From positions 11,154 through 75,153 of IMG/VR virus record IMGVR_UViG_3300033070_001583: a stretch of 64,000 nucleotides of DNA; one strand, given 5' to 3'. Below, one piece after another: positions 1 through 64,000 of this stretch (the stretch's first letter is position 1; every line of letters begins with the position of its first letter). This stretch comes from a virus. Lineage: Duplodnaviria; Caudoviricetes. Under the pieces are notes generated by a model. That model was not told where the DNA came from and searched no databases. It was given only the letters and a program-made list of their open reading frames with translations. The translations under genes were made by a program, and so were the position numbers.

Positions 1-442
1 ATCTCGTCGAGATATCTTTTGAAATATCTCGACGAGATGTTTTATTCTCCGTTTGAACAGACAGAATCGATCCAGAGACGACAGAGCGTACTTTTATGTC
101 GAATTCAGGATCTCTAAAGCCAACATGAGTAAAATTTCCACTGCAAACATCATCTTCGTAAACAATGCTATCTTTATGCTTGTCTAGTTCTGGATCTGCA
201 CGACCTGAGCCAGCAATCGCAGACCATGAGATGAGTACAGTTCTAGGAAGTCTTTTATTTGCATAATCTACAGTGCTAACGTCCGGGGCAACTGACTTGT
301 ATTTTTTGTTAAACTGAGTCGATTCAGAATCGTTCGTCAACTCATCTTCAGCGAAGTAGTTGTAATCGAAAGATGCTGTGAGATTATCTACTTCGGGAAC
401 ATCGAATACAGCAACTCTATCTTTTGAAAATACGATCGTCAT
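1..442 (-). CDS. Hypothetical (probably virion) protein; C-terminus runs off the left edge of the window
   Basis: Translated by hand: ATG at 442 overlaps the TGA of 439..4023 (ATGA coupling). Reads MTIVFSKDRVAVFDVPEVDNLTASFDYNYFAEDE... and stays open to position 1. Not in the ORF track. Confidence 0.75.
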   Translation of the reverse strand, partial: MTIVFSKDRVAVFDVPEVDNLTASFDYNYFAEDELTNDSESTQFNKKYKSVAPDVSTVDYANKRLPRTVLISWSAIAGSGRADPELDKHKDSIVYEDDVCSGNFTHVGFRDPEFDIKVRSVVSGSILSVQTENKTSRRDISKDISTR

Positions 443-3400
443 CTTACAAACTCTGCTGAAATTGTGTATGTCTCGTATGAGACATCTCCTGGGATTGTTC
501 CAACTCTAACTGTACCATCTTTCGATATTTCAAGCTTACCGCTTTTCACAAGATGATCCATGTCAGAGTCAGATATCTTTGTCTTCGTCTCATCAACAAC
601 GAATTCGTTAGGATCGACAATTATCGAAAAGACTCTGTCGAATCTTGACGCAACGAAGTATCTCTTAAGAAAATTCGTTGCGTCAGTGTGCTCACCGAAT
701 CTGTTGAATCTTTCCAAAAATTCATTTACGTTGTTATCAAGATCGTTGCTTGCAGTACCGCCTTTATCAAGAACTTTCTTTTCTGCTCTTGAAACAGTAT
801 CTTCTGTTATTTTTGGGGTGGGGCGGTCAGGAGGAGAAGACGTATTTTTGACCTTTTCAGAATTCTCACGCTCGGTAACTGATTCTTGAACGTAAGGAAT
901 GATCTGAGATGTTTTTGAAATATCTGGATATTCGTCTTCATTGATGTCTACACCAATCGTCATCGAAACGTAGTACCTCAATTCGATGTCTTCTAGATGA
1001 GATCTCATCAGTGAATTTTTCTCTTGCTGCGATAGAAATCCGTACGATTGATCTGAGAATGCACGATCTCCGGCCGTGACAAGCTTTTTACCAGTGTGCG
1101 AAACAGCGAAGTCAGTTGTTTGAACATCATTTGGTGATTTGCTTCTTTCAAGAAACTCCCAGTCAACGAATCTTGACAACTCGTATGTTCTATAGAGTGG
1201 CTTGAATACAACGTTAGGAAGTTCGAGATCAGTTCTTGTTACTGCTATTCTGATGATATCTTTCTGATTCTGTCCCACTCTTCCACTCTTATCTCTGTCT
1301 GAATTCGCGGAGAATTTTGAAAATCCTCTTGGAAATCCAATCTGCATCAGTCTCGCATTATCCGCAGTCGGGTGTCTCCTGATGGGCTGCTTTGCTTGCA
1401 AAAGTGCAAAATCAAAATCTTTTGGATGCGTTTCTTGAATAATGACAGGTGTCGTGCCAGAGTCTAGTCTCATTCTTACGGCATAACGATCAAATCTCTC
1501 TCTCACCAGAGAGATTTGCTGTTCATCGAAAATCTTGTAAAATCCATCCGCGCCGATTGTGTCGACAATTTTTTGGAATTCTTTCTTGTTATTTCTAAAA
1601 GTTCCGATTGCAAGATTGATCGAATCCAAAACAGTATTGATGCAAACAAGAGGAAAGATATGATGAGCTATTTCTCGAGTTTTAAGCGTTTTGATGTCCT
1701 GAAGTACATTCCTTCTGCTCGAAGTGATGTCGAATTTTGGCTGAGTAATCGAGTAAACAGTTGTATTCTGATCTACGGGCTTCTCTTGGGCTGGATTGTA
1801 ATTGTTCTTCTTCTTTTTCTTTGACTCGTGAGCATTTTGATCGGCTGCGGTCGTTGGAGTTTTCTGAACCGTACCTGCAATGTCAGAACCAACATGGGTA
1901 CTCACGAATAGCGCGAATGCGTAAAAATATGCAGACGCCATATCAAGATCGCTCAGATAACCAAATGCAGTCCTACGAGTTTTCAGAAGAGCCGTCGAAG
2001 ATCTCTCATCTCCATCAAGTTTCTTGATGAAATCTCGTACGAGCTCGCATGCAGTAAAGAAGATTGGAGACTTCACGTCTGCAAGACTTTCCTTTAGAGC
2101 TACGTCTCCGATTGAATTGAGAACACTACCAGAATTTCCAGCAGAATTTCCTCTATTTGCCTGGACATACTCTGAAACGCGTGTAACGATGGAATCAAGA
2201 AGCTTTCCGGCAGCAGCAGACGTTGTTGATGTAGAAAGTGCTTGATATCCCGTCTGCTGCTGATTCTGTTGCGTTGTCTTATCAGAAAAATTGCTAGCGT
2301 ATATGCTGAGATCTTCGTATGAACGGATCACTGTGTACGTGCAGAGCATTGCCAGCAATTTTGGATCCTGTGTTGCGAGATTGAACACTGCGCAGAGCGG
2401 ATCAGATATACTCTTCTTTGCAAAATTTGAGACAGAGTAGCGATCTAGATCATCGTCAGGGAGCTCAGTTGTCTTTCCCTGCAACTCTTCGGGTCTAACA
2501 AGCAGATGCAATACGAAATCGTTATAAAGATCAGATGCACTCTTGTGTCTGTTCTTTTTCAGTTTTGTTGTGAACACATCAACTTCTGCGCAGTGAGCAA
2601 CGAATGCATCTTGTACAGATTTGATATCGTCTCTGTACGCTGAGACATTATCATCTTTTGTGATGCCGGCAAATTGACTAATCAGAGAATCTGTGTAGTA
2701 AATCGGTGCAGGAGTAAGATATCCACCCGCGACTGACTGGTAATCTGATTCGAATGCTGCAATTCCAACTTTTGCCGTAGGTCTCAGCGTGATTGAATCA
2801 AGAGCCTTAGAATTTACAAATGAGTTTGTATAGCCAACGAAACTTTCAGAAACACCAGTGACTGCCTGCGGGAAGTTTTGATTCCCAGTTTGCTGAGCTA
2901 CGAAATTGAAGTCTGATTGTAGTCTCGTTGCATTTTTCCCGTCAAGAATAAGACGACTATATTTCAATTCTTTTTCGATACCAAACAGAATTGATGCAAT
3001 TTTCCTCTGAGAAGAGAATTTCGTATATGCATCCTGAATTGTAGAAATGCTCGAAAGGAATGGCGAATAAACTGACTTGATGTTTGTCTGTCCATTCAAA
3101 ATCGATATCGCGTTCTGAATCGAAGGGCTTGCTATGAATTTCAGTTTGTCATAGCAGTCTTGGGTCTCTATTGACGGATCACGATCCTCGAGCCATGCAA
3201 ATGCTCTCCTTGTGTCTTTCCTTCCTATTTCCTGTGTCAGGGCTGAGAGTGATCTGCGATACACTGCAGTGCCTGCCGAGTCGCTTGGTACGCTTGATAT
3301 CCAGTTTGAGTATAGAACTCTAAGATTTCGTACGTTTCCGAGATCTTTTATGATGTTAGCGATTGCGTTCTTAAGAGTTGTACCTCTTAGCTCGACGTTA

Positions 3401-4023
3401 TCTTCTAGAATCGAATACAAAGTATCATCGAGATCGATCTGCTGTTCCATCAGATTTTGGATATTGTGACCGATTCTTGCCTGGGAGAGAGAAATTGCAG
3501 ATACGCTCAACACGTTCGAGAGTTGCTTTCCTGTTTCGATCGCTCTTTGAAATCTCTCTCTGTCGCTTCGAACTATATTTGCAGCAGCTTCGCTATACTT
3601 TGAGTGAGACTTGTCTGCCTCTGCACGAGACCACCTTGTAAATTTCAAGAGATTCTGTTTATCTCTCAGGTATTTTCCAAAGAGTGTCAAGTTTCCAGAA
3701 TCAGTATAAACTGGTCTGTATTTTGCAAGATATATGATCTCTGGCAGTATCTGTGATGTCGAATCGACAGCACCATACGTGCTAAATGTTGATTGTACCC
3801 TCGGCGGATCCTGTGAGGGTTCAGGAATGAGATCTTTTGGACGGATATCTGGCTTCTCTGCTGTTGGTGCAGGAATTCCTTCTTTATTTTTACCCTTCGC
3901 CTGTGCAGATGTACCGTCTTTCACTTTCTTGGGAGGAGGCTTCTTTGCGTCCTGTTTTGGAGGCGAGCTCTGAGTCGGTTGCTGATTGATTTTTGTCGAT
4001 ACATCGCTGAGTGGTTTCTTCAT
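439..4023 (-). CDS. Large hypothetical protein (1194 aa), probably virion structural; K/P-rich N-terminus
   Basis: Long ORF with 4-nt overlaps to both neighbours; no catalytic motif recognised. Confidence 0.8.
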   Translation of the reverse strand: MKKPLSDVSTKINQQPTQSSPPKQDAKKPPPKKVKDGTSAQAKGKNKEGIPAPTAEKPDIRPKDLIPEPSQDPPRVQSTFSTYGAVDSTSQILPEIIYLAKYRPVYTDSGNLTLFGKYLRDKQNLLKFTRWSRAEADKSHSKYSEAAANIVRSDRERFQRAIETGKQLSNVLSVSAISLSQARIGHNIQNLMEQQIDLDDTLYSILEDNVELRGTTLKNAIANIIKDLGNVRNLRVLYSNWISSVPSDSAGTAVYRRSLSALTQEIGRKDTRRAFAWLEDRDPSIETQDCYDKLKFIASPSIQNAISILNGQTNIKSVYSPFLSSISTIQDAYTKFSSQRKIASILFGIEKELKYSRLILDGKNATRLQSDFNFVAQQTGNQNFPQAVTGVSESFVGYTNSFVNSKALDSITLRPTAKVGIAAFESDYQSVAGGYLTPAPIYYTDSLISQFAGITKDDNVSAYRDDIKSVQDAFVAHCAEVDVFTTKLKKNRHKSASDLYNDFVLHLLVRPEELQGKTTELPDDDLDRYSVSNFAKKSISDPLCAVFNLATQDPKLLAMLCTYTVIRSYEDLSIYASNFSDKTTQQNQQQTGYQALSTSTTSAAAGKLLDSIVTRVSEYVQANRGNSAGNSGSVLNSIGDVALKESLADVKSPIFFTACELVRDFIKKLDGDERSSTALLKTRRTAFGYLSDLDMASAYFYAFALFVSTHVGSDIAGTVQKTPTTAADQNAHESKKKKKNNYNPAQEKPVDQNTTVYSITQPKFDITSSRRNVLQDIKTLKTREIAHHIFPLVCINTVLDSINLAIGTFRNNKKEFQKIVDTIGADGFYKIFDEQQISLVRERFDRYAVRMRLDSGTTPVIIQETHPKDFDFALLQAKQPIRRHPTADNARLMQIGFPRGFSKFSANSDRDKSGRVGQNQKDIIRIAVTRTDLELPNVVFKPLYRTYELSRFVDWEFLERSKSPNDVQTTDFAVSHTGKKLVTAGDRAFSDQSYGFLSQQEKNSLMRSHLEDIELRYYVSMTIGVDINEDEYPDISKTSQIIPYVQESVTERENSEKVKNTSSPPDRPTPKITEDTVSRAEKKVLDKGGTASNDLDNNVNEFLERFNRFGEHTDATNFLKRYFVASRFDRVFSIIVDPNEFVVDETKTKISDSDMDHLVKSGKLEISKDGTVRVGTIPGDVSYETYTISAEFVR

Positions 4024-7019
4024 AATTCAGCACCAACTATTACAGGTTCGGTTCTCACTTCTTTTCCCAACTCGTAGTCATCATAAACAGGTCTCAGACC
4101 GAAGATCATCTGACCGACATGATCGTCAGATATTACAATATCAAAACTCTGTTGGAGATTCGACGTAGCTGATCCAATCAGTTCCCTCAGCCCTCCGTCG
4201 TATCTGTATATTTGAATGTGATCGATGAATCTTGATCGAGACGTATTGCTTAGTTCCCACGAGATTGTAATTTTCTTTTTCTTCACCACCACGCGGGATG
4301 ACAAAATTGTCGGTCTGATATCTGGAATAGTGATTTCGAAGTACTCCTCTTGACCGACCCTTCCGTATTCGAATTGACTCGAGCCAGAATTTTTCGATCT
4401 AGTGGCTGCAGAGGCAATCGCTCCAGTTCTCAGTGTAGTTGGATGCAGATGCACAGACGGTTTCTGCTTGTACACTCTGCCTCTGTACGTTTTCTCCACC
4501 TCTAGTGTATCGTAAAGCGTTGATGCATCTCTCAACATTGGACAAATAGAGTACACATACTTTCTACCAGCTTTCAGTGGAGAGAGCTGTAGCTTTGCCG
4601 CAAGCGATTGATCGTCAAACGTTCCACCCGCGATTATATCGAAACAAGCTCTCTCTCCAGTGAGACAATCTACTCTTGTAATGTCATAAGCAATCAGCTT
4701 TTTTAGCTTATCGCGGTCAGACATGGACTCGTTTTCGTATAGAGTAGATTTTCCCTGCTGGGCAATCAGTTGCGCAACAATATCGGATTGGTTTTGTTGT
4801 ATCTCTATTGAAACGTCGAATGTTACATTCGGTCCAGATTCAAGAATATCTGCTTTTTCATTTTCGACCCTGATATCAAGTTTTGTCTCAGGTACTGGAA
4901 GATGATAGTGCGGATAGCTTCCCGCAGTTCTCATTACTCCATTCACAGTGTAATACCTGATTGCATACTCGTATGAATTCCACTGCTTGACATTCGTATC
5001 GTAAACAGATTCGTGATACGAAAAATCGCTGACAGATCTAAATTCAGAAACATATTCGAATTGATCTATCGAATTTAGTTTCCTCTTCACGATAGCAAAT
5101 GAAACTGCAGATTTAGGGAGTCTAAACGTGTCAATTCTCACCCCTAGCGCGTCGTATTTCACCATGAACGACGGCTCAGAATCCTGTACATCGGTCGATA
5201 TAACGCCACTACCAAAAATATTTTTCTTTGAACCTGCATAACCAACTGGTACGGCTCTGTATATCGTTCTTCCGTTCGAAACCGCTGAAACGATGAATCT
5301 AGCCATCCCATTCACGGCTGATTGCGACGTTATGAATGTGTAATCGCTCGCCTGGATGTCATCGAGTTTTCTAGAATAGAGCTCAAAACTTTCGATATTC
5401 TCTCTCTCTTTTGACGTGACATTTATTACGTGATCGCTTCCAATACGTCTAACGTCTACTGTAGGTTCAAGCTTAGGAGAAAGAAATTCAACGAGAGTAG
5501 CTTGGTGATTCACAACAATCTCGTATGAGTCTACGACGACGTTTCTATCGTCCTTCGCGGAAATCGATATTGTAAAAGATTCCTTCCCATACTTGTAAAG
5601 TCTGCAGTGAGCGATTTTTGTCGTCTTTTCGTCTAGTACTGACACATAGTGATCTGGTTCAAGATCAGAAGCGCTTTTTACTGAAACTATATTTGCAGAC
5701 GTAACTGCGTCATCAATTCCTGCGAGACTTATTAGAGACTTTGGTCCGGTCGGAACAACACTTGTACCCTTTCTCGCAGCTGCAATCGAGATAATTTTCT
5801 TTGATGAAAACGTTGATTTTGCAGGATCAATCTGTGAATCGATTACTTTTTTTGAAAGGAGAGGATTGTTCTGTATCTCATACGATGCTGATGTCACCGG
5901 AAATGTGTGAGTCAACTGAAAATTTGCTGGTAGCTCTGCGGCTTGTGTTGCTTTGTAAACTTTTTTTGTGATTGTTTCAACAGAGCACTGTCTCTTCTCG
6001 TCTCCTCCTATGATCTCTGCAGAAATAGTACCTGTAAACTTCGAAGCATTCGATAGCTTTACGTTCAACGAGTAAACCGTAACATCACGAGAGCGATTAT
6101 ACGATTCAATCTCGTAAGAATCTTCGTCGATCACAAAAATCTGTTGACGCTTAATCTTTATGGGAATCATCTTTAACTCACTGAATTCGAGACAAAAAAT
6201 ACGAACGAAATTGTTGCAACCATTCGCGTCAGTGAACGTTTTCCCTAGGAATACAATCAATGGATTTTCAGAAAAGACTCTTGCCTGGAGCTTCGAGATA
6301 TCTCCTCCGGAGTACTCGTAACTCTGCATGATGATATTTCCCTCAACTGTTGTCGGATCGAATACGATCCGTTTTGAAGGATACGATTTCATCTCCAACC
6401 TAACATCTTTGACTGTTTTCTTTCTTGTCGCCTCGCCACTCGGTTTGTAAACACCTAGCTTGTCTCCATCGCGATCAATTGGTGGCATGTAACTGAAGTT
6501 ATCGAGTGTTGACATGTCAGGATCTTCAAAGAGAGAATCGTGATCTTCAATCTTTTCTACTACGTTGTAACTTACTGGGCTCTCTTGAGTAACTGTGAAC
6601 GAAACATTAGACGGACCTGCAGCAAAGCCATCGTCTCCAAAATCTTTGTTGACTGTCATCAAAATTCTTTGACGAGAGAGATTGACAGATGGCAACGCTG
6701 TCAGTTCATCAGTAATCGAATCGAGAGATCCTGTACTAAAGATTCTCGATCCAACGAGGTTAAACGTCTCTGACTTCAACGGAGCAAGCTTTCCGGAATC
6801 GTCTGACTCTAGAGTCACGAGATCGTGCGGAGAGCTGCCTTGTTCTATGAATGCTAGACCTGCTACATCGTATGAGCCAGATACTGGAGCCGAGTAAACA
6901 ACTCCGGTATCTGTCACGCTGGCATAGGAAATTTTGAAGGTACCAGCAGCAAGCTGCTTTCTTCCCTCGCTTGTTATTACTACATCTGCGATCTGAGATG
7001 CTGGATCAAGAATTCCCAT
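4020..7019 (-). CDS. Large hypothetical protein (999 aa), probably virion structural, beta-rich Ig/FN3-like C-terminal part
   Basis: Long ORF. N-terminus MGILD...DVVITSEGRKQLA resembles starts I recall from large-phage structural genes. TAATAT lies 6 nt before the ATG. Confidence 0.75.
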   Translation of the reverse strand: MGILDPASQIADVVITSEGRKQLAAGTFKISYASVTDTGVVYSAPVSGSYDVAGLAFIEQGSSPHDLVTLESDDSGKLAPLKSETFNLVGSRIFSTGSLDSITDELTALPSVNLSRQRILMTVNKDFGDDGFAAGPSNVSFTVTQESPVSYNVVEKIEDHDSLFEDPDMSTLDNFSYMPPIDRDGDKLGVYKPSGEATRKKTVKDVRLEMKSYPSKRIVFDPTTVEGNIIMQSYEYSGGDISKLQARVFSENPLIVFLGKTFTDANGCNNFVRIFCLEFSELKMIPIKIKRQQIFVIDEDSYEIESYNRSRDVTVYSLNVKLSNASKFTGTISAEIIGGDEKRQCSVETITKKVYKATQAAELPANFQLTHTFPVTSASYEIQNNPLLSKKVIDSQIDPAKSTFSSKKIISIAAARKGTSVVPTGPKSLISLAGIDDAVTSANIVSVKSASDLEPDHYVSVLDEKTTKIAHCRLYKYGKESFTISISAKDDRNVVVDSYEIVVNHQATLVEFLSPKLEPTVDVRRIGSDHVINVTSKERENIESFELYSRKLDDIQASDYTFITSQSAVNGMARFIVSAVSNGRTIYRAVPVGYAGSKKNIFGSGVISTDVQDSEPSFMVKYDALGVRIDTFRLPKSAVSFAIVKRKLNSIDQFEYVSEFRSVSDFSYHESVYDTNVKQWNSYEYAIRYYTVNGVMRTAGSYPHYHLPVPETKLDIRVENEKADILESGPNVTFDVSIEIQQNQSDIVAQLIAQQGKSTLYENESMSDRDKLKKLIAYDITRVDCLTGERACFDIIAGGTFDDQSLAAKLQLSPLKAGRKYVYSICPMLRDASTLYDTLEVEKTYRGRVYKQKPSVHLHPTTLRTGAIASAATRSKNSGSSQFEYGRVGQEEYFEITIPDIRPTILSSRVVVKKKKITISWELSNTSRSRFIDHIQIYRYDGGLRELIGSATSNLQQSFDIVISDDHVGQMIFGLRPVYDDYELGKEVRTEPVIVGAEL

Positions 7020-7028
7020 GTACTCATA

Positions 7029-8411
7029 TTACAATATCTCGCTCGCAAGAGTTGCAAGTTCTGAACGTACTCCTCTTATGAGAGATGCATGGGCAGAGAT
7101 CTTCTTCCCTGCGAATCTGTCTACGACAATTGAAAGACCGCACGTTTTTGCATTCACGTGAGGATTATCAATCTGAGACATGTCTCCCATGAGAATTACC
7201 TTCGTGCCCTCTCCAGCTCGCGTGATAATTGTCTTGAGCTCGTGAATTGTCAGATTCTGTGCTTCGTCGACAATGAAATACGAGTTTGTAATAGATCTTC
7301 CACGTACGTGTGAGATTGCTGCGATTTCGATTGTACCGTTATCAATCATCAGATCCACGTAGGGGTCACCCGTTGTTACCTGAGAAGAGATACCATACGA
7401 GTTTTTGCCGTCCCTTCCAGACTTGGTCTGGCCACCTTTGCGTTCATTCTTGGAAGAGTTCGGAAGTAGCTGAACGAGGTTATCCTTGATCGATCCAATC
7501 CAGGGCATCATCTTCTCCTCGATTGTACCCGGGAGGTACCCAATGTCTTTTCCAACGGGAATGACCGATCTTGTCACAATGAGCTTCTGATATACAGCTT
7601 TCTCGCCATGAGAAAACTTGTTCAGCTGACCTAGGCCGGCCGCTAGGGCAAGAAGAGTCTTGCCAGATCCAGCGGCTCCAGTCATCAATACAAGAGAGAC
7701 ATCTGGATCCGTCAAAACATCAAGAGCGTACCACTGCTCTTTATTCTGACCGGAGATATTGAACACCTTTTGCTGTTTGAGCGTTTCTAGCTTCCCATCT
7801 TTCCATCTGCAAAGCATCGTAGCAGAATTTGCTTCGTTGATCGCAGTCACGAAGTCATTTCCAACTGTCTCAATCGGCCAGTTTGAAGTGTCGAGAAACT
7901 TCTGTCTGCACAGAGTTTCGAACTCAGTCGGCGCAAGAAAAACGCTATCGTCAGCTTTGACTGGAGTTGGGTCTTTCTTGTAAACGCCAGTTGCACTTTT
8001 GAAATCCTCAGATGTGATTCCAAGAGCTGCTGCCTTGACTCTAAGGTTCGCATCTTGGGTTACGAGGATAGGACAGTCAATCCCTGATGTTATTACAGCT
8101 TCAATGATCTTGTTGTCATTTTTCGTAAAATCAAGCTGATTCTCATCAAGCTGCTTTCTTTGAGTAAGAATGAACCTAAGTTTTCCACCTTCCGGAGTTG
8201 TAAGTTCACTTCTATTTTTCCCACGTGTGAGCTCATCAAGATTTCTGATCACTGTGCGAGCCAGCAATCCGACATCGTCTTGCCGCGATTTCAAGTGATC
8301 GAGCTCTTCAATAACAACAAGAGGAATGTATACGTCGTGCTCTGCAAAACACGCATATCCCTCAGGATTAGTGATGAGAACGTTTGTATCGAGCACGTAA
8401 TTTTTCTTCAT
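7029..8411 (-). CDS. phoH: PIN-domain PhoH-like ATPase (PhoH2/YlaK type)
   Basis: N-terminal PIN motif YVLDTNVL...VVIEELD; Walker A GAAGSGKT; PhoH motifs RGRS, IVDEAQN and GDMSQID. Confidence 0.93.
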   Translation of the reverse strand: MKKNYVLDTNVLITNPEGYACFAEHDVYIPLVVIEELDHLKSRQDDVGLLARTVIRNLDELTRGKNRSELTTPEGGKLRFILTQRKQLDENQLDFTKNDNKIIEAVITSGIDCPILVTQDANLRVKAAALGITSEDFKSATGVYKKDPTPVKADDSVFLAPTEFETLCRQKFLDTSNWPIETVGNDFVTAINEANSATMLCRWKDGKLETLKQQKVFNISGQNKEQWYALDVLTDPDVSLVLMTGAAGSGKTLLALAAGLGQLNKFSHGEKAVYQKLIVTRSVIPVGKDIGYLPGTIEEKMMPWIGSIKDNLVQLLPNSSKNERKGGQTKSGRDGKNSYGISSQVTTGDPYVDLMIDNGTIEIAAISHVRGRSITNSYFIVDEAQNLTIHELKTIITRAGEGTKVILMGDMSQIDNPHVNAKTCGLSIVVDRFAGKKISAHASLIRGVRSELATLASEIL

Positions 8412-8430
8412 CCTGCACAGATCATACGAT

Positions 8431-8781
8431 ATGGTTGATGATTGTGTTATGAAGAAACTTAATGTTTTGAATCAGAAGTGCTACGAACTCGTTGCAGAAC
8501 ACTCAGTTCCCTGCAATCGGAAATCGTGTTCTGCATGGGTTAAAACAGAAGAGTACAAGAATTGCTCAATTCTTGCGTCTGAACGTAAACACACTCTAGA
8601 AGAGATCAGTAATATGTTTGATATCTCACGTATGAGAATCTGTCAAATCCAATACGATTCAATCAAACAGATTCACTCTGCACTTCAGATGTTACCTCTG
8701 GTAGAGGATTCTTGCGTGGCCGGCCGCCACGCTTCTTTTCAGGAGCTGGTGGTGGAGCTGGGAAATCTTCACGCAAGATAG
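8431..8781 (+). CDS. Cys-rich protein with sigma-70 region 4-like helix-turn-helix
   Basis: HTLEEISNMFDISRMRICQI matches the TLEEIG..F.VSRERIRQI region-4 pattern; four Cys in the N-terminus. The 3' end overlaps the antisense ORF 8663..8977. Confidence 0.7.
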   Translation: MVDDCVMKKLNVLNQKCYELVAEHSVPCNRKSCSAWVKTEEYKNCSILASERKHTLEEISNMFDISRMRICQIQYDSIKQIHSALQMLPLVEDSCVAGRHASFQELVVELGNLHAR

Positions 8782-8977
8782 GATGAGACGCCACGTCAAC
8801 TAGTAGTGGCTCTTCAACGAAAGCTGGCTGTGATTGCGCAGCCGGAACACTCTCGGCTGGTACGGATGATCGTACCGGCTTTGGCTTCAGGCTCCCTGTT
8901 TTGTGATCAAGCACATTCTCTTCTAGATGCGAGAGGCCTGCTTGTTCAATTTCTGCTATTACTGCACGATTTGCCAT
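8663..8977 (-). CDS. Small Pro-rich protein with an AT-hook-like motif
   Basis: KKRGGRPRKNP contains the GRP core flanked by basic residues; sits in line with the minus-strand operon. Confidence 0.6.
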   Translation of the reverse strand: MANRAVIAEIEQAGLSHLEENVLDHKTGSLKPKPVRSSVPAESVPAAQSQPAFVEEPLLVDVASHPILREDFPAPPPAPEKKRGGRPRKNPLPEVTSEVQSESV

Positions 8978-8984
8978 GCAGTAA

Positions 8985-9332
8985 TTATAAGTCTTGTTTC
9001 TTTTTCTTTTTCGCTATTCTTGGATGACGACCCTTTGTTCTCCGCTCTGCAATGTCGTCTTTCAACGTAAGAGCGTCTTTTCTCATCACACCAATGTATT
9101 TTGAGAGATTTGCAAGAACGCGTCTGTATCTTACGATCGTGGGTATATCGCCTCTTCCATTAAGAGAAAGTACAACAAGACGTTTTACTTCCCTTGCTGT
9201 TTGAACAAGCTTCTCGGCCTGCTCCAGTGCATGCTCTGCTAGAGCTGTATCAATAGGCGGCTGAGTGTCATAGAACGTTGGATCCGGATCTTCTTCTTCG
9301 ACAATCTCTTCTTTTGGATCTTCATTTTCCAT
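8985..9332 (-). CDS. Hypothetical protein with acidic N-terminus and basic C-terminus
   Basis: ORF in the operon; overlaps the end of clpP. Confidence 0.65.
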   Translation of the reverse strand: MENEDPKEEIVEEEDPDPTFYDTQPPIDTALAEHALEQAEKLVQTAREVKRLVVLSLNGRGDIPTIVRYRRVLANLSKYIGVMRKDALTLKDDIAERRTKGRHPRIAKKKKKQDL

Positions 9333-9948
9333 TCTTTTTCACTTTCTTCTTTTCCGGTACCGACGGTACGGCTCCAATAATCGCGTCTGCAAGGCCGTAT
9401 TTCACAGCTGTGGGAGCATCAAAGTTATGATCGTGACCAAGCGTCATGATCTTCTTAAGATCATCTGACGTAAGCTTACTGTGCCTCGAGACATACAGAT
9501 CCATTCGATCTTGCAACCGTACCATCTCTTGCAATTCTGCTGCGATATGAATTGCATTTCCACCTGTTGAAGTAGAAACAGGGTGCATCATGATTGTCGT
9601 GGACTCTCCTAGGAATCTCTTGCCTGGAGTACCTGCCGCAAGAATCATAACACCAGCAGACATTACCTTGCCCAAGCCAGTCGTACGTACATCGCACCCA
9701 TTCACATTCCTGACGATGTTAATTGCATCATATAGAGCAAAAGCATCGTGAACATTTCCACCGTATGTCGACATGACGATGTCGATTGGCGCAGAAGATT
9801 GCGAGCCAAGAGCGATAATATTCGCAATTGCATTTGTGATTCCATACTCCTCAATCTCTCCCGTCAAGAAGATCATTCTTTCAACAGCCGAACCCTGAGA
9901 TGTGTCGGTATTGTGATGCGATGACTTACTGGTGATATTTCTTCCCAT
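9322..9948 (-). CDS. clpP: ATP-dependent Clp protease proteolytic subunit
   Basis: STYGGNVHDAFALYDAI; catalytic Ser in KVMSAG; His in MMHP; C-terminal D..F.A..A..YGLAD. AAGGA RBS upstream. Confidence 0.92.
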   Translation of the reverse strand: MGRNITSKSSHHNTDTSQGSAVERMIFLTGEIEEYGITNAIANIIALGSQSSAPIDIVMSTYGGNVHDAFALYDAINIVRNVNGCDVRTTGLGKVMSAGVMILAAGTPGKRFLGESTTIMMHPVSTSTGGNAIHIAAELQEMVRLQDRMDLYVSRHSKLTSDDLKKIMTLGHDHNFDAPTAVKYGLADAIIGAVPSVPEKKKVKKNGK

Positions 9949-9979
9949 GCTGTATCATTGTCCTTTTAGGTACTGATTT

Positions 9980-10210
9980 TCAATCTTCTCTTGAGAGACG
10001 ATAATTTTCGAGATGCTGATTTGTGGAGCCAACGATATCGAGCATTGCTATGTTTGATTCGAGCTCGAGTGCAATCAAAGAGATGAGCTTGATGAGCTCA
10101 ATGTCAGAGTGCAATTTTCTGAGTCGCTTTGCTTCGACTCTCAGCTCTTGGATTTTATCAGCTCTCTCTGCAAGCTCAGACTGTTGATTCTTCGCTGAAT
10201 GATTCGACAT
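9980..10210 (-). CDS. Small coiled-coil hypothetical protein
   Basis: Short helical ORF in the operon. Confidence 0.55.
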   Translation of the reverse strand: MSNHSAKNQQSELAERADKIQELRVEAKRLRKLHSDIELIKLISLIALELESNIAMLDIVGSTNQHLENYRLSRED

Positions 10211-10919
10211 TGAACATTTCCTTTGAAAAGATACGAATGTATTTTCCCTCTCTCATTCCATCATACGATTCCGTACTGAGCTGTATGATGGAATCCCAAA
10301 TTGCATTTTCAATGACAAATTTGCAGTGTTCCCAAACAGGAACATCGCAACCCTCGGCATCGAGAACTGCTGCAATATTACTCGGTAGCTGAGGTCTGAT
10401 CGTATCAATCGTATTGACTGATTTCAATTCCTCCTTACCATTGAGGATTTTCGATGTACAGAGTTCAGTTACTCTGTGAACGATTCCACAGTTATTGCAC
10501 TGAACCGTTTTTGCGATTACTGCATCATTCTCAGTTACGGAGAACACTACGAATTGATGATTCGGAGGGTTCTGCATGCTTTTGTACTGTGGAAGAATGC
10601 AACGGCATTTGATAACATGCCTCGTTCCAATTTTTGTAGGAGTCTTATCAGCCATGAAAAGAAACTCCTCAAATAATTTTTTTTTTGCCTGTACGGTTAC
10701 TGCAGTCTGTGGCTGCACGAATGACTTCTCGGCGTGCATTATGAAATTTGTATGAGTTCTGCTGAGATCGTTATTCATCAGAGCGAGAACAGACTGCACT
10801 TGCTCTTGAGTGAGACCAACCTTTTGCATATTCGATTTATTTTGCAACGAATCAGATAGCGTATCTTTTAGTGAATCTCCGAGTTGCTGAAGGCTGCGGA
10901 GATATTCATTCTTTGTCAT
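10176..10919 (-). CDS. Hypothetical protein; probably two genes (10919..~10670 and 10655..10176) joined in frame across an A10 run; second part Zn-binding (CxC...CxxC)
   Basis: ATG at 10919; internal GAGGAG RBS plus ATG at 10655; HVIKCRC and QCNNCGIVH motifs. Confidence 0.65.
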   Translation of the reverse strand: MTKNEYLRSLQQLGDSLKDTLSDSLQNKSNMQKVGLTQEQVQSVLALMNNDLSRTHTNFIMHAEKSFVQPQTAVTVQAKKKLFEEFLFMADKTPTKIGTRHVIKCRCILPQYKSMQNPPNHQFVVFSVTENDAVIAKTVQCNNCGIVHRVTELCTSKILNGKEELKSVNTIDTIRPQLPSNIAAVLDAEGCDVPVWEHCKFVIENAIWDSIIQLSTESYDGMREGKYIRIFSKEMFNVESFSEESTV

Positions 10920-11997
10920 GTACCGATAATATCTTCGAGACGAACTGCAGTGCAAATATTTTTTCGCTTGCAAGAGATGCGATATACGGATACACTTTCG
11001 TACCATCGCTCGAACAACCTGATGATATGCAAGCAGACAGTTCTCTTACGAACTGAGAGAGCTTATTTGCAATTCTTCTGGAGGACGTTATGATCTCAAA
11101 TCGTTTTGACGACAACCTTGATAGTCTAGTATCAATCAGCTTTACACCATCCTCTGTGGAACTAGCTCGTCTCTGCATTAGGTCTGATATCAGCGATCCT
11201 GAGGATTTAATCCCAGCTTCAGATTCTATCTCGACAGAATTCTCGCAAGTACGGATTGCTTCAACAGCAGTCAGAGAAGACGGGTCAATCGTGATAAGAA
11301 GCTCACCGGTGTGATAATTTCTGATCGAAGCTGAGCATGATGTTGCGATATCTCCGATCGTTGCGATATTACCAACGTCAGTTGACACTGTGTGAATCCA
11401 AAGATTTTTGCAACGCTTCAGATCTTGTATTGCTTCTTTTGATATTCCTCCGCAGAATACATGAAGTTTTGACTGAGATAGCAAATTTGTGAATCTCGAC
11501 AGCTCAGATGCAGACTCAATGTACCCATCGTACGGAAGCACGAACGCATTTGTACACTCTTCTCCTGAAGATATCACGCTGCACACAGGAAACTTTGCAC
11601 ATGTGTACTTTCTACAAACGATAGATTGCTTCGTATGATCGACGATAATGTGTACACGGTACCCGTACGGTACGCGAGAGAAGATGTCTGATATCATTTC
11701 AGCTTCAGTCCCGCTGAAATGAGTACGTACGAGGGAGTTCATATGATCCTGAGAGAATCTCATCTGCGCTCCTTTCCCCTGCGCAGATACGACGCCTGGA
11801 TACAATTTTTCAAGATTTGAAAGAGTAGACTGCTCTCTTTTATCAAAAAGAGAGAGTGCAACTAGCAAATCAGACGTGAGTTCATCTCCGGGTGTACGGA
11901 TCAGAAATCGATCATCAAATCTAATTTGAGCTCTTTCTTTAAGAGATTTAATCATTCTTAAAGAGAAGAGATAAGACAATAAATTTCTCATTTGCAA
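10906..11997 (-). CDS. Divergent GroEL-like protein (apical/intermediate region only)
   Basis: By-eye colinear match to the GroEL apical domain: NAFVLPYDGYIESASEL ~ SPFILLADKKISNIREM; IGDIATSCSASI ~ LQDIATLTGGTV; LIDTRLSRL ~ KLQERVAKL. No GDGTTT motif. Confidence 0.5.
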   Translation of the reverse strand: MQMRNLLSYLFSLRMIKSLKERAQIRFDDRFLIRTPGDELTSDLLVALSLFDKREQSTLSNLEKLYPGVVSAQGKGAQMRFSQDHMNSLVRTHFSGTEAEMISDIFSRVPYGYRVHIIVDHTKQSIVCRKYTCAKFPVCSVISSGEECTNAFVLPYDGYIESASELSRFTNLLSQSKLHVFCGGISKEAIQDLKRCKNLWIHTVSTDVGNIATIGDIATSCSASIRNYHTGELLITIDPSSLTAVEAIRTCENSVEIESEAGIKSSGSLISDLMQRRASSTEDGVKLIDTRLSRLSSKRFEIITSSRRIANKLSQFVRELSACISSGCSSDGTKVYPYIASLASEKIFALQFVSKILSVHDKE

Positions 11998-11998
11998 T

Positions 11999-12586
11999 TT
12001 ATTTGTGTAGAGCGTCCCAAATAAATTTCGCTAGCCCGCTCGTAGCAAATGTCATGACTGCCCAGAACAATTTGTTATAATTCCCTTGTAGTTCTGCGAC
12101 TTCTTTACTACGCGTAACGAGTCTGTCCTCGAGCAAGGCAACCTTCTGATCGAGTTGCACGACTCTCTGAGCCTCACGCTCAGAGATGCTCTTTATGTAG
12201 TCAACTTGCAAATTTGCAGTTTGATGTCTCAGTTCTAGCTCTGCTAGCTTCACGTCTGTTTTGTCTTCTCTTTGCCAATTTGCAAATTTTTCGAGTGTAT
12301 TTTCTACTCTTTCAAAAAGAGTTTCTACTTTAAGCATTCCAGATTCGAGTTTCGACTGTCCTGCTTCAAGCTTGGCTTGAATAGAAGAAATTCTGCTGAA
12401 GATACCCTTATCCGGATCGTAAAGTGTTTCTTCGATGTTCTTGAGGCGAGTTTGTACATCGCCCGCGCCGAGCTGTTCTAGCTTAGGAGATGATTGCGGC
12501 ATGTCATATGAAATAGGCTTGCACTTCTGAGTACTACCCGCCAACAATGATCTATATGACATTCTTGAACCAGAAGTTCTCATCAT
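11999..12586 (-). CDS. Coiled-coil protein with C-terminal hydrophobic segment (holin/XhlA-like architecture); true start probably near 12502
   Basis: Long heptad-rich region then LFWAVMTFATSGLAKFIW. The 5' end of the track ORF overlaps the divergent GT gene. Confidence 0.6.
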   Translation of the reverse strand: MMRTSGSRMSYRSLLAGSTQKCKPISYDMPQSSPKLEQLGAGDVQTRLKNIEETLYDPDKGIFSRISSIQAKLEAGQSKLESGMLKVETLFERVENTLEKFANWQREDKTDVKLAELELRHQTANLQVDYIKSISEREAQRVVQLDQKVALLEDRLVTRSKEVAELQGNYNKLFWAVMTFATSGLAKFIWDALHK

Positions 12587-14502
12587 TCTCAGTTGGTCAG
12601 GTACCGGATGATGCAGATGTTGTTTTTGTGGCTGATATGTTCGTTGAGGACGGAGTTCTTGGTGGCGCAGAACTTACAACGGATGCAATTCTGGATGCCA
12701 GTCCGTACAAAATTTTCAAGCTGAGATCACGTGATGTTGGACAGTTGGCACTTCAGACTGGATCGAACAAGAAGTGGATTTTCGGAAATTACTCTCAAAT
12801 TCCTGCGAACATCTTCTATCAAGTTCTGATTGCATTCGCAGAGAATTTCAACTATAGCGTTATCGAATACGATTACAAGTACTGTGTTGCAAGATCTCCT
12901 GAGAAACACGCTGCTCAAACAGGAAAATGTAATTGTCCTGGAAGTCAACACACAAGTGTAATCGAAAAGTTTTACGCCGGGGCGAAGAGAGTTTACTGGA
13001 TGTCAGAGAAACAGATGATGAGCTCGCTGAAAGCAATGCCTGCGCTGAGCTCACTCGGTACGAATCACAGTGTTCTATCTTCAGTATTTTCAGCAGATAC
13101 TCTTGTAAAGCTTAACGTCTTTAGAGATGCACGCTCGCTGACTGATTCTTATCACTCAAAAGATGAGTGGGCAGTGCTCTCAGCTAATTCATGGATCAAA
13201 GGTACGAAACAAGCGATCGATCACTGTGAGAGAGAAGGACTGAAGTACAGGCTGATTGGAAATCTTGCGTACGATGATCTGCTGACCCAGCTATCACTGT
13301 GCAAAGGGCTTGTTTACATGCCGCCGGGCGGAGACACATGCCCAAGACTCGTTATCGAAGCAAAACTCATGGGACTCGATCTCATTCTGAATGACAATGT
13401 TCAGCATAAAGATGAAGAGTGGTTCGCATCAATCGACTCTTGCCTCGAGTATCTTGCTGGTTCAGCTTCTGAGTTTTGGCAGATGGTGAGATCTGACATG
13501 TTCACAAAGCCAACAGTCAGCGGATACATGACTACGTTCAATGCTCTCTCGCGGGGGTACCCCATCAGAGAAGCGATCTCATCGCTCAGTTTCTGTGATG
13601 AGATCTGTATTGCAGATGGAGGATCGACGGACGGTACAGTCGAGTTCATCTCAGAACTGAAATCTCTTCTTGGAGATAAACTGAAGATCCGCGTTTTCGG
13701 AGAGCAAGACGGTCTGAATGCGTGGGATGGACCTGACTTTGCTGTCAACGATGGAAAATTGAAAGCTCTTGCGAGAGAGATGTGTACAATGCAGTACTGT
13801 TGGCAGCAAGATTCTGATGAGATTCTTCCAGAGTCAGACGGTGAAAAAGTGCACTCACTACTCGAGAGAGTTCCGAGAGTTGGAAAGTTTGTGATTGCGC
13901 TACCTGTCATCGAATACTGGGGTGACTCTGGAAAAGTCAGAGCCGACGTGAATCCATGGAAGTGGAGACTGTCTCCCAACAATGGAGATATCACTCACGG
14001 AATTCCTGCAGAGCTCAGAGCCGGCTCATCACACTCTCTTCCTGGCTCAGACGGGTGCGATATGATCGATCGCGAAGGAAACAGAATTCCTCTAATGAGC
14101 TTCTACACGAATGATGTTCACGCAGCACGGATGGCATTCGTGAAAGGTGATTCAATTGCGGGAAAAAATTATTCTGAGTGGTACCAAAAGGTAACGAGTG
14201 AGCTACCAACGATTCATCACTACAGCTGGATCGATCTTGACAAAAAAATCAAGCTATACAGAGATTACTGGACACGTCATTGGAACTCTCTGTACGGCTC
14301 GAGCCTCGAGGACACTGCAGAAACGAACATGTTTTTCGATAAGCCATGGTCACAGGTAACAGACGAAGACATCTCTAACCTGGCAAAGAAGCTCAAAGAC
14401 ACCACATACGGATGGATATGGCATGTCAAGTGGAAGGGACAACGCATTCCTGGTTTGACATCTTGGACCTCTGATCCTCTAGGACTTGTGAAGACAAATT
14501 AA
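12547..14502 (+). CDS. Two-domain glycosyltransferase (GT-B/GT4-like plus GT-A/GT2-like)
   Basis: C-terminal part of domain 1 has DTCPRLVIEAKLMG (GT4 E-x7-E region); domain 2 has YMTTFN...DEICIADGGSTDGT...QQDSDE. Confidence 0.82.
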   Translation: MIYMTFLNQKFSSFSVGQVPDDADVVFVADMFVEDGVLGGAELTTDAILDASPYKIFKLRSRDVGQLALQTGSNKKWIFGNYSQIPANIFYQVLIAFAENFNYSVIEYDYKYCVARSPEKHAAQTGKCNCPGSQHTSVIEKFYAGAKRVYWMSEKQMMSSLKAMPALSSLGTNHSVLSSVFSADTLVKLNVFRDARSLTDSYHSKDEWAVLSANSWIKGTKQAIDHCEREGLKYRLIGNLAYDDLLTQLSLCKGLVYMPPGGDTCPRLVIEAKLMGLDLILNDNVQHKDEEWFASIDSCLEYLAGSASEFWQMVRSDMFTKPTVSGYMTTFNALSRGYPIREAISSLSFCDEICIADGGSTDGTVEFISELKSLLGDKLKIRVFGEQDGLNAWDGPDFAVNDGKLKALAREMCTMQYCWQQDSDEILPESDGEKVHSLLERVPRVGKFVIALPVIEYWGDSGKVRADVNPWKWRLSPNNGDITHGIPAELRAGSSHSLPGSDGCDMIDREGNRIPLMSFYTNDVHAARMAFVKGDSIAGKNYSEWYQKVTSELPTIHHYSWIDLDKKIKLYRDYWTRHWNSLYGSSLEDTAETNMFFDKPWSQVTDEDISNLAKKLKDTTYGWIWHVKWKGQRIPGLTSWTSDPLGLVKTN

Positions 14503-14503
14503 T

Positions 14504-14533
14504 TTGTCAAAATAGAGTGATGAGAGCCATAAT
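14504..14533 (+). promoter_or_regulatory. Sigma70-type promoter, leaderless geometry
   Basis: TTGTCA (14504-09), 18 nt, CATAAT (14528-33), 6 nt, then ATG at 14540. Confidence 0.6.
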
Positions 14534-14539
14534 CGTGAT

Positions 14540-15256
14540 ATGGCTCAAGAAAAAATTGATATCAAAGATTACTTGCAGAGGCTGGGAATCGCGACTGACT
14601 CAATCAACCTCGTAGATTACGATGTTATCGGTGAGCACTGCGCAAGAAAGAACAGAGAGCCAACTTCTGAGGTTGCAAAACGTAAGGGTATGTTCTTCAG
14701 ACCAAACTATGAGAGGGGGATTCTCATTGATTCTGTTATGAGACACTACGATCTCAAGTCGTATCTCGAAATTGGATTTGGAAGGGGATACTCTGCAATC
14801 TGTGCAGCACTCTCATTTGTAAAGAGAGGTCTTGAGCCAGACGTCACTGTTGTCGATCCTTATCTCGATGAGAAGTACATTGCACATCTCTGCAAACTTT
14901 TTCCAATTGCGTCAAAATTCACTTACGTGAAGCAACCAAGTCACCAATTCTGGTTTGAGAAAAATGGTACTTCAGAACGGTGGGACTTCTGTTATATTGA
15001 TGGAGATCACTCAGAACACGCAACTGGAATCGACTGGAGCGGCGCAGAACAGCACACGAACCGGTTCGTTCTGTTCGATGATTACCATGAGCCAATGAAA
15101 ATGGATATTGGCATTAAATGCGCTGATGCGATTGACAAAATTGATCGCGAAAAGCTGTACATTGTCACAGATCGTAGAATCTTTCCAGATGACCTCGGGC
15201 CACGTACTCTAAGTGAGATGAATTACGGTCAGGTACTGATTGATGTCACAAAATAA
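14540..15256 (+). CDS. Class I SAM-dependent methyltransferase (Methyltransf_24-like)
   Basis: YLEIGFGRGYSA; DFCYIDGDHS; VLFDDY. Confidence 0.85.
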   Translation: MAQEKIDIKDYLQRLGIATDSINLVDYDVIGEHCARKNREPTSEVAKRKGMFFRPNYERGILIDSVMRHYDLKSYLEIGFGRGYSAICAALSFVKRGLEPDVTVVDPYLDEKYIAHLCKLFPIASKFTYVKQPSHQFWFEKNGTSERWDFCYIDGDHSEHATGIDWSGAEQHTNRFVLFDDYHEPMKMDIGIKCADAIDKIDREKLYIVTDRRIFPDDLGPRTLSEMNYGQVLIDVTK

Positions 15257-15965
15257 TTTTGTTTTCATCGCTCCCATGTTCAATGCGGGTGACACTCTGC
15301 AAAGAATGCTCCATTCGCTGTATGGACAGTCTCACGAGAGTTGGAGACTCATTCTCATTGATGACATGTCCTCAGACGAGCATGCTAGCAAGTGCGAAAA
15401 TATCATCAAAAATTTCTCAGCATTCTCTGATAAAATTCATCTCATCACAAATGATGAGAAGCGTTGGGAGGTCGCTAACGTTCTCAGAGGACTGAGCGAG
15501 TGCTCAGAGACTGACATTGTCTGTAGAATCGACGCGGATGATTGGTTGACAGATCTTGACGCACTCAAAATTCTTGATCAAGTATACTCAGCGACGTCAG
15601 CAGACGCAGTTTGGACGGCTCACCGCTGGGGATTTACAGATCAAAACATCTCCGGCGCCCTTCCAGATCGTGCGAATCCATACACTCATCCGTGGGTTTC
15701 AAGTCACTTGAAGACTTTTCGCAAGAGTATCATAACAGGAGTGAATGATGAAAATTTCAGAGGAGAAAATGGACAGTACATCAAGCGTGCTGGTGATCAG
15801 GCGATTTATCTCCCAGTACTCCACAGAGCGAAGAAGCGCGTATTCGTACCAAGAGTGATGTATCACTACACGATCGATCTTTCACCATCGACTTTTCAGA
15901 CTCATGATGCAAAATTTCAAAGAGATGAAGCAATCTTCTTGAGAGAACGTGGATTTGTAGAATAA
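15240..15965 (+). CDS. Glycosyltransferase family 2
   Basis: FIAPMFNA; LIDDMSSD; DXD motif RIDADDWL. Confidence 0.88.
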   Translation: MMSQNNFVFIAPMFNAGDTLQRMLHSLYGQSHESWRLILIDDMSSDEHASKCENIIKNFSAFSDKIHLITNDEKRWEVANVLRGLSECSETDIVCRIDADDWLTDLDALKILDQVYSATSADAVWTAHRWGFTDQNISGALPDRANPYTHPWVSSHLKTFRKSIITGVNDENFRGENGQYIKRAGDQAIYLPVLHRAKKRVFVPRVMYHYTIDLSPSTFQTHDAKFQRDEAIFLRERGFVE

Positions 15966-15990
15966 CTTGCTCACGCGTAAGGATTACGGC

Positions 15991-16893
15991 ATGAAGTATC
16001 TTTACGCAAATCAAGCAGTCGTGAATGGCCCATGGGGAGGAGGGAATGCATTCATTCGTGCGCTATACGATCTCGCTCCGGAGTTTGGATGGACAGTCAC
16101 GAATGATGCATCGTACATAAAACCGGGCACCCCAGTACTCTGTACAACTCTTTCTGGAGACGGAGGAATATCATTTTCGTCTATGCTTGCTGTAAGAGCG
16201 AATTGCCTCAAACATCGTGGAAGAGATATTCCGATTGTTCTGAGATGTAACGAGAACGACGCAAGAAAAGGTACGACTCACGTTGATTCTGCGTGGAGAT
16301 CAGCATTCGAACACTCTCATAGAGTACTGTTCGTATCTCACTGGCTCCAATCGTATTTTGGGCTGGCTGGAGAAAAATACGGCGTTCTCATAAACGGAGT
16401 TGACACTGAGATTTTCTCACAAGTCGAAAGAGTCAAATCAGATCGGCCCTCTGTGGTGGCTCATCATTGGTCAGACAATCCTCTTAAAGGATCAGACGTG
16501 TACGCATATCTTGATCGTCTAGCAAAAGACAAAATTATAGATTTTACGTACATTGGAAGAATCAGAACTCAGCTTCAGAATACGAAGATCATCGCACCGC
16601 TGCATGGAGTAGAGCTTGGAAAGGCTCTTGCTAATCACGATGTGTATATCAGTGGCTCACGATTCGATCCTGGTCCTAATCATATCCTCGAGGCACTGGC
16701 ATGTGGTCTTCCAACCTACGTGCACAAGGATGGAGGCGGCTGCATTGAGTTTGCAGGAGAAGATCATGTGTACACTGACACCGACACTCTGTTCAAGCAA
16801 GTCATGAGTCCAAAGAAAAATGAGATTCGATTGTTTACGTGGAGGGAATGCATTATGAATTTGATCAAAGAAGCGGAGTCTCTAGAATGTTGA
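15991..16893 (+). CDS. Glycosyltransferase family 4 (GT-B)
   Basis: WGGGNAF; NGVDTEIF; FDPGPNHILEALACGLP. AAGGA RBS before ATG 15991. Confidence 0.85.
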   Translation: MKYLYANQAVVNGPWGGGNAFIRALYDLAPEFGWTVTNDASYIKPGTPVLCTTLSGDGGISFSSMLAVRANCLKHRGRDIPIVLRCNENDARKGTTHVDSAWRSAFEHSHRVLFVSHWLQSYFGLAGEKYGVLINGVDTEIFSQVERVKSDRPSVVAHHWSDNPLKGSDVYAYLDRLAKDKIIDFTYIGRIRTQLQNTKIIAPLHGVELGKALANHDVYISGSRFDPGPNHILEALACGLPTYVHKDGGGCIEFAGEDHVYTDTDTLFKQVMSPKKNEIRLFTWRECIMNLIKEAESLEC

Positions 16894-17669
16894 TAGCTTG
16901 TCTTTCATGGATCACTGACGAGAATTACGATCGTCGAATTGAAAAAGCGACAGAGTCGTTGCACTCACTCAAGCCATTGGGATACAGCACATTTGTTATA
17001 GACAACGGAGGAAATGGTTGGGCAGAGTCGAAAGCAAAAGAGCTAGGACTATGTTACAAGAAACTTTCGAAGAACTACTACGACGTTGCAGTACATCTCT
17101 CTGCTTACGAGCTTGCAAAGAAGCATGGACAAAAATATTTCTGTTACACTTATGATGATTTCGTTCTATACGATTACGAAGCTCTTTTTGATGCTGAGTC
17201 ATGGCTAGACAGAAATCGAGATGTTATCAACATGAGAGTTCCGAAGTATGTTGCAGGAGCAAAAGCGTTCGATACCGCCTACACAAGCAAAAGTAAGAAT
17301 TGCGAAGCTGTACGACATATTGATGGAGCTGGTGGAGATCCTCTGCTCTTTGGAAACGAAGAAATGGTAGGAGAGCACCGATTCATGAGATCGAATTGGC
17401 GTCCTAACTCTCGTCCAATGATCTGGAGAACATCTGCATTCTCAGACTACGCCCTCATAACTGAGAATTGTCCTGTTATGCAACCATTCGAGAAACACAT
17501 GTACGATGTTGCAGATAGAAGTGCAAAGACAATGAGATACAGGAGTTCGCTACTCAACGGAGGAGCATTTTCGACATTCCCGCAGGAAACAAGTGACAGG
17601 ATGCAGCATCCTGATCTCTGTGCGAACAAAACTGTAAACACAATAGAGCTGATGAAAGAATTGTCTTGA
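16887..17669 (+). CDS. Putative GT-A-fold glycosyltransferase
   Basis: VIDNGG and YTYDDF motifs; located in the GT cluster; ATG overlaps the previous gene end. Confidence 0.55.
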   Translation: MLIACLSWITDENYDRRIEKATESLHSLKPLGYSTFVIDNGGNGWAESKAKELGLCYKKLSKNYYDVAVHLSAYELAKKHGQKYFCYTYDDFVLYDYEALFDAESWLDRNRDVINMRVPKYVAGAKAFDTAYTSKSKNCEAVRHIDGAGGDPLLFGNEEMVGEHRFMRSNWRPNSRPMIWRTSAFSDYALITENCPVMQPFEKHMYDVADRSAKTMRYRSSLLNGGAFSTFPQETSDRMQHPDLCANKTVNTIELMKELS

Positions 17670-18436
17670 TGCCAAAAATTTACGTTGGTACAATGTGGGC
17701 CGGGGAGGGCGGATTCGATCACTGTGTCGAAGCAATAGCCAAACAAAAGAATGTTTCGATTACACATCAGATTGTTGCGTACAAACCAGAGAGAGAAGCG
17801 CATTCGATTCTGTATTCAACTTGGGAGAGCGTGAAGCACAAGTACGATGCATTCGTGCAAGTTGATGCAGATACAGAGCTCATTGATTACAAGGTCATTG
17901 GTCTCATGTATGAGCTGCTACAGGAGCAATCAAAGAACGGTAAAACATCACTACAGTCTCCTCTGTACGATTATCTTACGTGCAGAAATATCGCAGGTTT
18001 GAACATGTACCTCCCCACCGTGCGGTTCAAGGAACCATCTGAGCTTTTTTGTGATCGTTGCACAGAGAATAACGTCACTTATCTTGGAGCTCCAGCAAGG
18101 TACTCCTGCGTTGGGCGTCATGCTGAACACAGCACTGGAATACAGAGCTACAGATTTGGTGTGCATAGGGGTCTTAAACGTGGATTCGGAGATGATTTCA
18201 ATGCAATCGTGAAAGCAATCAAAGATGCTCACTCTGCAAAGATCTCATGCTATGGAGAGAACGAAGGTCTTTGGCCTGATTTCGAATTTCAACCTCAAGA
18301 GCTAGCTCTATGCGGCTTCTTTCACGCAGAACGCTTCAAGGGCAAGAAATTCGATTATGATAGCGATGAGCTTCATAATGAATTCAATGCCATTAGAGAA
18401 TCTGACATCCGCGAGTACGTCAGGAAAGTTCTATGA
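17666..18436 (+). CDS. Putative GT-A-fold glycosyltransferase
   Basis: DXD motif FVQVDAD after an N-terminal beta strand; cluster context. Confidence 0.55.
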   Translation: MMPKIYVGTMWAGEGGFDHCVEAIAKQKNVSITHQIVAYKPEREAHSILYSTWESVKHKYDAFVQVDADTELIDYKVIGLMYELLQEQSKNGKTSLQSPLYDYLTCRNIAGLNMYLPTVRFKEPSELFCDRCTENNVTYLGAPARYSCVGRHAEHSTGIQSYRFGVHRGLKRGFGDDFNAIVKAIKDAHSAKISCYGENEGLWPDFEFQPQELALCGFFHAERFKGKKFDYDSDELHNEFNAIRESDIREYVRKVL

Positions 18437-19347
18437 GAATCAGAGTTCTCGTTGAGAATGAAAAGTACGTTAGGGATGAAGTATATCTGTCGAATGCTCT
18501 CAGATACCTTGAGAGTGCACACGATATCTTCATTGAAGATTACTCGACCAGTAACAGAGTTTCGCAGAGCGTCGACGTTACACTGAGTATGATTCGGATC
18601 AGAAATCTTCTGAAGTATGCTGATCAGATCGGACAGGATCCCATCGTTGTGAACGATTACGATCCATGGTGCTCGCTAGCGATAGATCAACCGTACACTG
18701 GGCTGTACGATCTCATTTGGAAGCGATTGAACATTAGAGCCTTTCTCGTTTCATCATACGAGTGGTGCAAGATCTCACGGGATATGGGATATCCGACCGC
18801 TTGGTACAGAATCGGTGTACAAGCAAAAGATTGCGATCATGGAAATCGATTCTGGAACAGAAGATCGATAGATCTAGAATTCAGAGGCTCACGGCATGAG
18901 TTCAGAGTGAAGGCATTCGATGATCTCGCAAAAGCAGGTCTAACTGTACCTTGGCCCGCAAACAAAGTACCTCTCTCACAATTTGGTGACCATCTAAGAA
19001 ATGTGAGAGTTTGGGCTCATGATGAGAGCTTGAAATTCAGAACAATCAGAGGAGAGTGCGTGAATTCAAACTGGCTCTGGCCCAAAACTTGCGAGGTACT
19101 AGCCCGTGGGTGTTTCGTTGTACGAGATGAGCAGATGGAGATGTATCACTATGATCTCCACGAAATTCCAACTCTCATTACGTACAGAGGGATTGAAAAT
19201 GCTAAGTCTGCATACGAGAGCATTCTTGCAATGAGTCCATCAGAACGAGATGACCGAATCAATCACGCAGTTGCACATATGCGACATGCAGATCCGTACA
19301 GAACATTTGCTGAAGAGTTTGAAAAAATCGTGTCAGACACACGGTAA
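18433..19347 (+). CDS. Putative GT-B glycosyltransferase (CgeB/YkvP-like C-terminus)
   Basis: LEFRGS..., WPKTCEVLARGCFVV resembles the R.FE..A.G motif; cluster context. Confidence 0.55.
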   Translation: MRIRVLVENEKYVRDEVYLSNALRYLESAHDIFIEDYSTSNRVSQSVDVTLSMIRIRNLLKYADQIGQDPIVVNDYDPWCSLAIDQPYTGLYDLIWKRLNIRAFLVSSYEWCKISRDMGYPTAWYRIGVQAKDCDHGNRFWNRRSIDLEFRGSRHEFRVKAFDDLAKAGLTVPWPANKVPLSQFGDHLRNVRVWAHDESLKFRTIRGECVNSNWLWPKTCEVLARGCFVVRDEQMEMYHYDLHEIPTLITYRGIENAKSAYESILAMSPSERDDRINHAVAHMRHADPYRTFAEEFEKIVSDTR

Positions 19348-19355
19348 GATGTACC

Positions 19356-20483
19356 ATGTCAGAACTCATACAACTTCGTAAGAAGAATGATGATGTCAAT
19401 ACGAGACATCAAGAATTGACGCAAAAATTCTCAACATGGGGAGACAAGCTTCTACAACACACAGATGTTCTGAGTATGATTCAGAATCACGGTGAGTTCC
19501 GCCCAATCACTGTGCAGCTCAGTCCAACAGAGGCATGCGATTCTGATTGCGATTTCTGTTCTGTTGCAGCTAGACCCATCAAATCGAAAATGTCATGGGA
19601 AACGATCGAAAAGACGCTGAGACAGTTTGCTCAAATTGGCGCAAAGAGCGTCGAAATCACAGGCGGAGGTAATCCCATGCTCTACAAAGACTCTGGAAAA
19701 ACGATCAATGATATCGTCGTGCTGGCAGCCAATCTTGGATTGCAAGTTGGAATCATTACAAACTCAGAATCCCTCAAGAGACTGAATCCCACTGTATTCG
19801 ATATGATCAGCTGGATTCGAATCAGTCTTATCAAACTCGATGAGGGATGTAGTCCAGAAGATTACGATTTCTGTGGGTTTCCATACGAGAAACTGGGATT
19901 TAGTTACATCCTATACGGACCCTCGAGTGCAACACCAATCAAGAAGAAAGCTGTTCCCGGTACGACGATCGAAACGATTGAAAAGATTTCGAAGCTTGTC
20001 GACCTTCACGGTGGGAAAATAAAGTTTGTGCGCTTTGCTGGAAATTGCCTCGTAAAGGGAAACAATGCAGCGACAAAGAAATCATTTCAACAGATTATTG
20101 ACGAAAATGATAATTACAAGAAATTTTTTATAAAAGACATTGACTCCGATGACGACGCATATGACCATGGTTGCTACGTTGGCGCGATTAGACCTTACGT
20201 TGCCGCTGATCCTTATGGAAACGGATCGTGGGTGTACACATGCACGTCGCATGTTCTCAATACACGAACGTACGATACAGATCACGCGTTGTGTCGCCCT
20301 GATGATATCGTTTCAACGTGGGCTGAGATGAGCGCAAGATACAGAGAACGTGGGTACCCTTACGAGGTGAAAGGAAACTGCGGTAAGGGATGGTCAGAAA
20401 CGTGTAAATTCTGTTACTACAAATTCAATAATCGTCTTCTTCACACCGTCGCGCAGCCTATGCCAGATAAGAACTTCGCATGA
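19356..20483 (+). CDS. Radical SAM enzyme with C-terminal SPASM/twitch-like Cys cluster
   Basis: CDSDCDFC (CxxxCxxC); ITGGGNP; C-terminal C...YTC...C...CKFC. Confidence 0.9.
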   Translation: MSELIQLRKKNDDVNTRHQELTQKFSTWGDKLLQHTDVLSMIQNHGEFRPITVQLSPTEACDSDCDFCSVAARPIKSKMSWETIEKTLRQFAQIGAKSVEITGGGNPMLYKDSGKTINDIVVLAANLGLQVGIITNSESLKRLNPTVFDMISWIRISLIKLDEGCSPEDYDFCGFPYEKLGFSYILYGPSSATPIKKKAVPGTTIETIEKISKLVDLHGGKIKFVRFAGNCLVKGNNAATKKSFQQIIDENDNYKKFFIKDIDSDDDAYDHGCYVGAIRPYVAADPYGNGSWVYTCTSHVLNTRTYDTDHALCRPDDIVSTWAEMSARYRERGYPYEVKGNCGKGWSETCKFCYYKFNNRLLHTVAQPMPDKNFA

Positions 20484-21139
20484 CATACAGAGAAATCGAT
20501 ACAACAAAACCGGTTCGACAGGGTACAGAGTATGGAGAATCTTACTACACGAGTAAGAACTACGCTGGGTACCTTGAACGGTCTACTCGGTACGAACGGA
20601 TGGTATCAGACATTCACCACGATGTGTTCAGAAGGGTCGGATTGGACTTCGTTAGTAAGCCTGTTCTTGACTTTGGCTGCGCAGCTGGATTCACTGTCGC
20701 ATCGCTAGGACAGCTTGGGTACAAGTACGTCACTGGGTATGATGTATCAGACTGGGCAGTACAATGGGGAAGAGCGAATCTTGGACTCAGTAACCTCACA
20801 ACGAACGTCAAGTCTGTTGAGGGAAAGTACTGGGCACTCATGCTTGCATTCGATGTATTCGAGCATATGAGCGAACCGGTTCTTGCAGAAACACTCTCTA
20901 CTCTGAAACCAGATCATATTCTTGTAAGAATTCCAGTATCTGAGACAGACGGCGGTCGATACGTTCTTTCTGTGTCGGAGGCAGACAAAACTCACATTAT
21001 ACGACTCACAAAATCATCTTGGTGTGAGTGGTTCTCGAATCATGGGTACACAAGAGTGTTCAGCGTTAACACTGGTGGATTTTACGATTCGGATGGCGTT
21101 ATGTGTGCAATGTTCAGAAAATCTTCGATAAGATGGTGA
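20480..21139 (+). CDS. Class I SAM-dependent methyltransferase
   Basis: VLDFGCAAG; GYDVSDWA; FDVFEH. Confidence 0.88.
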   Translation: MTYREIDTTKPVRQGTEYGESYYTSKNYAGYLERSTRYERMVSDIHHDVFRRVGLDFVSKPVLDFGCAAGFTVASLGQLGYKYVTGYDVSDWAVQWGRANLGLSNLTTNVKSVEGKYWALMLAFDVFEHMSEPVLAETLSTLKPDHILVRIPVSETDGGRYVLSVSEADKTHIIRLTKSSWCEWFSNHGYTRVFSVNTGGFYDSDGVMCAMFRKSSIRW

Positions 21140-21140
21140 T

Positions 21141-21521
21141 ATGAAGAAAACATTTCACGATATCTTCTCTGATCAGTTGAGACTCATTCTTGGAAAATAC
21201 AGAGATGATCGTCTCAACGATTCAACATGCTCACTGATCTATCAGGACATCTATCAACAGTTGCTTGAGGTTCTCAAAGGTTCGTCTCTCAACGTGCATC
21301 AAGACACCGTGAACTGGCTTTCACAGCAGTATTATGACGGTATCAAGATAAACGGTAATAGCTCGCTGAATCCTAACATCTTTACAAAGAGACCGAATCT
21401 TACAGATCTTCCTACAAAAGATCTTGTAGTCCTGCTTGCAATGACGCAAAAGACAGGTTTTGCTCGCGATGTTGCAGAGGAGCTCAAAAAGCGTGGATTA
21501 GATACCTCGTGGGTTCTTTAG
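21141..21521 (+). CDS. Hypothetical protein
   Basis: ORF continuing the operon. Confidence 0.65.
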   Translation: MKKTFHDIFSDQLRLILGKYRDDRLNDSTCSLIYQDIYQQLLEVLKGSSLNVHQDTVNWLSQQYYDGIKINGNSSLNPNIFTKRPNLTDLPTKDLVVLLAMTQKTGFARDVAEELKKRGLDTSWVL

Positions 21522-22277
21522 CATACCGCGTGCAGCAAGATCATAAATGAGAGATGACGTAGTGATGTGACCAATCACTCCCCTTGATCCCCCGCCAGCT
21601 GCAGCAGGTCCAACGGGAGGCTTAGCAAGCCAGAATCTTCCGTTGCTCTGCTTGATTGTTCTTTCACAGTTCTTTATGCACTGTCCTCCTTCATCAACTT
21701 GTCCACCATCAACTGATTTCAGGAGAGTTCCATCTGGAGAAACTTCTTTACACACAAGAACGTGTTCGAATCCTCCTCCAGCGGCTCCTCCAATGAGAAC
21801 AATATCTCCCGCTCCTGGAAGTACGAGCTTGTCGCCAGGAACCCAGTACTGACGGCCAAGCTGCTTTGATAGTTTTTGTGCGCCGGCAACGAAATATTCA
21901 ATACTCTTTGCGACTGCCCACTTTGATGCTTCCTCTTGCTTTGAGATGTCGCCATCGAGATTATCATCATCTCTGTTCGTGAACTTATCGATTTCAACTC
22001 CCGAAATCGACAGAACAATACCTGCAAGATCCGTGCAAGCCGTATATCCTGCCCATACATGACGACCCTCTGTCATCAAAAACAGCTTTGCAATCTGCAG
22101 TTCAGTCGCACCTGGTTTCTGAGTTCCATCCGAGAAATACTCTGCAGTTCTTACGATTGCTTCCTGAATTCCCTCACCAGACATTGAAGTAAAGTCGACA
22201 GACGAGAACTGTGACATCACAAGTTCTGTCAAACGTTTCCTCTGAGAAATCCATTGTTGAAAATTCATAACGCTCAC
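21498..22277 (-). CDS. Putative Cys-His (CHAP/NlpC-P60-like) amidase or peptidase
   Basis: YTACTDL (Cys); GDIVLIGG...FEHVLV (His); VDGGQ. Shares these motifs with the C-terminus of 31155..32858. Confidence 0.5.
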   Translation of the reverse strand: MSVMNFQQWISQRKRLTELVMSQFSSVDFTSMSGEGIQEAIVRTAEYFSDGTQKPGATELQIAKLFLMTEGRHVWAGYTACTDLAGIVLSISGVEIDKFTNRDDDNLDGDISKQEEASKWAVAKSIEYFVAGAQKLSKQLGRQYWVPGDKLVLPGAGDIVLIGGAAGGGFEHVLVCKEVSPDGTLLKSVDGGQVDEGGQCIKNCERTIKQSNGRFWLAKPPVGPAAAGGGSRGVIGHITTSSLIYDLAARGMLKNPRGI

Positions 22278-22294
22278 CTAAGAATAGATACCAA

Positions 22295-23242
22295 ATGAAG
22301 GTTTATTTTGACAACGTCGACTTCAACTCACGAACTGGTCCGAATACATTCGCGATCAGACTGGCCCAGGCGCTCGGTTACAAATCAGTGACAATCGCTG
22401 ATAGCGATGATTATGACATTGCGCTTTCTTTCATCGAACCGTCTTCTGCTTTGAATAAAGACAAACCGTATGTTTTGAGACTCGACGGTTTCTGGTTTTC
22501 CCCGAAAGACTGGTCAACTCGTAATGTATCAATGAAGTCAGCGCATGAGAGTGCAGCTGCTGTAGTTTATCAGTCAGAGTTTGATAAAAAATTCTGTCAG
22601 ACGGCTTTTGGAAAGCCAAAATCAGAGCACGTTATCTTGAACGGTTCTTCAATTGGAAATCCAATTGCTGATGATTCTCTCTTGCGTCTGAGAAAGGAAT
22701 ACGATCAATTGTGGTGCTGCTCTGCAAACTGGCATGCACAGAAGAGATTTGAAGAAAATTATCGTCTCTTGAAGCACGTTAGAGAGAAGACTGGAATGAA
22801 AATCGGTATGATCGTCCTCGGTAAGGATCCTCCAATTAACATGTCAGCGAAGGATCGTGATGTATTTTACACAGGTAGCGTCGGTCACTATCAATGCATG
22901 AAAATATACGGAGCATGTGACTGGATGGTTCACATGGCCTGGCTGGATCACTGTCCAAATACTGTTGTTGAAGCCCTATCGGTTGGTACACCGGTGATTG
23001 TAGCAGGATCTGGAGGTACTCCAGAGCTTGTTTCTGCTACGGATGGTGGTATTGTCATACCGGACACTGAGTTTGACTTCACTCCGAACGATTACGAAAA
23101 TCCCCCTCCCGTGCTCGGTATTGATTCATTCGAGCTGCCGAGAAACAAGATCTTCCCGAATATGGATGGAGTCGATATCAGAATTGTCGCTGACAAATAC
23201 ATAGAAGTGTTTGAAATGGTACTCGGTACCAAAGTACAATAA
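22295..23242 (+). CDS. Glycosyltransferase family 4 (GT-B)
   Basis: SRTGPNTF; LDHCPNTVVEALSVGTPVI; GGTPELV. Confidence 0.88.
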   Translation: MKVYFDNVDFNSRTGPNTFAIRLAQALGYKSVTIADSDDYDIALSFIEPSSALNKDKPYVLRLDGFWFSPKDWSTRNVSMKSAHESAAAVVYQSEFDKKFCQTAFGKPKSEHVILNGSSIGNPIADDSLLRLRKEYDQLWCCSANWHAQKRFEENYRLLKHVREKTGMKIGMIVLGKDPPINMSAKDRDVFYTGSVGHYQCMKIYGACDWMVHMAWLDHCPNTVVEALSVGTPVIVAGSGGTPELVSATDGGIVIPDTEFDFTPNDYENPPPVLGIDSFELPRNKIFPNMDGVDIRIVADKYIEVFEMVLGTKVQ

Positions 23243-23245
23243 AGC

Positions 23246-24343
23246 ATGTATGATTTCCTGATTGTTGGATGCGGACTCTTTGGAGCGACATTCGCTCAGC
23301 AGGCAATCGCAAATGGGAAGAAAGTTCTCATTGTTGATGTGAGAGAACATATCGCTGGAAACTGTTACACAGAGAGAAAGCATAACATCGACGTACACAA
23401 GTACGGCCCACACATTTTCCACACGTCGAATAAAGCGATATGGGAGTACGTACAGCGTTTCTCGGAATTCAATTCGTATCGGCACCACGGGCGTGCACGA
23501 GTTGGAGATACTGTATACTCGTTTCCCATCAATTTGATGACGCTTCAGAGCGTGTATGGTGTCAAAACTCCAGACGAAGCAGAGGCTCTATTCGCAGAGT
23601 TTCATAAGTCTGCGTCAGATCTCGACATCACGAATCTTGAAGGGTGGGCGATCTCTCAGATCGGTGAGAAGCTCTACGAGATGTTCGTAAAGGGTTACAC
23701 TCAGAAACAGTGGGGTCGCGATCCTAAAGAGCTTCCTGCATCCATCATTCGTAGAATTCCTGTAAGGATGACGTACGATGATCGGTATTTCAACGATGTG
23801 TATAACGGAATTCCAGTTGACGGTTATACTGGAATGGTTCGGAATATGATCGAGGGAGCTGATGTCGTTCTCGGTTTCGATTATCTCAAGGACAGAAACA
23901 AGTACTCCGCTCATCACACGATCTTCACAGGTCCAATCGATGCTTACTACGAATACAAATTCGGTAAGCTAGAGTACAGAACGCTGAGATTCGAAGAAGA
24001 GACTCACGAAACTCAGTTCTATCAGGGTGCAAGCATCATCAACTACAACGATGTATCTGTACCATACACACGAATCACAGAACACAAGATGTTCACACTG
24101 GAACGTGGTTCTGATCGCACGATCATAACGAAAGAGTATCCTGACGAGTGGACACACGGTAAAGAACCCTTCTATCCCATTGCATGTATTAGAAACAAGA
24201 CAATGCTTCAGTGGTATCAGGGTCTTGCAAATTCAGAGAGTAACGTAACATTCGGAGGGCGATTGGGCACTTACCAGTATTACGACATGCATCAAGTAAT
24301 CGCGCAAGCGCTTACAATGTCAAAGAAATTTTTTAGCAAATGA
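23246..24343 (+). CDS. glf: UDP-galactopyranose mutase
   Basis: FAD-binding IVGCGLFG; HIAGNCY; HKYGPHIFHT; KQWGRDP; GRLGTYQYYDMHQ. Confidence 0.96.
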   Translation: MYDFLIVGCGLFGATFAQQAIANGKKVLIVDVREHIAGNCYTERKHNIDVHKYGPHIFHTSNKAIWEYVQRFSEFNSYRHHGRARVGDTVYSFPINLMTLQSVYGVKTPDEAEALFAEFHKSASDLDITNLEGWAISQIGEKLYEMFVKGYTQKQWGRDPKELPASIIRRIPVRMTYDDRYFNDVYNGIPVDGYTGMVRNMIEGADVVLGFDYLKDRNKYSAHHTIFTGPIDAYYEYKFGKLEYRTLRFEEETHETQFYQGASIINYNDVSVPYTRITEHKMFTLERGSDRTIITKEYPDEWTHGKEPFYPIACIRNKTMLQWYQGLANSESNVTFGGRLGTYQYYDMHQVIAQALTMSKKFFSK

Positions 24344-24726
24344 AGATAAAAGAAAAGCTCACAGATCGTGATCTCGCGCAGATCACGCACAATGTTGTAC
24401 GAGCATGTTCGTATGATGAATCATGTAGTGTTACGACTGAAATGTTGGATTATTTTCTGAATCTCGATATTCAAGATGATCTCAGCGTATCAGTGATGTC
24501 AAATCCCGTTGAGCTGGTACCAACTAAAAAAAGTGAATTTGAAGCAGTCTGTTCAGAGTCTCACAAGGCGGGTACGGGACCTGATGATAGGGAGACGTTT
24601 GCGAAGCATTTCAAAGGTGTTGTAACAAGCAGATATGCTCTCGGGTACAAAAAACTGTGGATCTACTGCTCAATGTTCTCAAAATCTGGGCAGTTTTGGT
24701 GTAGAATTGGATGGAGTAGAAAATGA
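24340..24726 (+). CDS. Hypothetical protein
   Basis: ATGA-coupled ORF. Confidence 0.6.
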   Translation: MKIKEKLTDRDLAQITHNVVRACSYDESCSVTTEMLDYFLNLDIQDDLSVSVMSNPVELVPTKKSEFEAVCSESHKAGTGPDDRETFAKHFKGVVTSRYALGYKKLWIYCSMFSKSGQFWCRIGWSRK

Positions 24727-25346
24727 CAGTCATCGGCGATCAAATCAATATCTCTTCGATCAGAGCAAACATGGATGGCCCGGGCTTTGCAGCCACAAAG
24801 GGCGCAGTCGTACCGCAATACGAGATGCTTGAGAGAGCGATCAACATCAAGCTACCTGCGAATGTCACCGCAAAGTTGATGATGAATCCCAGCGAAAATA
24901 TCTGGGACGATACAGGAAAAGCAGTACCTGCCCAAGCGAGCGTGATTCGGATCTGCTCAGCTAGTGAAAACCCAGTGCAAGTTTTGCAGATGATGATCGA
25001 CAATCAGAGCAAAACTTCTAAAAATAACATATTCTGCATCTACTGGTTGCTTTTTCAAGGACCTGATAACAACTGGTTTACAAGAAGCGCTTGGGTAAAA
25101 TGCTTAAATTTCCGACAGGAAAGAAGCATATATCGTACTCAGAATTCAGAATGTGGAAGGAGTGCACGTACAGACATTTCCTTACTCACGTTGAACGCGT
25201 TGATGATACGAAAGATGAGAACCCAACTCTCGCATTCGGTACGTCAATGCACAAGTTTTGCGAGTTGTATTTTTCAACGAGAGATCACACCGCAAGCATC
25301 AAATCTGCGATTTCCGAGTTCGAATCAGCATGGGAGTCAGGTCTAA
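24723..25346 (+). CDS. Hypothetical protein; 3' ~250 nt overlap the nuclease gene in another frame
   Basis: ATGA-coupled start; the distal part is probably not under selection as protein. Confidence 0.5.
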   Translation: MTVIGDQINISSIRANMDGPGFAATKGAVVPQYEMLERAINIKLPANVTAKLMMNPSENIWDDTGKAVPAQASVIRICSASENPVQVLQMMIDNQSKTSKNNIFCIYWLLFQGPDNNWFTRSAWVKCLNFRQERSIYRTQNSECGRSARTDISLLTLNALMIRKMRTQLSHSVRQCTSFASCIFQREITPQASNLRFPSSNQHGSQV

Positions 25347-25927
25347 AGTCAAAAGACAGAGCCGTCTTCACAGAAAAGGAGAAGAAGAGATGCATTACGA
25401 ATCTCATCAACTTCAGTGTAGACATACCTGAGTGGTTTGACGAGAAATTTCCAGGTTGGAAACTGATCGCAACTGAAGCTGCGATCATGACGCCAGTCGA
25501 TGAGGAGCACGGGACGGCCGGATATTCCTTCAAAGGATTCATCGACATCGTAATCGAATATGATGGAGACACATGGATTCTTGATTGGAAAACATCAAAC
25601 AAGGGATGGTCATCATCGAAGCGTAATGATGAGCTAACTCACAAGCAGCTTCAAATGTATGCAGCGTATTACAAGTCTCTTGGACTTCCTCAACCTGGCA
25701 ATATCAGAGGCGGCTTCGTAATTCTGAACAGATCTGCTGAACTTGGTGACAGGTCTTGCGATCTCGTAGAGATCAATCTTGACGAGACAAAACAGCAGGA
25801 CGGTAAGAAATCAATCAAGCACATGCTGAAAGTCATTGAGCGAGGAATCAGCATAAAAGATAAATCGGCTTGTTTCTTTTGTCCGTACACAAAAACAGAA
25901 CATTGCCCATTATCTGTTTATTTATAA
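25091..25927 (+). CDS. PD-(D/E)XK nuclease, Cas4/RecB-like with 4-Cys Fe-S staple; start probably 25100
   Basis: ISYSEFRMWKEC; KGFIDIV; ILDWKTS; QLQMYA; CFFCPY...HC. Confidence 0.88.
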   Translation: MGKMLKFPTGKKHISYSEFRMWKECTYRHFLTHVERVDDTKDENPTLAFGTSMHKFCELYFSTRDHTASIKSAISEFESAWESGLKSKDRAVFTEKEKKRCITNLINFSVDIPEWFDEKFPGWKLIATEAAIMTPVDEEHGTAGYSFKGFIDIVIEYDGDTWILDWKTSNKGWSSSKRNDELTHKQLQMYAAYYKSLGLPQPGNIRGGFVILNRSAELGDRSCDLVEINLDETKQQDGKKSIKHMLKVIERGISIKDKSACFFCPYTKTEHCPLSVYL

Positions 25928-25959
25928 CGGAATCTTGCGTACAGTATTGCCAACAGTAC

Positions 25960-27216
25960 ATGGCAATCGCAAAACGCAAGATTCTGATGATCTCGGATCA
26001 CCCTCTGTGTTCAAGCGGAGTTGGAACTCAGTCTAGATATCTCACACACGGATTGATATCGACTGGAAAGTACACTTTTCGCTGCCTCGGTGCTGCGCAG
26101 AAGCACGATAGTTACGAGGACGTTGCTCCACTACCTGATCTCATTATCAAACCAATCAATGGGTTTGGCGATAGAGACATGCTCCGTGGATTGCTGATCA
26201 ACGAGCGTCCAGATGCTCTTCTAATTTTCAACGATCCCAGATTTTTTATCTGGGCATGGGAGATGGAAGATGAGATTCATCAAATCTGTCCGATCGTTTA
26301 CAATCATCTTTGGGACAATCTTCCAGTACCAAGTTTCAACAAAGTACTGTATGAGTCGACGGATCTGATCAACTGCATCAATTACGATACGTACAGTTTC
26401 GTTTCGAAATGGTTTCCCGAGAAAACTAATTACGTTCCTCACGCGCTACCCACGAATCTGTTTCATCCTCTGCCAGAACAAAACAGAAACGAAGCAAGAG
26501 AAAAATTGCTCGGTAGCGATAAGAAGGATAATTTTCTCCTTCTGTGGGTGAACAGAAATGCTAGAAGAAAGCAGCCAGGAGATCTTCTCGCTGGATGGAA
26601 GCAATTCGTCGATAATCACGTATCTGAGCACGGAACAAAACCAGCCGCAACACTGATCATGCACACTGATCCGTTCGATATGGAAGGACCGAATCTCGTT
26701 GAAATCGTAAAGCTTCTCGAGCTCGAAGACTCAGTGAGATTTTCGAACGCAAGATGCGATTTCTCTGACATGAACATGATGTACAATGCAGCAGATGCTG
26801 TCATTAACGTCTCGTCTGCTGAGGGTTTTGGTCTCAGTACACTCGAAGCAATGTATGCTGGTAAGCCGATCATCGCGCATGCGACAGGTGGACTCAAACG
26901 TCAGGTTCGCGATTACAAAACAGACGAGCTGTACGGAGTTGAACTTGTTCCAGATGTCAAATCTCTAGTAGGCACCCAGATGTGTCCGTTCATATACGAG
27001 GATTTCCTTTCGCACAAATCAATTGCGAATGGAATCATGCAAATGTATAACAAAAGTCACAGTGAACGTGTTAGCATTGGCAAGAGAGCAATGGAATATG
27101 CTCACAGAGAATATAACATGGATTCACTGATCAAGTCTTGGGACGATACTTTGACGAACACTATCGACGCTTGGAAAGCAAACAAGAGCAGATCATGGTC
27201 GCAGGTGACTCTATGA
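25960..27216 (+). CDS. Glycosyltransferase family 4 (GT-B)
   Basis: ISDHPLCSSGVG; NRNARRKQ; SAEGFGLSTLEAMYAGKP. Confidence 0.92.
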   Translation: MAIAKRKILMISDHPLCSSGVGTQSRYLTHGLISTGKYTFRCLGAAQKHDSYEDVAPLPDLIIKPINGFGDRDMLRGLLINERPDALLIFNDPRFFIWAWEMEDEIHQICPIVYNHLWDNLPVPSFNKVLYESTDLINCINYDTYSFVSKWFPEKTNYVPHALPTNLFHPLPEQNRNEAREKLLGSDKKDNFLLLWVNRNARRKQPGDLLAGWKQFVDNHVSEHGTKPAATLIMHTDPFDMEGPNLVEIVKLLELEDSVRFSNARCDFSDMNMMYNAADAVINVSSAEGFGLSTLEAMYAGKPIIAHATGGLKRQVRDYKTDELYGVELVPDVKSLVGTQMCPFIYEDFLSHKSIANGIMQMYNKSHSERVSIGKRAMEYAHREYNMDSLIKSWDDTLTNTIDAWKANKSRSWSQVTL

Positions 27217-28394
27217 AGATCCTACTCAGAGCTCCATTGCTCACACAGTCTGGTTACGGTGTACACTCACGTCAGGTGTATGATTGGCTGAAAAGCGTTA
27301 CAAAGACATTTGACTGTGCTCCACTAAACTGGGGTAACACTGCGTGGTATCTCGATCGAGATGCTCTCGATGGTAGAATCGGTGAGATTATTGATAGATC
27401 GAGAGCAATCCAGCAAAGCTATGACGTATCCATACAGCTACAACTACCAGATGAGTGGGATATCAGAATTGCAAAAATCAACATCGGTATAACGGCGGGA
27501 GTTGAAACAGATTTCTGTAATCCGCTTTGGATTGATTACGTCAACAGAATGTCGCTTGTGATTGTGCCAAGTCAGCATACAAAAAATGCATTCGTAAAAT
27601 CTGCAAAACTGTATGACAAAGAGATCACGACTCAGATTTGCGTGATTCCTGAGTTTTACGAGAAAGAATACGTAAAGCCAGCAACCGGTTCTGTGCTAGA
27701 TCTGAGCAAGAATTTCAATTTTCTTATTGTCGGTCAGCTTACTGATCACAAGGAAAATCGCGATAGAAAAAATAACATGGCGACAGTGAGAGCGCTTCTA
27801 GAAGAGTTCACTCCAGATGATGACGTTGGAGTCGTCATCAAAACAAATTCTTCTAGAAATACGAAGATCGATCGTGCAGTTACACAAAAGTGTATTGAAG
27901 ATGTTGTAAACTCGACTCGCTCGAAGCTGAAACGAGACACCATTCCAATCGTGTATGTTCATGGAAACATGACAAACGAAGAAATGAATAACGTCTATCG
28001 TGATGAGCGTATCAAAGCTTATGTGAATCTTACGAGCGGAGAAGGATTTGGACTTCCGATTATGGAAGCGGCCCTTGCAGGGCTTCCTGTGATCGCCACC
28101 GACTGGTCTGCACACACTGAATACCTTGGCGATCGTTTCTCAAAGGTATCGTATAGACTGAAGCACATTCCGAATGAGAAGGTCGACGGAAGAATCTTCG
28201 TCGCTGGCTCTTCTTGGGCAAAGCCAGATATGACTGATTTTGCAAAGAAAGCGCGCGCGCTTGTTTCTGATGAAACATCGTACACGCTAGCGAAGATGTC
28301 AGCTAGGGCTAAATCAGAGCATCTGAAAGATATTCTTTCGAGCAAGAAAGTTTTCTATCAGTACTCGCAGCTGCTTGGTAAAATCATCAAATGA
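27213..28394 (+). CDS. Glycosyltransferase family 4 (GT-B)
   Basis: PLLTQSGYG; GEGFGLPIMEAALAGLPVIATDWSAH. Confidence 0.92.
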   Translation: MKILLRAPLLTQSGYGVHSRQVYDWLKSVTKTFDCAPLNWGNTAWYLDRDALDGRIGEIIDRSRAIQQSYDVSIQLQLPDEWDIRIAKINIGITAGVETDFCNPLWIDYVNRMSLVIVPSQHTKNAFVKSAKLYDKEITTQICVIPEFYEKEYVKPATGSVLDLSKNFNFLIVGQLTDHKENRDRKNNMATVRALLEEFTPDDDVGVVIKTNSSRNTKIDRAVTQKCIEDVVNSTRSKLKRDTIPIVYVHGNMTNEEMNNVYRDERIKAYVNLTSGEGFGLPIMEAALAGLPVIATDWSAHTEYLGDRFSKVSYRLKHIPNEKVDGRIFVAGSSWAKPDMTDFAKKARALVSDETSYTLAKMSARAKSEHLKDILSSKKVFYQYSQLLGKIIK

Positions 28395-28693
28395 TCTACC
28401 TGATCTCATTCATTGCGATCATTGAGCTGATCGCAATCATAATTCTTGCAAGAAAATGCTACCAGTTTGGTATTATGATTCTCGGAATAGAGAACAGAAT
28501 CGAAAGATGCATTGATTCTCTGAATGATTGCAATCGAAAGATCAAATCAAATCCGCATTACATGCTGTTTGAAGATCCTAGGATCAATGCAGCTCTCGAT
28601 GTTGTCGTAATAGCTCGCACGAGCATTGATAATGTAGCAAAATTGCTACAGTCAAGTTTTGAAGAATTCAAGAAGGAGGCTGAAAATGAGTGA
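28391..28693 (+). CDS. Small membrane-anchored coiled-coil protein
   Basis: Hydrophobic N-terminus (YLISFIAIIELIAIIILA). Confidence 0.6.
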   Translation: MIYLISFIAIIELIAIIILARKCYQFGIMILGIENRIERCIDSLNDCNRKIKSNPHYMLFEDPRINAALDVVVIARTSIDNVAKLLQSSFEEFKKEAENE

Positions 28694-29435
28694 AACAGTA
28701 GAAACAGCGGTTACGGAGCTAAAGAAACCAGCACCAAAGCGCAGAAGAAAAAAGAATACAGATCCGACAAAGCATTATTTCAATGCAGACACATCTGCTG
28801 CGATTGTCGAGTACTGCTCTGAAACTGATCGCAAAAAGAAAGAAGCTGTTTACATTTCGCGAATCAGACCTGCCTTCACAAAGCTTGTTGAGAACCTGAT
28901 CAACATCCACAAGTTTACATCAATGCACGATTCGCAGGCGGATCTCAGAGACGACTGTGTGACTTATTTGTTCGAGACAATGACGAAATTCGATCCATCG
29001 CGAGGAAGCAATGCGTTCAGTTACTTCAACGTCGTCGCAAAGAATCTTCTCATTGTGAAAGTAAAAGACAAAACTCAGAAGATGAGACGATATGTCTCTC
29101 TCGATGATCAGATGTCACAAAATGATCTTGAGAAGGTGGAAAGTACAAATAAGACGTTTCTTGATCCATCGATTCTTTGTCAATCAACAGAATCCAAGAA
29201 AGCTCTCGTTGAACGGCTTAACAAGATGATTGTGATCATGGATAATTCCATTGATCGTGTTGTTATCGACGCAATCAAAAGTTTGCTTGAATCTGCGGAT
29301 GATATCGACATCATGGGACGATCGGCTGCGATGATGTACATGAGAGAAGTGACCGGTCTCCCAATGAAACAGCTTACAAGCGTGATCAGACGTATCAAAA
29401 AAAGATATGACCAAATAAATAAATGGGAGATTTGA
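28686..29435 (+). CDS. Phage sigma factor, T4 gp55-like late sigma
   Basis: YFN...AIVEY and KFDPSRGSNAFSYFNVVAKN resemble the FDP....AF.YF motif of gp55-like region 2; sits directly before the baseplate genes. Confidence 0.72.
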   Translation: MSETVETAVTELKKPAPKRRRKKNTDPTKHYFNADTSAAIVEYCSETDRKKKEAVYISRIRPAFTKLVENLINIHKFTSMHDSQADLRDDCVTYLFETMTKFDPSRGSNAFSYFNVVAKNLLIVKVKDKTQKMRRYVSLDDQMSQNDLEKVESTNKTFLDPSILCQSTESKKALVERLNKMIVIMDNSIDRVVIDAIKSLLESADDIDIMGRSAAMMYMREVTGLPMKQLTSVIRRIKKRYDQINKWEI

Positions 29436-29436
29436 A

Positions 29437-29793
29437 ATGTCAATTGACGAAGAGATCAAAACAGCCGACGAACAATCAAAAAAATTCTCAGATATTCTTG
29501 ATCGTATTGAAGACGTACCGTCCCAACAAAAGACTCTCTGGCTAGAAATTTACGCGAATGCTGTCGAAGACCGTGCGAGGGCGCGATCAATGTTCGATGT
29601 GCTAGTTGAAACGTGTAAGAGCGCATCAGGAGAGCTAGCAGTACACGGTGCTACAATAGCAAAATTTCTTGAGAGAATGTCAAAAGCAAACGATCAGCTT
29701 GGGAAGCTGTCTGAACTTATCTCGCTTGTCAAAGAAAAGAACGAAAAAATTGACATTGAAGATGCGTACAACGCAATAGAAAAGAAGAAGTGA
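29437..29793 (+). CDS. Hypothetical helical protein
   Basis: ORF in the operon. Confidence 0.7.
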   Translation: MSIDEEIKTADEQSKKFSDILDRIEDVPSQQKTLWLEIYANAVEDRARARSMFDVLVETCKSASGELAVHGATIAKFLERMSKANDQLGKLSELISLVKEKNEKIDIEDAYNAIEKKK

Positions 29794-31158
29794 ATGTCTG
29801 AAGCTGACATCATCAAACAGATAGCTGAAGGAGCAAGTTATAGAACTCTAGTTGATCGTCTCATGAGAGACGTGATCAATGGTCTCTATCAACCTGGACT
29901 ACCTCCAGTGCTGCACAGGTATATTGCACTGGAGGTATTTTCGAATCCGATCTCTGAACTTGATGATGAAAAGTATGCAGCACTTCACGAAAAATATGAT
30001 TTCTCAGATGAAATAAATTGGAGAGATCTTCCGATTGGTACCATTCTCGCAGTAAAACAACAAGACGGTACATCTCAATCGCGTGGAAGGTTTGTATATC
30101 CAATCTTTTCTTCTCACCTACAGCTTCCGATCAAACCAGGTGAACACATCTGGGTGATGTTCGAGACATTGATCGATCAAGCGATTCAGAGAGCTTATTA
30201 CATCGGTAGGATTCACGAGCCAAGATCCGTAGAGGATGCAAATCATACGCACGCGCCGAGAGCATGGTGCGCAGCGGCGAATCCTCTCGAATCTGATGAG
30301 CCAGGAAAACCGCCGCAGTATAATTTTGCGAATGGTGTTGCAACTGTAGATCCAGCCGATGGAAGCGTTTACGTCTCCCCGGAGACTGCTCCGCTTCCTG
30401 GCGGAGAAACAGCATACGAAGATCTTCTTCAAACATCAGTAACTAGCGCATCTCATAAACGACAATCAGTACCCAGATTTCATAAGCCGCCGCCAGATGC
30501 TGCGGTAATGGGATCTAACAACACGCTCATTCATCTTGGAACTCTAGAGCAAGGTGATACAAAAGAAGGAGTAATCGACACCGTAGTGGGCCGCGGACGC
30601 ACTCCAGAGACAGCTCCCCTCACTGTTGAAAACTCATTGAAAGAGACCGAGGCTGACAAATCCAATGGGAATGAGAACCCAAATGAGGGTAATGCAGACT
30701 ATACGAACGATGCAGCGCGAGTCATGCTTTGCATCAATGTCAACCTTGACGATCTTTTCAAGCTCTCACTGCAGAACTCCGGTGTGAGCGGATCAGATGG
30801 CTCGGGAATCGTTATCAAAGCAGACCATCTGAGATTCATCGCAAGAAAATCTTGTATGATCACCGTGAAAGGATCGTCAAAGGATCCAACGACGGGAATT
30901 GAAGTTGAGTCTGACGATCCGACGACCTGGTGTAGCTTTGGAGTCGTCGACGGTAACTTCATCTTCAAGCCGTCTGAAACGGGATACATCAAGCTCGGAG
31001 GAGACGATGCAAATCAAGCAATTCTCTGCACATCACAGCCCGCGGCGGTGGCGGGCGGGACTGTTACTGCTCCTCCCACGATATCGACAATGGGAGGAGC
31101 GATTGGAACGGGAGCGCCGAGTCAAGGTGGATATTCAAAGAAAGTTTTGATTAAATGA
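29794..31158 (+). CDS. Putative baseplate hub/spike protein (gp5/VgrG-like)
   Basis: OB-fold-like PIFS..LQLPIKPGEHIWV...YYIGRI; position just before gp25 and gp6. Confidence 0.55.
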   Translation: MSEADIIKQIAEGASYRTLVDRLMRDVINGLYQPGLPPVLHRYIALEVFSNPISELDDEKYAALHEKYDFSDEINWRDLPIGTILAVKQQDGTSQSRGRFVYPIFSSHLQLPIKPGEHIWVMFETLIDQAIQRAYYIGRIHEPRSVEDANHTHAPRAWCAAANPLESDEPGKPPQYNFANGVATVDPADGSVYVSPETAPLPGGETAYEDLLQTSVTSASHKRQSVPRFHKPPPDAAVMGSNNTLIHLGTLEQGDTKEGVIDTVVGRGRTPETAPLTVENSLKETEADKSNGNENPNEGNADYTNDAARVMLCINVNLDDLFKLSLQNSGVSGSDGSGIVIKADHLRFIARKSCMITVKGSSKDPTTGIEVESDDPTTWCSFGVVDGNFIFKPSETGYIKLGGDDANQAILCTSQPAAVAGGTVTAPPTISTMGGAIGTGAPSQGGYSKKVLIK

Positions 31159-32858
31159 AATGTCAAGAGGGGGCTGGTATTCTCGATGCGAATGGTAAAC
31201 TAACAAAACCAGCAAGAGACAAATTCGTAGAAGATGTCAAAAAAAAGCTGAAGGCTCTTGATACTGGATTCCCAGTTCCATGCGGGAAGCCTTTGAAACC
31301 AATCTCGCTCGATATTCCGCTCGAGGACGAGGCTCTGTTCCCAGATTTTCACAAGTCTTACGTTGGAGCATACGAGGCAATCGCAAAGACGCTTAATGTT
31401 GAATCGAATTTCGCGTTCCTACCACTCTGCGATATTCTTGCGTTTGGAGTCAACCTTAATCTAAATGTTCCGCAACTATCACTTCCAGATTTGCTTGCCG
31501 CACTTATTGTTCCAACACCAGACTTTTTGTTGGATTTTGGAGTACCGGTACCAGATCTTCCGAGCATTGTTGCAAAATTTCCTTCTTTTAACATTCCAGT
31601 TGTTAAAATACCTCCATTCGATCTTCCTCCAATTCCAGCTTACGATGTACCTCTTCCTGCGTTCGATTTTTTTGTAAAATTTCCTCTAGAACTTCCAAAG
31701 CTTCTGGTTGATCTAGCACTGCAGATTCCTTCATTTGCTGCAAAAATTCCAATAGAATTTTTGGCAGACATCTGTAAGCTAGTACAAAAAGTTCTTCCTC
31801 CACCGGCGCCGCTTGGAAGTCCTGATCCATCAGCGGTAGAACTATCAGTAGTCCAAATCGCCGGTGCACAGGTGCTTGCAGAGAAAACTACAGAATGTCT
31901 CTCTATCGCAGTGGTTGGGTCAACACTTGGCGTTGCGGACGCTGGACTCGTTGGTCACATGGGCGCTGGATACGGTTACAGACCTCCGCCTGCAAGTGGA
32001 GAACAGAAAAAGCTTACACCGCCAGAACAGATTATCAAACTTGCAAAAGGAGCATCAGGTCTCAGTTACGTTTCGACATACATTAAGTCAATTGTAAAAA
32101 ATGATAAGGGAAAAGATGAGCCGAAATTTACCGAAGTGTCGACAAGAGAGAAGTACCTTCAATTCATTCTTCCAACTGATACTCCAACATTTCAACAAAA
32201 TACTGGCAAGACTCTTTCATCTTGCGGAACTTTTCTGAGAGCACTTCTATTCCACGCAGGATCAAAGCGTGATGAAATCACTCAGCCGTATGAGACTCTC
32301 ACAAAGACGAAATCGATACTTGCAGTTCTTCTTGATCTAGGCAGAGAGCTCGATAAGATGGTGTACGATCTGTCTGATGGAAAGTCTCCTGAAAAGAAAC
32401 CAACAGCTAGCATGTTCAACATCCAGCCGGGAGAGAAAGCATATGCAGTTCTTGTTGGGGGCTCCGGACAGTACGAAAAAGAGTTCGGTGGTACAGAACA
32501 CATTCTTCTTATCACATCAAGAGTAGAAAATTCAGATGAATCGCTTGGAATCAAACGTCCTGGAACGCCTCATGGGCCGGCCTACATTGGAATCGAAGGT
32601 GGCCAGGGAACATCTGCAAAAGGATACGGAATCGGTACTGCGCTATACGGATTCTACACAGATGCGAATGGATATGGTTGGGCCACACGGTGGTTCAGAT
32701 CAGATCAAAAAGAAATTATTTCTTATGATACAGGATCTCCCGGCGATCCTGCGAATCAAGTGACTGCTCTACCAGATAGCACGAAATACGCTCCTGCTGA
32801 GTCAAGAAAAATAAGGGCAATCATTGACCTCGGAGGCATTCTAGCTGCGACGAAATAG
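31155..32858 (+). CDS. Baseplate-region protein: Pro/Leu-rich N-terminal half plus Cys-His peptidase-like C-terminal domain
   Basis: LP/IP/VP-rich segment; LSSCGTF, AVLVGG, GGTEHILL, IEGGQ motifs. Confidence 0.6.
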   Translation: MKCQEGAGILDANGKLTKPARDKFVEDVKKKLKALDTGFPVPCGKPLKPISLDIPLEDEALFPDFHKSYVGAYEAIAKTLNVESNFAFLPLCDILAFGVNLNLNVPQLSLPDLLAALIVPTPDFLLDFGVPVPDLPSIVAKFPSFNIPVVKIPPFDLPPIPAYDVPLPAFDFFVKFPLELPKLLVDLALQIPSFAAKIPIEFLADICKLVQKVLPPPAPLGSPDPSAVELSVVQIAGAQVLAEKTTECLSIAVVGSTLGVADAGLVGHMGAGYGYRPPPASGEQKKLTPPEQIIKLAKGASGLSYVSTYIKSIVKNDKGKDEPKFTEVSTREKYLQFILPTDTPTFQQNTGKTLSSCGTFLRALLFHAGSKRDEITQPYETLTKTKSILAVLLDLGRELDKMVYDLSDGKSPEKKPTASMFNIQPGEKAYAVLVGGSGQYEKEFGGTEHILLITSRVENSDESLGIKRPGTPHGPAYIGIEGGQGTSAKGYGIGTALYGFYTDANGYGWATRWFRSDQKEIISYDTGSPGDPANQVTALPDSTKYAPAESRKIRAIIDLGGILAATK

Positions 32859-32888
32859 CCCGTGAGTGGGTTATTATGATAAGACGGA

Positions 32889-33365
32889 ATGCCAATCAGT
32901 TTTAAGAACGTAGGTAAGACTGTTATACAGAAGCAGGAACAGGCTGACGCTATCATACAGCAATCAGTTCCATACGGATTTCTTACGCCTCTAAAGCTCG
33001 GATCTGATACTGACGGTATCTTTGCGATGTCGACATCGCTCGATGCGCAGATATCAGATAATCTAAGAAATCTACTTCAGACGAATCATGGCGAAAGATT
33101 GGGACTCCCAGGACTAGGAGCAAATCTAAGACCTTTGGCTTTGGAGTATACGAACACAGATTCTTTTGATGCTCTCGCAGTTGAAAGAATCAAGGCTGCG
33201 GTTTCGAAATGGATGCCGTACATTGATCTTCAAACATTCTCTTCCGCTGTCGTCTCTGGCAATAGAGGAAATAGAGTGGCCGCTGTAAATATAACGATTG
33301 GTTATGGAATACCATCACTCAGTGTGCAAGATAGACAGATAACTGTAACGATTTACGTAACATGA
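32889..33365 (+). CDS. Baseplate wedge subunit, GPW/gp25 family
   Basis: ISDNLRNLLQTNHGERLGLPGLGANL...KWMPYI. Confidence 0.9.
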   Translation: MPISFKNVGKTVIQKQEQADAIIQQSVPYGFLTPLKLGSDTDGIFAMSTSLDAQISDNLRNLLQTNHGERLGLPGLGANLRPLALEYTNTDSFDALAVERIKAAVSKWMPYIDLQTFSSAVVSGNRGNRVAAVNITIGYGIPSLSVQDRQITVTIYVT

Positions 33366-35230
33366 CAACATCAGATACAAAAACACAGCAAGTACGCCAG
33401 CGAACGTATCTGAACAGAGACTTCGCGACAAACAGGAATGCAATTGTCAATTACGCAAGGAAGTACTACCCAACAAAAATTCAAGATCTATCTGAAACAG
33501 GTGTTGGAGGTCTTCTTGTAGATATGGCGGCAGTCGTAGGAGACAATCTAAACTTCTATCTCGATTTCCAGTTCTCAGAACTCGATATCGATACAGCAGT
33601 AGAAAATGTCAACATTGAACGTGCTCTTAGGAACTCTGGCGTTCCAATTTCTGGTGCGGCGCCGGCGATTGTACCAGTTGATATTACGTTCGAGATACCG
33701 GCAGTAACGACAGGTGGAAAATCTGAGCCAGATACGACTGCACTTCCAGTACTACAAACTGCAGTAATTGCTAGCGATTCTGGAGTGCAGTTCAATCTAT
33801 TGGAATCCATAAACTTTACAACAAGAAACGCAGATGGTACTCTTGCAGCATCTGTTTCAATACTGAAAACATTCCCTGATGGAACAATTAAAAGCTACGC
33901 TATCACGAAAAGAGGAACAGCACTCTCTGGAAATATAACGACAGAAACTGTTGTCATCGGTTCAAACTTCGTGCCATTCAGAAGAGTTGCTCTCTCGCAG
34001 AAAGATATTTCAGAGATTATCAGCGTGCAAGATGATCTAGGAAATGTGTATTACGAAGTAAAAGATTTGAGTCAAGATACCGTTTTTGTTCCTGTTACGA
34101 ATACGTCGTCTGACTCGATGGAGGTACCGTCAAGCCTGAAAATGATATCTGCACCGTACCGTTACACAAAGCAAGTTGAACTTTCGACTCGATCTACTGT
34201 TCTAACTCTCGGTGGCGGTAATGCAGAAACATTTGAGGATGACGTAATTCCAGATCCATCGGACATAGCGCTTCCGTATCAGTACAGATCTAGCTTCCCG
34301 ATTGAGCCAATCGATCCGAATTCTTTGCTAGCAACGAAGACTCTTGGAGTATACGCCGTCAATACAAACCTGAACGTGACGTACAGGTATGGAGGAGGAT
34401 TGAATCACAATGCAATCGCAAATTCAATCAGATCTGTCGAAACATTTCAGCTTACGTTTCCTGGAAATCCTTCATTCTCGGTTTCAAGGAGCGTGAGAGC
34501 ATCGATTAAATGTAACAACCCTGTTCGCGCAAGAGGCGGTGACGATGCTCCTTCTATCGATGAGCTGAAGTCTGTTGTTGGCGCATATAGGAATTCGCAA
34601 TCGAGAATCGTGACTGCAAGCGATATGCTGGCCAGAGTGTACACGCTCCCATCAAATTTTGGACGTGTGTACAGGGCCGGAATCAGATCGTCATCTAATT
34701 CTCCATTTGCAACAAAACTTTACATCATCTCTAGGGACGGAGATGGTAAGCTCGCTGTATCAAGTGATACACTGAAGAAAAATCTAAGAACGTATCTCAA
34801 CCCGCAGAGACTGATAGGAGATGCAGTCGATATTCTTGATGTGAGCATCGTAAATCTGAAAGTCGAATTTGATATTTCAACCGATTCAATATCGAACCGT
34901 CAGGTTGTGATCCAGTCAGTCCTCAAGAATTTGAAAAAGTTCTTTGACACAAAGAACTTTAACGTAGATCAGCCGATCATCATCACTGAGGTATCGAAAG
35001 TCATCTCGATAACGCCTGGTGTCATATCTGTAAATCAGATCAAATTTTCTGAATTGCAGGGATTCATAAACAACAGAGAATATCCTGGTTCGTCTTTCGA
35101 TGTTGCCGGATCAACGAAGCGAAACATTTTGTACCCGCCAGAGGGCGGAATGTTTGAGATAAGATATCCAGACACTGACATTATTGGAAGAGCAGAATTA
35201 AATGATACTTGCACTCACTGCCAGCGCTGA
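33362..35230 (+). CDS. Baseplate wedge protein, T4 gp6 / baseplate J-like
   Basis: RDF...AIVNYARKYYP...DLSETGVGGLLVDMAAVVGDNLNFYLD; YRYGGG; GGDDAPSIDEL; RIVTASD. Confidence 0.88.
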   Translation: MTTSDTKTQQVRQRTYLNRDFATNRNAIVNYARKYYPTKIQDLSETGVGGLLVDMAAVVGDNLNFYLDFQFSELDIDTAVENVNIERALRNSGVPISGAAPAIVPVDITFEIPAVTTGGKSEPDTTALPVLQTAVIASDSGVQFNLLESINFTTRNADGTLAASVSILKTFPDGTIKSYAITKRGTALSGNITTETVVIGSNFVPFRRVALSQKDISEIISVQDDLGNVYYEVKDLSQDTVFVPVTNTSSDSMEVPSSLKMISAPYRYTKQVELSTRSTVLTLGGGNAETFEDDVIPDPSDIALPYQYRSSFPIEPIDPNSLLATKTLGVYAVNTNLNVTYRYGGGLNHNAIANSIRSVETFQLTFPGNPSFSVSRSVRASIKCNNPVRARGGDDAPSIDELKSVVGAYRNSQSRIVTASDMLARVYTLPSNFGRVYRAGIRSSSNSPFATKLYIISRDGDGKLAVSSDTLKKNLRTYLNPQRLIGDAVDILDVSIVNLKVEFDISTDSISNRQVVIQSVLKNLKKFFDTKNFNVDQPIIITEVSKVISITPGVISVNQIKFSELQGFINNREYPGSSFDVAGSTKRNILYPPEGGMFEIRYPDTDIIGRAELNDTCTHCQR

Positions 35231-36701
35231 TGGTTACATCACAAATCGTTACATCGGTGGTATATCGCGCACCCGTTCGAATACTGGAAGGGCAGGAACG
35301 CTTGATATTTTCAAACTGTATGGAGTTACGTCAACGCTATTTGGTACTGGTTCCGTACCAAATAGAGAAATATCTCGCGCTCTCATAAAATTTGATCTTG
35401 AGCCTCTGAGACGTCTCGTTTCTGCAGGAGCTATATCATTTGCAGACTCGACGTTCTCTGCAAATATGAAGCTTTACAATTCCAACGGTGGACAGTCGAT
35501 ACCTGAGAATTTTACTCTCTCTTTGCATCCTCTGTCTGCTAGCTTCGATGAGGGAAGAGGAAGAGACATTGCTCTGTTCAATGACGTCGACTCATGTAAC
35601 TGGCTTACATCTAGCGTCAATCCTCTCCGCACCTGGGTACAATCGGGTGCAGGAGCATCAGGATCTGCAGGACAGAGTGTCGACATTCTTACAGATGTCG
35701 GATCTCAGCAGGTATCTGCGTCACAGAGATTCGTAACGGGTCTCGAAGATCTCTCTGTGAATGTGACACCATACGTTTCTTGTACGCTGGCAGGGATCGC
35801 ATCAGATAACGGTTTCAGACTCTCTTTTTCATCAGTCGAAGAAGACGATGAATACACATATTTTGTTAAACGTTTTGCCTCTCGTCACACGCATGATAAG
35901 AGACTACAACCGAAGCTTTTCATCACATATGATGATTCTATCTTGGATGATTCTCCAGCTCCGCTGTTCTCAGTCACGGGAACTTATGCGTTCACGAATT
36001 CTCTGAGAGGCCGCCCAGTACCATTTACATCTGCTTCTGTGCAGATTACTGGATCATCAAGAGTGAATCTGAGATTGGTGAACAGATCGTCTGGTAGTGC
36101 TACAACGTACATTTTTCCGGGTGCTTCTGCAGTGAACAGGAGCGCAGGAACATACATTGCCAGCGGTTCCATAACACCAACGCAGCATATGCTCGAGCAA
36201 CTGGCTGTATCAGGATCGGTCAAATTCGAATCGTACTGGGAGTCTGTTGATGGAACTGTATCCTATGCAACGGGATCAAATCTCAGATTTCGTACAGTTA
36301 CGCTAGCTCCGACAGTTCCAAGTGCGGCAACAGTCGTCAATGTAACTGGAGCATCGGGAGAGATAGAGAAATCGAACGGGATCACAATGACATGCTTCAT
36401 TGACGATCCATTCAACAAATCTGATACTCCTCCGTCTAGAACGCCAAGAGCCAGCAAAACTGTGCTCTACAGAGATGTGCACTATCAAATCCGCGAGAAG
36501 CAGACAGGAAACATCTGTGTACCGATTGATACAATCACGCATTCGACAAGAATGTCGAATGACGAAGATCGTTACTATTTCACGCTTCCTACGAGCTGTC
36601 TATCTCCTGGAGTCGTATACGTTGTTGACGTCGTAATATGGAATGGCACTGATCGAGTTGATTTCAAGTCAGCTTCTGGTCAGTTTTGGGTAGTAGAATG
36701 A
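35202..36701 (+). CDS. Virion protein with DNRLRE/CBM96-like N-terminal domain
   Basis: ASADGYITN...SRALIKFDL...PKLFITY pattern; structural module context. Confidence 0.55.
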   Translation: MILALTASADGYITNRYIGGISRTRSNTGRAGTLDIFKLYGVTSTLFGTGSVPNREISRALIKFDLEPLRRLVSAGAISFADSTFSANMKLYNSNGGQSIPENFTLSLHPLSASFDEGRGRDIALFNDVDSCNWLTSSVNPLRTWVQSGAGASGSAGQSVDILTDVGSQQVSASQRFVTGLEDLSVNVTPYVSCTLAGIASDNGFRLSFSSVEEDDEYTYFVKRFASRHTHDKRLQPKLFITYDDSILDDSPAPLFSVTGTYAFTNSLRGRPVPFTSASVQITGSSRVNLRLVNRSSGSATTYIFPGASAVNRSAGTYIASGSITPTQHMLEQLAVSGSVKFESYWESVDGTVSYATGSNLRFRTVTLAPTVPSAATVVNVTGASGEIEKSNGITMTCFIDDPFNKSDTPPSRTPRASKTVLYRDVHYQIREKQTGNICVPIDTITHSTRMSNDEDRYYFTLPTSCLSPGVVYVVDVVIWNGTDRVDFKSASGQFWVVE

Positions 36702-39700
36702 TCATCAAACCAAAACTGCTTTCAAAATCTGAGATATCATCGCTGAAACATGGAAATAGTCCAGTATCTCACTCGATATCATCTCTACCTGAAACGAACG
36801 TATCGGATGAAAATAACATCAGGTACGCTAGAGGTAATGGTGTCAAATCAACACAGCAGCTTCGAGTTAATTGGTCTAATTTCTCAGATCACACATTTTT
36901 TCAATCCGCTGTCGTAAAAACGAACGTTGCATTCGATAACATTATCAACGAGTATCCATTCGATGGATCTCGAGCAATTATCGAATCGTTCGAAGACTCA
37001 CTGACAGGATTCGAAAAATGGGTTCTTGATTCATTTCCAAAGTCAGTGGGATACGTTCAGCTGTCTGGAACGAATGCCCCAGAAGCCTCCGGTGGAGCTT
37101 ATCTTCAAGTACAAGATTCAAAAGGATATCTCTATCCTGAAACGATCAGTGAATCTGGATTGCCTGCGTTCGTTACAACTGGTAGTTTCTGTTTGGAATT
37201 TCATGCGAATGTTCCCTCAAGATCAAACGCAAATCAGGCAATATTTCAGATGCTCGGCACAGATCAGGGACTGTCTGTGCACCTCAGTGGTTCTTCTACG
37301 TCGAATGCGACAATCGAATTTAATGTGTGGTCCGGTAGTCTGTCTCTTAGCAGCCAGCACACTGCACAAAAGGGAGTGTTCAATCACCATGCATGCGTGT
37401 ACGATTCAGAAACCGGGACGTTCAGGACATACTTGAATGGCGCGTTTTCGAGCGAATCATCGACAGTTGCAAAGGCGATCTCTATAAGATCGTCTGTCGG
37501 ACCAGCTGTCACGATTGCGACTGGCACTAATTGTACATTTCCGGGCGGTAGCATTTCTCTATCTGAAACATTTTCTGGTTCACTGGATGAATTGAGATTT
37601 TTCAAATCAGCTAGAACAGCAGATCAGATCTCATATTACAGAACGAGAAATGTTTTTAGAGACAGTACAAATGAATTGTCTCTTTGTTATAGATTCAACG
37701 AACCTAATGACGGAATGTCGTCTGGAACGCTATCAAGATTCGTTCTAGATTATTCTGGCAATTCGTTGCACAGCTTGTGGTCAGATTCAGCTTACGTAAC
37801 ACGTGTAACTGGGACAAGAGATCAAAATCCTCTTACGAACGAAAGAGAGAGAGATAATCATGTTCTTTTTGCTTCAAATCAGAGAGTCGAGTCGTTCAAT
37901 CAAGAACTCATCACATCTGGTACAGAATATGATCTTGTAAATCCAAACACGATTACAAGGCTCGTGCCTCCGCACTATTTGCTCGATGGAAAGAATGAGA
38001 GGTTCGATGATACAATCTACGGGAATGCTACGGATGCTTACAGTGCAGCCGCGGGACCTGGTACTGGCAAAACTCCAGCCCCACAAGAGTTTCTCGGTCT
38101 ACTACACTCATACGCTCAGTACTACGACGAATTGAAACTGTTTGTCGCATCTGCCGCAAATCTGAGATTTGTCGATTATAACGAGTATGATACAGCTCCT
38201 GATGAATTTCTGAGAGATCTTGCAAAGTCTTACGGAATTACACTCCCGCCTCTGTACGTTGGAGCATCGCTCGGTCAGTACACAGAGGGATACGACTCAG
38301 TCGAAACAAACGATTCAGAACGTTCACTCGAGTACGTGCAAAATGAGCTTACAAGAAGATTCCTCACATCAGCGAATCATCTTTTGAGATCCAAGGGAAC
38401 GCAAGAGAGTATAAAGGGAACTCTAAGGGCGTATGGTCTCGATCCAAATAACACGTTCAAAATAAAAGAACGCGGTGGCACAGCAATTTCAGATATACGG
38501 CTTGCAAGAGAGAAAAGATCTGACGTATTCCCAATGGTATCATTCGGAGACACAGCGGGAGTCGTTCTGTCATATCTTTCTTCTAGCAGAATTGAAGTTG
38601 GATCACCGTCTTCAACGGCATTCGTTCAACAGACACAGTACCCGCCTCACGGAATTTCGCCAACAAAGTCTGATGGTCTCTTTACATCAGGCTCGTGGAC
38701 GTTTGAAACTTACGTAAGATTTCCTACAGCGGCATCGCGAGCCGGATATGCAACCATCGCAAGGTTTGCTACGACTGGAACAATATCAACAAAGCCTGTC
38801 TGCTGGGGAGCCGTTACTGCATACAGCTCTTCTCTTCCAGGCGAGGGTCACATCACGTTTGCAGTATGCCCGTACTCTGGATCAGTTACGAATGAGATCG
38901 TAGTCTCAGGCAGCATATACGATGGATCTGTCTGGCATATTGCAGCAGGAAGAGACAGAGCTGACATTGCGTCAGGTTCTTTCGCTATTTCATCGTCGTA
39001 TTTTCTCTATGTCACGCGTCAGACGAATGATGGTGGAACTTCTCTAAATGCCACGTCATCATTCGTTTATGATGGAGCATCAAGCATACTACAAAACATC
39101 TCGACATCGCATAATGCATCTGGCAGTATGATTCTTTTCGGAGCCGGTACTGGGGCAGTTGCAACAGGAGCAGGTTTTATCGAAGGAAATGAATTTGCAT
39201 CAGGTTCATCTGGATATCGTCTTGGTAGAACAAGATGGTGGAATCACGCTCTGTCTTACAAAGCAATCAGAGAGCATGCACTCGATCCGTACAATTATGG
39301 AAGCGATGATGCTCTCTCATCAGGACTGAGATACAGCGATGTTACAGGCTCTTGGGGAAGACTGAGATCAGAGATTTTTGTAAAGCAGACAGAGCCAGCG
39401 ACGAGCGCGGGCGCGTTCTCATTCGCGAATACGATTTCTGGATCACTTGTATCAGGAATCGGAAGTGGCTTCGAAGCATCTGTCACTCCTTACAAAAACG
39501 CGTATTTCGAATACACGCACATTGCCCCATCGTTCGATGAGTCGATTACTGATTACAAGATTAGAATTAGAAGTTATCAAGATAGGAGCTCTTTTGAAGG
39601 GTACAGCTGGGAGGATATCGCTCCTGTGACAAGAATTAATCCAAAGGAAACTTCTTACGATAATCCGTACGTCACAGTAGAGATGGGACTCGTTGATATC

Positions 39701-40084
39701 TACAACAGAGACATCATCAGGTCAATCGGAAATCCAGAGCTCCTCGACACATACATGGGAGCTGTACACAATTTGTACGATGATTCGTACTCTGATATTG
39801 CAAAGCTAGTCTCGGCTCATTCTTCAAGGCTCGCCGGAAGAGTCAATTTCAAGACCTATCACTCATTCTTCAAATGGATTCAAGCAAGTATAGGTGATCT
39901 ACTTGCTCAGTTCATACCGAATAAAGCAAGATTCAATGGTATGAACTACGTGATCGAACCTGGATTGCACGAGAGGGCAAGAATTCGTTACATACCGCCA
40001 ACTTATTACATCAGCGAGAGTGATTCTCTGAGAGACCGGCAGATTGGCCTGACACTCATAACTGGACTTGTAAGGAGATACTGA
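36698..40084 (+). CDS. Baseplate/tail protein with LamG (ConA-like) domains
   Basis: HHACVYD...YLNG...FSGSLDELRF and WHIAAGR; LRDLAKSYG...KGT..SI tail-wedge motif. Confidence 0.75.
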   Translation: MIIKPKLLSKSEISSLKHGNSPVSHSISSLPETNVSDENNIRYARGNGVKSTQQLRVNWSNFSDHTFFQSAVVKTNVAFDNIINEYPFDGSRAIIESFEDSLTGFEKWVLDSFPKSVGYVQLSGTNAPEASGGAYLQVQDSKGYLYPETISESGLPAFVTTGSFCLEFHANVPSRSNANQAIFQMLGTDQGLSVHLSGSSTSNATIEFNVWSGSLSLSSQHTAQKGVFNHHACVYDSETGTFRTYLNGAFSSESSTVAKAISIRSSVGPAVTIATGTNCTFPGGSISLSETFSGSLDELRFFKSARTADQISYYRTRNVFRDSTNELSLCYRFNEPNDGMSSGTLSRFVLDYSGNSLHSLWSDSAYVTRVTGTRDQNPLTNERERDNHVLFASNQRVESFNQELITSGTEYDLVNPNTITRLVPPHYLLDGKNERFDDTIYGNATDAYSAAAGPGTGKTPAPQEFLGLLHSYAQYYDELKLFVASAANLRFVDYNEYDTAPDEFLRDLAKSYGITLPPLYVGASLGQYTEGYDSVETNDSERSLEYVQNELTRRFLTSANHLLRSKGTQESIKGTLRAYGLDPNNTFKIKERGGTAISDIRLAREKRSDVFPMVSFGDTAGVVLSYLSSSRIEVGSPSSTAFVQQTQYPPHGISPTKSDGLFTSGSWTFETYVRFPTAASRAGYATIARFATTGTISTKPVCWGAVTAYSSSLPGEGHITFAVCPYSGSVTNEIVVSGSIYDGSVWHIAAGRDRADIASGSFAISSSYFLYVTRQTNDGGTSLNATSSFVYDGASSILQNISTSHNASGSMILFGAGTGAVATGAGFIEGNEFASGSSGYRLGRTRWWNHALSYKAIREHALDPYNYGSDDALSSGLRYSDVTGSWGRLRSEIFVKQTEPATSAGAFSFANTISGSLVSGIGSGFEASVTPYKNAYFEYTHIAPSFDESITDYKIRIRSYQDRSSFEGYSWEDIAPVTRINPKETSYDNPYVTVEMGLVDIYNRDIIRSIGNPELLDTYMGAVHNLYDDSYSDIAKLVSAHSSRLAGRVNFKTYHSFFKWIQASIGDLLAQFIPNKARFNGMNYVIEPGLHERARIRYIPPTYYISESDSLRDRQIGLTLITGLVRRY

Positions 40085-40734
40085 TGATACCATTCGATGA
40101 TTCACCGCAGAGACCCCAAACAGGTTCAGGAGGAATTGACACATCTGAGTATGATAGATTCAGATCAGGAGTTGAGATCAGATCTCAAAAACAAGCTCTG
40201 CAGCCAATGTGCGTTATTCACAGCGGAGATTCAGAAGATGCAACGAATCACGACTTCGTCGACACTTCCATCGGTCACGCAGAAGCAAAGTACTTTACTA
40301 CCGTTTCTGACTCTGATTATGAGATATCGCCGGCGCTACGATTGAGATCTTCCGTTACGAATGTTACAGGATCGTTTGTCATGCAGAGTACAGCCAAAGG
40401 GTACTCTGCTGTACGCAGCGTTGGTGCAGATGAGACGTCTTCATTCGGTGATAGGGATATCCCTCCAATATCGGTCGATCCTCTGAAAGATGGCGGTGTG
40501 TCGGATAGATACTCAGGTATAAGAGTAGAAAAATACTCGAGACAACGAATCAGTCTAAAATTCGACGATACGAGATACAGACGATACATCTCAAGAATCG
40601 CATTCTCGCAGCCTGACACGAGCTATAATACAGAAGAATCTGGCGTTGGAGTGAGATACAGAGGCACAAGCGGATTTGTTTGCGACACTCCGTATGGAAC
40701 TGACAGCGTTGCATACTGTGGACTCACAAAATGA
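40084..40734 (+). CDS. Hypothetical virion-module protein
   Basis: ORF with overlapping start and stop junctions. Confidence 0.7.
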   Translation: MIPFDDSPQRPQTGSGGIDTSEYDRFRSGVEIRSQKQALQPMCVIHSGDSEDATNHDFVDTSIGHAEAKYFTTVSDSDYEISPALRLRSSVTNVTGSFVMQSTAKGYSAVRSVGADETSSFGDRDIPPISVDPLKDGGVSDRYSGIRVEKYSRQRISLKFDDTRYRRYISRIAFSQPDTSYNTEESGVGVRYRGTSGFVCDTPYGTDSVAYCGLTK

Positions 40735-43700
40735 TGAATCTAGACGATTATGTGCTTACGAAAAAGATTGCGAAAGAGTTCGCGCCGGTTGCTCTAACTC
40801 CAGAACAGCTTTACTCTCGCTATCTTGGGTACACACTAGTAATCGCTCATAGAAATCCAGCGGCAGGAGTTGGAGTGGGCGACACATACACTGATGATGT
40901 ATTCGGAGGGATTATCACAGGATCTGCACCCTTCCCAGCCAGTCAGTACTCTACGTTTGGTGCAGCAAATACTGCATTTACTCGTACAAGCTTCGCAATT
41001 GGATTCAGTTTTCCATTCGAGTTTAGCAATTACGATTACGTTTTCGTAAACTCGAATGGGTGGTTGCAACTCACAGATGGAGCATCGTCAATACCGTCTG
41101 TGAGCACTGTAACTCCGAGTTACGCAGCAACGCCTGAGGGACCGAGACTATTTCCATGGCACGATGATCTTACAATGGCGCGAAGCACCGAGGGCGGAGG
41201 AGTCTTCGTGAGGAGTTTCGTCGACCCGGAAGACGGTCTAAAAACGTTCTGTACGAGATGGACAGCATGGGCAACATACACGTCTGATACTGCTATATTG
41301 AATTTTGAATGCTGGCTGAAGCCAACTGGTGAAATTCAGTATAGATACTCGCCTAAAAGAAATTTTTCTGGTGCATCGTCAGCAGCTGCGATCGGTACAA
41401 TTATCTCAACTACAAAATATAGAGATTTTACAACAAATATCGAGCTTAGAGGCGGATCTAGAACAGTCACAAGGGTTAACGCGCAGCTTGATAGAGACTG
41501 GCCCGGGTCTGATAACGCCGGAGCTGTGCTCAAGTTCCGCCCAAAGAGTCCAACGAATTCTAATGGACCGAGAGTACGCATTAGAGATGCAGATATCGAA
41601 AGATATCTTCCCGATGCCGGCGAATTTGACGACAGGATTACGATCATAGAGAAACCACAGAACGTATCCTTTCCGACACTTCTTCCAGTAAGGTACGCAG
41701 ATACGACTCGACTTGCTGATGGAGCAGTCGATGTTACAACCACAATCACTTCAACTCTATCTCCGCGAACGTATACGAGCGATGGGTGGATAGGGAGAAG
41801 ACGTAGCAGTACTAAACCTTTTAGCGAACACATCTGGCTCGGCGATACTGGCGACGCGTCGACGATCTCGAGTGGCACACGCTATCAGACGGCTAGCCCG
41901 GAGCCCGTACCAGTTTCTGGTCCGACGAGTTCAGAGAGATGTATAACGTTTAGTATACCAGTTGCATCCTCCAGTGCAATGCTAGCGCAAGCTCCTGATC
42001 TTCTATATTACAATTCTCAAACGCAGAGATTTGATAGTATTGGACCCGCTGGTGTTTATAGAACTCCGGGATTCGAAGATTACAAGCTCTTTGGACCTTT
42101 TGGCGTAATACAATTCTCTGGCTCTTTGTATCAGCCAACCGTTGGTCAAATAGCTGTACAGCCCAACAAAGAATTTACGAAAGCTTCATCTTATTTGATG
42201 AGCAATGTGATATCGGGATCGAATCCACTGAATATTGCGGAGTTTAAACATGATACGAATTCTTGTATCGAGTACACTGGAACAGAGCCGATCATTGTTG
42301 ACAAGGTTTCTTTCTCGATACCAATCAAAGCAGGACCTGGATGGTTCTCTGACAAAACAAGATTCGTAGAGGCTCAAAATTATAGATCTGTTGGTGGTCC
42401 TGCAGTCACTTTCGCGCTTATAAGACAAAGAGACGAAACTGCGAGAGATTTGATCGCTTCCGGAACGATAATTCCAACGCAAGATAACATTCTTACGAGC
42501 TCAATCTATCCAGGGCCTCAAGATCTGATCACGTATCACCCGATTGGTTACAGACAGTTTGGATACCCTACAGTTGTTGTCGCGTCATCTTCAAACGGTT
42601 ATTACACTGGTAGTATACAGTCGACTGTAAAGGCAACGAAAACAACAGGATTTCTGCTAGCAGGGCAAGCAGTAGAATATTCAAGAGATGCAGAGGCGTA
42701 CGCTGCGATTCCGCATGGCCACCGCTACGATGGATCTGTATCACCAAGATCGCTTTTTACTGCAATAACGTCTCCGACAACACAGTCTCTCGACTCTGCT
42801 TTCGATTATGTCGGTGTACACGGTTACGATACAGCAGCAGTCGCCGCGGCGGCATATGGTGTAGACCCTTTTGCAGTTTTCTACACTCAATTTCAAAATT
42901 TCACAAAAACTGTCGAAACTCCGTACATCGTATATCCTGGCGATAAATTCATAATCGCGCTAGCGAAACACAGACCATGGTTTGGAGCAGAAACGACATG
43001 GCAGACGGCTGATATTGTACACATTACAGGATCTCACGATATCTCTGTTAACGTTGGTCAGGGAATAGTGCAACTACACGGTTACACGCTAACGGCTGGA
43101 AATCAAAGAGAATTCTTTCCCGTAACTGAACAAGATCAGACTCCAGCAATCAGGGTTACTGATGCATCTCCGCCGTCAGATATATTTCTTCTTGACAGAT
43201 CAGACGCTTACATTGGATCTGTTTTTGATTCACAGTTCTCTGGAAGCTTGGTCACCAAGCTAGCTAGTTCAACTCGTGCCGTACAGCTTGTAACAGGAAC
43301 AAGAGATTATGCTGGCTCTCGCATTAGATCATCTGAAAACTCTTTCGATTTTACGAAAGTCTCATCAGACAGATATATTCCAAGATACGAAACTTGTGGG
43401 TTCGAAAAATTCTTTACAAGCGTGTCAGATGACGAGTGCATTTATGACAGTTTGCCTCCGAATCCAATTGACATTCTGAAACTCTCTGGACAGTATTCTG
43501 TCGATCCTATAGAACATAAACTTGGAAACGTCGGTCAGCTAAGAGGATTTACAACTTCTTCATTTGCTGCAAAATACTATCAATACGTAAGCATTCACGG
43601 TTACGATGGAATCAGAAGATGGGATCGCGCTTTTCCATTCGAACCGTATTACGCAAACGCTCAAAGAATAAATGGTGCAATCGGATTCGAAAAGTTGATT

Positions 43701-44630
43701 GATGCTGACCATTCTGCATCTCTTACTTCATTTTCATCGATTACTTTTGGAGTTCCAAGAACTCCAACAAGTCTAGCTACACTCGGATGGGCTGAAATGG
43801 TAACTGTTGCGATCGATGGAGTTACTCCTTTGAGCAGCAGTTTTAAATCAAATGCAGGTGTATATGGAGGGCTTATGCTGCTAGCTGAGCCAACGGAGTT
43901 TACGCCGCTAAATGGATTTAGATCTTCTTCGATTGCAATGCCTCCGGAAAACGTCTATATGGCGCACATGTATGGCATTGGCGATACTGCTCCATCACTA
44001 ATAGATGATCAATACGCGTATACTGGATCGATGTCGTACAAAGATTCTTCTGGTACAACAATACACGGAGGATTCTCTGTAACAAAAAGACTTCTAAATG
44101 CACCGAGCTTTAGAAAAGTTATTCCGTACATGTATAACGATTCAACGCGCCCGTGCGGGTGGAAAACGATAGACAATGAAGGAATTACCAATGTAAATCC
44201 TCTATCTTTTTCTTTCGGTACGAATGACGGTGTACCTACAGTCATAGGATACGGAGCCGTACTAAGAGGATATCGATATGGTCTCGCAGGCATTCAAGCT
44301 CGTCAGTCAACTGCAATTTTCTCATCTAGAAATTTTGGTATGATGAGAGACATGCTCGAACAGAGACAAGACACAAAATTCGTGTCTAAAAGAGGTCGCA
44401 CTCAGATCAAATCTGCACCAGTTAGTGTTAGATTCGTATCAATAGATTCAGGTACAGACGTAGAGCCGGCTCTTACTGATTCTAGCAATCTTTCAACTGA
44501 AGCTACGTCTTCGCTTCCTTTCTTTGACAACACTTCTAGAAATAGACCAGAGCTTGTTAAAGAAACACTCAAAAATGCAAATCTCAAGATTACCTTGCAA
44601 GGTAAGAATACAAAAAATCTTTCTCTGTGA
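40731..44630 (+). CDS. Large virion protein (1299 aa) with an N-terminal NIDO-like domain
   Basis: IGFSFPF....YVFVNSNGWL, LFPWHDDL and FECWL...GEIQYRY. Confidence 0.65.
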   Translation: MMNLDDYVLTKKIAKEFAPVALTPEQLYSRYLGYTLVIAHRNPAAGVGVGDTYTDDVFGGIITGSAPFPASQYSTFGAANTAFTRTSFAIGFSFPFEFSNYDYVFVNSNGWLQLTDGASSIPSVSTVTPSYAATPEGPRLFPWHDDLTMARSTEGGGVFVRSFVDPEDGLKTFCTRWTAWATYTSDTAILNFECWLKPTGEIQYRYSPKRNFSGASSAAAIGTIISTTKYRDFTTNIELRGGSRTVTRVNAQLDRDWPGSDNAGAVLKFRPKSPTNSNGPRVRIRDADIERYLPDAGEFDDRITIIEKPQNVSFPTLLPVRYADTTRLADGAVDVTTTITSTLSPRTYTSDGWIGRRRSSTKPFSEHIWLGDTGDASTISSGTRYQTASPEPVPVSGPTSSERCITFSIPVASSSAMLAQAPDLLYYNSQTQRFDSIGPAGVYRTPGFEDYKLFGPFGVIQFSGSLYQPTVGQIAVQPNKEFTKASSYLMSNVISGSNPLNIAEFKHDTNSCIEYTGTEPIIVDKVSFSIPIKAGPGWFSDKTRFVEAQNYRSVGGPAVTFALIRQRDETARDLIASGTIIPTQDNILTSSIYPGPQDLITYHPIGYRQFGYPTVVVASSSNGYYTGSIQSTVKATKTTGFLLAGQAVEYSRDAEAYAAIPHGHRYDGSVSPRSLFTAITSPTTQSLDSAFDYVGVHGYDTAAVAAAAYGVDPFAVFYTQFQNFTKTVETPYIVYPGDKFIIALAKHRPWFGAETTWQTADIVHITGSHDISVNVGQGIVQLHGYTLTAGNQREFFPVTEQDQTPAIRVTDASPPSDIFLLDRSDAYIGSVFDSQFSGSLVTKLASSTRAVQLVTGTRDYAGSRIRSSENSFDFTKVSSDRYIPRYETCGFEKFFTSVSDDECIYDSLPPNPIDILKLSGQYSVDPIEHKLGNVGQLRGFTTSSFAAKYYQYVSIHGYDGIRRWDRAFPFEPYYANAQRINGAIGFEKLIDADHSASLTSFSSITFGVPRTPTSLATLGWAEMVTVAIDGVTPLSSSFKSNAGVYGGLMLLAEPTEFTPLNGFRSSSIAMPPENVYMAHMYGIGDTAPSLIDDQYAYTGSMSYKDSSGTTIHGGFSVTKRLLNAPSFRKVIPYMYNDSTRPCGWKTIDNEGITNVNPLSFSFGTNDGVPTVIGYGAVLRGYRYGLAGIQARQSTAIFSSRNFGMMRDMLEQRQDTKFVSKRGRTQIKSAPVSVRFVSIDSGTDVEPALTDSSNLSTEATSSLPFFDNTSRNRPELVKETLKNANLKITLQGKNTKNLSL

Positions 44631-44637
44631 GAATTGA

Positions 44638-45645
44638 ATGTTTAGGCCTGTAAAAGCAAGCGAAATTGAAAAAGAACCGTTCGTCATCGTACGAGATGAC
44701 GCTGATCGGATTAAGAGAATTGCGATTCCTCATCCATTGCAGATTGGTACCACTTCCAGTCCATCAGAATTGCAACTTACTTCCAGATTTTCAGTAGCAT
44801 CAGCCGATTATGAGAATCAAAGAGAGATCTCTCTCAACGATGATAATTGTTGGGTGAATATCGGAGTACGAGAGATGGGCGTGACATGCACACTTCCACC
44901 CGATCCGAGAGATGGACAGATGGTGTTCATCAAAGATGCAGCTGGAATTGCGTCTGTCTATCCTATCATGATTCTAGGCGAATCCGGCGCAGACATTGAC
45001 GGATGGACCAAATATATGCTCACGTCGTCATATGCAGCAGTTTGCATGTCGTGGGATAAAACGCAATGGGTGACATTCGGAGCCGGAGGATCATCTGGTG
45101 GAGGCGGAGGAGTTGGACCAACGGGCCCGACCGGTCCAACTGGAGCTGACGGTACGAATGGCACGGACGGTCTAGACGGTGCTACGGGTCCAACTGGACC
45201 AGCCGGTACAGATTCCACAAGTTCGAATCCATCTCGCGTTTGCAGACTCTGGATGGGAGCCGGTACCGATTCAACAACACAAAGTATTCTCTCTAAGAAG
45301 ATCATCGGATCAACACGTTTTGCTTACACTGATTTTTTGACGGCCAGTAAGCTCTGGACATTCAGAGCAACAATTCAGACAACATCACCATATCAGTCTG
45401 CTTCAATCGATCTGTACGACACAGACGGTATCATAACGTACCCGCCTGCGCAAGTTGTAGGCAGTACATTGTCAACGAGTGGTGTCGGGCCAACGCAGCT
45501 GTCTGTGAATCTAACATCTCTTTTTAATACAATAACGGGCTCCGGTGTTATCGAAGCAAGACTATGGATGTATCCTTCTGGTACAGTGATCGGAGAGCAT
45601 TTCGTTTCTTGCACAGAAGCATATATTGAAGGAAAGTTTACCTGA
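44638..45645 (+). CDS. Tail fibre protein with collagen-like repeat
   Basis: TLP..P.DGQ.VFIKDAAG fibre module followed by 11 G-X-Y triplets. Confidence 0.8.
   Translation: MFRPVKASEIEKEPFVIVRDDADRIKRIAIPHPLQIGTTSSPSELQLTSRFSVASADYENQREISLNDDNCWVNIGVREMGVTCTLPPDPRDGQMVFIKDAAGIASVYPIMILGESGADIDGWTKYMLTSSYAAVCMSWDKTQWVTFGAGGSSGGGGGVGPTGPTGPTGADGTNGTDGLDGATGPTGPAGTDSTSSNPSRVCRLWMGAGTDSTTQSILSKKIIGSTRFAYTDFLTASKLWTFRATIQTTSPYQSASIDLYDTDGIITYPPAQVVGSTLSTSGVGPTQLSVNLTSLFNTITGSGVIEARLWMYPSGTVIGEHFVSCTEAYIEGKFT
45115..45213 (+). repeat. Collagen-like (G-X-Y)11 coding repeat
   Basis: GPT GPT GPT GAD GTN GTD GLD GAT GPT GPA GTD. Confidence 0.9.
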
Positions 45646-45646
45646 C

Positions 45647-46864
45647 ATGCCAACGTATAAAGGATCTATTGAGCATCTGTTTGCCGTGATACCGACAATA
45701 TCGGGAACGATTCAAGCAATGTTCAAAGTCACATATGACTTTCTGAACAGCGGATCTGATCTCGGGATTCAGAGACTTGCATATAACACCGGGACTCGAC
45801 CGAGCGACTGCGGACAAACAGGTACGAATTTTTATGATCAGAATCAGCCGTTCGGAGATAATAGCTGGGCGTGTTTTAGATTTGCGTCTGCTTCTGTTCC
45901 ATTCGACATTCTCATACAGTACTCTGGTACGGGAGTAACATTCGGTAACACGACGAACGATCATGCGAAAATAGGAGGTTCTGCAGCTGCATCACAAAAT
46001 AATTTTGGAATTGCTGTTGCGACTGCATTTAGCGGATCGACGGCAATCGACCCGTGGAACGGAACGACAACGCTAAGCGGATCTGATCGAAAGGGTACGG
46101 CGGTCTGGACAAGCGGATCTGCAACAAATAGATTGTCTGTATTTCCACGCTCTAATGCATTTGGAGGATCGTTTGTTACAACAAATGACGATATGGTCGC
46201 ATTCGTATTTCAGTTTTCGACTTCGGCTCCGCACAGATATCAAATCGTTGCAAGCAAAGATTCAATCTATATCGCACGTGATCAGTGGGATGACTCTGCA
46301 TACGATAAATTTTTCTATGCTGGATCGTATAATCCGATTAGCGGAAGCTCTCCTACTGTACCATTTGTTGTTTGGTCTCCCCTTACGACGAATGAAACTG
46401 CTGGTACTCAAATACCAGCAACGACGGTTGGAACGTCGTACTCTACAGACGGAGGAATAGCACATCCGCTTTTTGTCGATACGAAATTTCTATCTATTGA
46501 TCGTCTTTCGTATTTTAATCAAACAACTGCGTTGCAACCGAATAACTCTTTCTCTCCAACACAATACGATGAATTTCCGATCTACGTTGGAATGAACGAA
46601 ACGACATCATCGTACGGAATATGCGGCACGCTAGACTTTGTACGCGAAATATACAAAACGAATGTGCACGATATCAATAACGTTACACAAAGGGCCGTAC
46701 TAGGATCAGACTCATCTGTTTCTTCGATCAAGCACTCAATCCCATGGGTTAGCGGAACGACTCCAGGAACAGGTACAACTCGCGCAGGAGTTCAATTCTC
46801 GAGGTTACATGGCAGTAATCAATTCAAATTTTGCAGGTACACTCGGCATTCAGCACGGGCCTAG
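45647..46864 (+). CDS. Hypothetical S/T/G-rich virion (fibre-associated) protein
   Basis: Long ORF directly after the fibre gene. Confidence 0.7.
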   Translation: MPTYKGSIEHLFAVIPTISGTIQAMFKVTYDFLNSGSDLGIQRLAYNTGTRPSDCGQTGTNFYDQNQPFGDNSWACFRFASASVPFDILIQYSGTGVTFGNTTNDHAKIGGSAAASQNNFGIAVATAFSGSTAIDPWNGTTTLSGSDRKGTAVWTSGSATNRLSVFPRSNAFGGSFVTTNDDMVAFVFQFSTSAPHRYQIVASKDSIYIARDQWDDSAYDKFFYAGSYNPISGSSPTVPFVVWSPLTTNETAGTQIPATTVGTSYSTDGGIAHPLFVDTKFLSIDRLSYFNQTTALQPNNSFSPTQYDEFPIYVGMNETTSSYGICGTLDFVREIYKTNVHDINNVTQRAVLGSDSSVSSIKHSIPWVSGTTPGTGTTRAGVQFSRLHGSNQFKFCRYTRHSARA

Positions 46865-47126
46865 AATCAGGGAACTGAATACTAATAAGCTTGTTGTAGA
46901 ATTTAGTGGATCGATTCAATACGTAACGGTGACGTCTCCTCTCAAGACGGTCTACAAGATGAAGGCATGGTCGAACGTAAGCAACCGTCACATTTATTGG
47001 GTTGCAACGTCATCGACGACTGGGCATCCTGTGTCTGGTTCAATGGCTGATACATCGCACGTTGTTGGTCATCAATCTCTTGACTTTACTGCGTTTGATA
47101 TCACTCCATTAGGAATCGTGAATTGA
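46809..47126 (+). CDS. Hypothetical protein
   Basis: Last plus-strand ORF of the module. Confidence 0.55.
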   Translation: MAVINSNFAGTLGIQHGPRIRELNTNKLVVEFSGSIQYVTVTSPLKTVYKMKAWSNVSNRHIYWVATSSTTGHPVSGSMADTSHVVGHQSLDFTAFDITPLGIVN

Positions 47127-47564
47127 AGAGCGCTCGATCAGAAGCTGAGTTCTCGAGACTGAGAACAACTCTTCAATCTGCTCCCAAGTTACGTCACGAT
47201 CATCACTAAACACTTGGATCTTGCTCCAGTCTAGATGATTGCACCAATGAGGAAATCCTCGGGCACGATATGCAGTCCAATCCGGAGAGTATCCAGAAGC
47301 AATGATTGTTGCAAGCAGAGCAGATAGTGCAAGGATCATTCCCATGCCATCGCCTTTCCCGGCTTTGATAACTGCACCAACGATCGAATGATGCGTTGCC
47401 CACCATTCACCTGGGACGGGATTCCTGTGAATAAAGCTTTCAAACGGGCCCTTGTAAAGTGAAACGTCACCTTTGATATGACGTTTTCCGCAGTCAAGAA
47501 TTCTTTCTGCTTTGATGAGAATGTCGTATGCACGAGAAGACGGAGTCTTATCTTTTTTTGACAT
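47109..47564 (-). CDS. Hypothetical protein
   Basis: ORF track; chained with neighbouring minus-strand genes. Confidence 0.6.
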   Translation of the reverse strand: MSKKDKTPSSRAYDILIKAERILDCGKRHIKGDVSLYKGPFESFIHRNPVPGEWWATHHSIVGAVIKAGKGDGMGMILALSALLATIIASGYSPDWTAYRARGFPHWCNHLDWSKIQVFSDDRDVTWEQIEELFSVSRTQLLIERSSIHDS

Positions 47565-47976
47565 CTAATTCACCGGGAGTCATGTCAGGAGGTGGTTCGG
47601 GATAGAACCGCTTGCGCTTTTTCTTTTGATTTTTGGAAGCGCTATGAGGAGATTTTACGATGCTGATATCGAGTCTCCTTCCACACACATCAAGAGCTAG
47701 CTCTTCATTGTACCAGCCAATCTCTTTTTTATCTCCTTCGCCTCTCGATAGCAAAAAAGCCTTCGTAATCTCGCCGCCCGATTGAAGTATGTCGATACCG
47801 ATACCTTCGAATTCTTTTTCTTCGAATCCCTGAAGAATCACACGAGTCGTGTATCCCAAATCAGAGAATTTCTTGTCTGTCTTCTTACGAAGATATGCGT
47901 GTACGCTGATGACATCATCGACAAGACAAAGAATCGTGGGCTCGTGGAGAAGATTCCGAAATTTGTATGTGATCAT
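47548..47976 (-). CDS. Hypothetical protein with basic C-terminus
   Basis: ORF track. Confidence 0.6.
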   Translation of the reverse strand: MITYKFRNLLHEPTILCLVDDVISVHAYLRKKTDKKFSDLGYTTRVILQGFEEKEFEGIGIDILQSGGEITKAFLLSRGEGDKKEIGWYNEELALDVCGRRLDISIVKSPHSASKNQKKKRKRFYPEPPPDMTPGELDVKKR

Positions 47977-48007
47977 CTATGAACATCTTCAGATTTTTAT
48001 GAAGTAT

Positions 48008-48244
48008 TTACACTTCTTGCTTCCAAAGTTTCCATTCATAGTTCGTTTCGCTTGAACAGATATCGCATTTTACTGAGAAACCTGATGGTATCTTACTCAC
48101 ATGGAGTTTCTCAGGATGCCATGGGTTATCAGGGCATTTACATCCAGAGATCCGAATTTCAGCGATTATTTGGCTGAAGAGATCTTCTGTTTTACCGTTC
48201 AATTTCTCTATCAGGCTGCTGAGAGTAAATGTTTTCTTTTCCAC
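48008..48244 (-). CDS. Small protein with an N-terminal FTLSSLIE motif and Cys/His residues
   Basis: GTG start preceded by TACAAT plus 6 nt; N-terminal peptide identical to that of 55117..55959. Confidence 0.65.
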   Translation of the reverse strand: MEKKTFTLSSLIEKLNGKTEDLFSQIIAEIRISGCKCPDNPWHPEKLHVSKIPSGFSVKCDICSSETNYEWKLWKQEV

Positions 48245-48262
48245 AGCCCGATTGTACGATTA

Positions 48263-48568
48263 TCAGTTAAGCTTTGATTCTAGATTTTCAAGCTTAAGCC
48301 ATTTTTTCGTTTTTATTGCATATCGTATCGATTCAGCATCAGGAATCTCGATCCACAGTTTCAATCCTGTAAGAGAACGCTTTCTCTGTGCAGAAGGAAG
48401 AAGCTTGTAACAAGCATCACAGATTTTCGTTTCTTTTTGAATCGAAACGTAAGTCGCAAAATCTCCGCATGAACACTTTGGTACGTATACGGAGATAATG
48501 TCTAGAAGCTTTGCGATTCCGTTTGCAAGAACAAGGCCAACGTTCGCTTTTGGTTTTGTACGTTTCAT
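48263..48568 (-). CDS. Small Zn-binding hypothetical protein
   Basis: KCSCG and ICDAC motifs. Confidence 0.6.
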   Translation of the reverse strand: MKRTKPKANVGLVLANGIAKLLDIISVYVPKCSCGDFATYVSIQKETKICDACYKLLPSAQRKRSLTGLKLWIEIPDAESIRYAIKTKKWLKLENLESKLN

Positions 48569-48750
48569 AATTTTGAGCTCGAATATCCGTCAGATGCCCA
48601 GCCGCCGCCAACCAACAAGAATTTCGTCAGAGAGATCAATCTTTTGAATCCTTCTGATCCGCATTTTGGACATTTGGTAGGTACATCGTCTTTCACACTT
48701 GCCTCGTATTCACTGATTTCGCACACCTTGCATTGGCACTCATATATCAT
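48565..48750 (-). CDS. FmdB-family zinc ribbon protein
   Basis: MIYECQCKVC...CPKCG...KRLIS...GGGWASDGY. Confidence 0.88.
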   Translation of the reverse strand: MIYECQCKVCEISEYEASVKDDVPTKCPKCGSEGFKRLISLTKFLLVGGGWASDGYSSSKL

Positions 48751-49370
48751 GGTGTCACTATAATCGGAGTGTTCTGAGATTGCACTCCGTGACCCCAGCA
48801 GTGCCACCCCGGGGCTGTCTCACGTGCAAAAAGCTCGATTCTGGGACGATCGCCGAAAAGCTGCGTGATTCTCTCACGGAAGACGGGTGGCTTCCATGAA
48901 TGTGCACCTCTGGGTGTGAAGACATTCTGCTCTTGACTCTCTGTCAAGAGAGGAAACGTTCTTCCCGTTGGGACGGTCGATGCAATGATCAAGAATTCGT
49001 CAAGCTGCTTTACGTGAGATGGACGAACGCCCTGAGCTCCGATCACTTTTCCAGTTTTCTTAGATGTCTTGATCCAAACGGCACCGAGCCCACGGTCATA
49101 GAGCCCCCAAGCGGCAATACATCTGTATGCCATTGACATCTTGGGTCCGGTTGCCCAAACAAAGGCAACTCCACGTTTTCCAAATAGCTTGCGCACAGGA
49201 AGAGCTGAGATATCCGCCTCTGACATGAGCGAGTAATGCTTTCCAGCTGCACCCATCTTGTTGGGATCTCCATCGTATGGCCACGGTGGATCGATATACG
49301 CGATATCGAACAGTCCGCCGAATCTTGTCGTAACATCATCCAGAGAGCCGCCGTGAACAAATGTGCTCAA
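48747..49370 (-). CDS. MT-A70 family N6-adenine methyltransferase
   Basis: FDIAYIDPPW; FVWAT; HSWKP; RIELFAR; GWHCWG. Confidence 0.92.
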   Translation of the reverse strand: MSTFVHGGSLDDVTTRFGGLFDIAYIDPPWPYDGDPNKMGAAGKHYSLMSEADISALPVRKLFGKRGVAFVWATGPKMSMAYRCIAAWGLYDRGLGAVWIKTSKKTGKVIGAQGVRPSHVKQLDEFLIIASTVPTGRTFPLLTESQEQNVFTPRGAHSWKPPVFRERITQLFGDRPRIELFARETAPGWHCWGHGVQSQNTPIIVTP

Positions 49371-49762
49371 GGAGTACCTCCAAGCTTTCTGATCTCTGCA
49401 TTAACATTGAGTCCAAGAGATTCAAGCTTTGTCTTGTGATCCCTGAGCGAAGCGATTACCCAGTCAACTCCATCCTTCTGCAAACCTGTACCATCCATCC
49501 AGAACGTTTTTAGTTCCCAAGATCTGTAACCCGCGATCCATCGATGTTCGCAACTCAGAAAGCAAGGTCTCTGTTCATATCTGAATTCGAATGTATACGA
49601 ATATTTTTCCGGAGATTCAGACGGTGGCGCCACAGACTGGGATGTTTGAGACACTGGCGGTGTAACTCCCCATCCAAGAGGATGAGGAGAGAACCCTCCG
49701 AGTCCAGGATACCCACCGATTCCTCCGATATTTTGTGCTCCAGTGCACCACTGTGCTGACAT
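49367..49762 (-). CDS. Hypothetical protein with Gly/Pro-rich N-terminus
   Basis: ATG at 49762 lies 6 nt after a perfect TATAAT. Confidence 0.6.
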   Translation of the reverse strand: MSAQWCTGAQNIGGIGGYPGLGGFSPHPLGWGVTPPVSQTSQSVAPPSESPEKYSYTFEFRYEQRPCFLSCEHRWIAGYRSWELKTFWMDGTGLQKDGVDWVIASLRDHKTKLESLGLNVNAEIRKLGGTP

Positions 49763-49768
49763 ACACAC

Positions 49769-49774
49769 ATTATA
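49769..49774 (-). promoter_or_regulatory. -10 element TATAAT, leaderless geometry
   Basis: Minus strand reads TATAAT-gtgtgt-ATG(49762); no clear -35. Confidence 0.5.
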
Positions 49775-49800
49775 TTAATTGCGGAGCTAATTATACCAAG

Positions 49801-50175
49801 ATGTCTCTAGGAAACCCAAAATCAGGATTTGGAATGGTACCCGAATACCAAGTCTCTGCTCTACCATGGATTACTGCGTCGACGCTCCCGGTAGGTGGAG
49901 TCGTTCACAGATTTCCATGGGCAACGCAATATTTTACACTGCAAAACGACTCCGCTTCTGTTATTAACGTAGGATTTTCTCCAAGTGTGACAGGATCTAA
50001 ATATTTTCCAGTTGGCGTGTCCGGATCGCTTTCGCTTGATGTACGTATAGTCAATTTGTATCTTACAGGTACGGCCGGTTCGCAATATTCACTCTTCGCT
50101 GGGCTGACGACGATTGACAGAACAATGTCACCAAATTTGCTGATTGAGCTTATGCCATCTGGATCGTCGATATGA
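49801..50175 (+). CDS. Small beta-rich protein, probably virion
   Basis: G.G.VPEYQVSALPWIT start; begins a plus-strand structural-like block. Confidence 0.65.
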   Translation: MSLGNPKSGFGMVPEYQVSALPWITASTLPVGGVVHRFPWATQYFTLQNDSASVINVGFSPSVTGSKYFPVGVSGSLSLDVRIVNLYLTGTAGSQYSLFAGLTTIDRTMSPNLLIELMPSGSSI

Positions 50176-50348
50176 AGAAAAAAATACGTACAATATCGAG
50201 AATTCAATATTTTAATTCTCGATATTCTATAGTTGGATATCTTGGATCATCGCAAGTAACTCAAACAACGCCGCCGCCTGAAAATCTTTTGATTACAGAA
50301 AGTGGTGATTTTATTTCTACTGAATCCGGAGATTTGATAAAGACATGA
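50172..50348 (+). CDS. 58-aa protein missed by the ORF track
   Basis: Translated by hand: MKKKIRTISRIQYFNSRYSIVGYLGSSQVTQTTPPPENLLITESGDFISTESGDLIKT. ATGA overlaps at both ends; LITESGD repeat as seen in phage fibre-associated proteins. Confidence 0.7.
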   Translation: MKKKIRTISRIQYFNSRYSIVGYLGSSQVTQTTPPPENLLITESGDFISTESGDLIKT

Positions 50349-51589
50349 CGAACGTAAAAATAACAGATCTGCCATCCGCATCGCTTCCGCTATCTGATGC
50401 AGAAATAGCCGTACTTGTACAGTCTGGTGTAACAAAACAAGTAAGCGTATCAAATTTTGGTAGCGCATCTTTGGCAGCGCATATTGCGGCGTCAGATCCG
50501 CATACTGTTTATGCGCTAACAGCATCGCTAGCTGGTACGATCAACCAAGCAATGATTGCTCACAATTCTGCATCGAATCCCCATACGCAGTATGTACTGA
50601 CGAGCTCACTTCCAATTAACAATTTTCTTGCAGTTACGCCTCCAACCGTTTCTAATGACAGTACGCAAGGATATACGACTGGATCACGATGGATTGACGT
50701 GAGCGGTTCTCTTGCATGGACGTGTCAAAGCGCCGCCGCGGGCTCGGCTAACTGGATCTTGAATGGATCCAGAGCAAACGTGTACACAGTTCCGGGATCG
50801 TATACGTGGACAAAACCCGCTTACGCAAGATCAGTAGAAGTCGTAATGATAGGAGGCGGCGGGGGCGGGGGATCAGGAAGACGCGGTCTTGCAGGTACGG
50901 TGCGCTCCGCTGGAGCCGGCGGTGGAGGAGGAGGAAGATCTGAGACTACGATTCCTGCATCTGCGCTAGGAGCGACTGAAACGGTAATCGTCGGAATAGG
51001 TGGTCCTGGTGGAGCTGCGATTGCAGTTGACTCTACAAACGGTGCTGCTGGTACTGCCGGAGGTACATCAAGTTTTGGAACAGGCACGACTATTGTGCGT
51101 GCAACTGGAGCCTTCGGCGGGGGTGGCGGTACCGCCGTAGCCGTAGCGGGTGGTACTGCTGGAGTAGGAGAGCTCGCCGGCGCGGCTGGTGGAGGATCAA
51201 GCGCAACTGGAGCTGCAGGTACTGTTGGAGCAGCGAGCCCCGGCGGAGGAAGCGGTGGTGGCGGGGGCGGAGGAATCACGACCGCAAACGTAGCAAGCGC
51301 CGGCGCTGCCGGCGGAGCTCGAGCAACAATGTGGGGATCTACGACTGGAGGTACTGCTGGCGGGGCTGGAGTTGCCGGTGGGGCCGGCCCATCTGCGGCG
51401 GTTGGATATCCCGCCGGTGGGGGCGGTGGAGGAGGGGGGGGAGCTGCGCTAGCAGCTCCAGCAGCCGCTGGTGGTACTGGAGGGAACTACGGTGCAGGCG
51501 GTGGAGGAGGAGGAGCTAGCGAAAATGGTTTCGCATCTGGAGCTGGCGGCGCTGGCGCCGGCGGAATTGTTGTCGTTATCTCATGGTAA
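50345..51589 (+). CDS. Glycine-rich tail fibre / decoration protein
   Basis: VKITDLP start; two H..A.(D/N)PHT.Y repeats; YTWTKP...VEVVMIGGGGGGGSG and a long Gly/Ala-rich tail. Confidence 0.82.
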   Translation: MTNVKITDLPSASLPLSDAEIAVLVQSGVTKQVSVSNFGSASLAAHIAASDPHTVYALTASLAGTINQAMIAHNSASNPHTQYVLTSSLPINNFLAVTPPTVSNDSTQGYTTGSRWIDVSGSLAWTCQSAAAGSANWILNGSRANVYTVPGSYTWTKPAYARSVEVVMIGGGGGGGSGRRGLAGTVRSAGAGGGGGGRSETTIPASALGATETVIVGIGGPGGAAIAVDSTNGAAGTAGGTSSFGTGTTIVRATGAFGGGGGTAVAVAGGTAGVGELAGAAGGGSSATGAAGTVGAASPGGGSGGGGGGGITTANVASAGAAGGARATMWGSTTGGTAGGAGVAGGAGPSAAVGYPAGGGGGGGGGAALAAPAAAGGTGGNYGAGGGGGGASENGFASGAGGAGAGGIVVVISW

Positions 51590-51620
51590 CACCTATATAA
51601 TACTCGGGAGATCATAGATC

Positions 51621-51968
51621 ATGGCAGCATTGGGAGATATTGTAAAGTTTACACTGACGGTTGAAAGTGCATTGCTCGACCGCCCTGCAATTGTGATGGA
51701 CGCAATGGGCGATACACTTCAACTGATGGTGTTTGTTGACGGATTGGCTGATTCGACCGGTCTTGAAGAGAACGAAAAGATCGAAAATCAGCCTGCAGTT
51801 GGCGGAAATAACGTACCAGTCAAGTGCGTTATGAGATCATCTGTTTCAAAGAACCTCACGCAGACAGCCGGGTGCTGGCGTCCCTTAGACGCTAGAGAGT
51901 CTCGCTTCTTAAATGCACAATGGGACTTCGAATCGAAGTCCCATTGTGCATTTAAGCCTCTAATCTGA
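51621..51968 (+). CDS. Hypothetical protein
   Basis: GGGAG RBS and TATAAT upstream. Confidence 0.65.
   Translation: MAALGDIVKFTLTVESALLDRPAIVMDAMGDTLQLMVFVDGLADSTGLEENEKIENQPAVGGNNVPVKCVMRSSVSKNLTQTAGCWRPLDARESRFLNAQWDFESKSHCAFKPLI
51908..51956. terminator. 23-bp perfect inverted repeat (3-nt loop) at a convergent gene junction; bidirectional terminator or processing hairpin
   Basis: CTTAAATGCACAATGGGACTTCG-aat-CGAAGTCCCATTGTGCATTTAAG. Confidence 0.7.
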
Positions 51969-52809
51969 ACTTGCGTCTCTTACCCGTTGGATGAATCAGG
52001 ATGAGATCATTCGAGAAACAGACAGATCCGTCAATCTGAGCTCCTTCTGGTATGACAGAGTCCAAATCGAGAGCGCATCCGCTTCCATCTGTCACGTCGC
52101 AGTAAATGTCCCAGCTGTAAGCGCAGGACCACTCTACGAATTCAGCATCTGTGAGGTGATACTCATGCTTGTCTTGAAGCTTATTTAGCAGCACGTCAAT
52201 CAGTCTGTTAAGCTTCGTTCCAGTCAGACGTAGCCCACTGTATGCCGCAGGGTCTCCAGCGAGATACGAGTCATTCGCGAGCTTATCTGTGTTCCTTCTT
52301 GTTGCAGGGACATATTGCGCATTTTTGAGACGGTCCGGAGGATTAAACATATGCGTTGTCGCAATCCCACGACCAGAAGTTTTGAACTCAGGCACCCAGA
52401 CAGTACCTGCCGGAGAGAGATAGTTCTGATGCGTCTCATACGTGCCCTTTGAGCGTGTTACTGAATCGATGAGACTGGAAAGCTTATTCAAGAAAGTTTC
52501 AGCAGGCAAGAGATCTGTTTCAAGATCTTGATTCATTGAAAAATTCAATGTATATGAAACTTTGTCATAATTGCCAGCAGGTCTCTTCTCTTCAAATCCG
52601 GTGTGTAGGTAGTAAGTGTATCCTGCAGCGTCAAGAGCTTTATTTACGATCTGTTGGAACGTGTTCTCGTCAATCGTAATGAGACGTTTCGGTAGTCTCT
52701 CGGCAGCTGCAAGAATCTCTTGAAAATACTTACGACGAGCCCATACATCGTCTCCAGCTTGCCCAGGTGGTTCTGATTCGAGAATCAGATTCTTTAGTGT
52801 ATGATTCAT
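51952..52809 (-). CDS. Tandem paralogue family member A (unknown function)
   Basis: MNHTLKNLILE; GTVWVPEFKTSGRG; EFVEW; HPTGKRR. Confidence 0.8.
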   Translation of the reverse strand: MNHTLKNLILESEPPGQAGDDVWARRKYFQEILAAAERLPKRLITIDENTFQQIVNKALDAAGYTYYLHTGFEEKRPAGNYDKVSYTLNFSMNQDLETDLLPAETFLNKLSSLIDSVTRSKGTYETHQNYLSPAGTVWVPEFKTSGRGIATTHMFNPPDRLKNAQYVPATRRNTDKLANDSYLAGDPAAYSGLRLTGTKLNRLIDVLLNKLQDKHEYHLTDAEFVEWSCAYSWDIYCDVTDGSGCALDLDSVIPEGAQIDGSVCFSNDLILIHPTGKRRKFRLEA

Positions 52810-53576
52810 TTGTAGCTCTTCTTTCTTCCTGTTGGTGATGTAATCACGTATCCATTGAGCTGCACTTGAATCTGTCCAACTGCTTTCGTTGGAAGCGGAT
52901 CATCCCATTCAATTTCATTTTCATCTTCGTCAACAAAATATGCTGAATCCGTGAGCGACATAATCACATTCCACTCGACAATGTCGAAATCTGTGATATC
53001 ATACTCTCGCTTCTTTGGTAGCGAAGTAATTGTAGCAAAAGATCTAAACTCATCTGAAAGAAAGAAATCAGTATTTTTCCCAGATACGTCAGCCGGATCG
53101 TCTGATTGCGATATGAGAGCTAGCTCTCTGTCCGACGGCTTCGGTTGGCCGTAATTGTTCGCAGCATCGTCATAATGTATCACACCACGAGATAGCGTGC
53201 GGAAAACAGGAACGCTGATTGTGCCGCCCTTCCATACGGGGGAGCCTTCAGAATCTGAATAGAGTGGCTTTCCCAAAAGAGATGAGAGACCTTTTATGAT
53301 CTTATTACTGACGTCTCCAGTGGAAAGATCTGTAACTCCGTGCACGAATACATTACACGAACACAGTATATCCGTTGATTGCTCGTCAACGGTGAATGTG
53401 TCATCTGGCAGCACACGTTTGATGACACTAAAAATTTCGTGACTCTCTGGTGGACGACGAAGACGCGTTGCTCTACGCGAAAGTTCGTAAGCATTGTGAG
53501 CCGTAAGATACCGATTCGTAATACGGTCGTCATCATCGGGACCCTCTGCGATCAGAGAGCGAAGCGTATAGATCAT
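52806..53576 (-). CDS. Tandem paralogue family member B
   Basis: MIYTLRSLIAE; GTISVPVFRTLSRG; DIVEW; SPTGRKK. Confidence 0.8.
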   Translation of the reverse strand: MIYTLRSLIAEGPDDDDRITNRYLTAHNAYELSRRATRLRRPPESHEIFSVIKRVLPDDTFTVDEQSTDILCSCNVFVHGVTDLSTGDVSNKIIKGLSSLLGKPLYSDSEGSPVWKGGTISVPVFRTLSRGVIHYDDAANNYGQPKPSDRELALISQSDDPADVSGKNTDFFLSDEFRSFATITSLPKKREYDITDFDIVEWNVIMSLTDSAYFVDEDENEIEWDDPLPTKAVGQIQVQLNGYVITSPTGRKKSYK

Positions 53577-53582
53577 CTCAGA

Positions 53583-54344
53583 CTATAAATAATCTACTCG
53601 AACTCTCTTACCTGTCCATCCATCTAGTTTGAGATCAGAGACAGTCAAAAAGAGAGAAAGATCTCCGCTACTCGTATCTGCGCCGATGCTAACCTGCAGT
53701 TTGCATGACACTGCGCACTCTTCAAGTTCTCTACAAAGTGGATCATCCTTGTGTTCAGCTCTCAGATTTGATACCGCGACAAGATAAGGAGCCTCTCGTG
53801 AAAAGTCTGCAGTCGAGAGATTAAAAGCGTCCCTTGCAAAAAAAATCGGCTCGATATGACACTCATTTCCTCTTGGAAACGAAATAACAGGAAGCCAGAG
53901 AGTTCCCATACTCATGTTACAGTTGAAATCTGCGAAATCTGATTCCTGTTGCTCAATGAAATCGCTAGCGCGGAAACGTTTTGCAACGGCCTTGAGCGCA
54001 TCTCTTGCATCTGGGATACTGTATCGTGTACCTGTCACATCAACATTCGTGTAATAAGAAGAGTGTGCATCAGCCACATCTATTTGTTGGTGTACACTCG
54101 GGCTCAGAGCTCTCTGACAAGCTCGAGTTATCTGTACAACAAGATTTTTGTGGTACGGTACATCAGATATCTCGTAACAGTCTGTAAGTTTCCACTTTTC
54201 AACGATCGAGCGGTTCAGAGGATGTCTTGCGACTCTCTGAACAATGTAATTTATCCACTCTTTACGTTGATTCGGAGTATCGTCGGCATTTAGAGAATAA
54301 CCCTCACGAAGTAGCGAACTCAATGAGTATTGAAGCATACTCAT
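53583..54344 (-). CDS. Tandem paralogue family member C
   Basis: QYSLSSLLRE; GTLWLPVISFPRGN; LRAEHKDD; LEE; WTGKR. Confidence 0.8.
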   Translation of the reverse strand: MSMLQYSLSSLLREGYSLNADDTPNQRKEWINYIVQRVARHPLNRSIVEKWKLTDCYEISDVPYHKNLVVQITRACQRALSPSVHQQIDVADAHSSYYTNVDVTGTRYSIPDARDALKAVAKRFRASDFIEQQESDFADFNCNMSMGTLWLPVISFPRGNECHIEPIFFARDAFNLSTADFSREAPYLVAVSNLRAEHKDDPLCRELEECAVSCKLQVSIGADTSSGDLSLFLTVSDLKLDGWTGKRVRVDYL

Positions 54345-55117
54345 AAATAACTCACTGCAATCCGTTTCCCTGTTGACCCTCGGGTGATACAGTCGGTCAT
54401 TGTGAGACCGAAGATAATCGTCTGCGGTTGAACCTCCATAACATTCAGGAAGAGTGTGACAGTGACATCATACTCCTCAAGCGCGTTACAGTGAGGATCA
54501 TCCTTGTATCCCGGTCTCAGAGCTCCAATGGCTTCAAAGAAAGGAGTTAGAGGGTCATAAATTCCCTGACCAGGCCTGGATGGTATTCCAAGGTTATGTC
54601 TTATATCGGATGTATCTCGCGTCCATGGAATCTGTACCTCGTCTCCACGTGTTAGTGTCAGGACAGGAAGCCATATCGAACCAACGTTGATGTCGACAAG
54701 CTTGAGTACGCCATGACCAGAGACGCCTTCGACCTTCAAACTCTTCGAGAGTTCACGGATACAGGCGTCGACAATCTGATTCACAGATGACTCTGTCCTA
54801 AGGACACTGGAGTACGAGCTGTTATACCCAAGCCGTCTATATTGTTCAGCGGTATCGGAAACGATACGGTGCCGTCTCAGAGCTCGCTTTACTGAAGATA
54901 CAACAGATTGAAATAGCTCGTTAACAGTGGCACTGTCATTGCACTTATCTTTGAACTTCTGATCAAGACAGAACCTGTGAATCGTATTTCGATTAAGCGG
55001 ATGAGATCGTACTCGTTCCATGACATGACGTGCCCACTCTCTCCGAGCTAGCAAGATATCCTGTGGAGTCGCATCTGACTCGTCGTCAATGAGCGATTCA
55101 AGCGTTATGTGTGACAT
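54341..55117 (-). CDS. Tandem paralogue family member D
   Basis: HITLESLIDDE; GSIWLPVLTLTRGD; LRPGYKDD; LEEY; STGKR. Confidence 0.8.
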   Translation of the reverse strand: MSHITLESLIDDESDATPQDILLARREWARHVMERVRSHPLNRNTIHRFCLDQKFKDKCNDSATVNELFQSVVSSVKRALRRHRIVSDTAEQYRRLGYNSSYSSVLRTESSVNQIVDACIRELSKSLKVEGVSGHGVLKLVDINVGSIWLPVLTLTRGDEVQIPWTRDTSDIRHNLGIPSRPGQGIYDPLTPFFEAIGALRPGYKDDPHCNALEEYDVTVTLFLNVMEVQPQTIIFGLTMTDCITRGSTGKRIAVSYL

Positions 55118-55959
55118 CAGAAATCCGCAGGAATTCTATTCCCAATAGAACCCAGTGCTATGAGACTGTGACCGGTCGTTATAGATACTGTCAATGTGCC
55201 GTCCGTTTGTGCTGCAAAGTATACAGCGAACGTTACGCCTACAGAATACTCTTCAAGTTCGTCAACTCTTGGAGTGTCTTTTGCATCTGGTCTGAGTGCA
55301 CTAACAGCACCGAGATATCCAACTGTGTCTCCGGGCTCCGTAGAAAGAACACGTATGAGAGTTGGAGACTTTGAAACATCTGTGGCGGTTATGATCGGCG
55401 TCTCATCATTTCCGCGAGAGAGCGTGAGAACTGGCAAGAGAAGCGTACCAAGCTCATACATAAAAGTGTAACTCCCACCAGCACCCGCAGTACGTGTTGC
55501 GTACGCCTGCTGTTGAACCGGAGTCAAACCATTTGGCATTTTAGGAATGGGCTGTACGACTTCTTCATATCCGAGAGACGAGATACGAGAATGAATTCGT
55601 TCTCTCAGTTCTTGAGCCTCATCTGGTGCGTAAGAAGATGTCCAGTAATAAGGAAGTCCCTCTGCATTGTATGACATCGGCTCGAGCGTTGGCATATGAG
55701 ACATAATGTTCGAGAGCGTACGCATCACTCTGTAGTATCCAGGAGCCTTTGGACCGACGAATCTCTCTTTCCCAGCGTCGAGATTCCAGTCCTTGACCAG
55801 CTTTCTGTTGTGAGGGAGACTTAGAGTACGTTTGAGAACGTATTTCATCCACCGCTCTCTACCAGCAGGTTCAAGAGCCCTCAACTCTTCCGGTGTCTCC
55901 TCGCCAGTTAGCAGAGTATCACGAGCTTCAATGAGCGAGCTTAGCGTAAAGTCTGACAT
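55117..55959 (-). CDS. Tandem paralogue family member E
   Basis: DFTLSSLIE; GTLLLPVLTLSRGN; LRPDAKD; LEEY; SIGNR. Confidence 0.8.
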   Translation of the reverse strand: MSDFTLSSLIEARDTLLTGEETPEELRALEPAGRERWMKYVLKRTLSLPHNRKLVKDWNLDAGKERFVGPKAPGYYRVMRTLSNIMSHMPTLEPMSYNAEGLPYYWTSSYAPDEAQELRERIHSRISSLGYEEVVQPIPKMPNGLTPVQQQAYATRTAGAGGSYTFMYELGTLLLPVLTLSRGNDETPIITATDVSKSPTLIRVLSTEPGDTVGYLGAVSALRPDAKDTPRVDELEEYSVGVTFAVYFAAQTDGTLTVSITTGHSLIALGSIGNRIPADF

Positions 55960-55976
55960 TCACGTATAAATATACG

Positions 55977-56669
55977 CTAAATCCACTCTCTCGTTCGACC
56001 GGTTCGATACAGGAATACTGGATCATACGTTTTCCCAAATGATATCCTGCCATTTACGGGCGTATCTGATGTCATCTCAAGATAAATCGGAGCGCCAGTG
56101 CTTGCGTCGTTAATCGATATATCAAGTGATATCTCTGTACCAAGAGCATATTCGTGATATTCAACATTAGAAAAATCATCCTTCCAGATATCTCTCAAAT
56201 CGTGATGATTTAGAAGCTCTTGACGAAGCACATCATGCGAATGTCCTACTGGATTAAAATACGTATTTCCTCTTGGGTGCTTTAGATGCGGTACAAAAAC
56301 ATTTCCCATCGTGTGTGTACACGTGAGTGATGTCGATTTCTGTCTGGTAACTGAGACGTTGGACGGTACGAGACTGTATACCTTTGCAATACGTCGTAGA
56401 ATGCTGACTGGCGTACGTTCCAGCTTTCCTACAAAGAATTCGTCATACTCGTTAACGTCAAATCCGATCTTTCTCATCGTATCTGAAAGAGTCAATTTCA
56501 AACGAGTTGAAATATTATCTGCCCATTCTCGTTCTTTCCCTGCGAGAATCTCTATTCTTTCCTCTACGCGAGAAAGAACATATTTTACGTATACGTTTCT
56601 TCCGATATTACGATCGTTACAATTATCTGATTCTGCAATGAGTTTATTAATCGTGTACATTTTATTCAA
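55977..56669 (-). CDS. Tandem paralogue family member F (start probably ATG 56660)
   Basis: MYTINKLIAE; GNVFVPHLKHPRGN; LRDIWKDD; YHEY; RTGRTR. Confidence 0.8.
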   Translation of the reverse strand: MNKMYTINKLIAESDNCNDRNIGRNVYVKYVLSRVEERIEILAGKEREWADNISTRLKLTLSDTMRKIGFDVNEYDEFFVGKLERTPVSILRRIAKVYSLVPSNVSVTRQKSTSLTCTHTMGNVFVPHLKHPRGNTYFNPVGHSHDVLRQELLNHHDLRDIWKDDFSNVEYHEYALGTEISLDISINDASTGAPIYLEMTSDTPVNGRISFGKTYDPVFLYRTGRTREWI

Positions 56670-57400
56670 ATACTCTCCCGTACGCGGCCAGTTGGATACA
56701 GGTAAACAGGAAAAATGCTTCTGACACCAATCGAAACTGTACCATCGACATTTGTTCCATCGTCGGTCAGATCATCATAGCTCAGAGTTACAAACATCCC
56801 ATCAGGTGTCTCTTCAACAATCGAACACGAGATTGAGATCTCAGAACCAAGCGTCCACTCATGGTACTCGACTCCAATAAGATCATCTTTGTGATCAGGT
56901 CTCAGCTTGCTAACAGCAATATTCAGCTTCGAACCCAGTTCAGACAGAGACATCCCCGTCGGGTCGATTTCAAGCTTATTTCCACGTGGGTGCAAGAAAA
57001 CGGGTACCCATGCATGCCCCGATGAATGAGTTGCAACCATCGTGTTTGTGATTCCATTTGCTTCTAGATCCCCTTGTCTGAGACCGAGACCCTTGCAGAT
57101 TCCACGGATTACTTGCGAGGGTGAGACCGGTAGAGATACGCTACGAAACTGGTATGCAGCGTGTTGATACTCGGTCTCTCTGATACCCATACGTGCAAGT
57201 ATTCGCGGCACCGTGCTCCGCAGAGTTTTAGGAAACTGAATTGCCCACTCTCTTGCTGCGGGATAATCCCTGTCTCCGCTCCTCCGAGCTCGATTGAGAG
57301 CATGGAGACTGTAGTCACCGCGTCCATCGAGATGAGTCGGTTCACTCTCATCGTCTGATTCGCCCTCACTGATGAGCCGTGAGAGGGTATGGTCGGTCAT
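56666..57400 (-). CDS. Tandem paralogue family member G
   Basis: DHTLSRLISE; GHAWVPVFLHPRGN; LRPDHKDD; YHEW; PTGRVR. Confidence 0.8.
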   Translation of the reverse strand: MTDHTLSRLISEGESDDESEPTHLDGRGDYSLHALNRARRSGDRDYPAAREWAIQFPKTLRSTVPRILARMGIRETEYQHAAYQFRSVSLPVSPSQVIRGICKGLGLRQGDLEANGITNTMVATHSSGHAWVPVFLHPRGNKLEIDPTGMSLSELGSKLNIAVSKLRPDHKDDLIGVEYHEWTLGSEISISCSIVEETPDGMFVTLSYDDLTDDGTNVDGTVSIGVRSIFPVYLYPTGRVRESI

Positions 57401-58065
57401 GGTTTGTCGAAGCTCTTTCCTGTTTGAGATATGAGACAGCAGTCTGCTGACGAAGTGATCAGCTTACCTGCGCCCTGATCTACGTGACATTTCGAGTAAA
57501 ATCTTGGTCCGACCGTCCATTCCTTCCATACGACAGAAACAGGATCGTCTTTCCTGAGTGGTCTGAGTTCTCGCAAACGATCTCGCATGTTTCTGGCGGT
57601 CCCAACGAGTGATGTCCTTGCGGGATCGAAATTGTAGATATCTCCTCGTGCAAGGATGATTTCCGGAAAGAACGTTTTTTTCGTCTCAAGATATCCGATC
57701 GTGTATCCAGTGATATTTTTTTCGATGTCTTTAATTCCCATCTGTCTGAGAGTGTGAGTACAAAATTGATCTGGAGTCATCTCGAATTCTGACGCTGTGA
57801 AGTCTATGCCGAACTCTGTTCTGTTCTCAACGTGCGTGTATGTTCCACATCCCGCCACAAGCCGAGAGAGCCAGTCATCATTGTAAAGAGTTTTCGCACA
57901 TATACGATCTGCTCTCTCGACACTGAGGGATTCGATTCTCTCGTATTCTCGAATGATATCCCATGAGAGAACAGATTTCATCCAATTATCTCTTCCAACG
58001 AGATCTGTTTCCTCGTCTCTTCCTCTGGCTTCTGTTATGAGACCTCGTAGCGTATGATCTTGCAC
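57397..58065 (-). CDS. Tandem paralogue family member H
   Basis: DHTLRGLITE; FFPEIILARGD; LRPLRKDD; WKEW; QTGK. Confidence 0.8.
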   Translation of the reverse strand: MQDHTLRGLITEARGRDEETDLVGRDNWMKSVLSWDIIREYERIESLSVERADRICAKTLYNDDWLSRLVAGCGTYTHVENRTEFGIDFTASEFEMTPDQFCTHTLRQMGIKDIEKNITGYTIGYLETKKTFFPEIILARGDIYNFDPARTSLVGTARNMRDRLRELRPLRKDDPVSVVWKEWTVGPRFYSKCHVDQGAGKLITSSADCCLISQTGKSFDKP

Positions 58066-58082
58066 GGGTTAAATACTCTGTT

Positions 58083-58727
58083 TCACATCAATCGCGTTCT
58101 AATACCCGCATCGATTTGCATTTTTGGCTGCTGAGCTAGCGAGATTGACATATCTGTTGCAGTGCCACCCTTTGAATGGACGCTGAGAGTTACGGTAAGA
58201 GAACAAACTGTCTGCCACTCCAATAGCCTGAAACCCGAGAGATCGTCTTTTTGATGAGGTCTCAGCTCTTCGATCTTGCGTAGCATTGCAGATTTAGCGC
58301 TGCTCACAAGATCACCGGTGGGATCATAATCGAACACATTCCCCCGGGGGTGGTAAAATTCGGGAAGCCACCGTTTGCCGGTTGGAACATCACAAACTCC
58401 GTAGATTGACTCTGGAAAAATCGATACCTTGCTCAGCCCAAATGGGAGCTCTTTTGCGATTTTCGCCCACACACGGTTTGGTGAAACATCGGGAAGATTC
58501 TTCTCTGATCTGACTCCTGTCGGAGTGATCTGCGAAATGAATCCCAGAGATTGGAAGCTCCTCACGAGAGCTCTAGAGCACTCAGAGACACCTCGATCGT
58601 ACGCTCCCAGAGTGTCTCTCTTTCCCGAGCGGAGGTCAGCGAGCTTGAATGCATGGTTGGCATAGTCCAGTCTCTGTGCTCTCGTGTCAGAGGTGTCTTC
58701 GACGAGGGATCTCAGTGTGTGGGTCAT
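58083..58727 (-). CDS. Tandem paralogue family member I (start 58727, GAGGA RBS)
   Basis: MTHTLRSLVE; GKRWLPEFYHPRGN; LRPHQKDD; LLEW. Confidence 0.8.
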   Translation of the reverse strand: MTHTLRSLVEDTSDTRAQRLDYANHAFKLADLRSGKRDTLGAYDRGVSECSRALVRSFQSLGFISQITPTGVRSEKNLPDVSPNRVWAKIAKELPFGLSKVSIFPESIYGVCDVPTGKRWLPEFYHPRGNVFDYDPTGDLVSSAKSAMLRKIEELRPHQKDDLSGFRLLEWQTVCSLTVTLSVHSKGGTATDMSISLAQQPKMQIDAGIRTRLM

Positions 58728-59404
58728 TTCCTCATAAATAACGCCAACCACTCTCTCACCCGCCCAGTTGGGCCTGTGTACACGCAGGGTGAGGTTTGCA
58801 AGAAGAGACACCCGGTGTAGTGACCCTCTGTGCTCTCAACCCCCTCAATGAGTCCCCCATCAGAATCCGAGAGCTGGAGAGTAAGTTCAATCTCTGTACC
58901 AATCCTCCACTCGTGGATGAGAATCTTTCCAGGCGAGTCCTTCCAACTCACCCTCCTCCGACGGAGCACAGTCTCGGTGAGCACATCGAGCACTGCAGGA
59001 GAGTGACCGGTTGGATCAATCTCGAGAGTGTCTCCACGGGGAAGAGAGAACGATGGTACCCACCCCCTGCCCCCACATGAGAGAGTGTGGGAGAGCGCGA
59101 GCACTCCCGGGAGGGGCTCTCTCACTCTGGCACCAGAGAGACCGAGGAGCTTGACAAGCCTCCGCAAGAGACCCAGAGGGCTCACAGAGGGAGCTCCCCC
59201 GGGGGCAGAGATCTCGCTATCATGAATGAGAGACCTGTCCCACTCGTACAGAGAGGCAAGTCTCACGAGGGACCGGTCCCAGCGCAGGGTCAGCTCTCTG
59301 GCAAGATCCCGCTCCCTTGCGAGGCCGGTGTTCATGAGTCCAAGGGCCGATGAGACCTCTCTGGCAAGAGAGTCACAGTCTGTGTTGCTTCCATAGGGTG
59401 CCAT
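58724..59404 (-). CDS. Tandem paralogue family member J (GC-rich; alternative GTG start at 59440)
   Basis: GRGWVPSFSLPRGD; WKDS; IHEW; PTGRVR. ATG at 59404 lies 7 nt after a promoter -10 box. Confidence 0.72.
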   Translation of the reverse strand: MAPYGSNTDCDSLAREVSSALGLMNTGLARERDLARELTLRWDRSLVRLASLYEWDRSLIHDSEISAPGGAPSVSPLGLLRRLVKLLGLSGARVREPLPGVLALSHTLSCGGRGWVPSFSLPRGDTLEIDPTGHSPAVLDVLTETVLRRRRVSWKDSPGKILIHEWRIGTEIELTLQLSDSDGGLIEGVESTEGHYTGCLFLQTSPCVYTGPTGRVREWLALFMRK

Positions 59405-59411
59405 CGTTACA

Positions 59412-59440
59412 CTTATACCACAGAGGGTGTGGGTTTGCAC
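59412..59440 (-). promoter_or_regulatory. Repeated early-type promoter (copy 1)
   Basis: GTGCAA-17-TATAAG, ATG 7 nt downstream. Confidence 0.6.
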
Positions 59441-59461
59441 CGGTGATACACAAGCAACCTG

Positions 59462-59595
59462 TACACGCTCAAAATTTCTCTGGAAAAAATTTCGAAATTT
59501 CGATGACCCGTACAGACTCAAAATTTCTCTGGAAAAAATTTCACTGTACAGTGACCCGTACGGCTTCAAATCTGCTCCAGAAAAAATTTCACTGT
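59462..59595. repeat. About 2.7 copies of a 48-49-bp direct repeat (non-coding)
   Basis: CTCAAAATTTCTCTGGAAAAAATTTC identical at 59468-93 and 59517-42; AAAAAATTTCACTGT at 59533-47 and 59581-95; TGACCCGTAC twice. Confidence 0.85.
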
Positions 59596-59639
59596 TTCAC
59601 CTGGTGGGCCAGAGCCCCAGCGGCCCCACACACCTTGGC

Positions 59640-59730
59640 CTAGGGGGGTACCCCGGGGCCTGGGGGGTAAAGTGGGGGGCCCCTCCCCGGGGCCCCGTAT
59701 GGGCTAGCCAGGGGCCCCAGCTGGGGTATC
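59640..59730. other. G/C homopolymer-rich tract with G-quadruplex pattern and short palindromes
   Basis: G6-N6-G4-N3-G6-N6-G6 at 59643-59679; GGGGTACCCC and CCCCGGGG palindromes. Confidence 0.6.
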
Positions 59731-59797
59731 TGCGCGCTCCTCCCTGTGGTCCGAGGGTCCGAGATTTCTGAACTGTGTTGCACTGTCCATCTCGCTG

Positions 59798-59826
59798 GTG
59801 CAACCGGTTCGCTGGGGTGGTATAAC
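59798..59826 (+). promoter_or_regulatory. Repeated early-type promoter (copy 2)
   Basis: GTGCAA-17-TATAAC. Confidence 0.75.
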
Positions 59827-59873
59827 TGAATCATGGTGGGGAGGAAGGTCCCTCCCCCGCGGAAAGGTACACA

Positions 59874-60179
59874 ATGCGTCTTGGTCCTACGGCTCGCAAA
59901 ATCCTCCGCCTGCTCGCTCTTGGTCCCGCCACCTCGCGGGTGCTCCGTGATGCACTGCGCCCTGCAGGTTGCACCGCGAGCTGGGGTAACTCGTACTTCC
60001 TCCCCGCCACCTCGGGTGCAAACGGGTTCAGCTCCTCTCTCCGCCGCCGGGGTCTCATCATGCCGGTGGGCAAGACCGCGAGGGGTGCAACGGTGTGGGG
60101 TCTCACTCCCCTCGCCGAGACCGTTCACCCCCGGTTACCCCCGCAGGTTCAGTGCAACCCACCCCGCAGAAGTGTATAA
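59874..60179 (+). CDS. Small basic protein, winged-helix-like pattern
   Basis: GGAAAGG RBS; ARKILRLLA...LRRRGLI...GATVWGLT pattern. Confidence 0.55.
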   Translation: MRLGPTARKILRLLALGPATSRVLRDALRPAGCTASWGNSYFLPATSGANGFSSSLRRRGLIMPVGKTARGATVWGLTPLAETVHPRLPPQVQCNPPRRSV

Positions 60180-60180
60180 C
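60152..60180 (+). promoter_or_regulatory. Repeated early-type promoter (copy 3)
   Basis: GTGCAA-17-TATAAC, then AAGGAG RBS and ATG 60203. Confidence 0.78.
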
Positions 60181-60202
60181 TAGAAAGTAAGGAGAATCAA
60201 TC

Positions 60203-60565
60203 ATGGAAAACATCACCGCCCCCAACACCTCGTACTTCGCTCAGGTCACCGGCTACACCACCCCCTCCGGCCGGCGTGCTCCGCGGAAGGGTGCGGAACT
60301 CGAGGCCTTCAAGGCCCAGCTCGCGGCCGATCGCGCTGCCCGTCAGGCCATCCGCGAGGCTCGGGGGCTCAAGCGGCCCGGGCCGAAGCCGGTCACGGAC
60401 TCTGCCCACGCCCCCGTGGCTCCCGAGCAGGTGACGGTCCGCTCGGTGGTGAGCGAGTTCGGCAACCCCAAGGCGAAGAACACCACCAAGGAGTTCCTCC
60501 GGGTGCTCAAGGAGGCCGGTCTGGCCAAGTTAGGCTGGTGCAACCCACTGGCTGCCATGGTATAA
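60203..60565 (+). CDS. Small basic early protein with strongly GC3-biased codons
   Basis: Own promoter and AAGGAG RBS. Confidence 0.8.
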   Translation: MENITAPNTSYFAQVTGYTTPSGRRAPRKGAELEAFKAQLAADRAARQAIREARGLKRPGPKPVTDSAHAPVAPEQVTVRSVVSEFGNPKAKNTTKEFLRVLKEAGLAKLGWCNPLAAMV

Positions 60566-60566
60566 C
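60538..60566 (+). promoter_or_regulatory. Repeated early-type promoter (copy 4)
   Basis: GTGCAA-17-TATAAC; the -10 contains the TAA of the upstream gene. Confidence 0.75.
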
Positions 60567-60621
60567 TCTATCATGGTGGCCAGTGGCCACCCCATGCAAC
60601 CCTAACGGAAGGACACACCGC

Positions 60622-60972
60622 ATGATGCCAGAAGAAAAGTTTCTCGCCCACGGACCCGATGCAGCGACCATGGAGATTGTCAGGAAAAATTTCCTTGACA
60701 AAGACACCGACCCGTTTCTCTTCATCACGGTTTATTTTCCCAAAACTTCAGACCGTGGGGTGAGGGTTTCTCACAAGCTGGAGTTTTATATGAGGGAGGA
60801 CGGTGAGCGGCCCGATTTCGATGCCTGGCTCGTGCACATGGAAGAGTTGGGATGGAAATTTCCCAATGATTTTCTGGACCCCTTAGGGTCCGGTGACAGG
60901 GGAGGGAGGGGAGAGTGCCGACTCTCCCCTTGCGCTGTTGGAAGGACTGGGAGACACAATGAGCGAACGTGA
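60622..60972 (+). CDS. Hypothetical early protein
   Basis: AAGGA RBS before ATG 60622. Confidence 0.6.
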   Translation: MMPEEKFLAHGPDAATMEIVRKNFLDKDTDPFLFITVYFPKTSDRGVRVSHKLEFYMREDGERPDFDAWLVHMEELGWKFPNDFLDPLGSGDRGGRGECRLSPCAVGRTGRHNERT

Positions 60973-61165
60973 CATGATGGCCGAACTGTTGGAGGAACTC
61001 CGGGACGCTGAGGCGCGGATCTCCCGTGTGTGGGACCGTCTCTATGAGAGGGACCCGAATATTTCCCTCGAAAGTTCAACCGGGAAGGCCGAGGACATCA
61101 TCAGACGGATCAGGGCATTGAAACTTTCCCTGAGAGAATCCGAACCTCCGGTCAGGATTCGCTGA
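60959..61165 (+). CDS. Small coiled-coil early protein
   Basis: GGGAG RBS before ATG 60959. Confidence 0.65.
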   Translation: MSERDMMAELLEELRDAEARISRVWDRLYERDPNISLESSTGKAEDIIRRIRALKLSLRESEPPVRIR

Positions 61166-61176
61166 CCGGTTCTTGT
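61148..61176 (+). terminator. Probable intrinsic terminator
   Basis: CCGGTCAG-gattcg-CTGACCGG followed by TTCTTGT. Confidence 0.55.
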
Positions 61177-61183
61177 CCGGCGC

Positions 61184-61470
61184 AAGGAAGATTCCGACAG
61201 ATCGTCTCCTGGCCTCGGTGGGCCAGAGAGGTGAGCGGAATCTTTTCGTCGTTTAAATCACAGCACGCTCCGGTGAGGAGGATACCCAGGAGAGACTCCA
61301 GGTCACTCTCCGCCAGAGTCCCTCAGATCCGTGTGGGAGTCTGCATCCACTTTTCCGAGTCTCACGGGAGAGTGACCTCGGTGAGGAGAGAGCCGGTACG
61401 GAGCTCTGTGTAGAGTTGGGAAGAGAGGGAGATTCCACCGGGAAAAGATTCCTCGGAAAGATCTCCCTCG
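61184..61470. ncRNA. Candidate structured non-coding element (three long stems)
   Basis: Stems 61188-96/61236-44 (9 bp, with inner 6-bp stem), 61300-11/61367-78 (12 bp) and 61425-33/61461-69 (9 bp); no convincing ORF. Confidence 0.35.
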
Positions 61471-61481
61471 GTGCAAGAGTC

Positions 61482-61787
61482 TCAGTGAGTCCGAGAGGTG
61501 ACCACCCTTACACCCTTGAGACTTTCTCTCACAAGTTTCCGATACCTCCTGTACTCCCTCAAGTGGTCAGAACGTTTTCCCGGAGAGTTCAGTGCCCACT
61601 TTGCGTAGTAGTACTCCATCAACATGTCTGAGATGTCTTGCACGAGGGACCCACTGTGCTGGATTCCAATCTCAGACAGGAGACTCCTCACACCCATCTG
61701 AGTGGTGTCACGTTCAGAGAGTAGGAGATCACGCTCAGCAAGAACGCGTTCGAGCAGAGCGAATGCAGAGACGGGTTTTGCCACCAT
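61482..61787 (-). CDS. Hypothetical early protein
   Basis: Follows 61791..62075 closely. Confidence 0.6.
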   Translation of the reverse strand: MVAKPVSAFALLERVLAERDLLLSERDTTQMGVRSLLSEIGIQHSGSLVQDISDMLMEYYYAKWALNSPGKRSDHLREYRRYRKLVRESLKGVRVVTSRTH

Positions 61788-61790
61788 GAG

Positions 61791-62075
61791 TCAACCATAC
61801 CTCACCGGAGAGAGACTTGCACTGGGAGAGTGGGAAATTTCCGAGGGAAACTCTCCTAACCCGCCAGCTCCTATGAGGTTCGAAAGAGAGGGTCCAAGGG
61901 ATCCGAACTCTTCTGCAGTGAGAGTGAAGTCCCTGTATGGATGCGCTGTGCTGAGAGTCACGAATCCACCTGCAGGGTCATCGTGCTGTGCTACCAGGTA
62001 CTCTCCGGTCTCTATGACACCATCCCTCAGAGTGATCAGGCAGATGGCACGGTGGTACGAGTATCGCGTTTTCAT
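61791..62075 (-). CDS. Hypothetical early protein (leaderless)
   Basis: ATG 6 nt after promoter copy 5. Confidence 0.7.
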   Translation of the reverse strand: MKTRYSYHRAICLITLRDGVIETGEYLVAQHDDPAGGFVTLSTAHPYRDFTLTAEEFGSLGPSLSNLIGAGGLGEFPSEISHSPSASLSPVRYG

Positions 62076-62081
62076 GATTCA

Positions 62082-62110
62082 GATATACCTTGGAATGAGG
62101 AACGTTGCAC
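62082..62110 (-). promoter_or_regulatory. Repeated early-type promoter (copy 5)
   Basis: GTGCAA-17-TATATC-6-ATG. Confidence 0.75.
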
Positions 62111-62341
62111 TCACATGAATGAGTCGAAGTCAATCTCGAGAGCAGGTTCAAGGTTCTCGTAAGCGGGGCGGAGTGCCCTCAACGCGGCTTCAATCTCGAA
62201 GATATCGTCCTCGTTGTCCCTCCTCGGACGCTCACGCTGCTGATCGGAGAGTTCCCTCAACCTCTTACGGCACTCAGAACGCTGGGATTCGATTGCACTG
62301 CGAGCTGCATTGATGATGTTTGCAAACTCTTCGTTCTTCAT
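62111..62341 (-). CDS. Small coiled-coil early protein (leaderless)
   Basis: ATG 62341 lies 6 nt after promoter copy 6. Confidence 0.72.
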   Translation of the reverse strand: MKNEEFANIINAARSAIESQRSECRKRLRELSDQQRERPRRDNEDDIFEIEAALRALRPAYENLEPALEIDFDSFM

Positions 62342-62347
62342 GGTCCA

Positions 62348-62376
62348 GTTATAACTCACACCGAGAGGTGTTGCAC
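62348..62376 (-). promoter_or_regulatory. Repeated early-type promoter (copy 6)
   Basis: GTGCAA-17-TATAAC-6-ATG. Confidence 0.8.
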
Positions 62377-62766
62377 TCAGAGGTCATAGGAGAGGTGAGG
62401 TTCCCCGGGAGACCATTCCCTCCCGGGTTTCACCACAAAGGACCTCAGAGGCCGCTCCATTCGTACCTTGAATACCTTTGGCTTGGGTCTCTCCGACCTC
62501 AGAGCACGCCCACTCTGTGTCTCCTCTGGGGCCTCTGTGGGGTCGGTATCCCGAGCTCTGGGAGGTACCGGCACGCTCTCGGGCTCGAGCACAATGCTCA
62601 GGTGGAATCTCTCACCGTTAGCATCAGTGCAAGTGAACGCCGGGCATGCTCCGCCTCCAACTCCAGCGAGGTGTCCCGTGAGAGATGAGATGAGCTCGAA
62701 TGCCTCTCGTTTTGAGACGCCAAGAGCCTTGTACGTACCGTCAGATTTGATATAAGTGAGTCTCAT
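62377..62766 (-). CDS. Hypothetical early protein
   Basis: Coupled to the stop of 62769..63107; its TGA abuts the next -35. Confidence 0.7.
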   Translation of the reverse strand: MRLTYIKSDGTYKALGVSKREAFELISSLTGHLAGVGGGACPAFTCTDANGERFHLSIVLEPESVPVPPRARDTDPTEAPEETQSGRALRSERPKPKVFKVRMERPLRSFVVKPGREWSPGEPHLSYDL

Positions 62767-62768
62767 GT

Positions 62769-63107
62769 TTAGATTCCAGCTCCCATGTCAGTGAAAGGAG
62801 GCTCGAGCTGCTTGTACCCTACCTCTGTGTAACGGTGAATGACCATCATTCTGGCGAGCTTGTGAGCCTCATCCCAATCCCGTGCAGATCCCTCCTTGAT
62901 GAGACCCCCTGCTCCACAGCAGCTGCGGTAGTACTGCACGCTCACACCCTTGTGATACGTATCGCGCAAGTATATGCTCCCATTCACTCTGAGACGCGCA
63001 CCATCTTGGTTACGTTCAGTCACATCGAGTGTCTTGCACCCGCACTCGCAGTAATCGAGAGTCACCGTAACAGCGAGAGTGAAGGTGAGATTCGTATTCG
63101 TTCCCAT
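62769..63107 (-). CDS. Early protein, CxCGCKTL family (leaderless)
   Basis: VTVTLDYCECGCKTL; paralogue of 63500..63817. Confidence 0.75.
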   Translation of the reverse strand: MGTNTNLTFTLAVTVTLDYCECGCKTLDVTERNQDGARLRVNGSIYLRDTYHKGVSVQYYRSCCGAGGLIKEGSARDWDEAHKLARMMVIHRYTEVGYKQLEPPFTDMGAGI

Positions 63108-63110
63108 GGT

Positions 63111-63464
63111 TCAGTCTACCACTTTCACCGGAGTCTTGCACCACCCATCCGGAGGAGTCCACCCAGCTGCGAGAGCACGCTTTTCCCACTCTTGCATCTT
63201 CTTGGGCAATTGAGGCAGACGACCCTCCCAATCGCAGTGATAGCACCGTGCACTGCACGGGAGAGTGTGGGTTTCACCGTGATCCGGCTCATCATACCCT
63301 GGGACGTCGAAATCACAGTTGCAAACAATACCTTCACACGTGCTGGAGTGGCTGTAAAGATGACCGTGAGCTTTACACTTGCCATCCCCACCCTTGCCGT
63401 GCTTGCCAGGCGTTGCTCCGCACTTGGGACACTCGAACTCGAACCGTCGTGGTGTGGCTGTCAT
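63111..63464 (-). CDS. Cys/His-rich putative Zn-binding early protein (leaderless)
   Basis: CPKC...CKAH...CEGIVCNC...CSARCYHC. Confidence 0.75.
   Translation of the reverse strand: MTATPRRFEFECPKCGATPGKHGKGGDGKCKAHGHLYSHSSTCEGIVCNCDFDVPGYDEPDHGETHTLPCSARCYHCDWEGRLPQLPKKMQEWEKRALAAGWTPPDGWCKTPVKVVD
63113..63141 (-). promoter_or_regulatory. Repeated early-type promoter (copy 7)
   Basis: GTGCAA-17-TAGACT-5-ATG. Confidence 0.72.
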
Positions 63465-63470
63465 GGTCTC

Positions 63471-63499
63471 AGTATACTCCCCGAGAGGGTGGATTGCAC
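63471..63499 (-). promoter_or_regulatory. Repeated early-type promoter (copy 8)
   Basis: GTGCAA-17-TATACT-6-ATG. Confidence 0.8.
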
Positions 63500-63817
63500 T
63501 CAGGCGAGCGTATAGCCCTGAGTCTTGAGAGTCTTGAATGCAAGCTCAAGTGCAACAGTCTCGGCATCCTCAGTGGGAACGAGGGCAGAGTCAGTTTCTT
63601 TCCCTTTGCCATGCAAACAGCGATAGTACACCACCCGCGAGACAGATGCACTTCTACCAGCCCTGGCATGCTCTTCGATCCGGACGCTCCCACGGGAGGA
63701 GATACGATCATGAGAGTGTTCCGAGATCATGAGAGTCTTGCACCCGCAATCGCAGGGCTCGAGGGTGAGAGTCACGGAGGGAGTGGGAGGGATGAGCTTG
63801 AGGGAGGGTTTCGGCAT
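63500..63817 (-). CDS. Early protein, CxCGCKTL family (leaderless)
   Basis: VTLTLEPCDCGCKTL; ATG 63817 lies 6 nt after promoter copy 9. Confidence 0.75.
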   Translation of the reverse strand: MPKPSLKLIPPTPSVTLTLEPCDCGCKTLMISEHSHDRISSRGSVRIEEHARAGRSASVSRVVYYRCLHGKGKETDSALVPTEDAETVALELAFKTLKTQGYTLA

Positions 63818-63823
63818 GGTCTG

Positions 63824-63852
63824 AATATACCTTGAGCTTGGAAACATTGCAC
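63824..63852 (-). promoter_or_regulatory. Repeated early-type promoter (copy 9)
   Basis: GTGCAA-17-TATATT-6-ATG. Confidence 0.8.
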
Positions 63853-63855
63853 CGC

Positions 63856-64000
63856 TCACTCAACATACCCGGTCTTGAGGGCAGCGAGCTCGAAGAGCTG
63901 AGAACCAGCGTAGGTGAGTGCAAGCTTCCGAGCACGATCAAGGTGAATACCCGTGAGCTTGCGCCCGGAGAGGAGCCACTTCCCGTAGTAGGCCACCCGG
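63856..64000 (-). CDS. Partial early protein (N-terminus outside window), possible third CxCGCKTL-family member
   Basis: Translated by hand: ...RVAYYGKWLLSGRKLTGIHLDRARKLALTYAGSQLFELAALKTGYVE*. Shares V.YY, A.KLA and a terminal GY with the two paralogues. Confidence 0.6.
   Translation of the reverse strand, partial: RVAYYGKWLLSGRKLTGIHLDRARKLALTYAGSQLFELAALKTGYVE

Follow-up and report, generated by a model that had tools for sequence, protein, structure and literature searches.

Ten tandem paralogs, nine with a T4-like N-terminal peptide: candidate head-packaged proteins in a very large T4-type phage

Introduction

What is made from ten consecutive, co-oriented ORFs (A1-A10) that fill positions 51952-59404, minus strand, of a phage DNA stretch of 64,000 nucleotides (the window, part of a 75-kb contig)? 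A sequence-only reading had seen in them one highly diverged, unrecognised family and a candidate panel of capsid-packaged, injected effectors. Here, we ask whether the ten genes belong together, what they resemble and how far the idea of packaging can be taken.

Results

The ten genes are one real paralog family. Although pairwise identity among the copies is 18-34%, hidden Markov models (HMMs) built from nine copies recover the tenth with 23-118 bits (E 4e-3 to 3e-32 at Z = 1e6; the lowest score, 23 bits, being that of A2), and when the entire 75-kb contig is scanned with an HMM in six frames, exactly the ten array copies and no others come up below E = 0.3. The ordered motifs by which the ORFs had been grouped are present in our alignments. 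P, R and G of G-x-x-W-x-P-...-R-G-[ND] are invariant in 27/27 aligned sequences, L-R-P-x-x-K-D-D is clear in about seven of ten copies, the E of E-[WY] is invariant across the ten window copies and C-terminal TG[KR]R is found in 8/10 (A9 being without it). Since the paralogs keep common invariant residues, unlike the internal proteins (IPs) of T4, the conserved core may be taken to favour a shared activity or partner. The sequence-only reading was also right in seeing no long nucleotide repeats: no match within the array is longer than 32 nt, and several of the longest lie over conserved protein motifs (e.g. LRPxxKDD). P0019, a 2447-aa repeat protein, proved spurious as a family member, only a 39-column profile piece having matched it (14 times).

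That the family is unrecognised holds equally. For all ten copies Pfam gave no family at E <= 0.1 except one sub-threshold DUF883 match, PHROGs and NCBIfam gave none, a profile search of PDB sequences found no match and the ESM Atlas offered nothing usable. With 50,697 phage records as target, neither megablast nor tblastn produced anything significant, no relative was found in IMG/VR scans with family members, alignments and the gp6-like protein, and the family comprises only ~19 true cluster representatives among 1.84 billion. AF2 models of A7 (pLDDT 87.7, pTM 0.78) and A1 (pLDDT 69) have the same topology, with a mature domain predicted as a helical hairpin plus an alpha/beta sheet, and no known fold was convincingly matched. 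All Foldseek matches in PDB and BFVD had a TM below 0.2, and VIA wide searches with both models stayed at Z <= 7.1; the best values for A7 (6.2; LppA, DcrB) and A1 (7.1; PilO) are within VIA's stated noise range (typical best Z 7-8). There was no ADP-ribosyltransferase in any fold search, and a 2OG-oxygenase fold was dismissed on its weak rows (probability ~0.1, TM ~0.1).

Among these weak matches of the A1 model are about ten phage neck and tail-terminator chains (Z 4.8-6.3) and, with tail-fibre genes ~5 kb from the array, one may think of neck, tail or fibre structural or assembly proteins, for instance exchangeable adaptor, terminator-like or chaperone subunits. This is highly improbable to our minds. 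The Z values fall in the noise range and are mixed with other matches (PilO, aminoacyl-tRNA synthetase, Mog1/PsbP-like), the better A7 model has no neck chain among the matches listed, and the array runs opposite in strand to the tail operon and has an early-type promoter. It also counts against such a role that we know of no precedent for a terminator or adaptor expanded into ten diverged paralogs.

Table 1. Features of the array and its surroundings (window coordinates; a vertical stroke marks the predicted cleavage site)
Feature	Position	Strand	Product or sequence	Orthologues (identity)
A1	51952..52809	-	285 aa; MNHTLKNLILE|S	B7 in L003 (72%)
A2	52806..53576	-	256 aa; MIYTLRSLIAE|G	36-40%
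A3	53583..54338	-	251 aa; MLQYSLSSLLRE|G; alternative start 54344	B4, P0009 (71-77%)
A4	54341..55117	-	258 aa; MSHITLESLIDDES	B3, P0011 (77-78%)
A5	55117..55959	-	280 aa; MSDFTLSSLIE|A	B2 (58%), P0012 (69%)
A6	55977..56660	-	227 aa; MYTINKLIAE|S; refined start 56660	none in 255-kb relative
A7	56666..57400	-	244 aa; MTDHTLSRLISE|G	P0001 (84%); B1, P0004 (52-53%)
A8	57397..58065	-	222 aa; GTG start; MQDHTLRGLITE|A	P0013, P0027 (48%); missing from 255-kb relative
A9	58083..58727	-	214 aa; MTHTLRSLVE|D; refined start ATG 58727, overlapping A10 stop	
A10	58724..59404	-	226 aa; first gene of the array; ATG start 59404	P0010 (92%; same MAPYGS start)
Early-type promoter	59440-59412	-	GTGCAA-N17-TATAAG; with 7-nt leader, element 59405..59440	
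Tandem units	59457..59590		three units, ~48 nt each	
Cys-rich protein	48008..48244	-	78 aa, unrelated to the family; N-terminus MEKKTFTLSSLIEK	in L003

Neighbouring genes in the array are joined by ATGA-type overlaps or gaps of <=17 nt (Table 1). For A10, longer TTG/GTG frames were rejected as starts, being upstream read-through. A1 is the most diverged copy, with a ~40-aa disordered insertion after the P..RG motif, while A2 is the fastest evolving. Most mature array proteins are acidic (pI 4.7-6.7), the sole basic copy being A9 (pI 9.2). The only in-frame TTA of A1 is codon 283 of 285.

The contig is a fragment (~21% of the genome) of a very large phage, T4-type by its gene content: it carries T4-type genes for gp46/47-like SbcCD, a gp61-like primase and a gp55-like late sigma, together with structural genes for gp4-like head closure and gp6- and gp25-like baseplate wedge proteins. 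Within these 75 kb we found no prohead protease, capsid or scaffold gene and no match to PF03420 or PF07068. The three nearest sequenced relatives (by gp6), themselves distant, have Peptidase_S77 above the curated cut-off in 3/3 cases, and the array family is absent from all three. A syntenic relative holds seven intact copies and one broken one, versus ten here. Identity between orthologues is 36-78%, whereas that of the flanking MT-A70 and tail-fibre genes is 86-87%; copy number and sequence do vary among relatives. Less uniform is the outcome for the proposal that the expansion is old or under diversifying selection. Its age is supported by a tree in which the array duplications predate the split of these phages, but the same tree has old subfamilies maintained under constraint, and no positive selection on the array is shown, dS being saturated (pS 0.61-0.74) and the nominal dN/dS ratios (0.09-0.26) hence unreliable.

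Missing from the motifs listed by the sequence-only reading is what we regard as the most revealing common feature, a conserved N-terminal peptide in A1-A9 and 29/36 family members. Its form is M-x(0-2)-[HYF]-[TS]-L-x-x-L-[IL]-x-E followed by S, G or A, with T-L-x-x-L-I-x-E placed within the first 9-13 residues of A1-A9, and it is conserved as protein, as codons differ between copies. At the [LIV]-x-E site of A1-A3 and A5-A9 the next residue is S/G/A in seven and D in A9. A4 retains the targeting pattern but has D instead of E at the expected cleavage position (LIDD), as do both its orthologues, and the peptide is lacking from A10, alone in the array, and from the B6/P0022 subfamily. In the A7 model, a short helix and linker (residues 1-22) are predicted with low confidence and stand apart from the confident fold (pLDDT ~50 vs ~90).

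The peptide closely resembles the tag of T4 internal proteins, of which IPII and IPIII begin MKTYQEFIAE|A while the IPI propeptide ends in ITE|A (NC_000866). Aligned at the Glu, family and T4 tag both have T at P8, hydrophobic side chains in positions P7 and P4, I/L at P3 and Glu at P1, and the P1' residue is small in both. In T4, residues 4 and 7 (P7, P4) are needed for targeting and residues 8 and 10 (P3, P1) for processing, the gp21 cleavage motif is L/I-x-E, and an Asp where cleavage should occur prevents processing yet leaves targeting intact (PMC9026906). The end of the family peptide fits this gp21 rule, which is T4's and may not be the present phage's own. A6 has the length and spacing of the T4 tag and is identical to it at 5/10 positions; P0004 (MKTLQDLIRE|S) has the same length with 6/10 positions identical. 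A motif this short can mislead, however, since T4 gp61.1 (54 aa, annotated only as hypothetical) likewise begins MKTFKEFIKE. When back-translated, the T4-spacing tag pattern has three matches in T4 and none in the three distant relatives.

Upstream, the A10 ATG lies 7 nt downstream of an early-type promoter whose pattern is matched by 13 sites contig-wide, 11 of them with an ATG 5-22 nt past the -10 box. In frame, the bases of promoter and leader read V-Q-T-H-T-L-C-G-I-S-V-T, a decayed copy of the family N-terminal peptide. No terminator was found inside the array, which appears from its sequence to be co-transcribed from this promoter and adjoins a block of small early genes with a promoter each. 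These observations suit an explanation in which the array proteins are unpackaged, cytoplasmic early proteins (for host takeover or anti-defence) made from the promoter at 59440, their shared N-terminal helix serving to dock onto, or oligomerise with, a host or phage partner and its likeness to the T4 tag being convergence. Variation of gene content between relatives is common in accessory early genes, A10 and B6 do without the peptide and gp61.1, a small protein without annotated function, bears the motif in T4 itself. Yet the peptide matches the T4 tag at the exact targeting and processing positions (including the small P1') and is structurally detached from the fold. Nor does the early-type promoter discriminate between packaged and unpackaged proteins, because T4 ip genes have such promoters too: a sequence like a sigma-70-type promoter sits immediately before each of ipI, ipII and ipIII, and the T4 late promoter TATAAATA directly precedes none of the three. 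In the array, TATAAATA occurs twice, on the wrong strand. We see cytoplasmic early proteins as possible, if rather unlikely.

Discussion

Because nine of ten copies begin with a peptide closely resembling the T4 head-loading tag, the array proteins are probably head-packaged, and we hold with moderate confidence that they are protease-trimmed internal proteins of a huge T4-type myovirus. As for the proposed packaging via a short N-terminal signal, support is indirect and comes from the T4-like decapeptide, the T4-type genes, S77 in all three nearest relatives and the detachment of the peptide from the modelled fold. Counting against packaging are A10 and B6/P0022 without peptide, the Asp of A4, the early-type promoter, the mostly acidic proteins and the absence of the family from the three S77-bearing relatives. 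By analogy with T4, each protein would carry at its N-terminus a propeptide of 10-12 residues (T-L-x-x-L-I-x-E) and, behind it, an acidic linker; the propeptide would dock it onto the prohead scaffolding core, as the T4 capsid-targeting sequence does, and the phage's S77 (gp21-type) prohead protease would cut after Glu and before S/G/A. We infer that the mature 22-30 kDa, mostly acidic domain would then remain in the DNA-filled head and exit with the DNA at infection. Its role may be that of an inner-body or DNA-organising component, or else that of a host-directed effector.

A bolder version, which we offer as speculation and think quite unlikely in full, sees the array as a repertoire of ten proteins of unseen fold, diversified long ago, packaged in the capsid and activated by protease, which a ~350-kb T4-type phage would inject with its DNA, with subfamilies kept or dropped as a combinatorial host-takeover or anti-defence kit. 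Here, a promoter overlying its former tag would have turned A10 into a cytoplasmic protein that is expressed early and bears no tag.

How does the array compare with known head-protein systems? T4 IPI, IPII and IPIII share with it a ~10-residue tag (T-hydrophobic-x-x-hydrophobic-I-x-E-small) ending in an L/I-x-E site, genes outside the head module with an early-type promoter at each locus, and a gene content variable among relatives. They are, however, three proteins of ~10-21 kDa, unrelated beyond the tag, whereas the array has ten true paralogs of 22-30 kDa that are mostly acidic, lie in one operon and keep invariant core residues; we found no sequence or fold similarity of array proteins to T4 IPs. 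Giant phages have tandem head-protein paralog families, some with conserved cleavable N-termini, such as family B of SPN3US (20 members, mostly tandem) and its family A, whose members share an identical N-terminal 15-mer (PMC5694885). Like the array, these SPN3US/phiKZ head families are large, tandem and diverged, with copy number differing between related phages (PMC5694885), and members of family A, which goes with the phiKZ inner-body proteins (PF12699), have a conserved N-terminus with protease sites. But SPN3US/phiKZ proteins are cut at A/S-x-E rather than L/I-x-E, and their packaging is proven, that of the array inferred only. Hhalign against SPN3US gp142-153 (family B) gave no homology (probability 0.2%, E = 0.34 over 9 columns), and PF12699 no match at E <= 0.1 for the ten copies. 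The kind of role that the sequence-only reading proposed is that of the phage P1 Dar proteins, head-packaged anti-restriction proteins delivered with the DNA (PMC12810830, PMC9024508); they have no sequence relation to the array and, unlike A1-A10, are not a paralog array.

If packaging is true, the T4 capsid-targeting tag and cleavage rule would extend far past the T-even phages to an uncultured huge-phage lineage, and packaged proteins of metagenomic phages could be found by a simple sequence signature. An intermediate design would be revealed as well, one new family both tagged and expanded tenfold, where T4 tags few unrelated proteins and phiKZ/SPN3US carry big untraceable head-paralog families. 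The family further offers a confidently predicted fold without known relative together with clear invariant residues.

A possible, weak candidate for a further tagged protein is the Cys-rich 78-aa protein (Table 1), the N-terminus of which resembles the family peptide and which has IIAE at residues 25-28; in its orthologue L-x-x-L-I and IIAE are retained, whereas the first Glu is lost. ORF 47548-47976 (MITYKFRNLLHE) was dropped as tag-like because its orthologue does not keep the pattern. Finally, the tandem units upstream of the array promoter are possibly regulatory: read on the minus strand, each has a GAAATTTTTTC and a GAAATTTTG box, and L003 has a similar box, GAAATTTTTTCTGGA, upstream of its array.

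One rare and old protein family

That the ten array genes (A1-A10, counted from the low coordinate, A10 being the first gene of the array; see table) belong to a single family, as proposed in the sequence-only reading, was borne out by leave-one-out HMMs, which recover every copy (23-118 bits) at pairwise identities of 18-34%. The ordered motifs described there are real, with the P, R and G of P-x5-R-G invariant across 27 sequences, and the reported lack of long nucleotide repeats also holds, the longest being at most 32 nt. A six-frame HMM scan of the contig finds the ten array genes as its only family members, and we obtained no match to the family in Pfam, PHROG, NCBIfam or PDB sequences. 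Profile searching of 1.84 billion cluster representatives yielded 20 matches; one was a repeat protein and discarded as spurious, and several of the remainder are the window's own genes or orthologues of single paralogs. Tracing the matches to their sources revealed arrays on three further contigs: one of 255 kb from ENA, one of 9.9 kb from Logan with at least five members, and one of 5 kb from JGI with two. Array and family are real, rare and old.

The ENA contig (ERZ869929.3 NODE-3, 255,832 bp; here L003) is syntenic with the window from the tail fibres through the early block; in its array seven copies are intact and one more is frameshifted. The order there is A7-, A5-, A4-, A3- and A2-like, an extra untagged member and A1-like; orthologues of A6, A8, A9 and A10 were not found in this array. 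In a maximum-likelihood tree seven of the ten window copies pair, with starred support, with orthologues from other phages (A6 and A9 are unpaired), which makes about twelve subfamilies older than the split of these phages. Identity between orthologues is 36-78% in the array and 86-87% in MT-A70 and one tail-fibre gene; dN is 0.13-0.62 in the former and 0.09 in the latter. Nominal dN/dS ratios are far below 1, but since dS is saturated nothing can be inferred from them on positive selection. On the narrower idea of the sequence-only reading, in which the array would be a set of anti-defence inhibitors each specific to its own target, the results speak neither for nor against.

Coordinates of the array and associated features (window positions unless a contig is named)
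Feature	Position	Strand	Remarks
A1-A10 array	51952-59404	minus	ten genes; overlaps or gaps of at most 17 nt at junctions
Promoter-like site	59440-59412	minus	7 nt ahead of A10 ATG
In-frame TTA			A1 codon 283/285; A3 251/251; A4 258/258; A10 5th from end
TATTTA	53591, 54349, 55972, 58075, 58740	minus	4-9 nt upstream of A2, A3, A5, A8, A9 starts
Tandem repeats	59457-59590		three, ~48 nt each, just upstream of array promoter
GC-rich right end	59400-64000		GC 0.55-0.60 vs 0.44 elsewhere
Cys-rich ORF	48008-48244		78 aa
Gly_rich_2 block	49735-51968	plus	interrupts minus-strand early-type genes
Glycosyltransferase cluster	12547-27216		adjoins late sigma and baseplate genes
Broken family copy	L003 6776-7241		first array position; frameshifted, shortened
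L003 array	L003 7254-13004
T4 gp61.1	L011 667-831 (T4 piece); NC_000866 18966-19130	minus	54 aa

Phage context

The window covers bases 11154-75153 of one 75,153-bp viral contig, an IMG/VR record that is ~21% complete by CheckV, from which a genome of ~350 kb is expected. Its T4-type core genes comprise an SbcCD-like gp46/47 fusion, a gp61-like primase, a gp4-like head closure protein, PhoH, gp6-like and gp25-like baseplate wedge proteins and a gp55-like late sigma factor; capsid, portal and protease genes were not found in the 75,153-bp contig (~21% of the genome). The closest sequenced phages, a 484-kb uncultured phage, Flavobacterium immuto phages and Microcystis phage Mel-JY01, are distant (~30% identity for the gp6-like protein). 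Peptidase_S77 scores above its curated cut-off in all three distant relatives, and the array family is absent from each of them. The large glycosyltransferase cluster (GT2, GT4) also includes UDP-galactopyranose mutase (Glf) and a radical-SAM enzyme. One product of the plus-strand block, 414 aa long, has a Gly_rich_2 domain (PF21722, E = 2.6e-5); tblastn with this protein gave no match in L003, which has a 463-aa ORF at the equivalent position.

The N-terminal peptide and capsid targeting

The consensus at the start of A1-A9 is M-x(0-2)-[HYF]-[TS]-L-x-x-L-[IL]-x-E-[SGA], after which the sequence turns acidic; 29 of 36 family members show this pattern, and even the broken L003 copy still begins M-T-N-P-G-T-L-R-A-L-K-R-E/A (slashes follow the P1 Glu). 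As the codons vary among copies, selection is on the peptide and not on the DNA. In T4 (NC_000866) the internal proteins IPII and IPIII start MKTYQEFIAE/A and IPI starts MKTFKEF...ITE/A; aligned at the Glu, these tags and the family peptide have in common T at P8, hydrophobic residues at P7 and P4, I/L at P3, E at P1 and a small residue at P1'. Targeting of the T4 tag depends on residues 4 and 7 and processing on residues 8 and 10, with gp21 cleaving after L/I-x-E (PMC9026906), and it is exactly these positions that are conserved in the family. Asp at position 10 blocks cleavage of the T4 tag and leaves targeting intact (PMC9026906), a case whose counterpart is A4, ending in LIDD. Two peptides have the length of the T4 tag, that of A6 (MYTINKLIAE/S), identical to it at 5/10 positions, and that of the relative P0004 (MKTLQDLIRE/S), at 6/10. 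When 1,504 candidate starts across the contig were screened with a relaxed pattern, it picked out A1-A9 and, besides them, a few starts that are not genic and a single real gene from outside the family. This gene, the Cys-rich ORF, is weak as a tag carrier because its orthologue retains only part of the pattern.

The best-supported mechanism, to which we give roughly even chances, is modelled on T4: the peptide would direct each protein to the capsid, would then be cleaved off after the Glu, and the protein would be co-packaged with DNA. The match to the T4 tag is striking; every step after translation is one that we infer, which, together with occurrence of the motif on the hypothetical gp61.1, keeps our estimate at that level. 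In T4 the back-translated tag pattern matches ipII, ipIII and gp61.1 and nothing else. The last of these, annotated only as hypothetical, starts MKTFKEFIKE and so nearly copies the capsid-targeting sequence of IPII and IPIII. In phage SPN3US one head paralog family numbers 20 members, and the members of another have a cleavable N-terminal 15-mer in common (PMC5694885); by profile comparison the 20-member family shows no homology to the array family.

Predicted fold

The AF2 model of A7 (27 sequences; pLDDT 87.7, pTM 0.78) shows a helical hairpin (residues 23-70) followed by an antiparallel sheet with two helices, with the N-terminal peptide as a low-confidence helix and linker detached from the fold; the A1 model (pLDDT 69) has the same topology and a disordered insertion at 152-188. 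Foldseek returned no match with TM > 0.2. In exhaustive VIA alignments the highest Z was 6.2 for A7 and 7.1 for A1. The top rows are mixed: they include PilO, Mog1/PsbP-like proteins such as LppA and DcrB, and the cores of tRNA synthetases, and phage neck chains appear among them for the A1 model alone. We take none of these as a match because the tool's stated typical best Z for unmatched models is 7-8.

Expression signals and stop codons

Promoter-like GTGCAA-N17-TAnnnn sites, identified by pattern matching, are concentrated where the contig is rich in GC, at its right end, and at 11 of 13 an ATG follows 5-22 nt past the -10 box. Translated in frame, the bases of the site ahead of A10 read V-Q-T-H-T-L-C-G-I-S-V-T, a decayed family peptide, so A10 looks like a formerly tagged copy in which a promoter has come to overwrite the tag. 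Within the array we found no convincing terminator. An early-type promoter would suit our main rival explanation, possible but on the unlikely side, that these are early proteins in a non-packaged role; we do not count it against packaging because in T4 a promoter-like sequence of sigma-70 type stands immediately ahead of each of ipI, ipII and ipIII, with no TATAAATA there.

In-frame TTA in array genes is confined to the annotated end or at most five codons from it, off-frame TTA numbering 0-8 per frame per gene; contig-wide there are 19 in-frame versus 544 off-frame in ~19,700 codons. In orthologues, those of the L003 array included, the sequence after TTA is divergent or of variable length. 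These positions fit TTA serving as a stop in this phage, in which case several family members would truly end ...Y or ...W.

Counting both strands, the 75-kb contig has only 13 TATTTA hexamers, 5 of which are those in the array; TATTTG stands upstream of A6, and TATTTA 6 nt before the ATG of the broken L003 copy. The hexamer may serve as a promoter inside the array or in re-initiation, or it may be a by-product of TTA stops. The ~48-nt repeats are possibly a regulator binding site, and a similar GAAATTTTTTCTGGA box is present upstream of the L003 array too. The right end is densely filled with small genes, each preceded by GTGCAA-N17-TAnnnn with the ATG mostly 5-7 nt later, which implies near-leaderless mRNAs; the layout is reminiscent of the mobile cassettes with their own promoters that PMC2839356 describes in T4-type phages.
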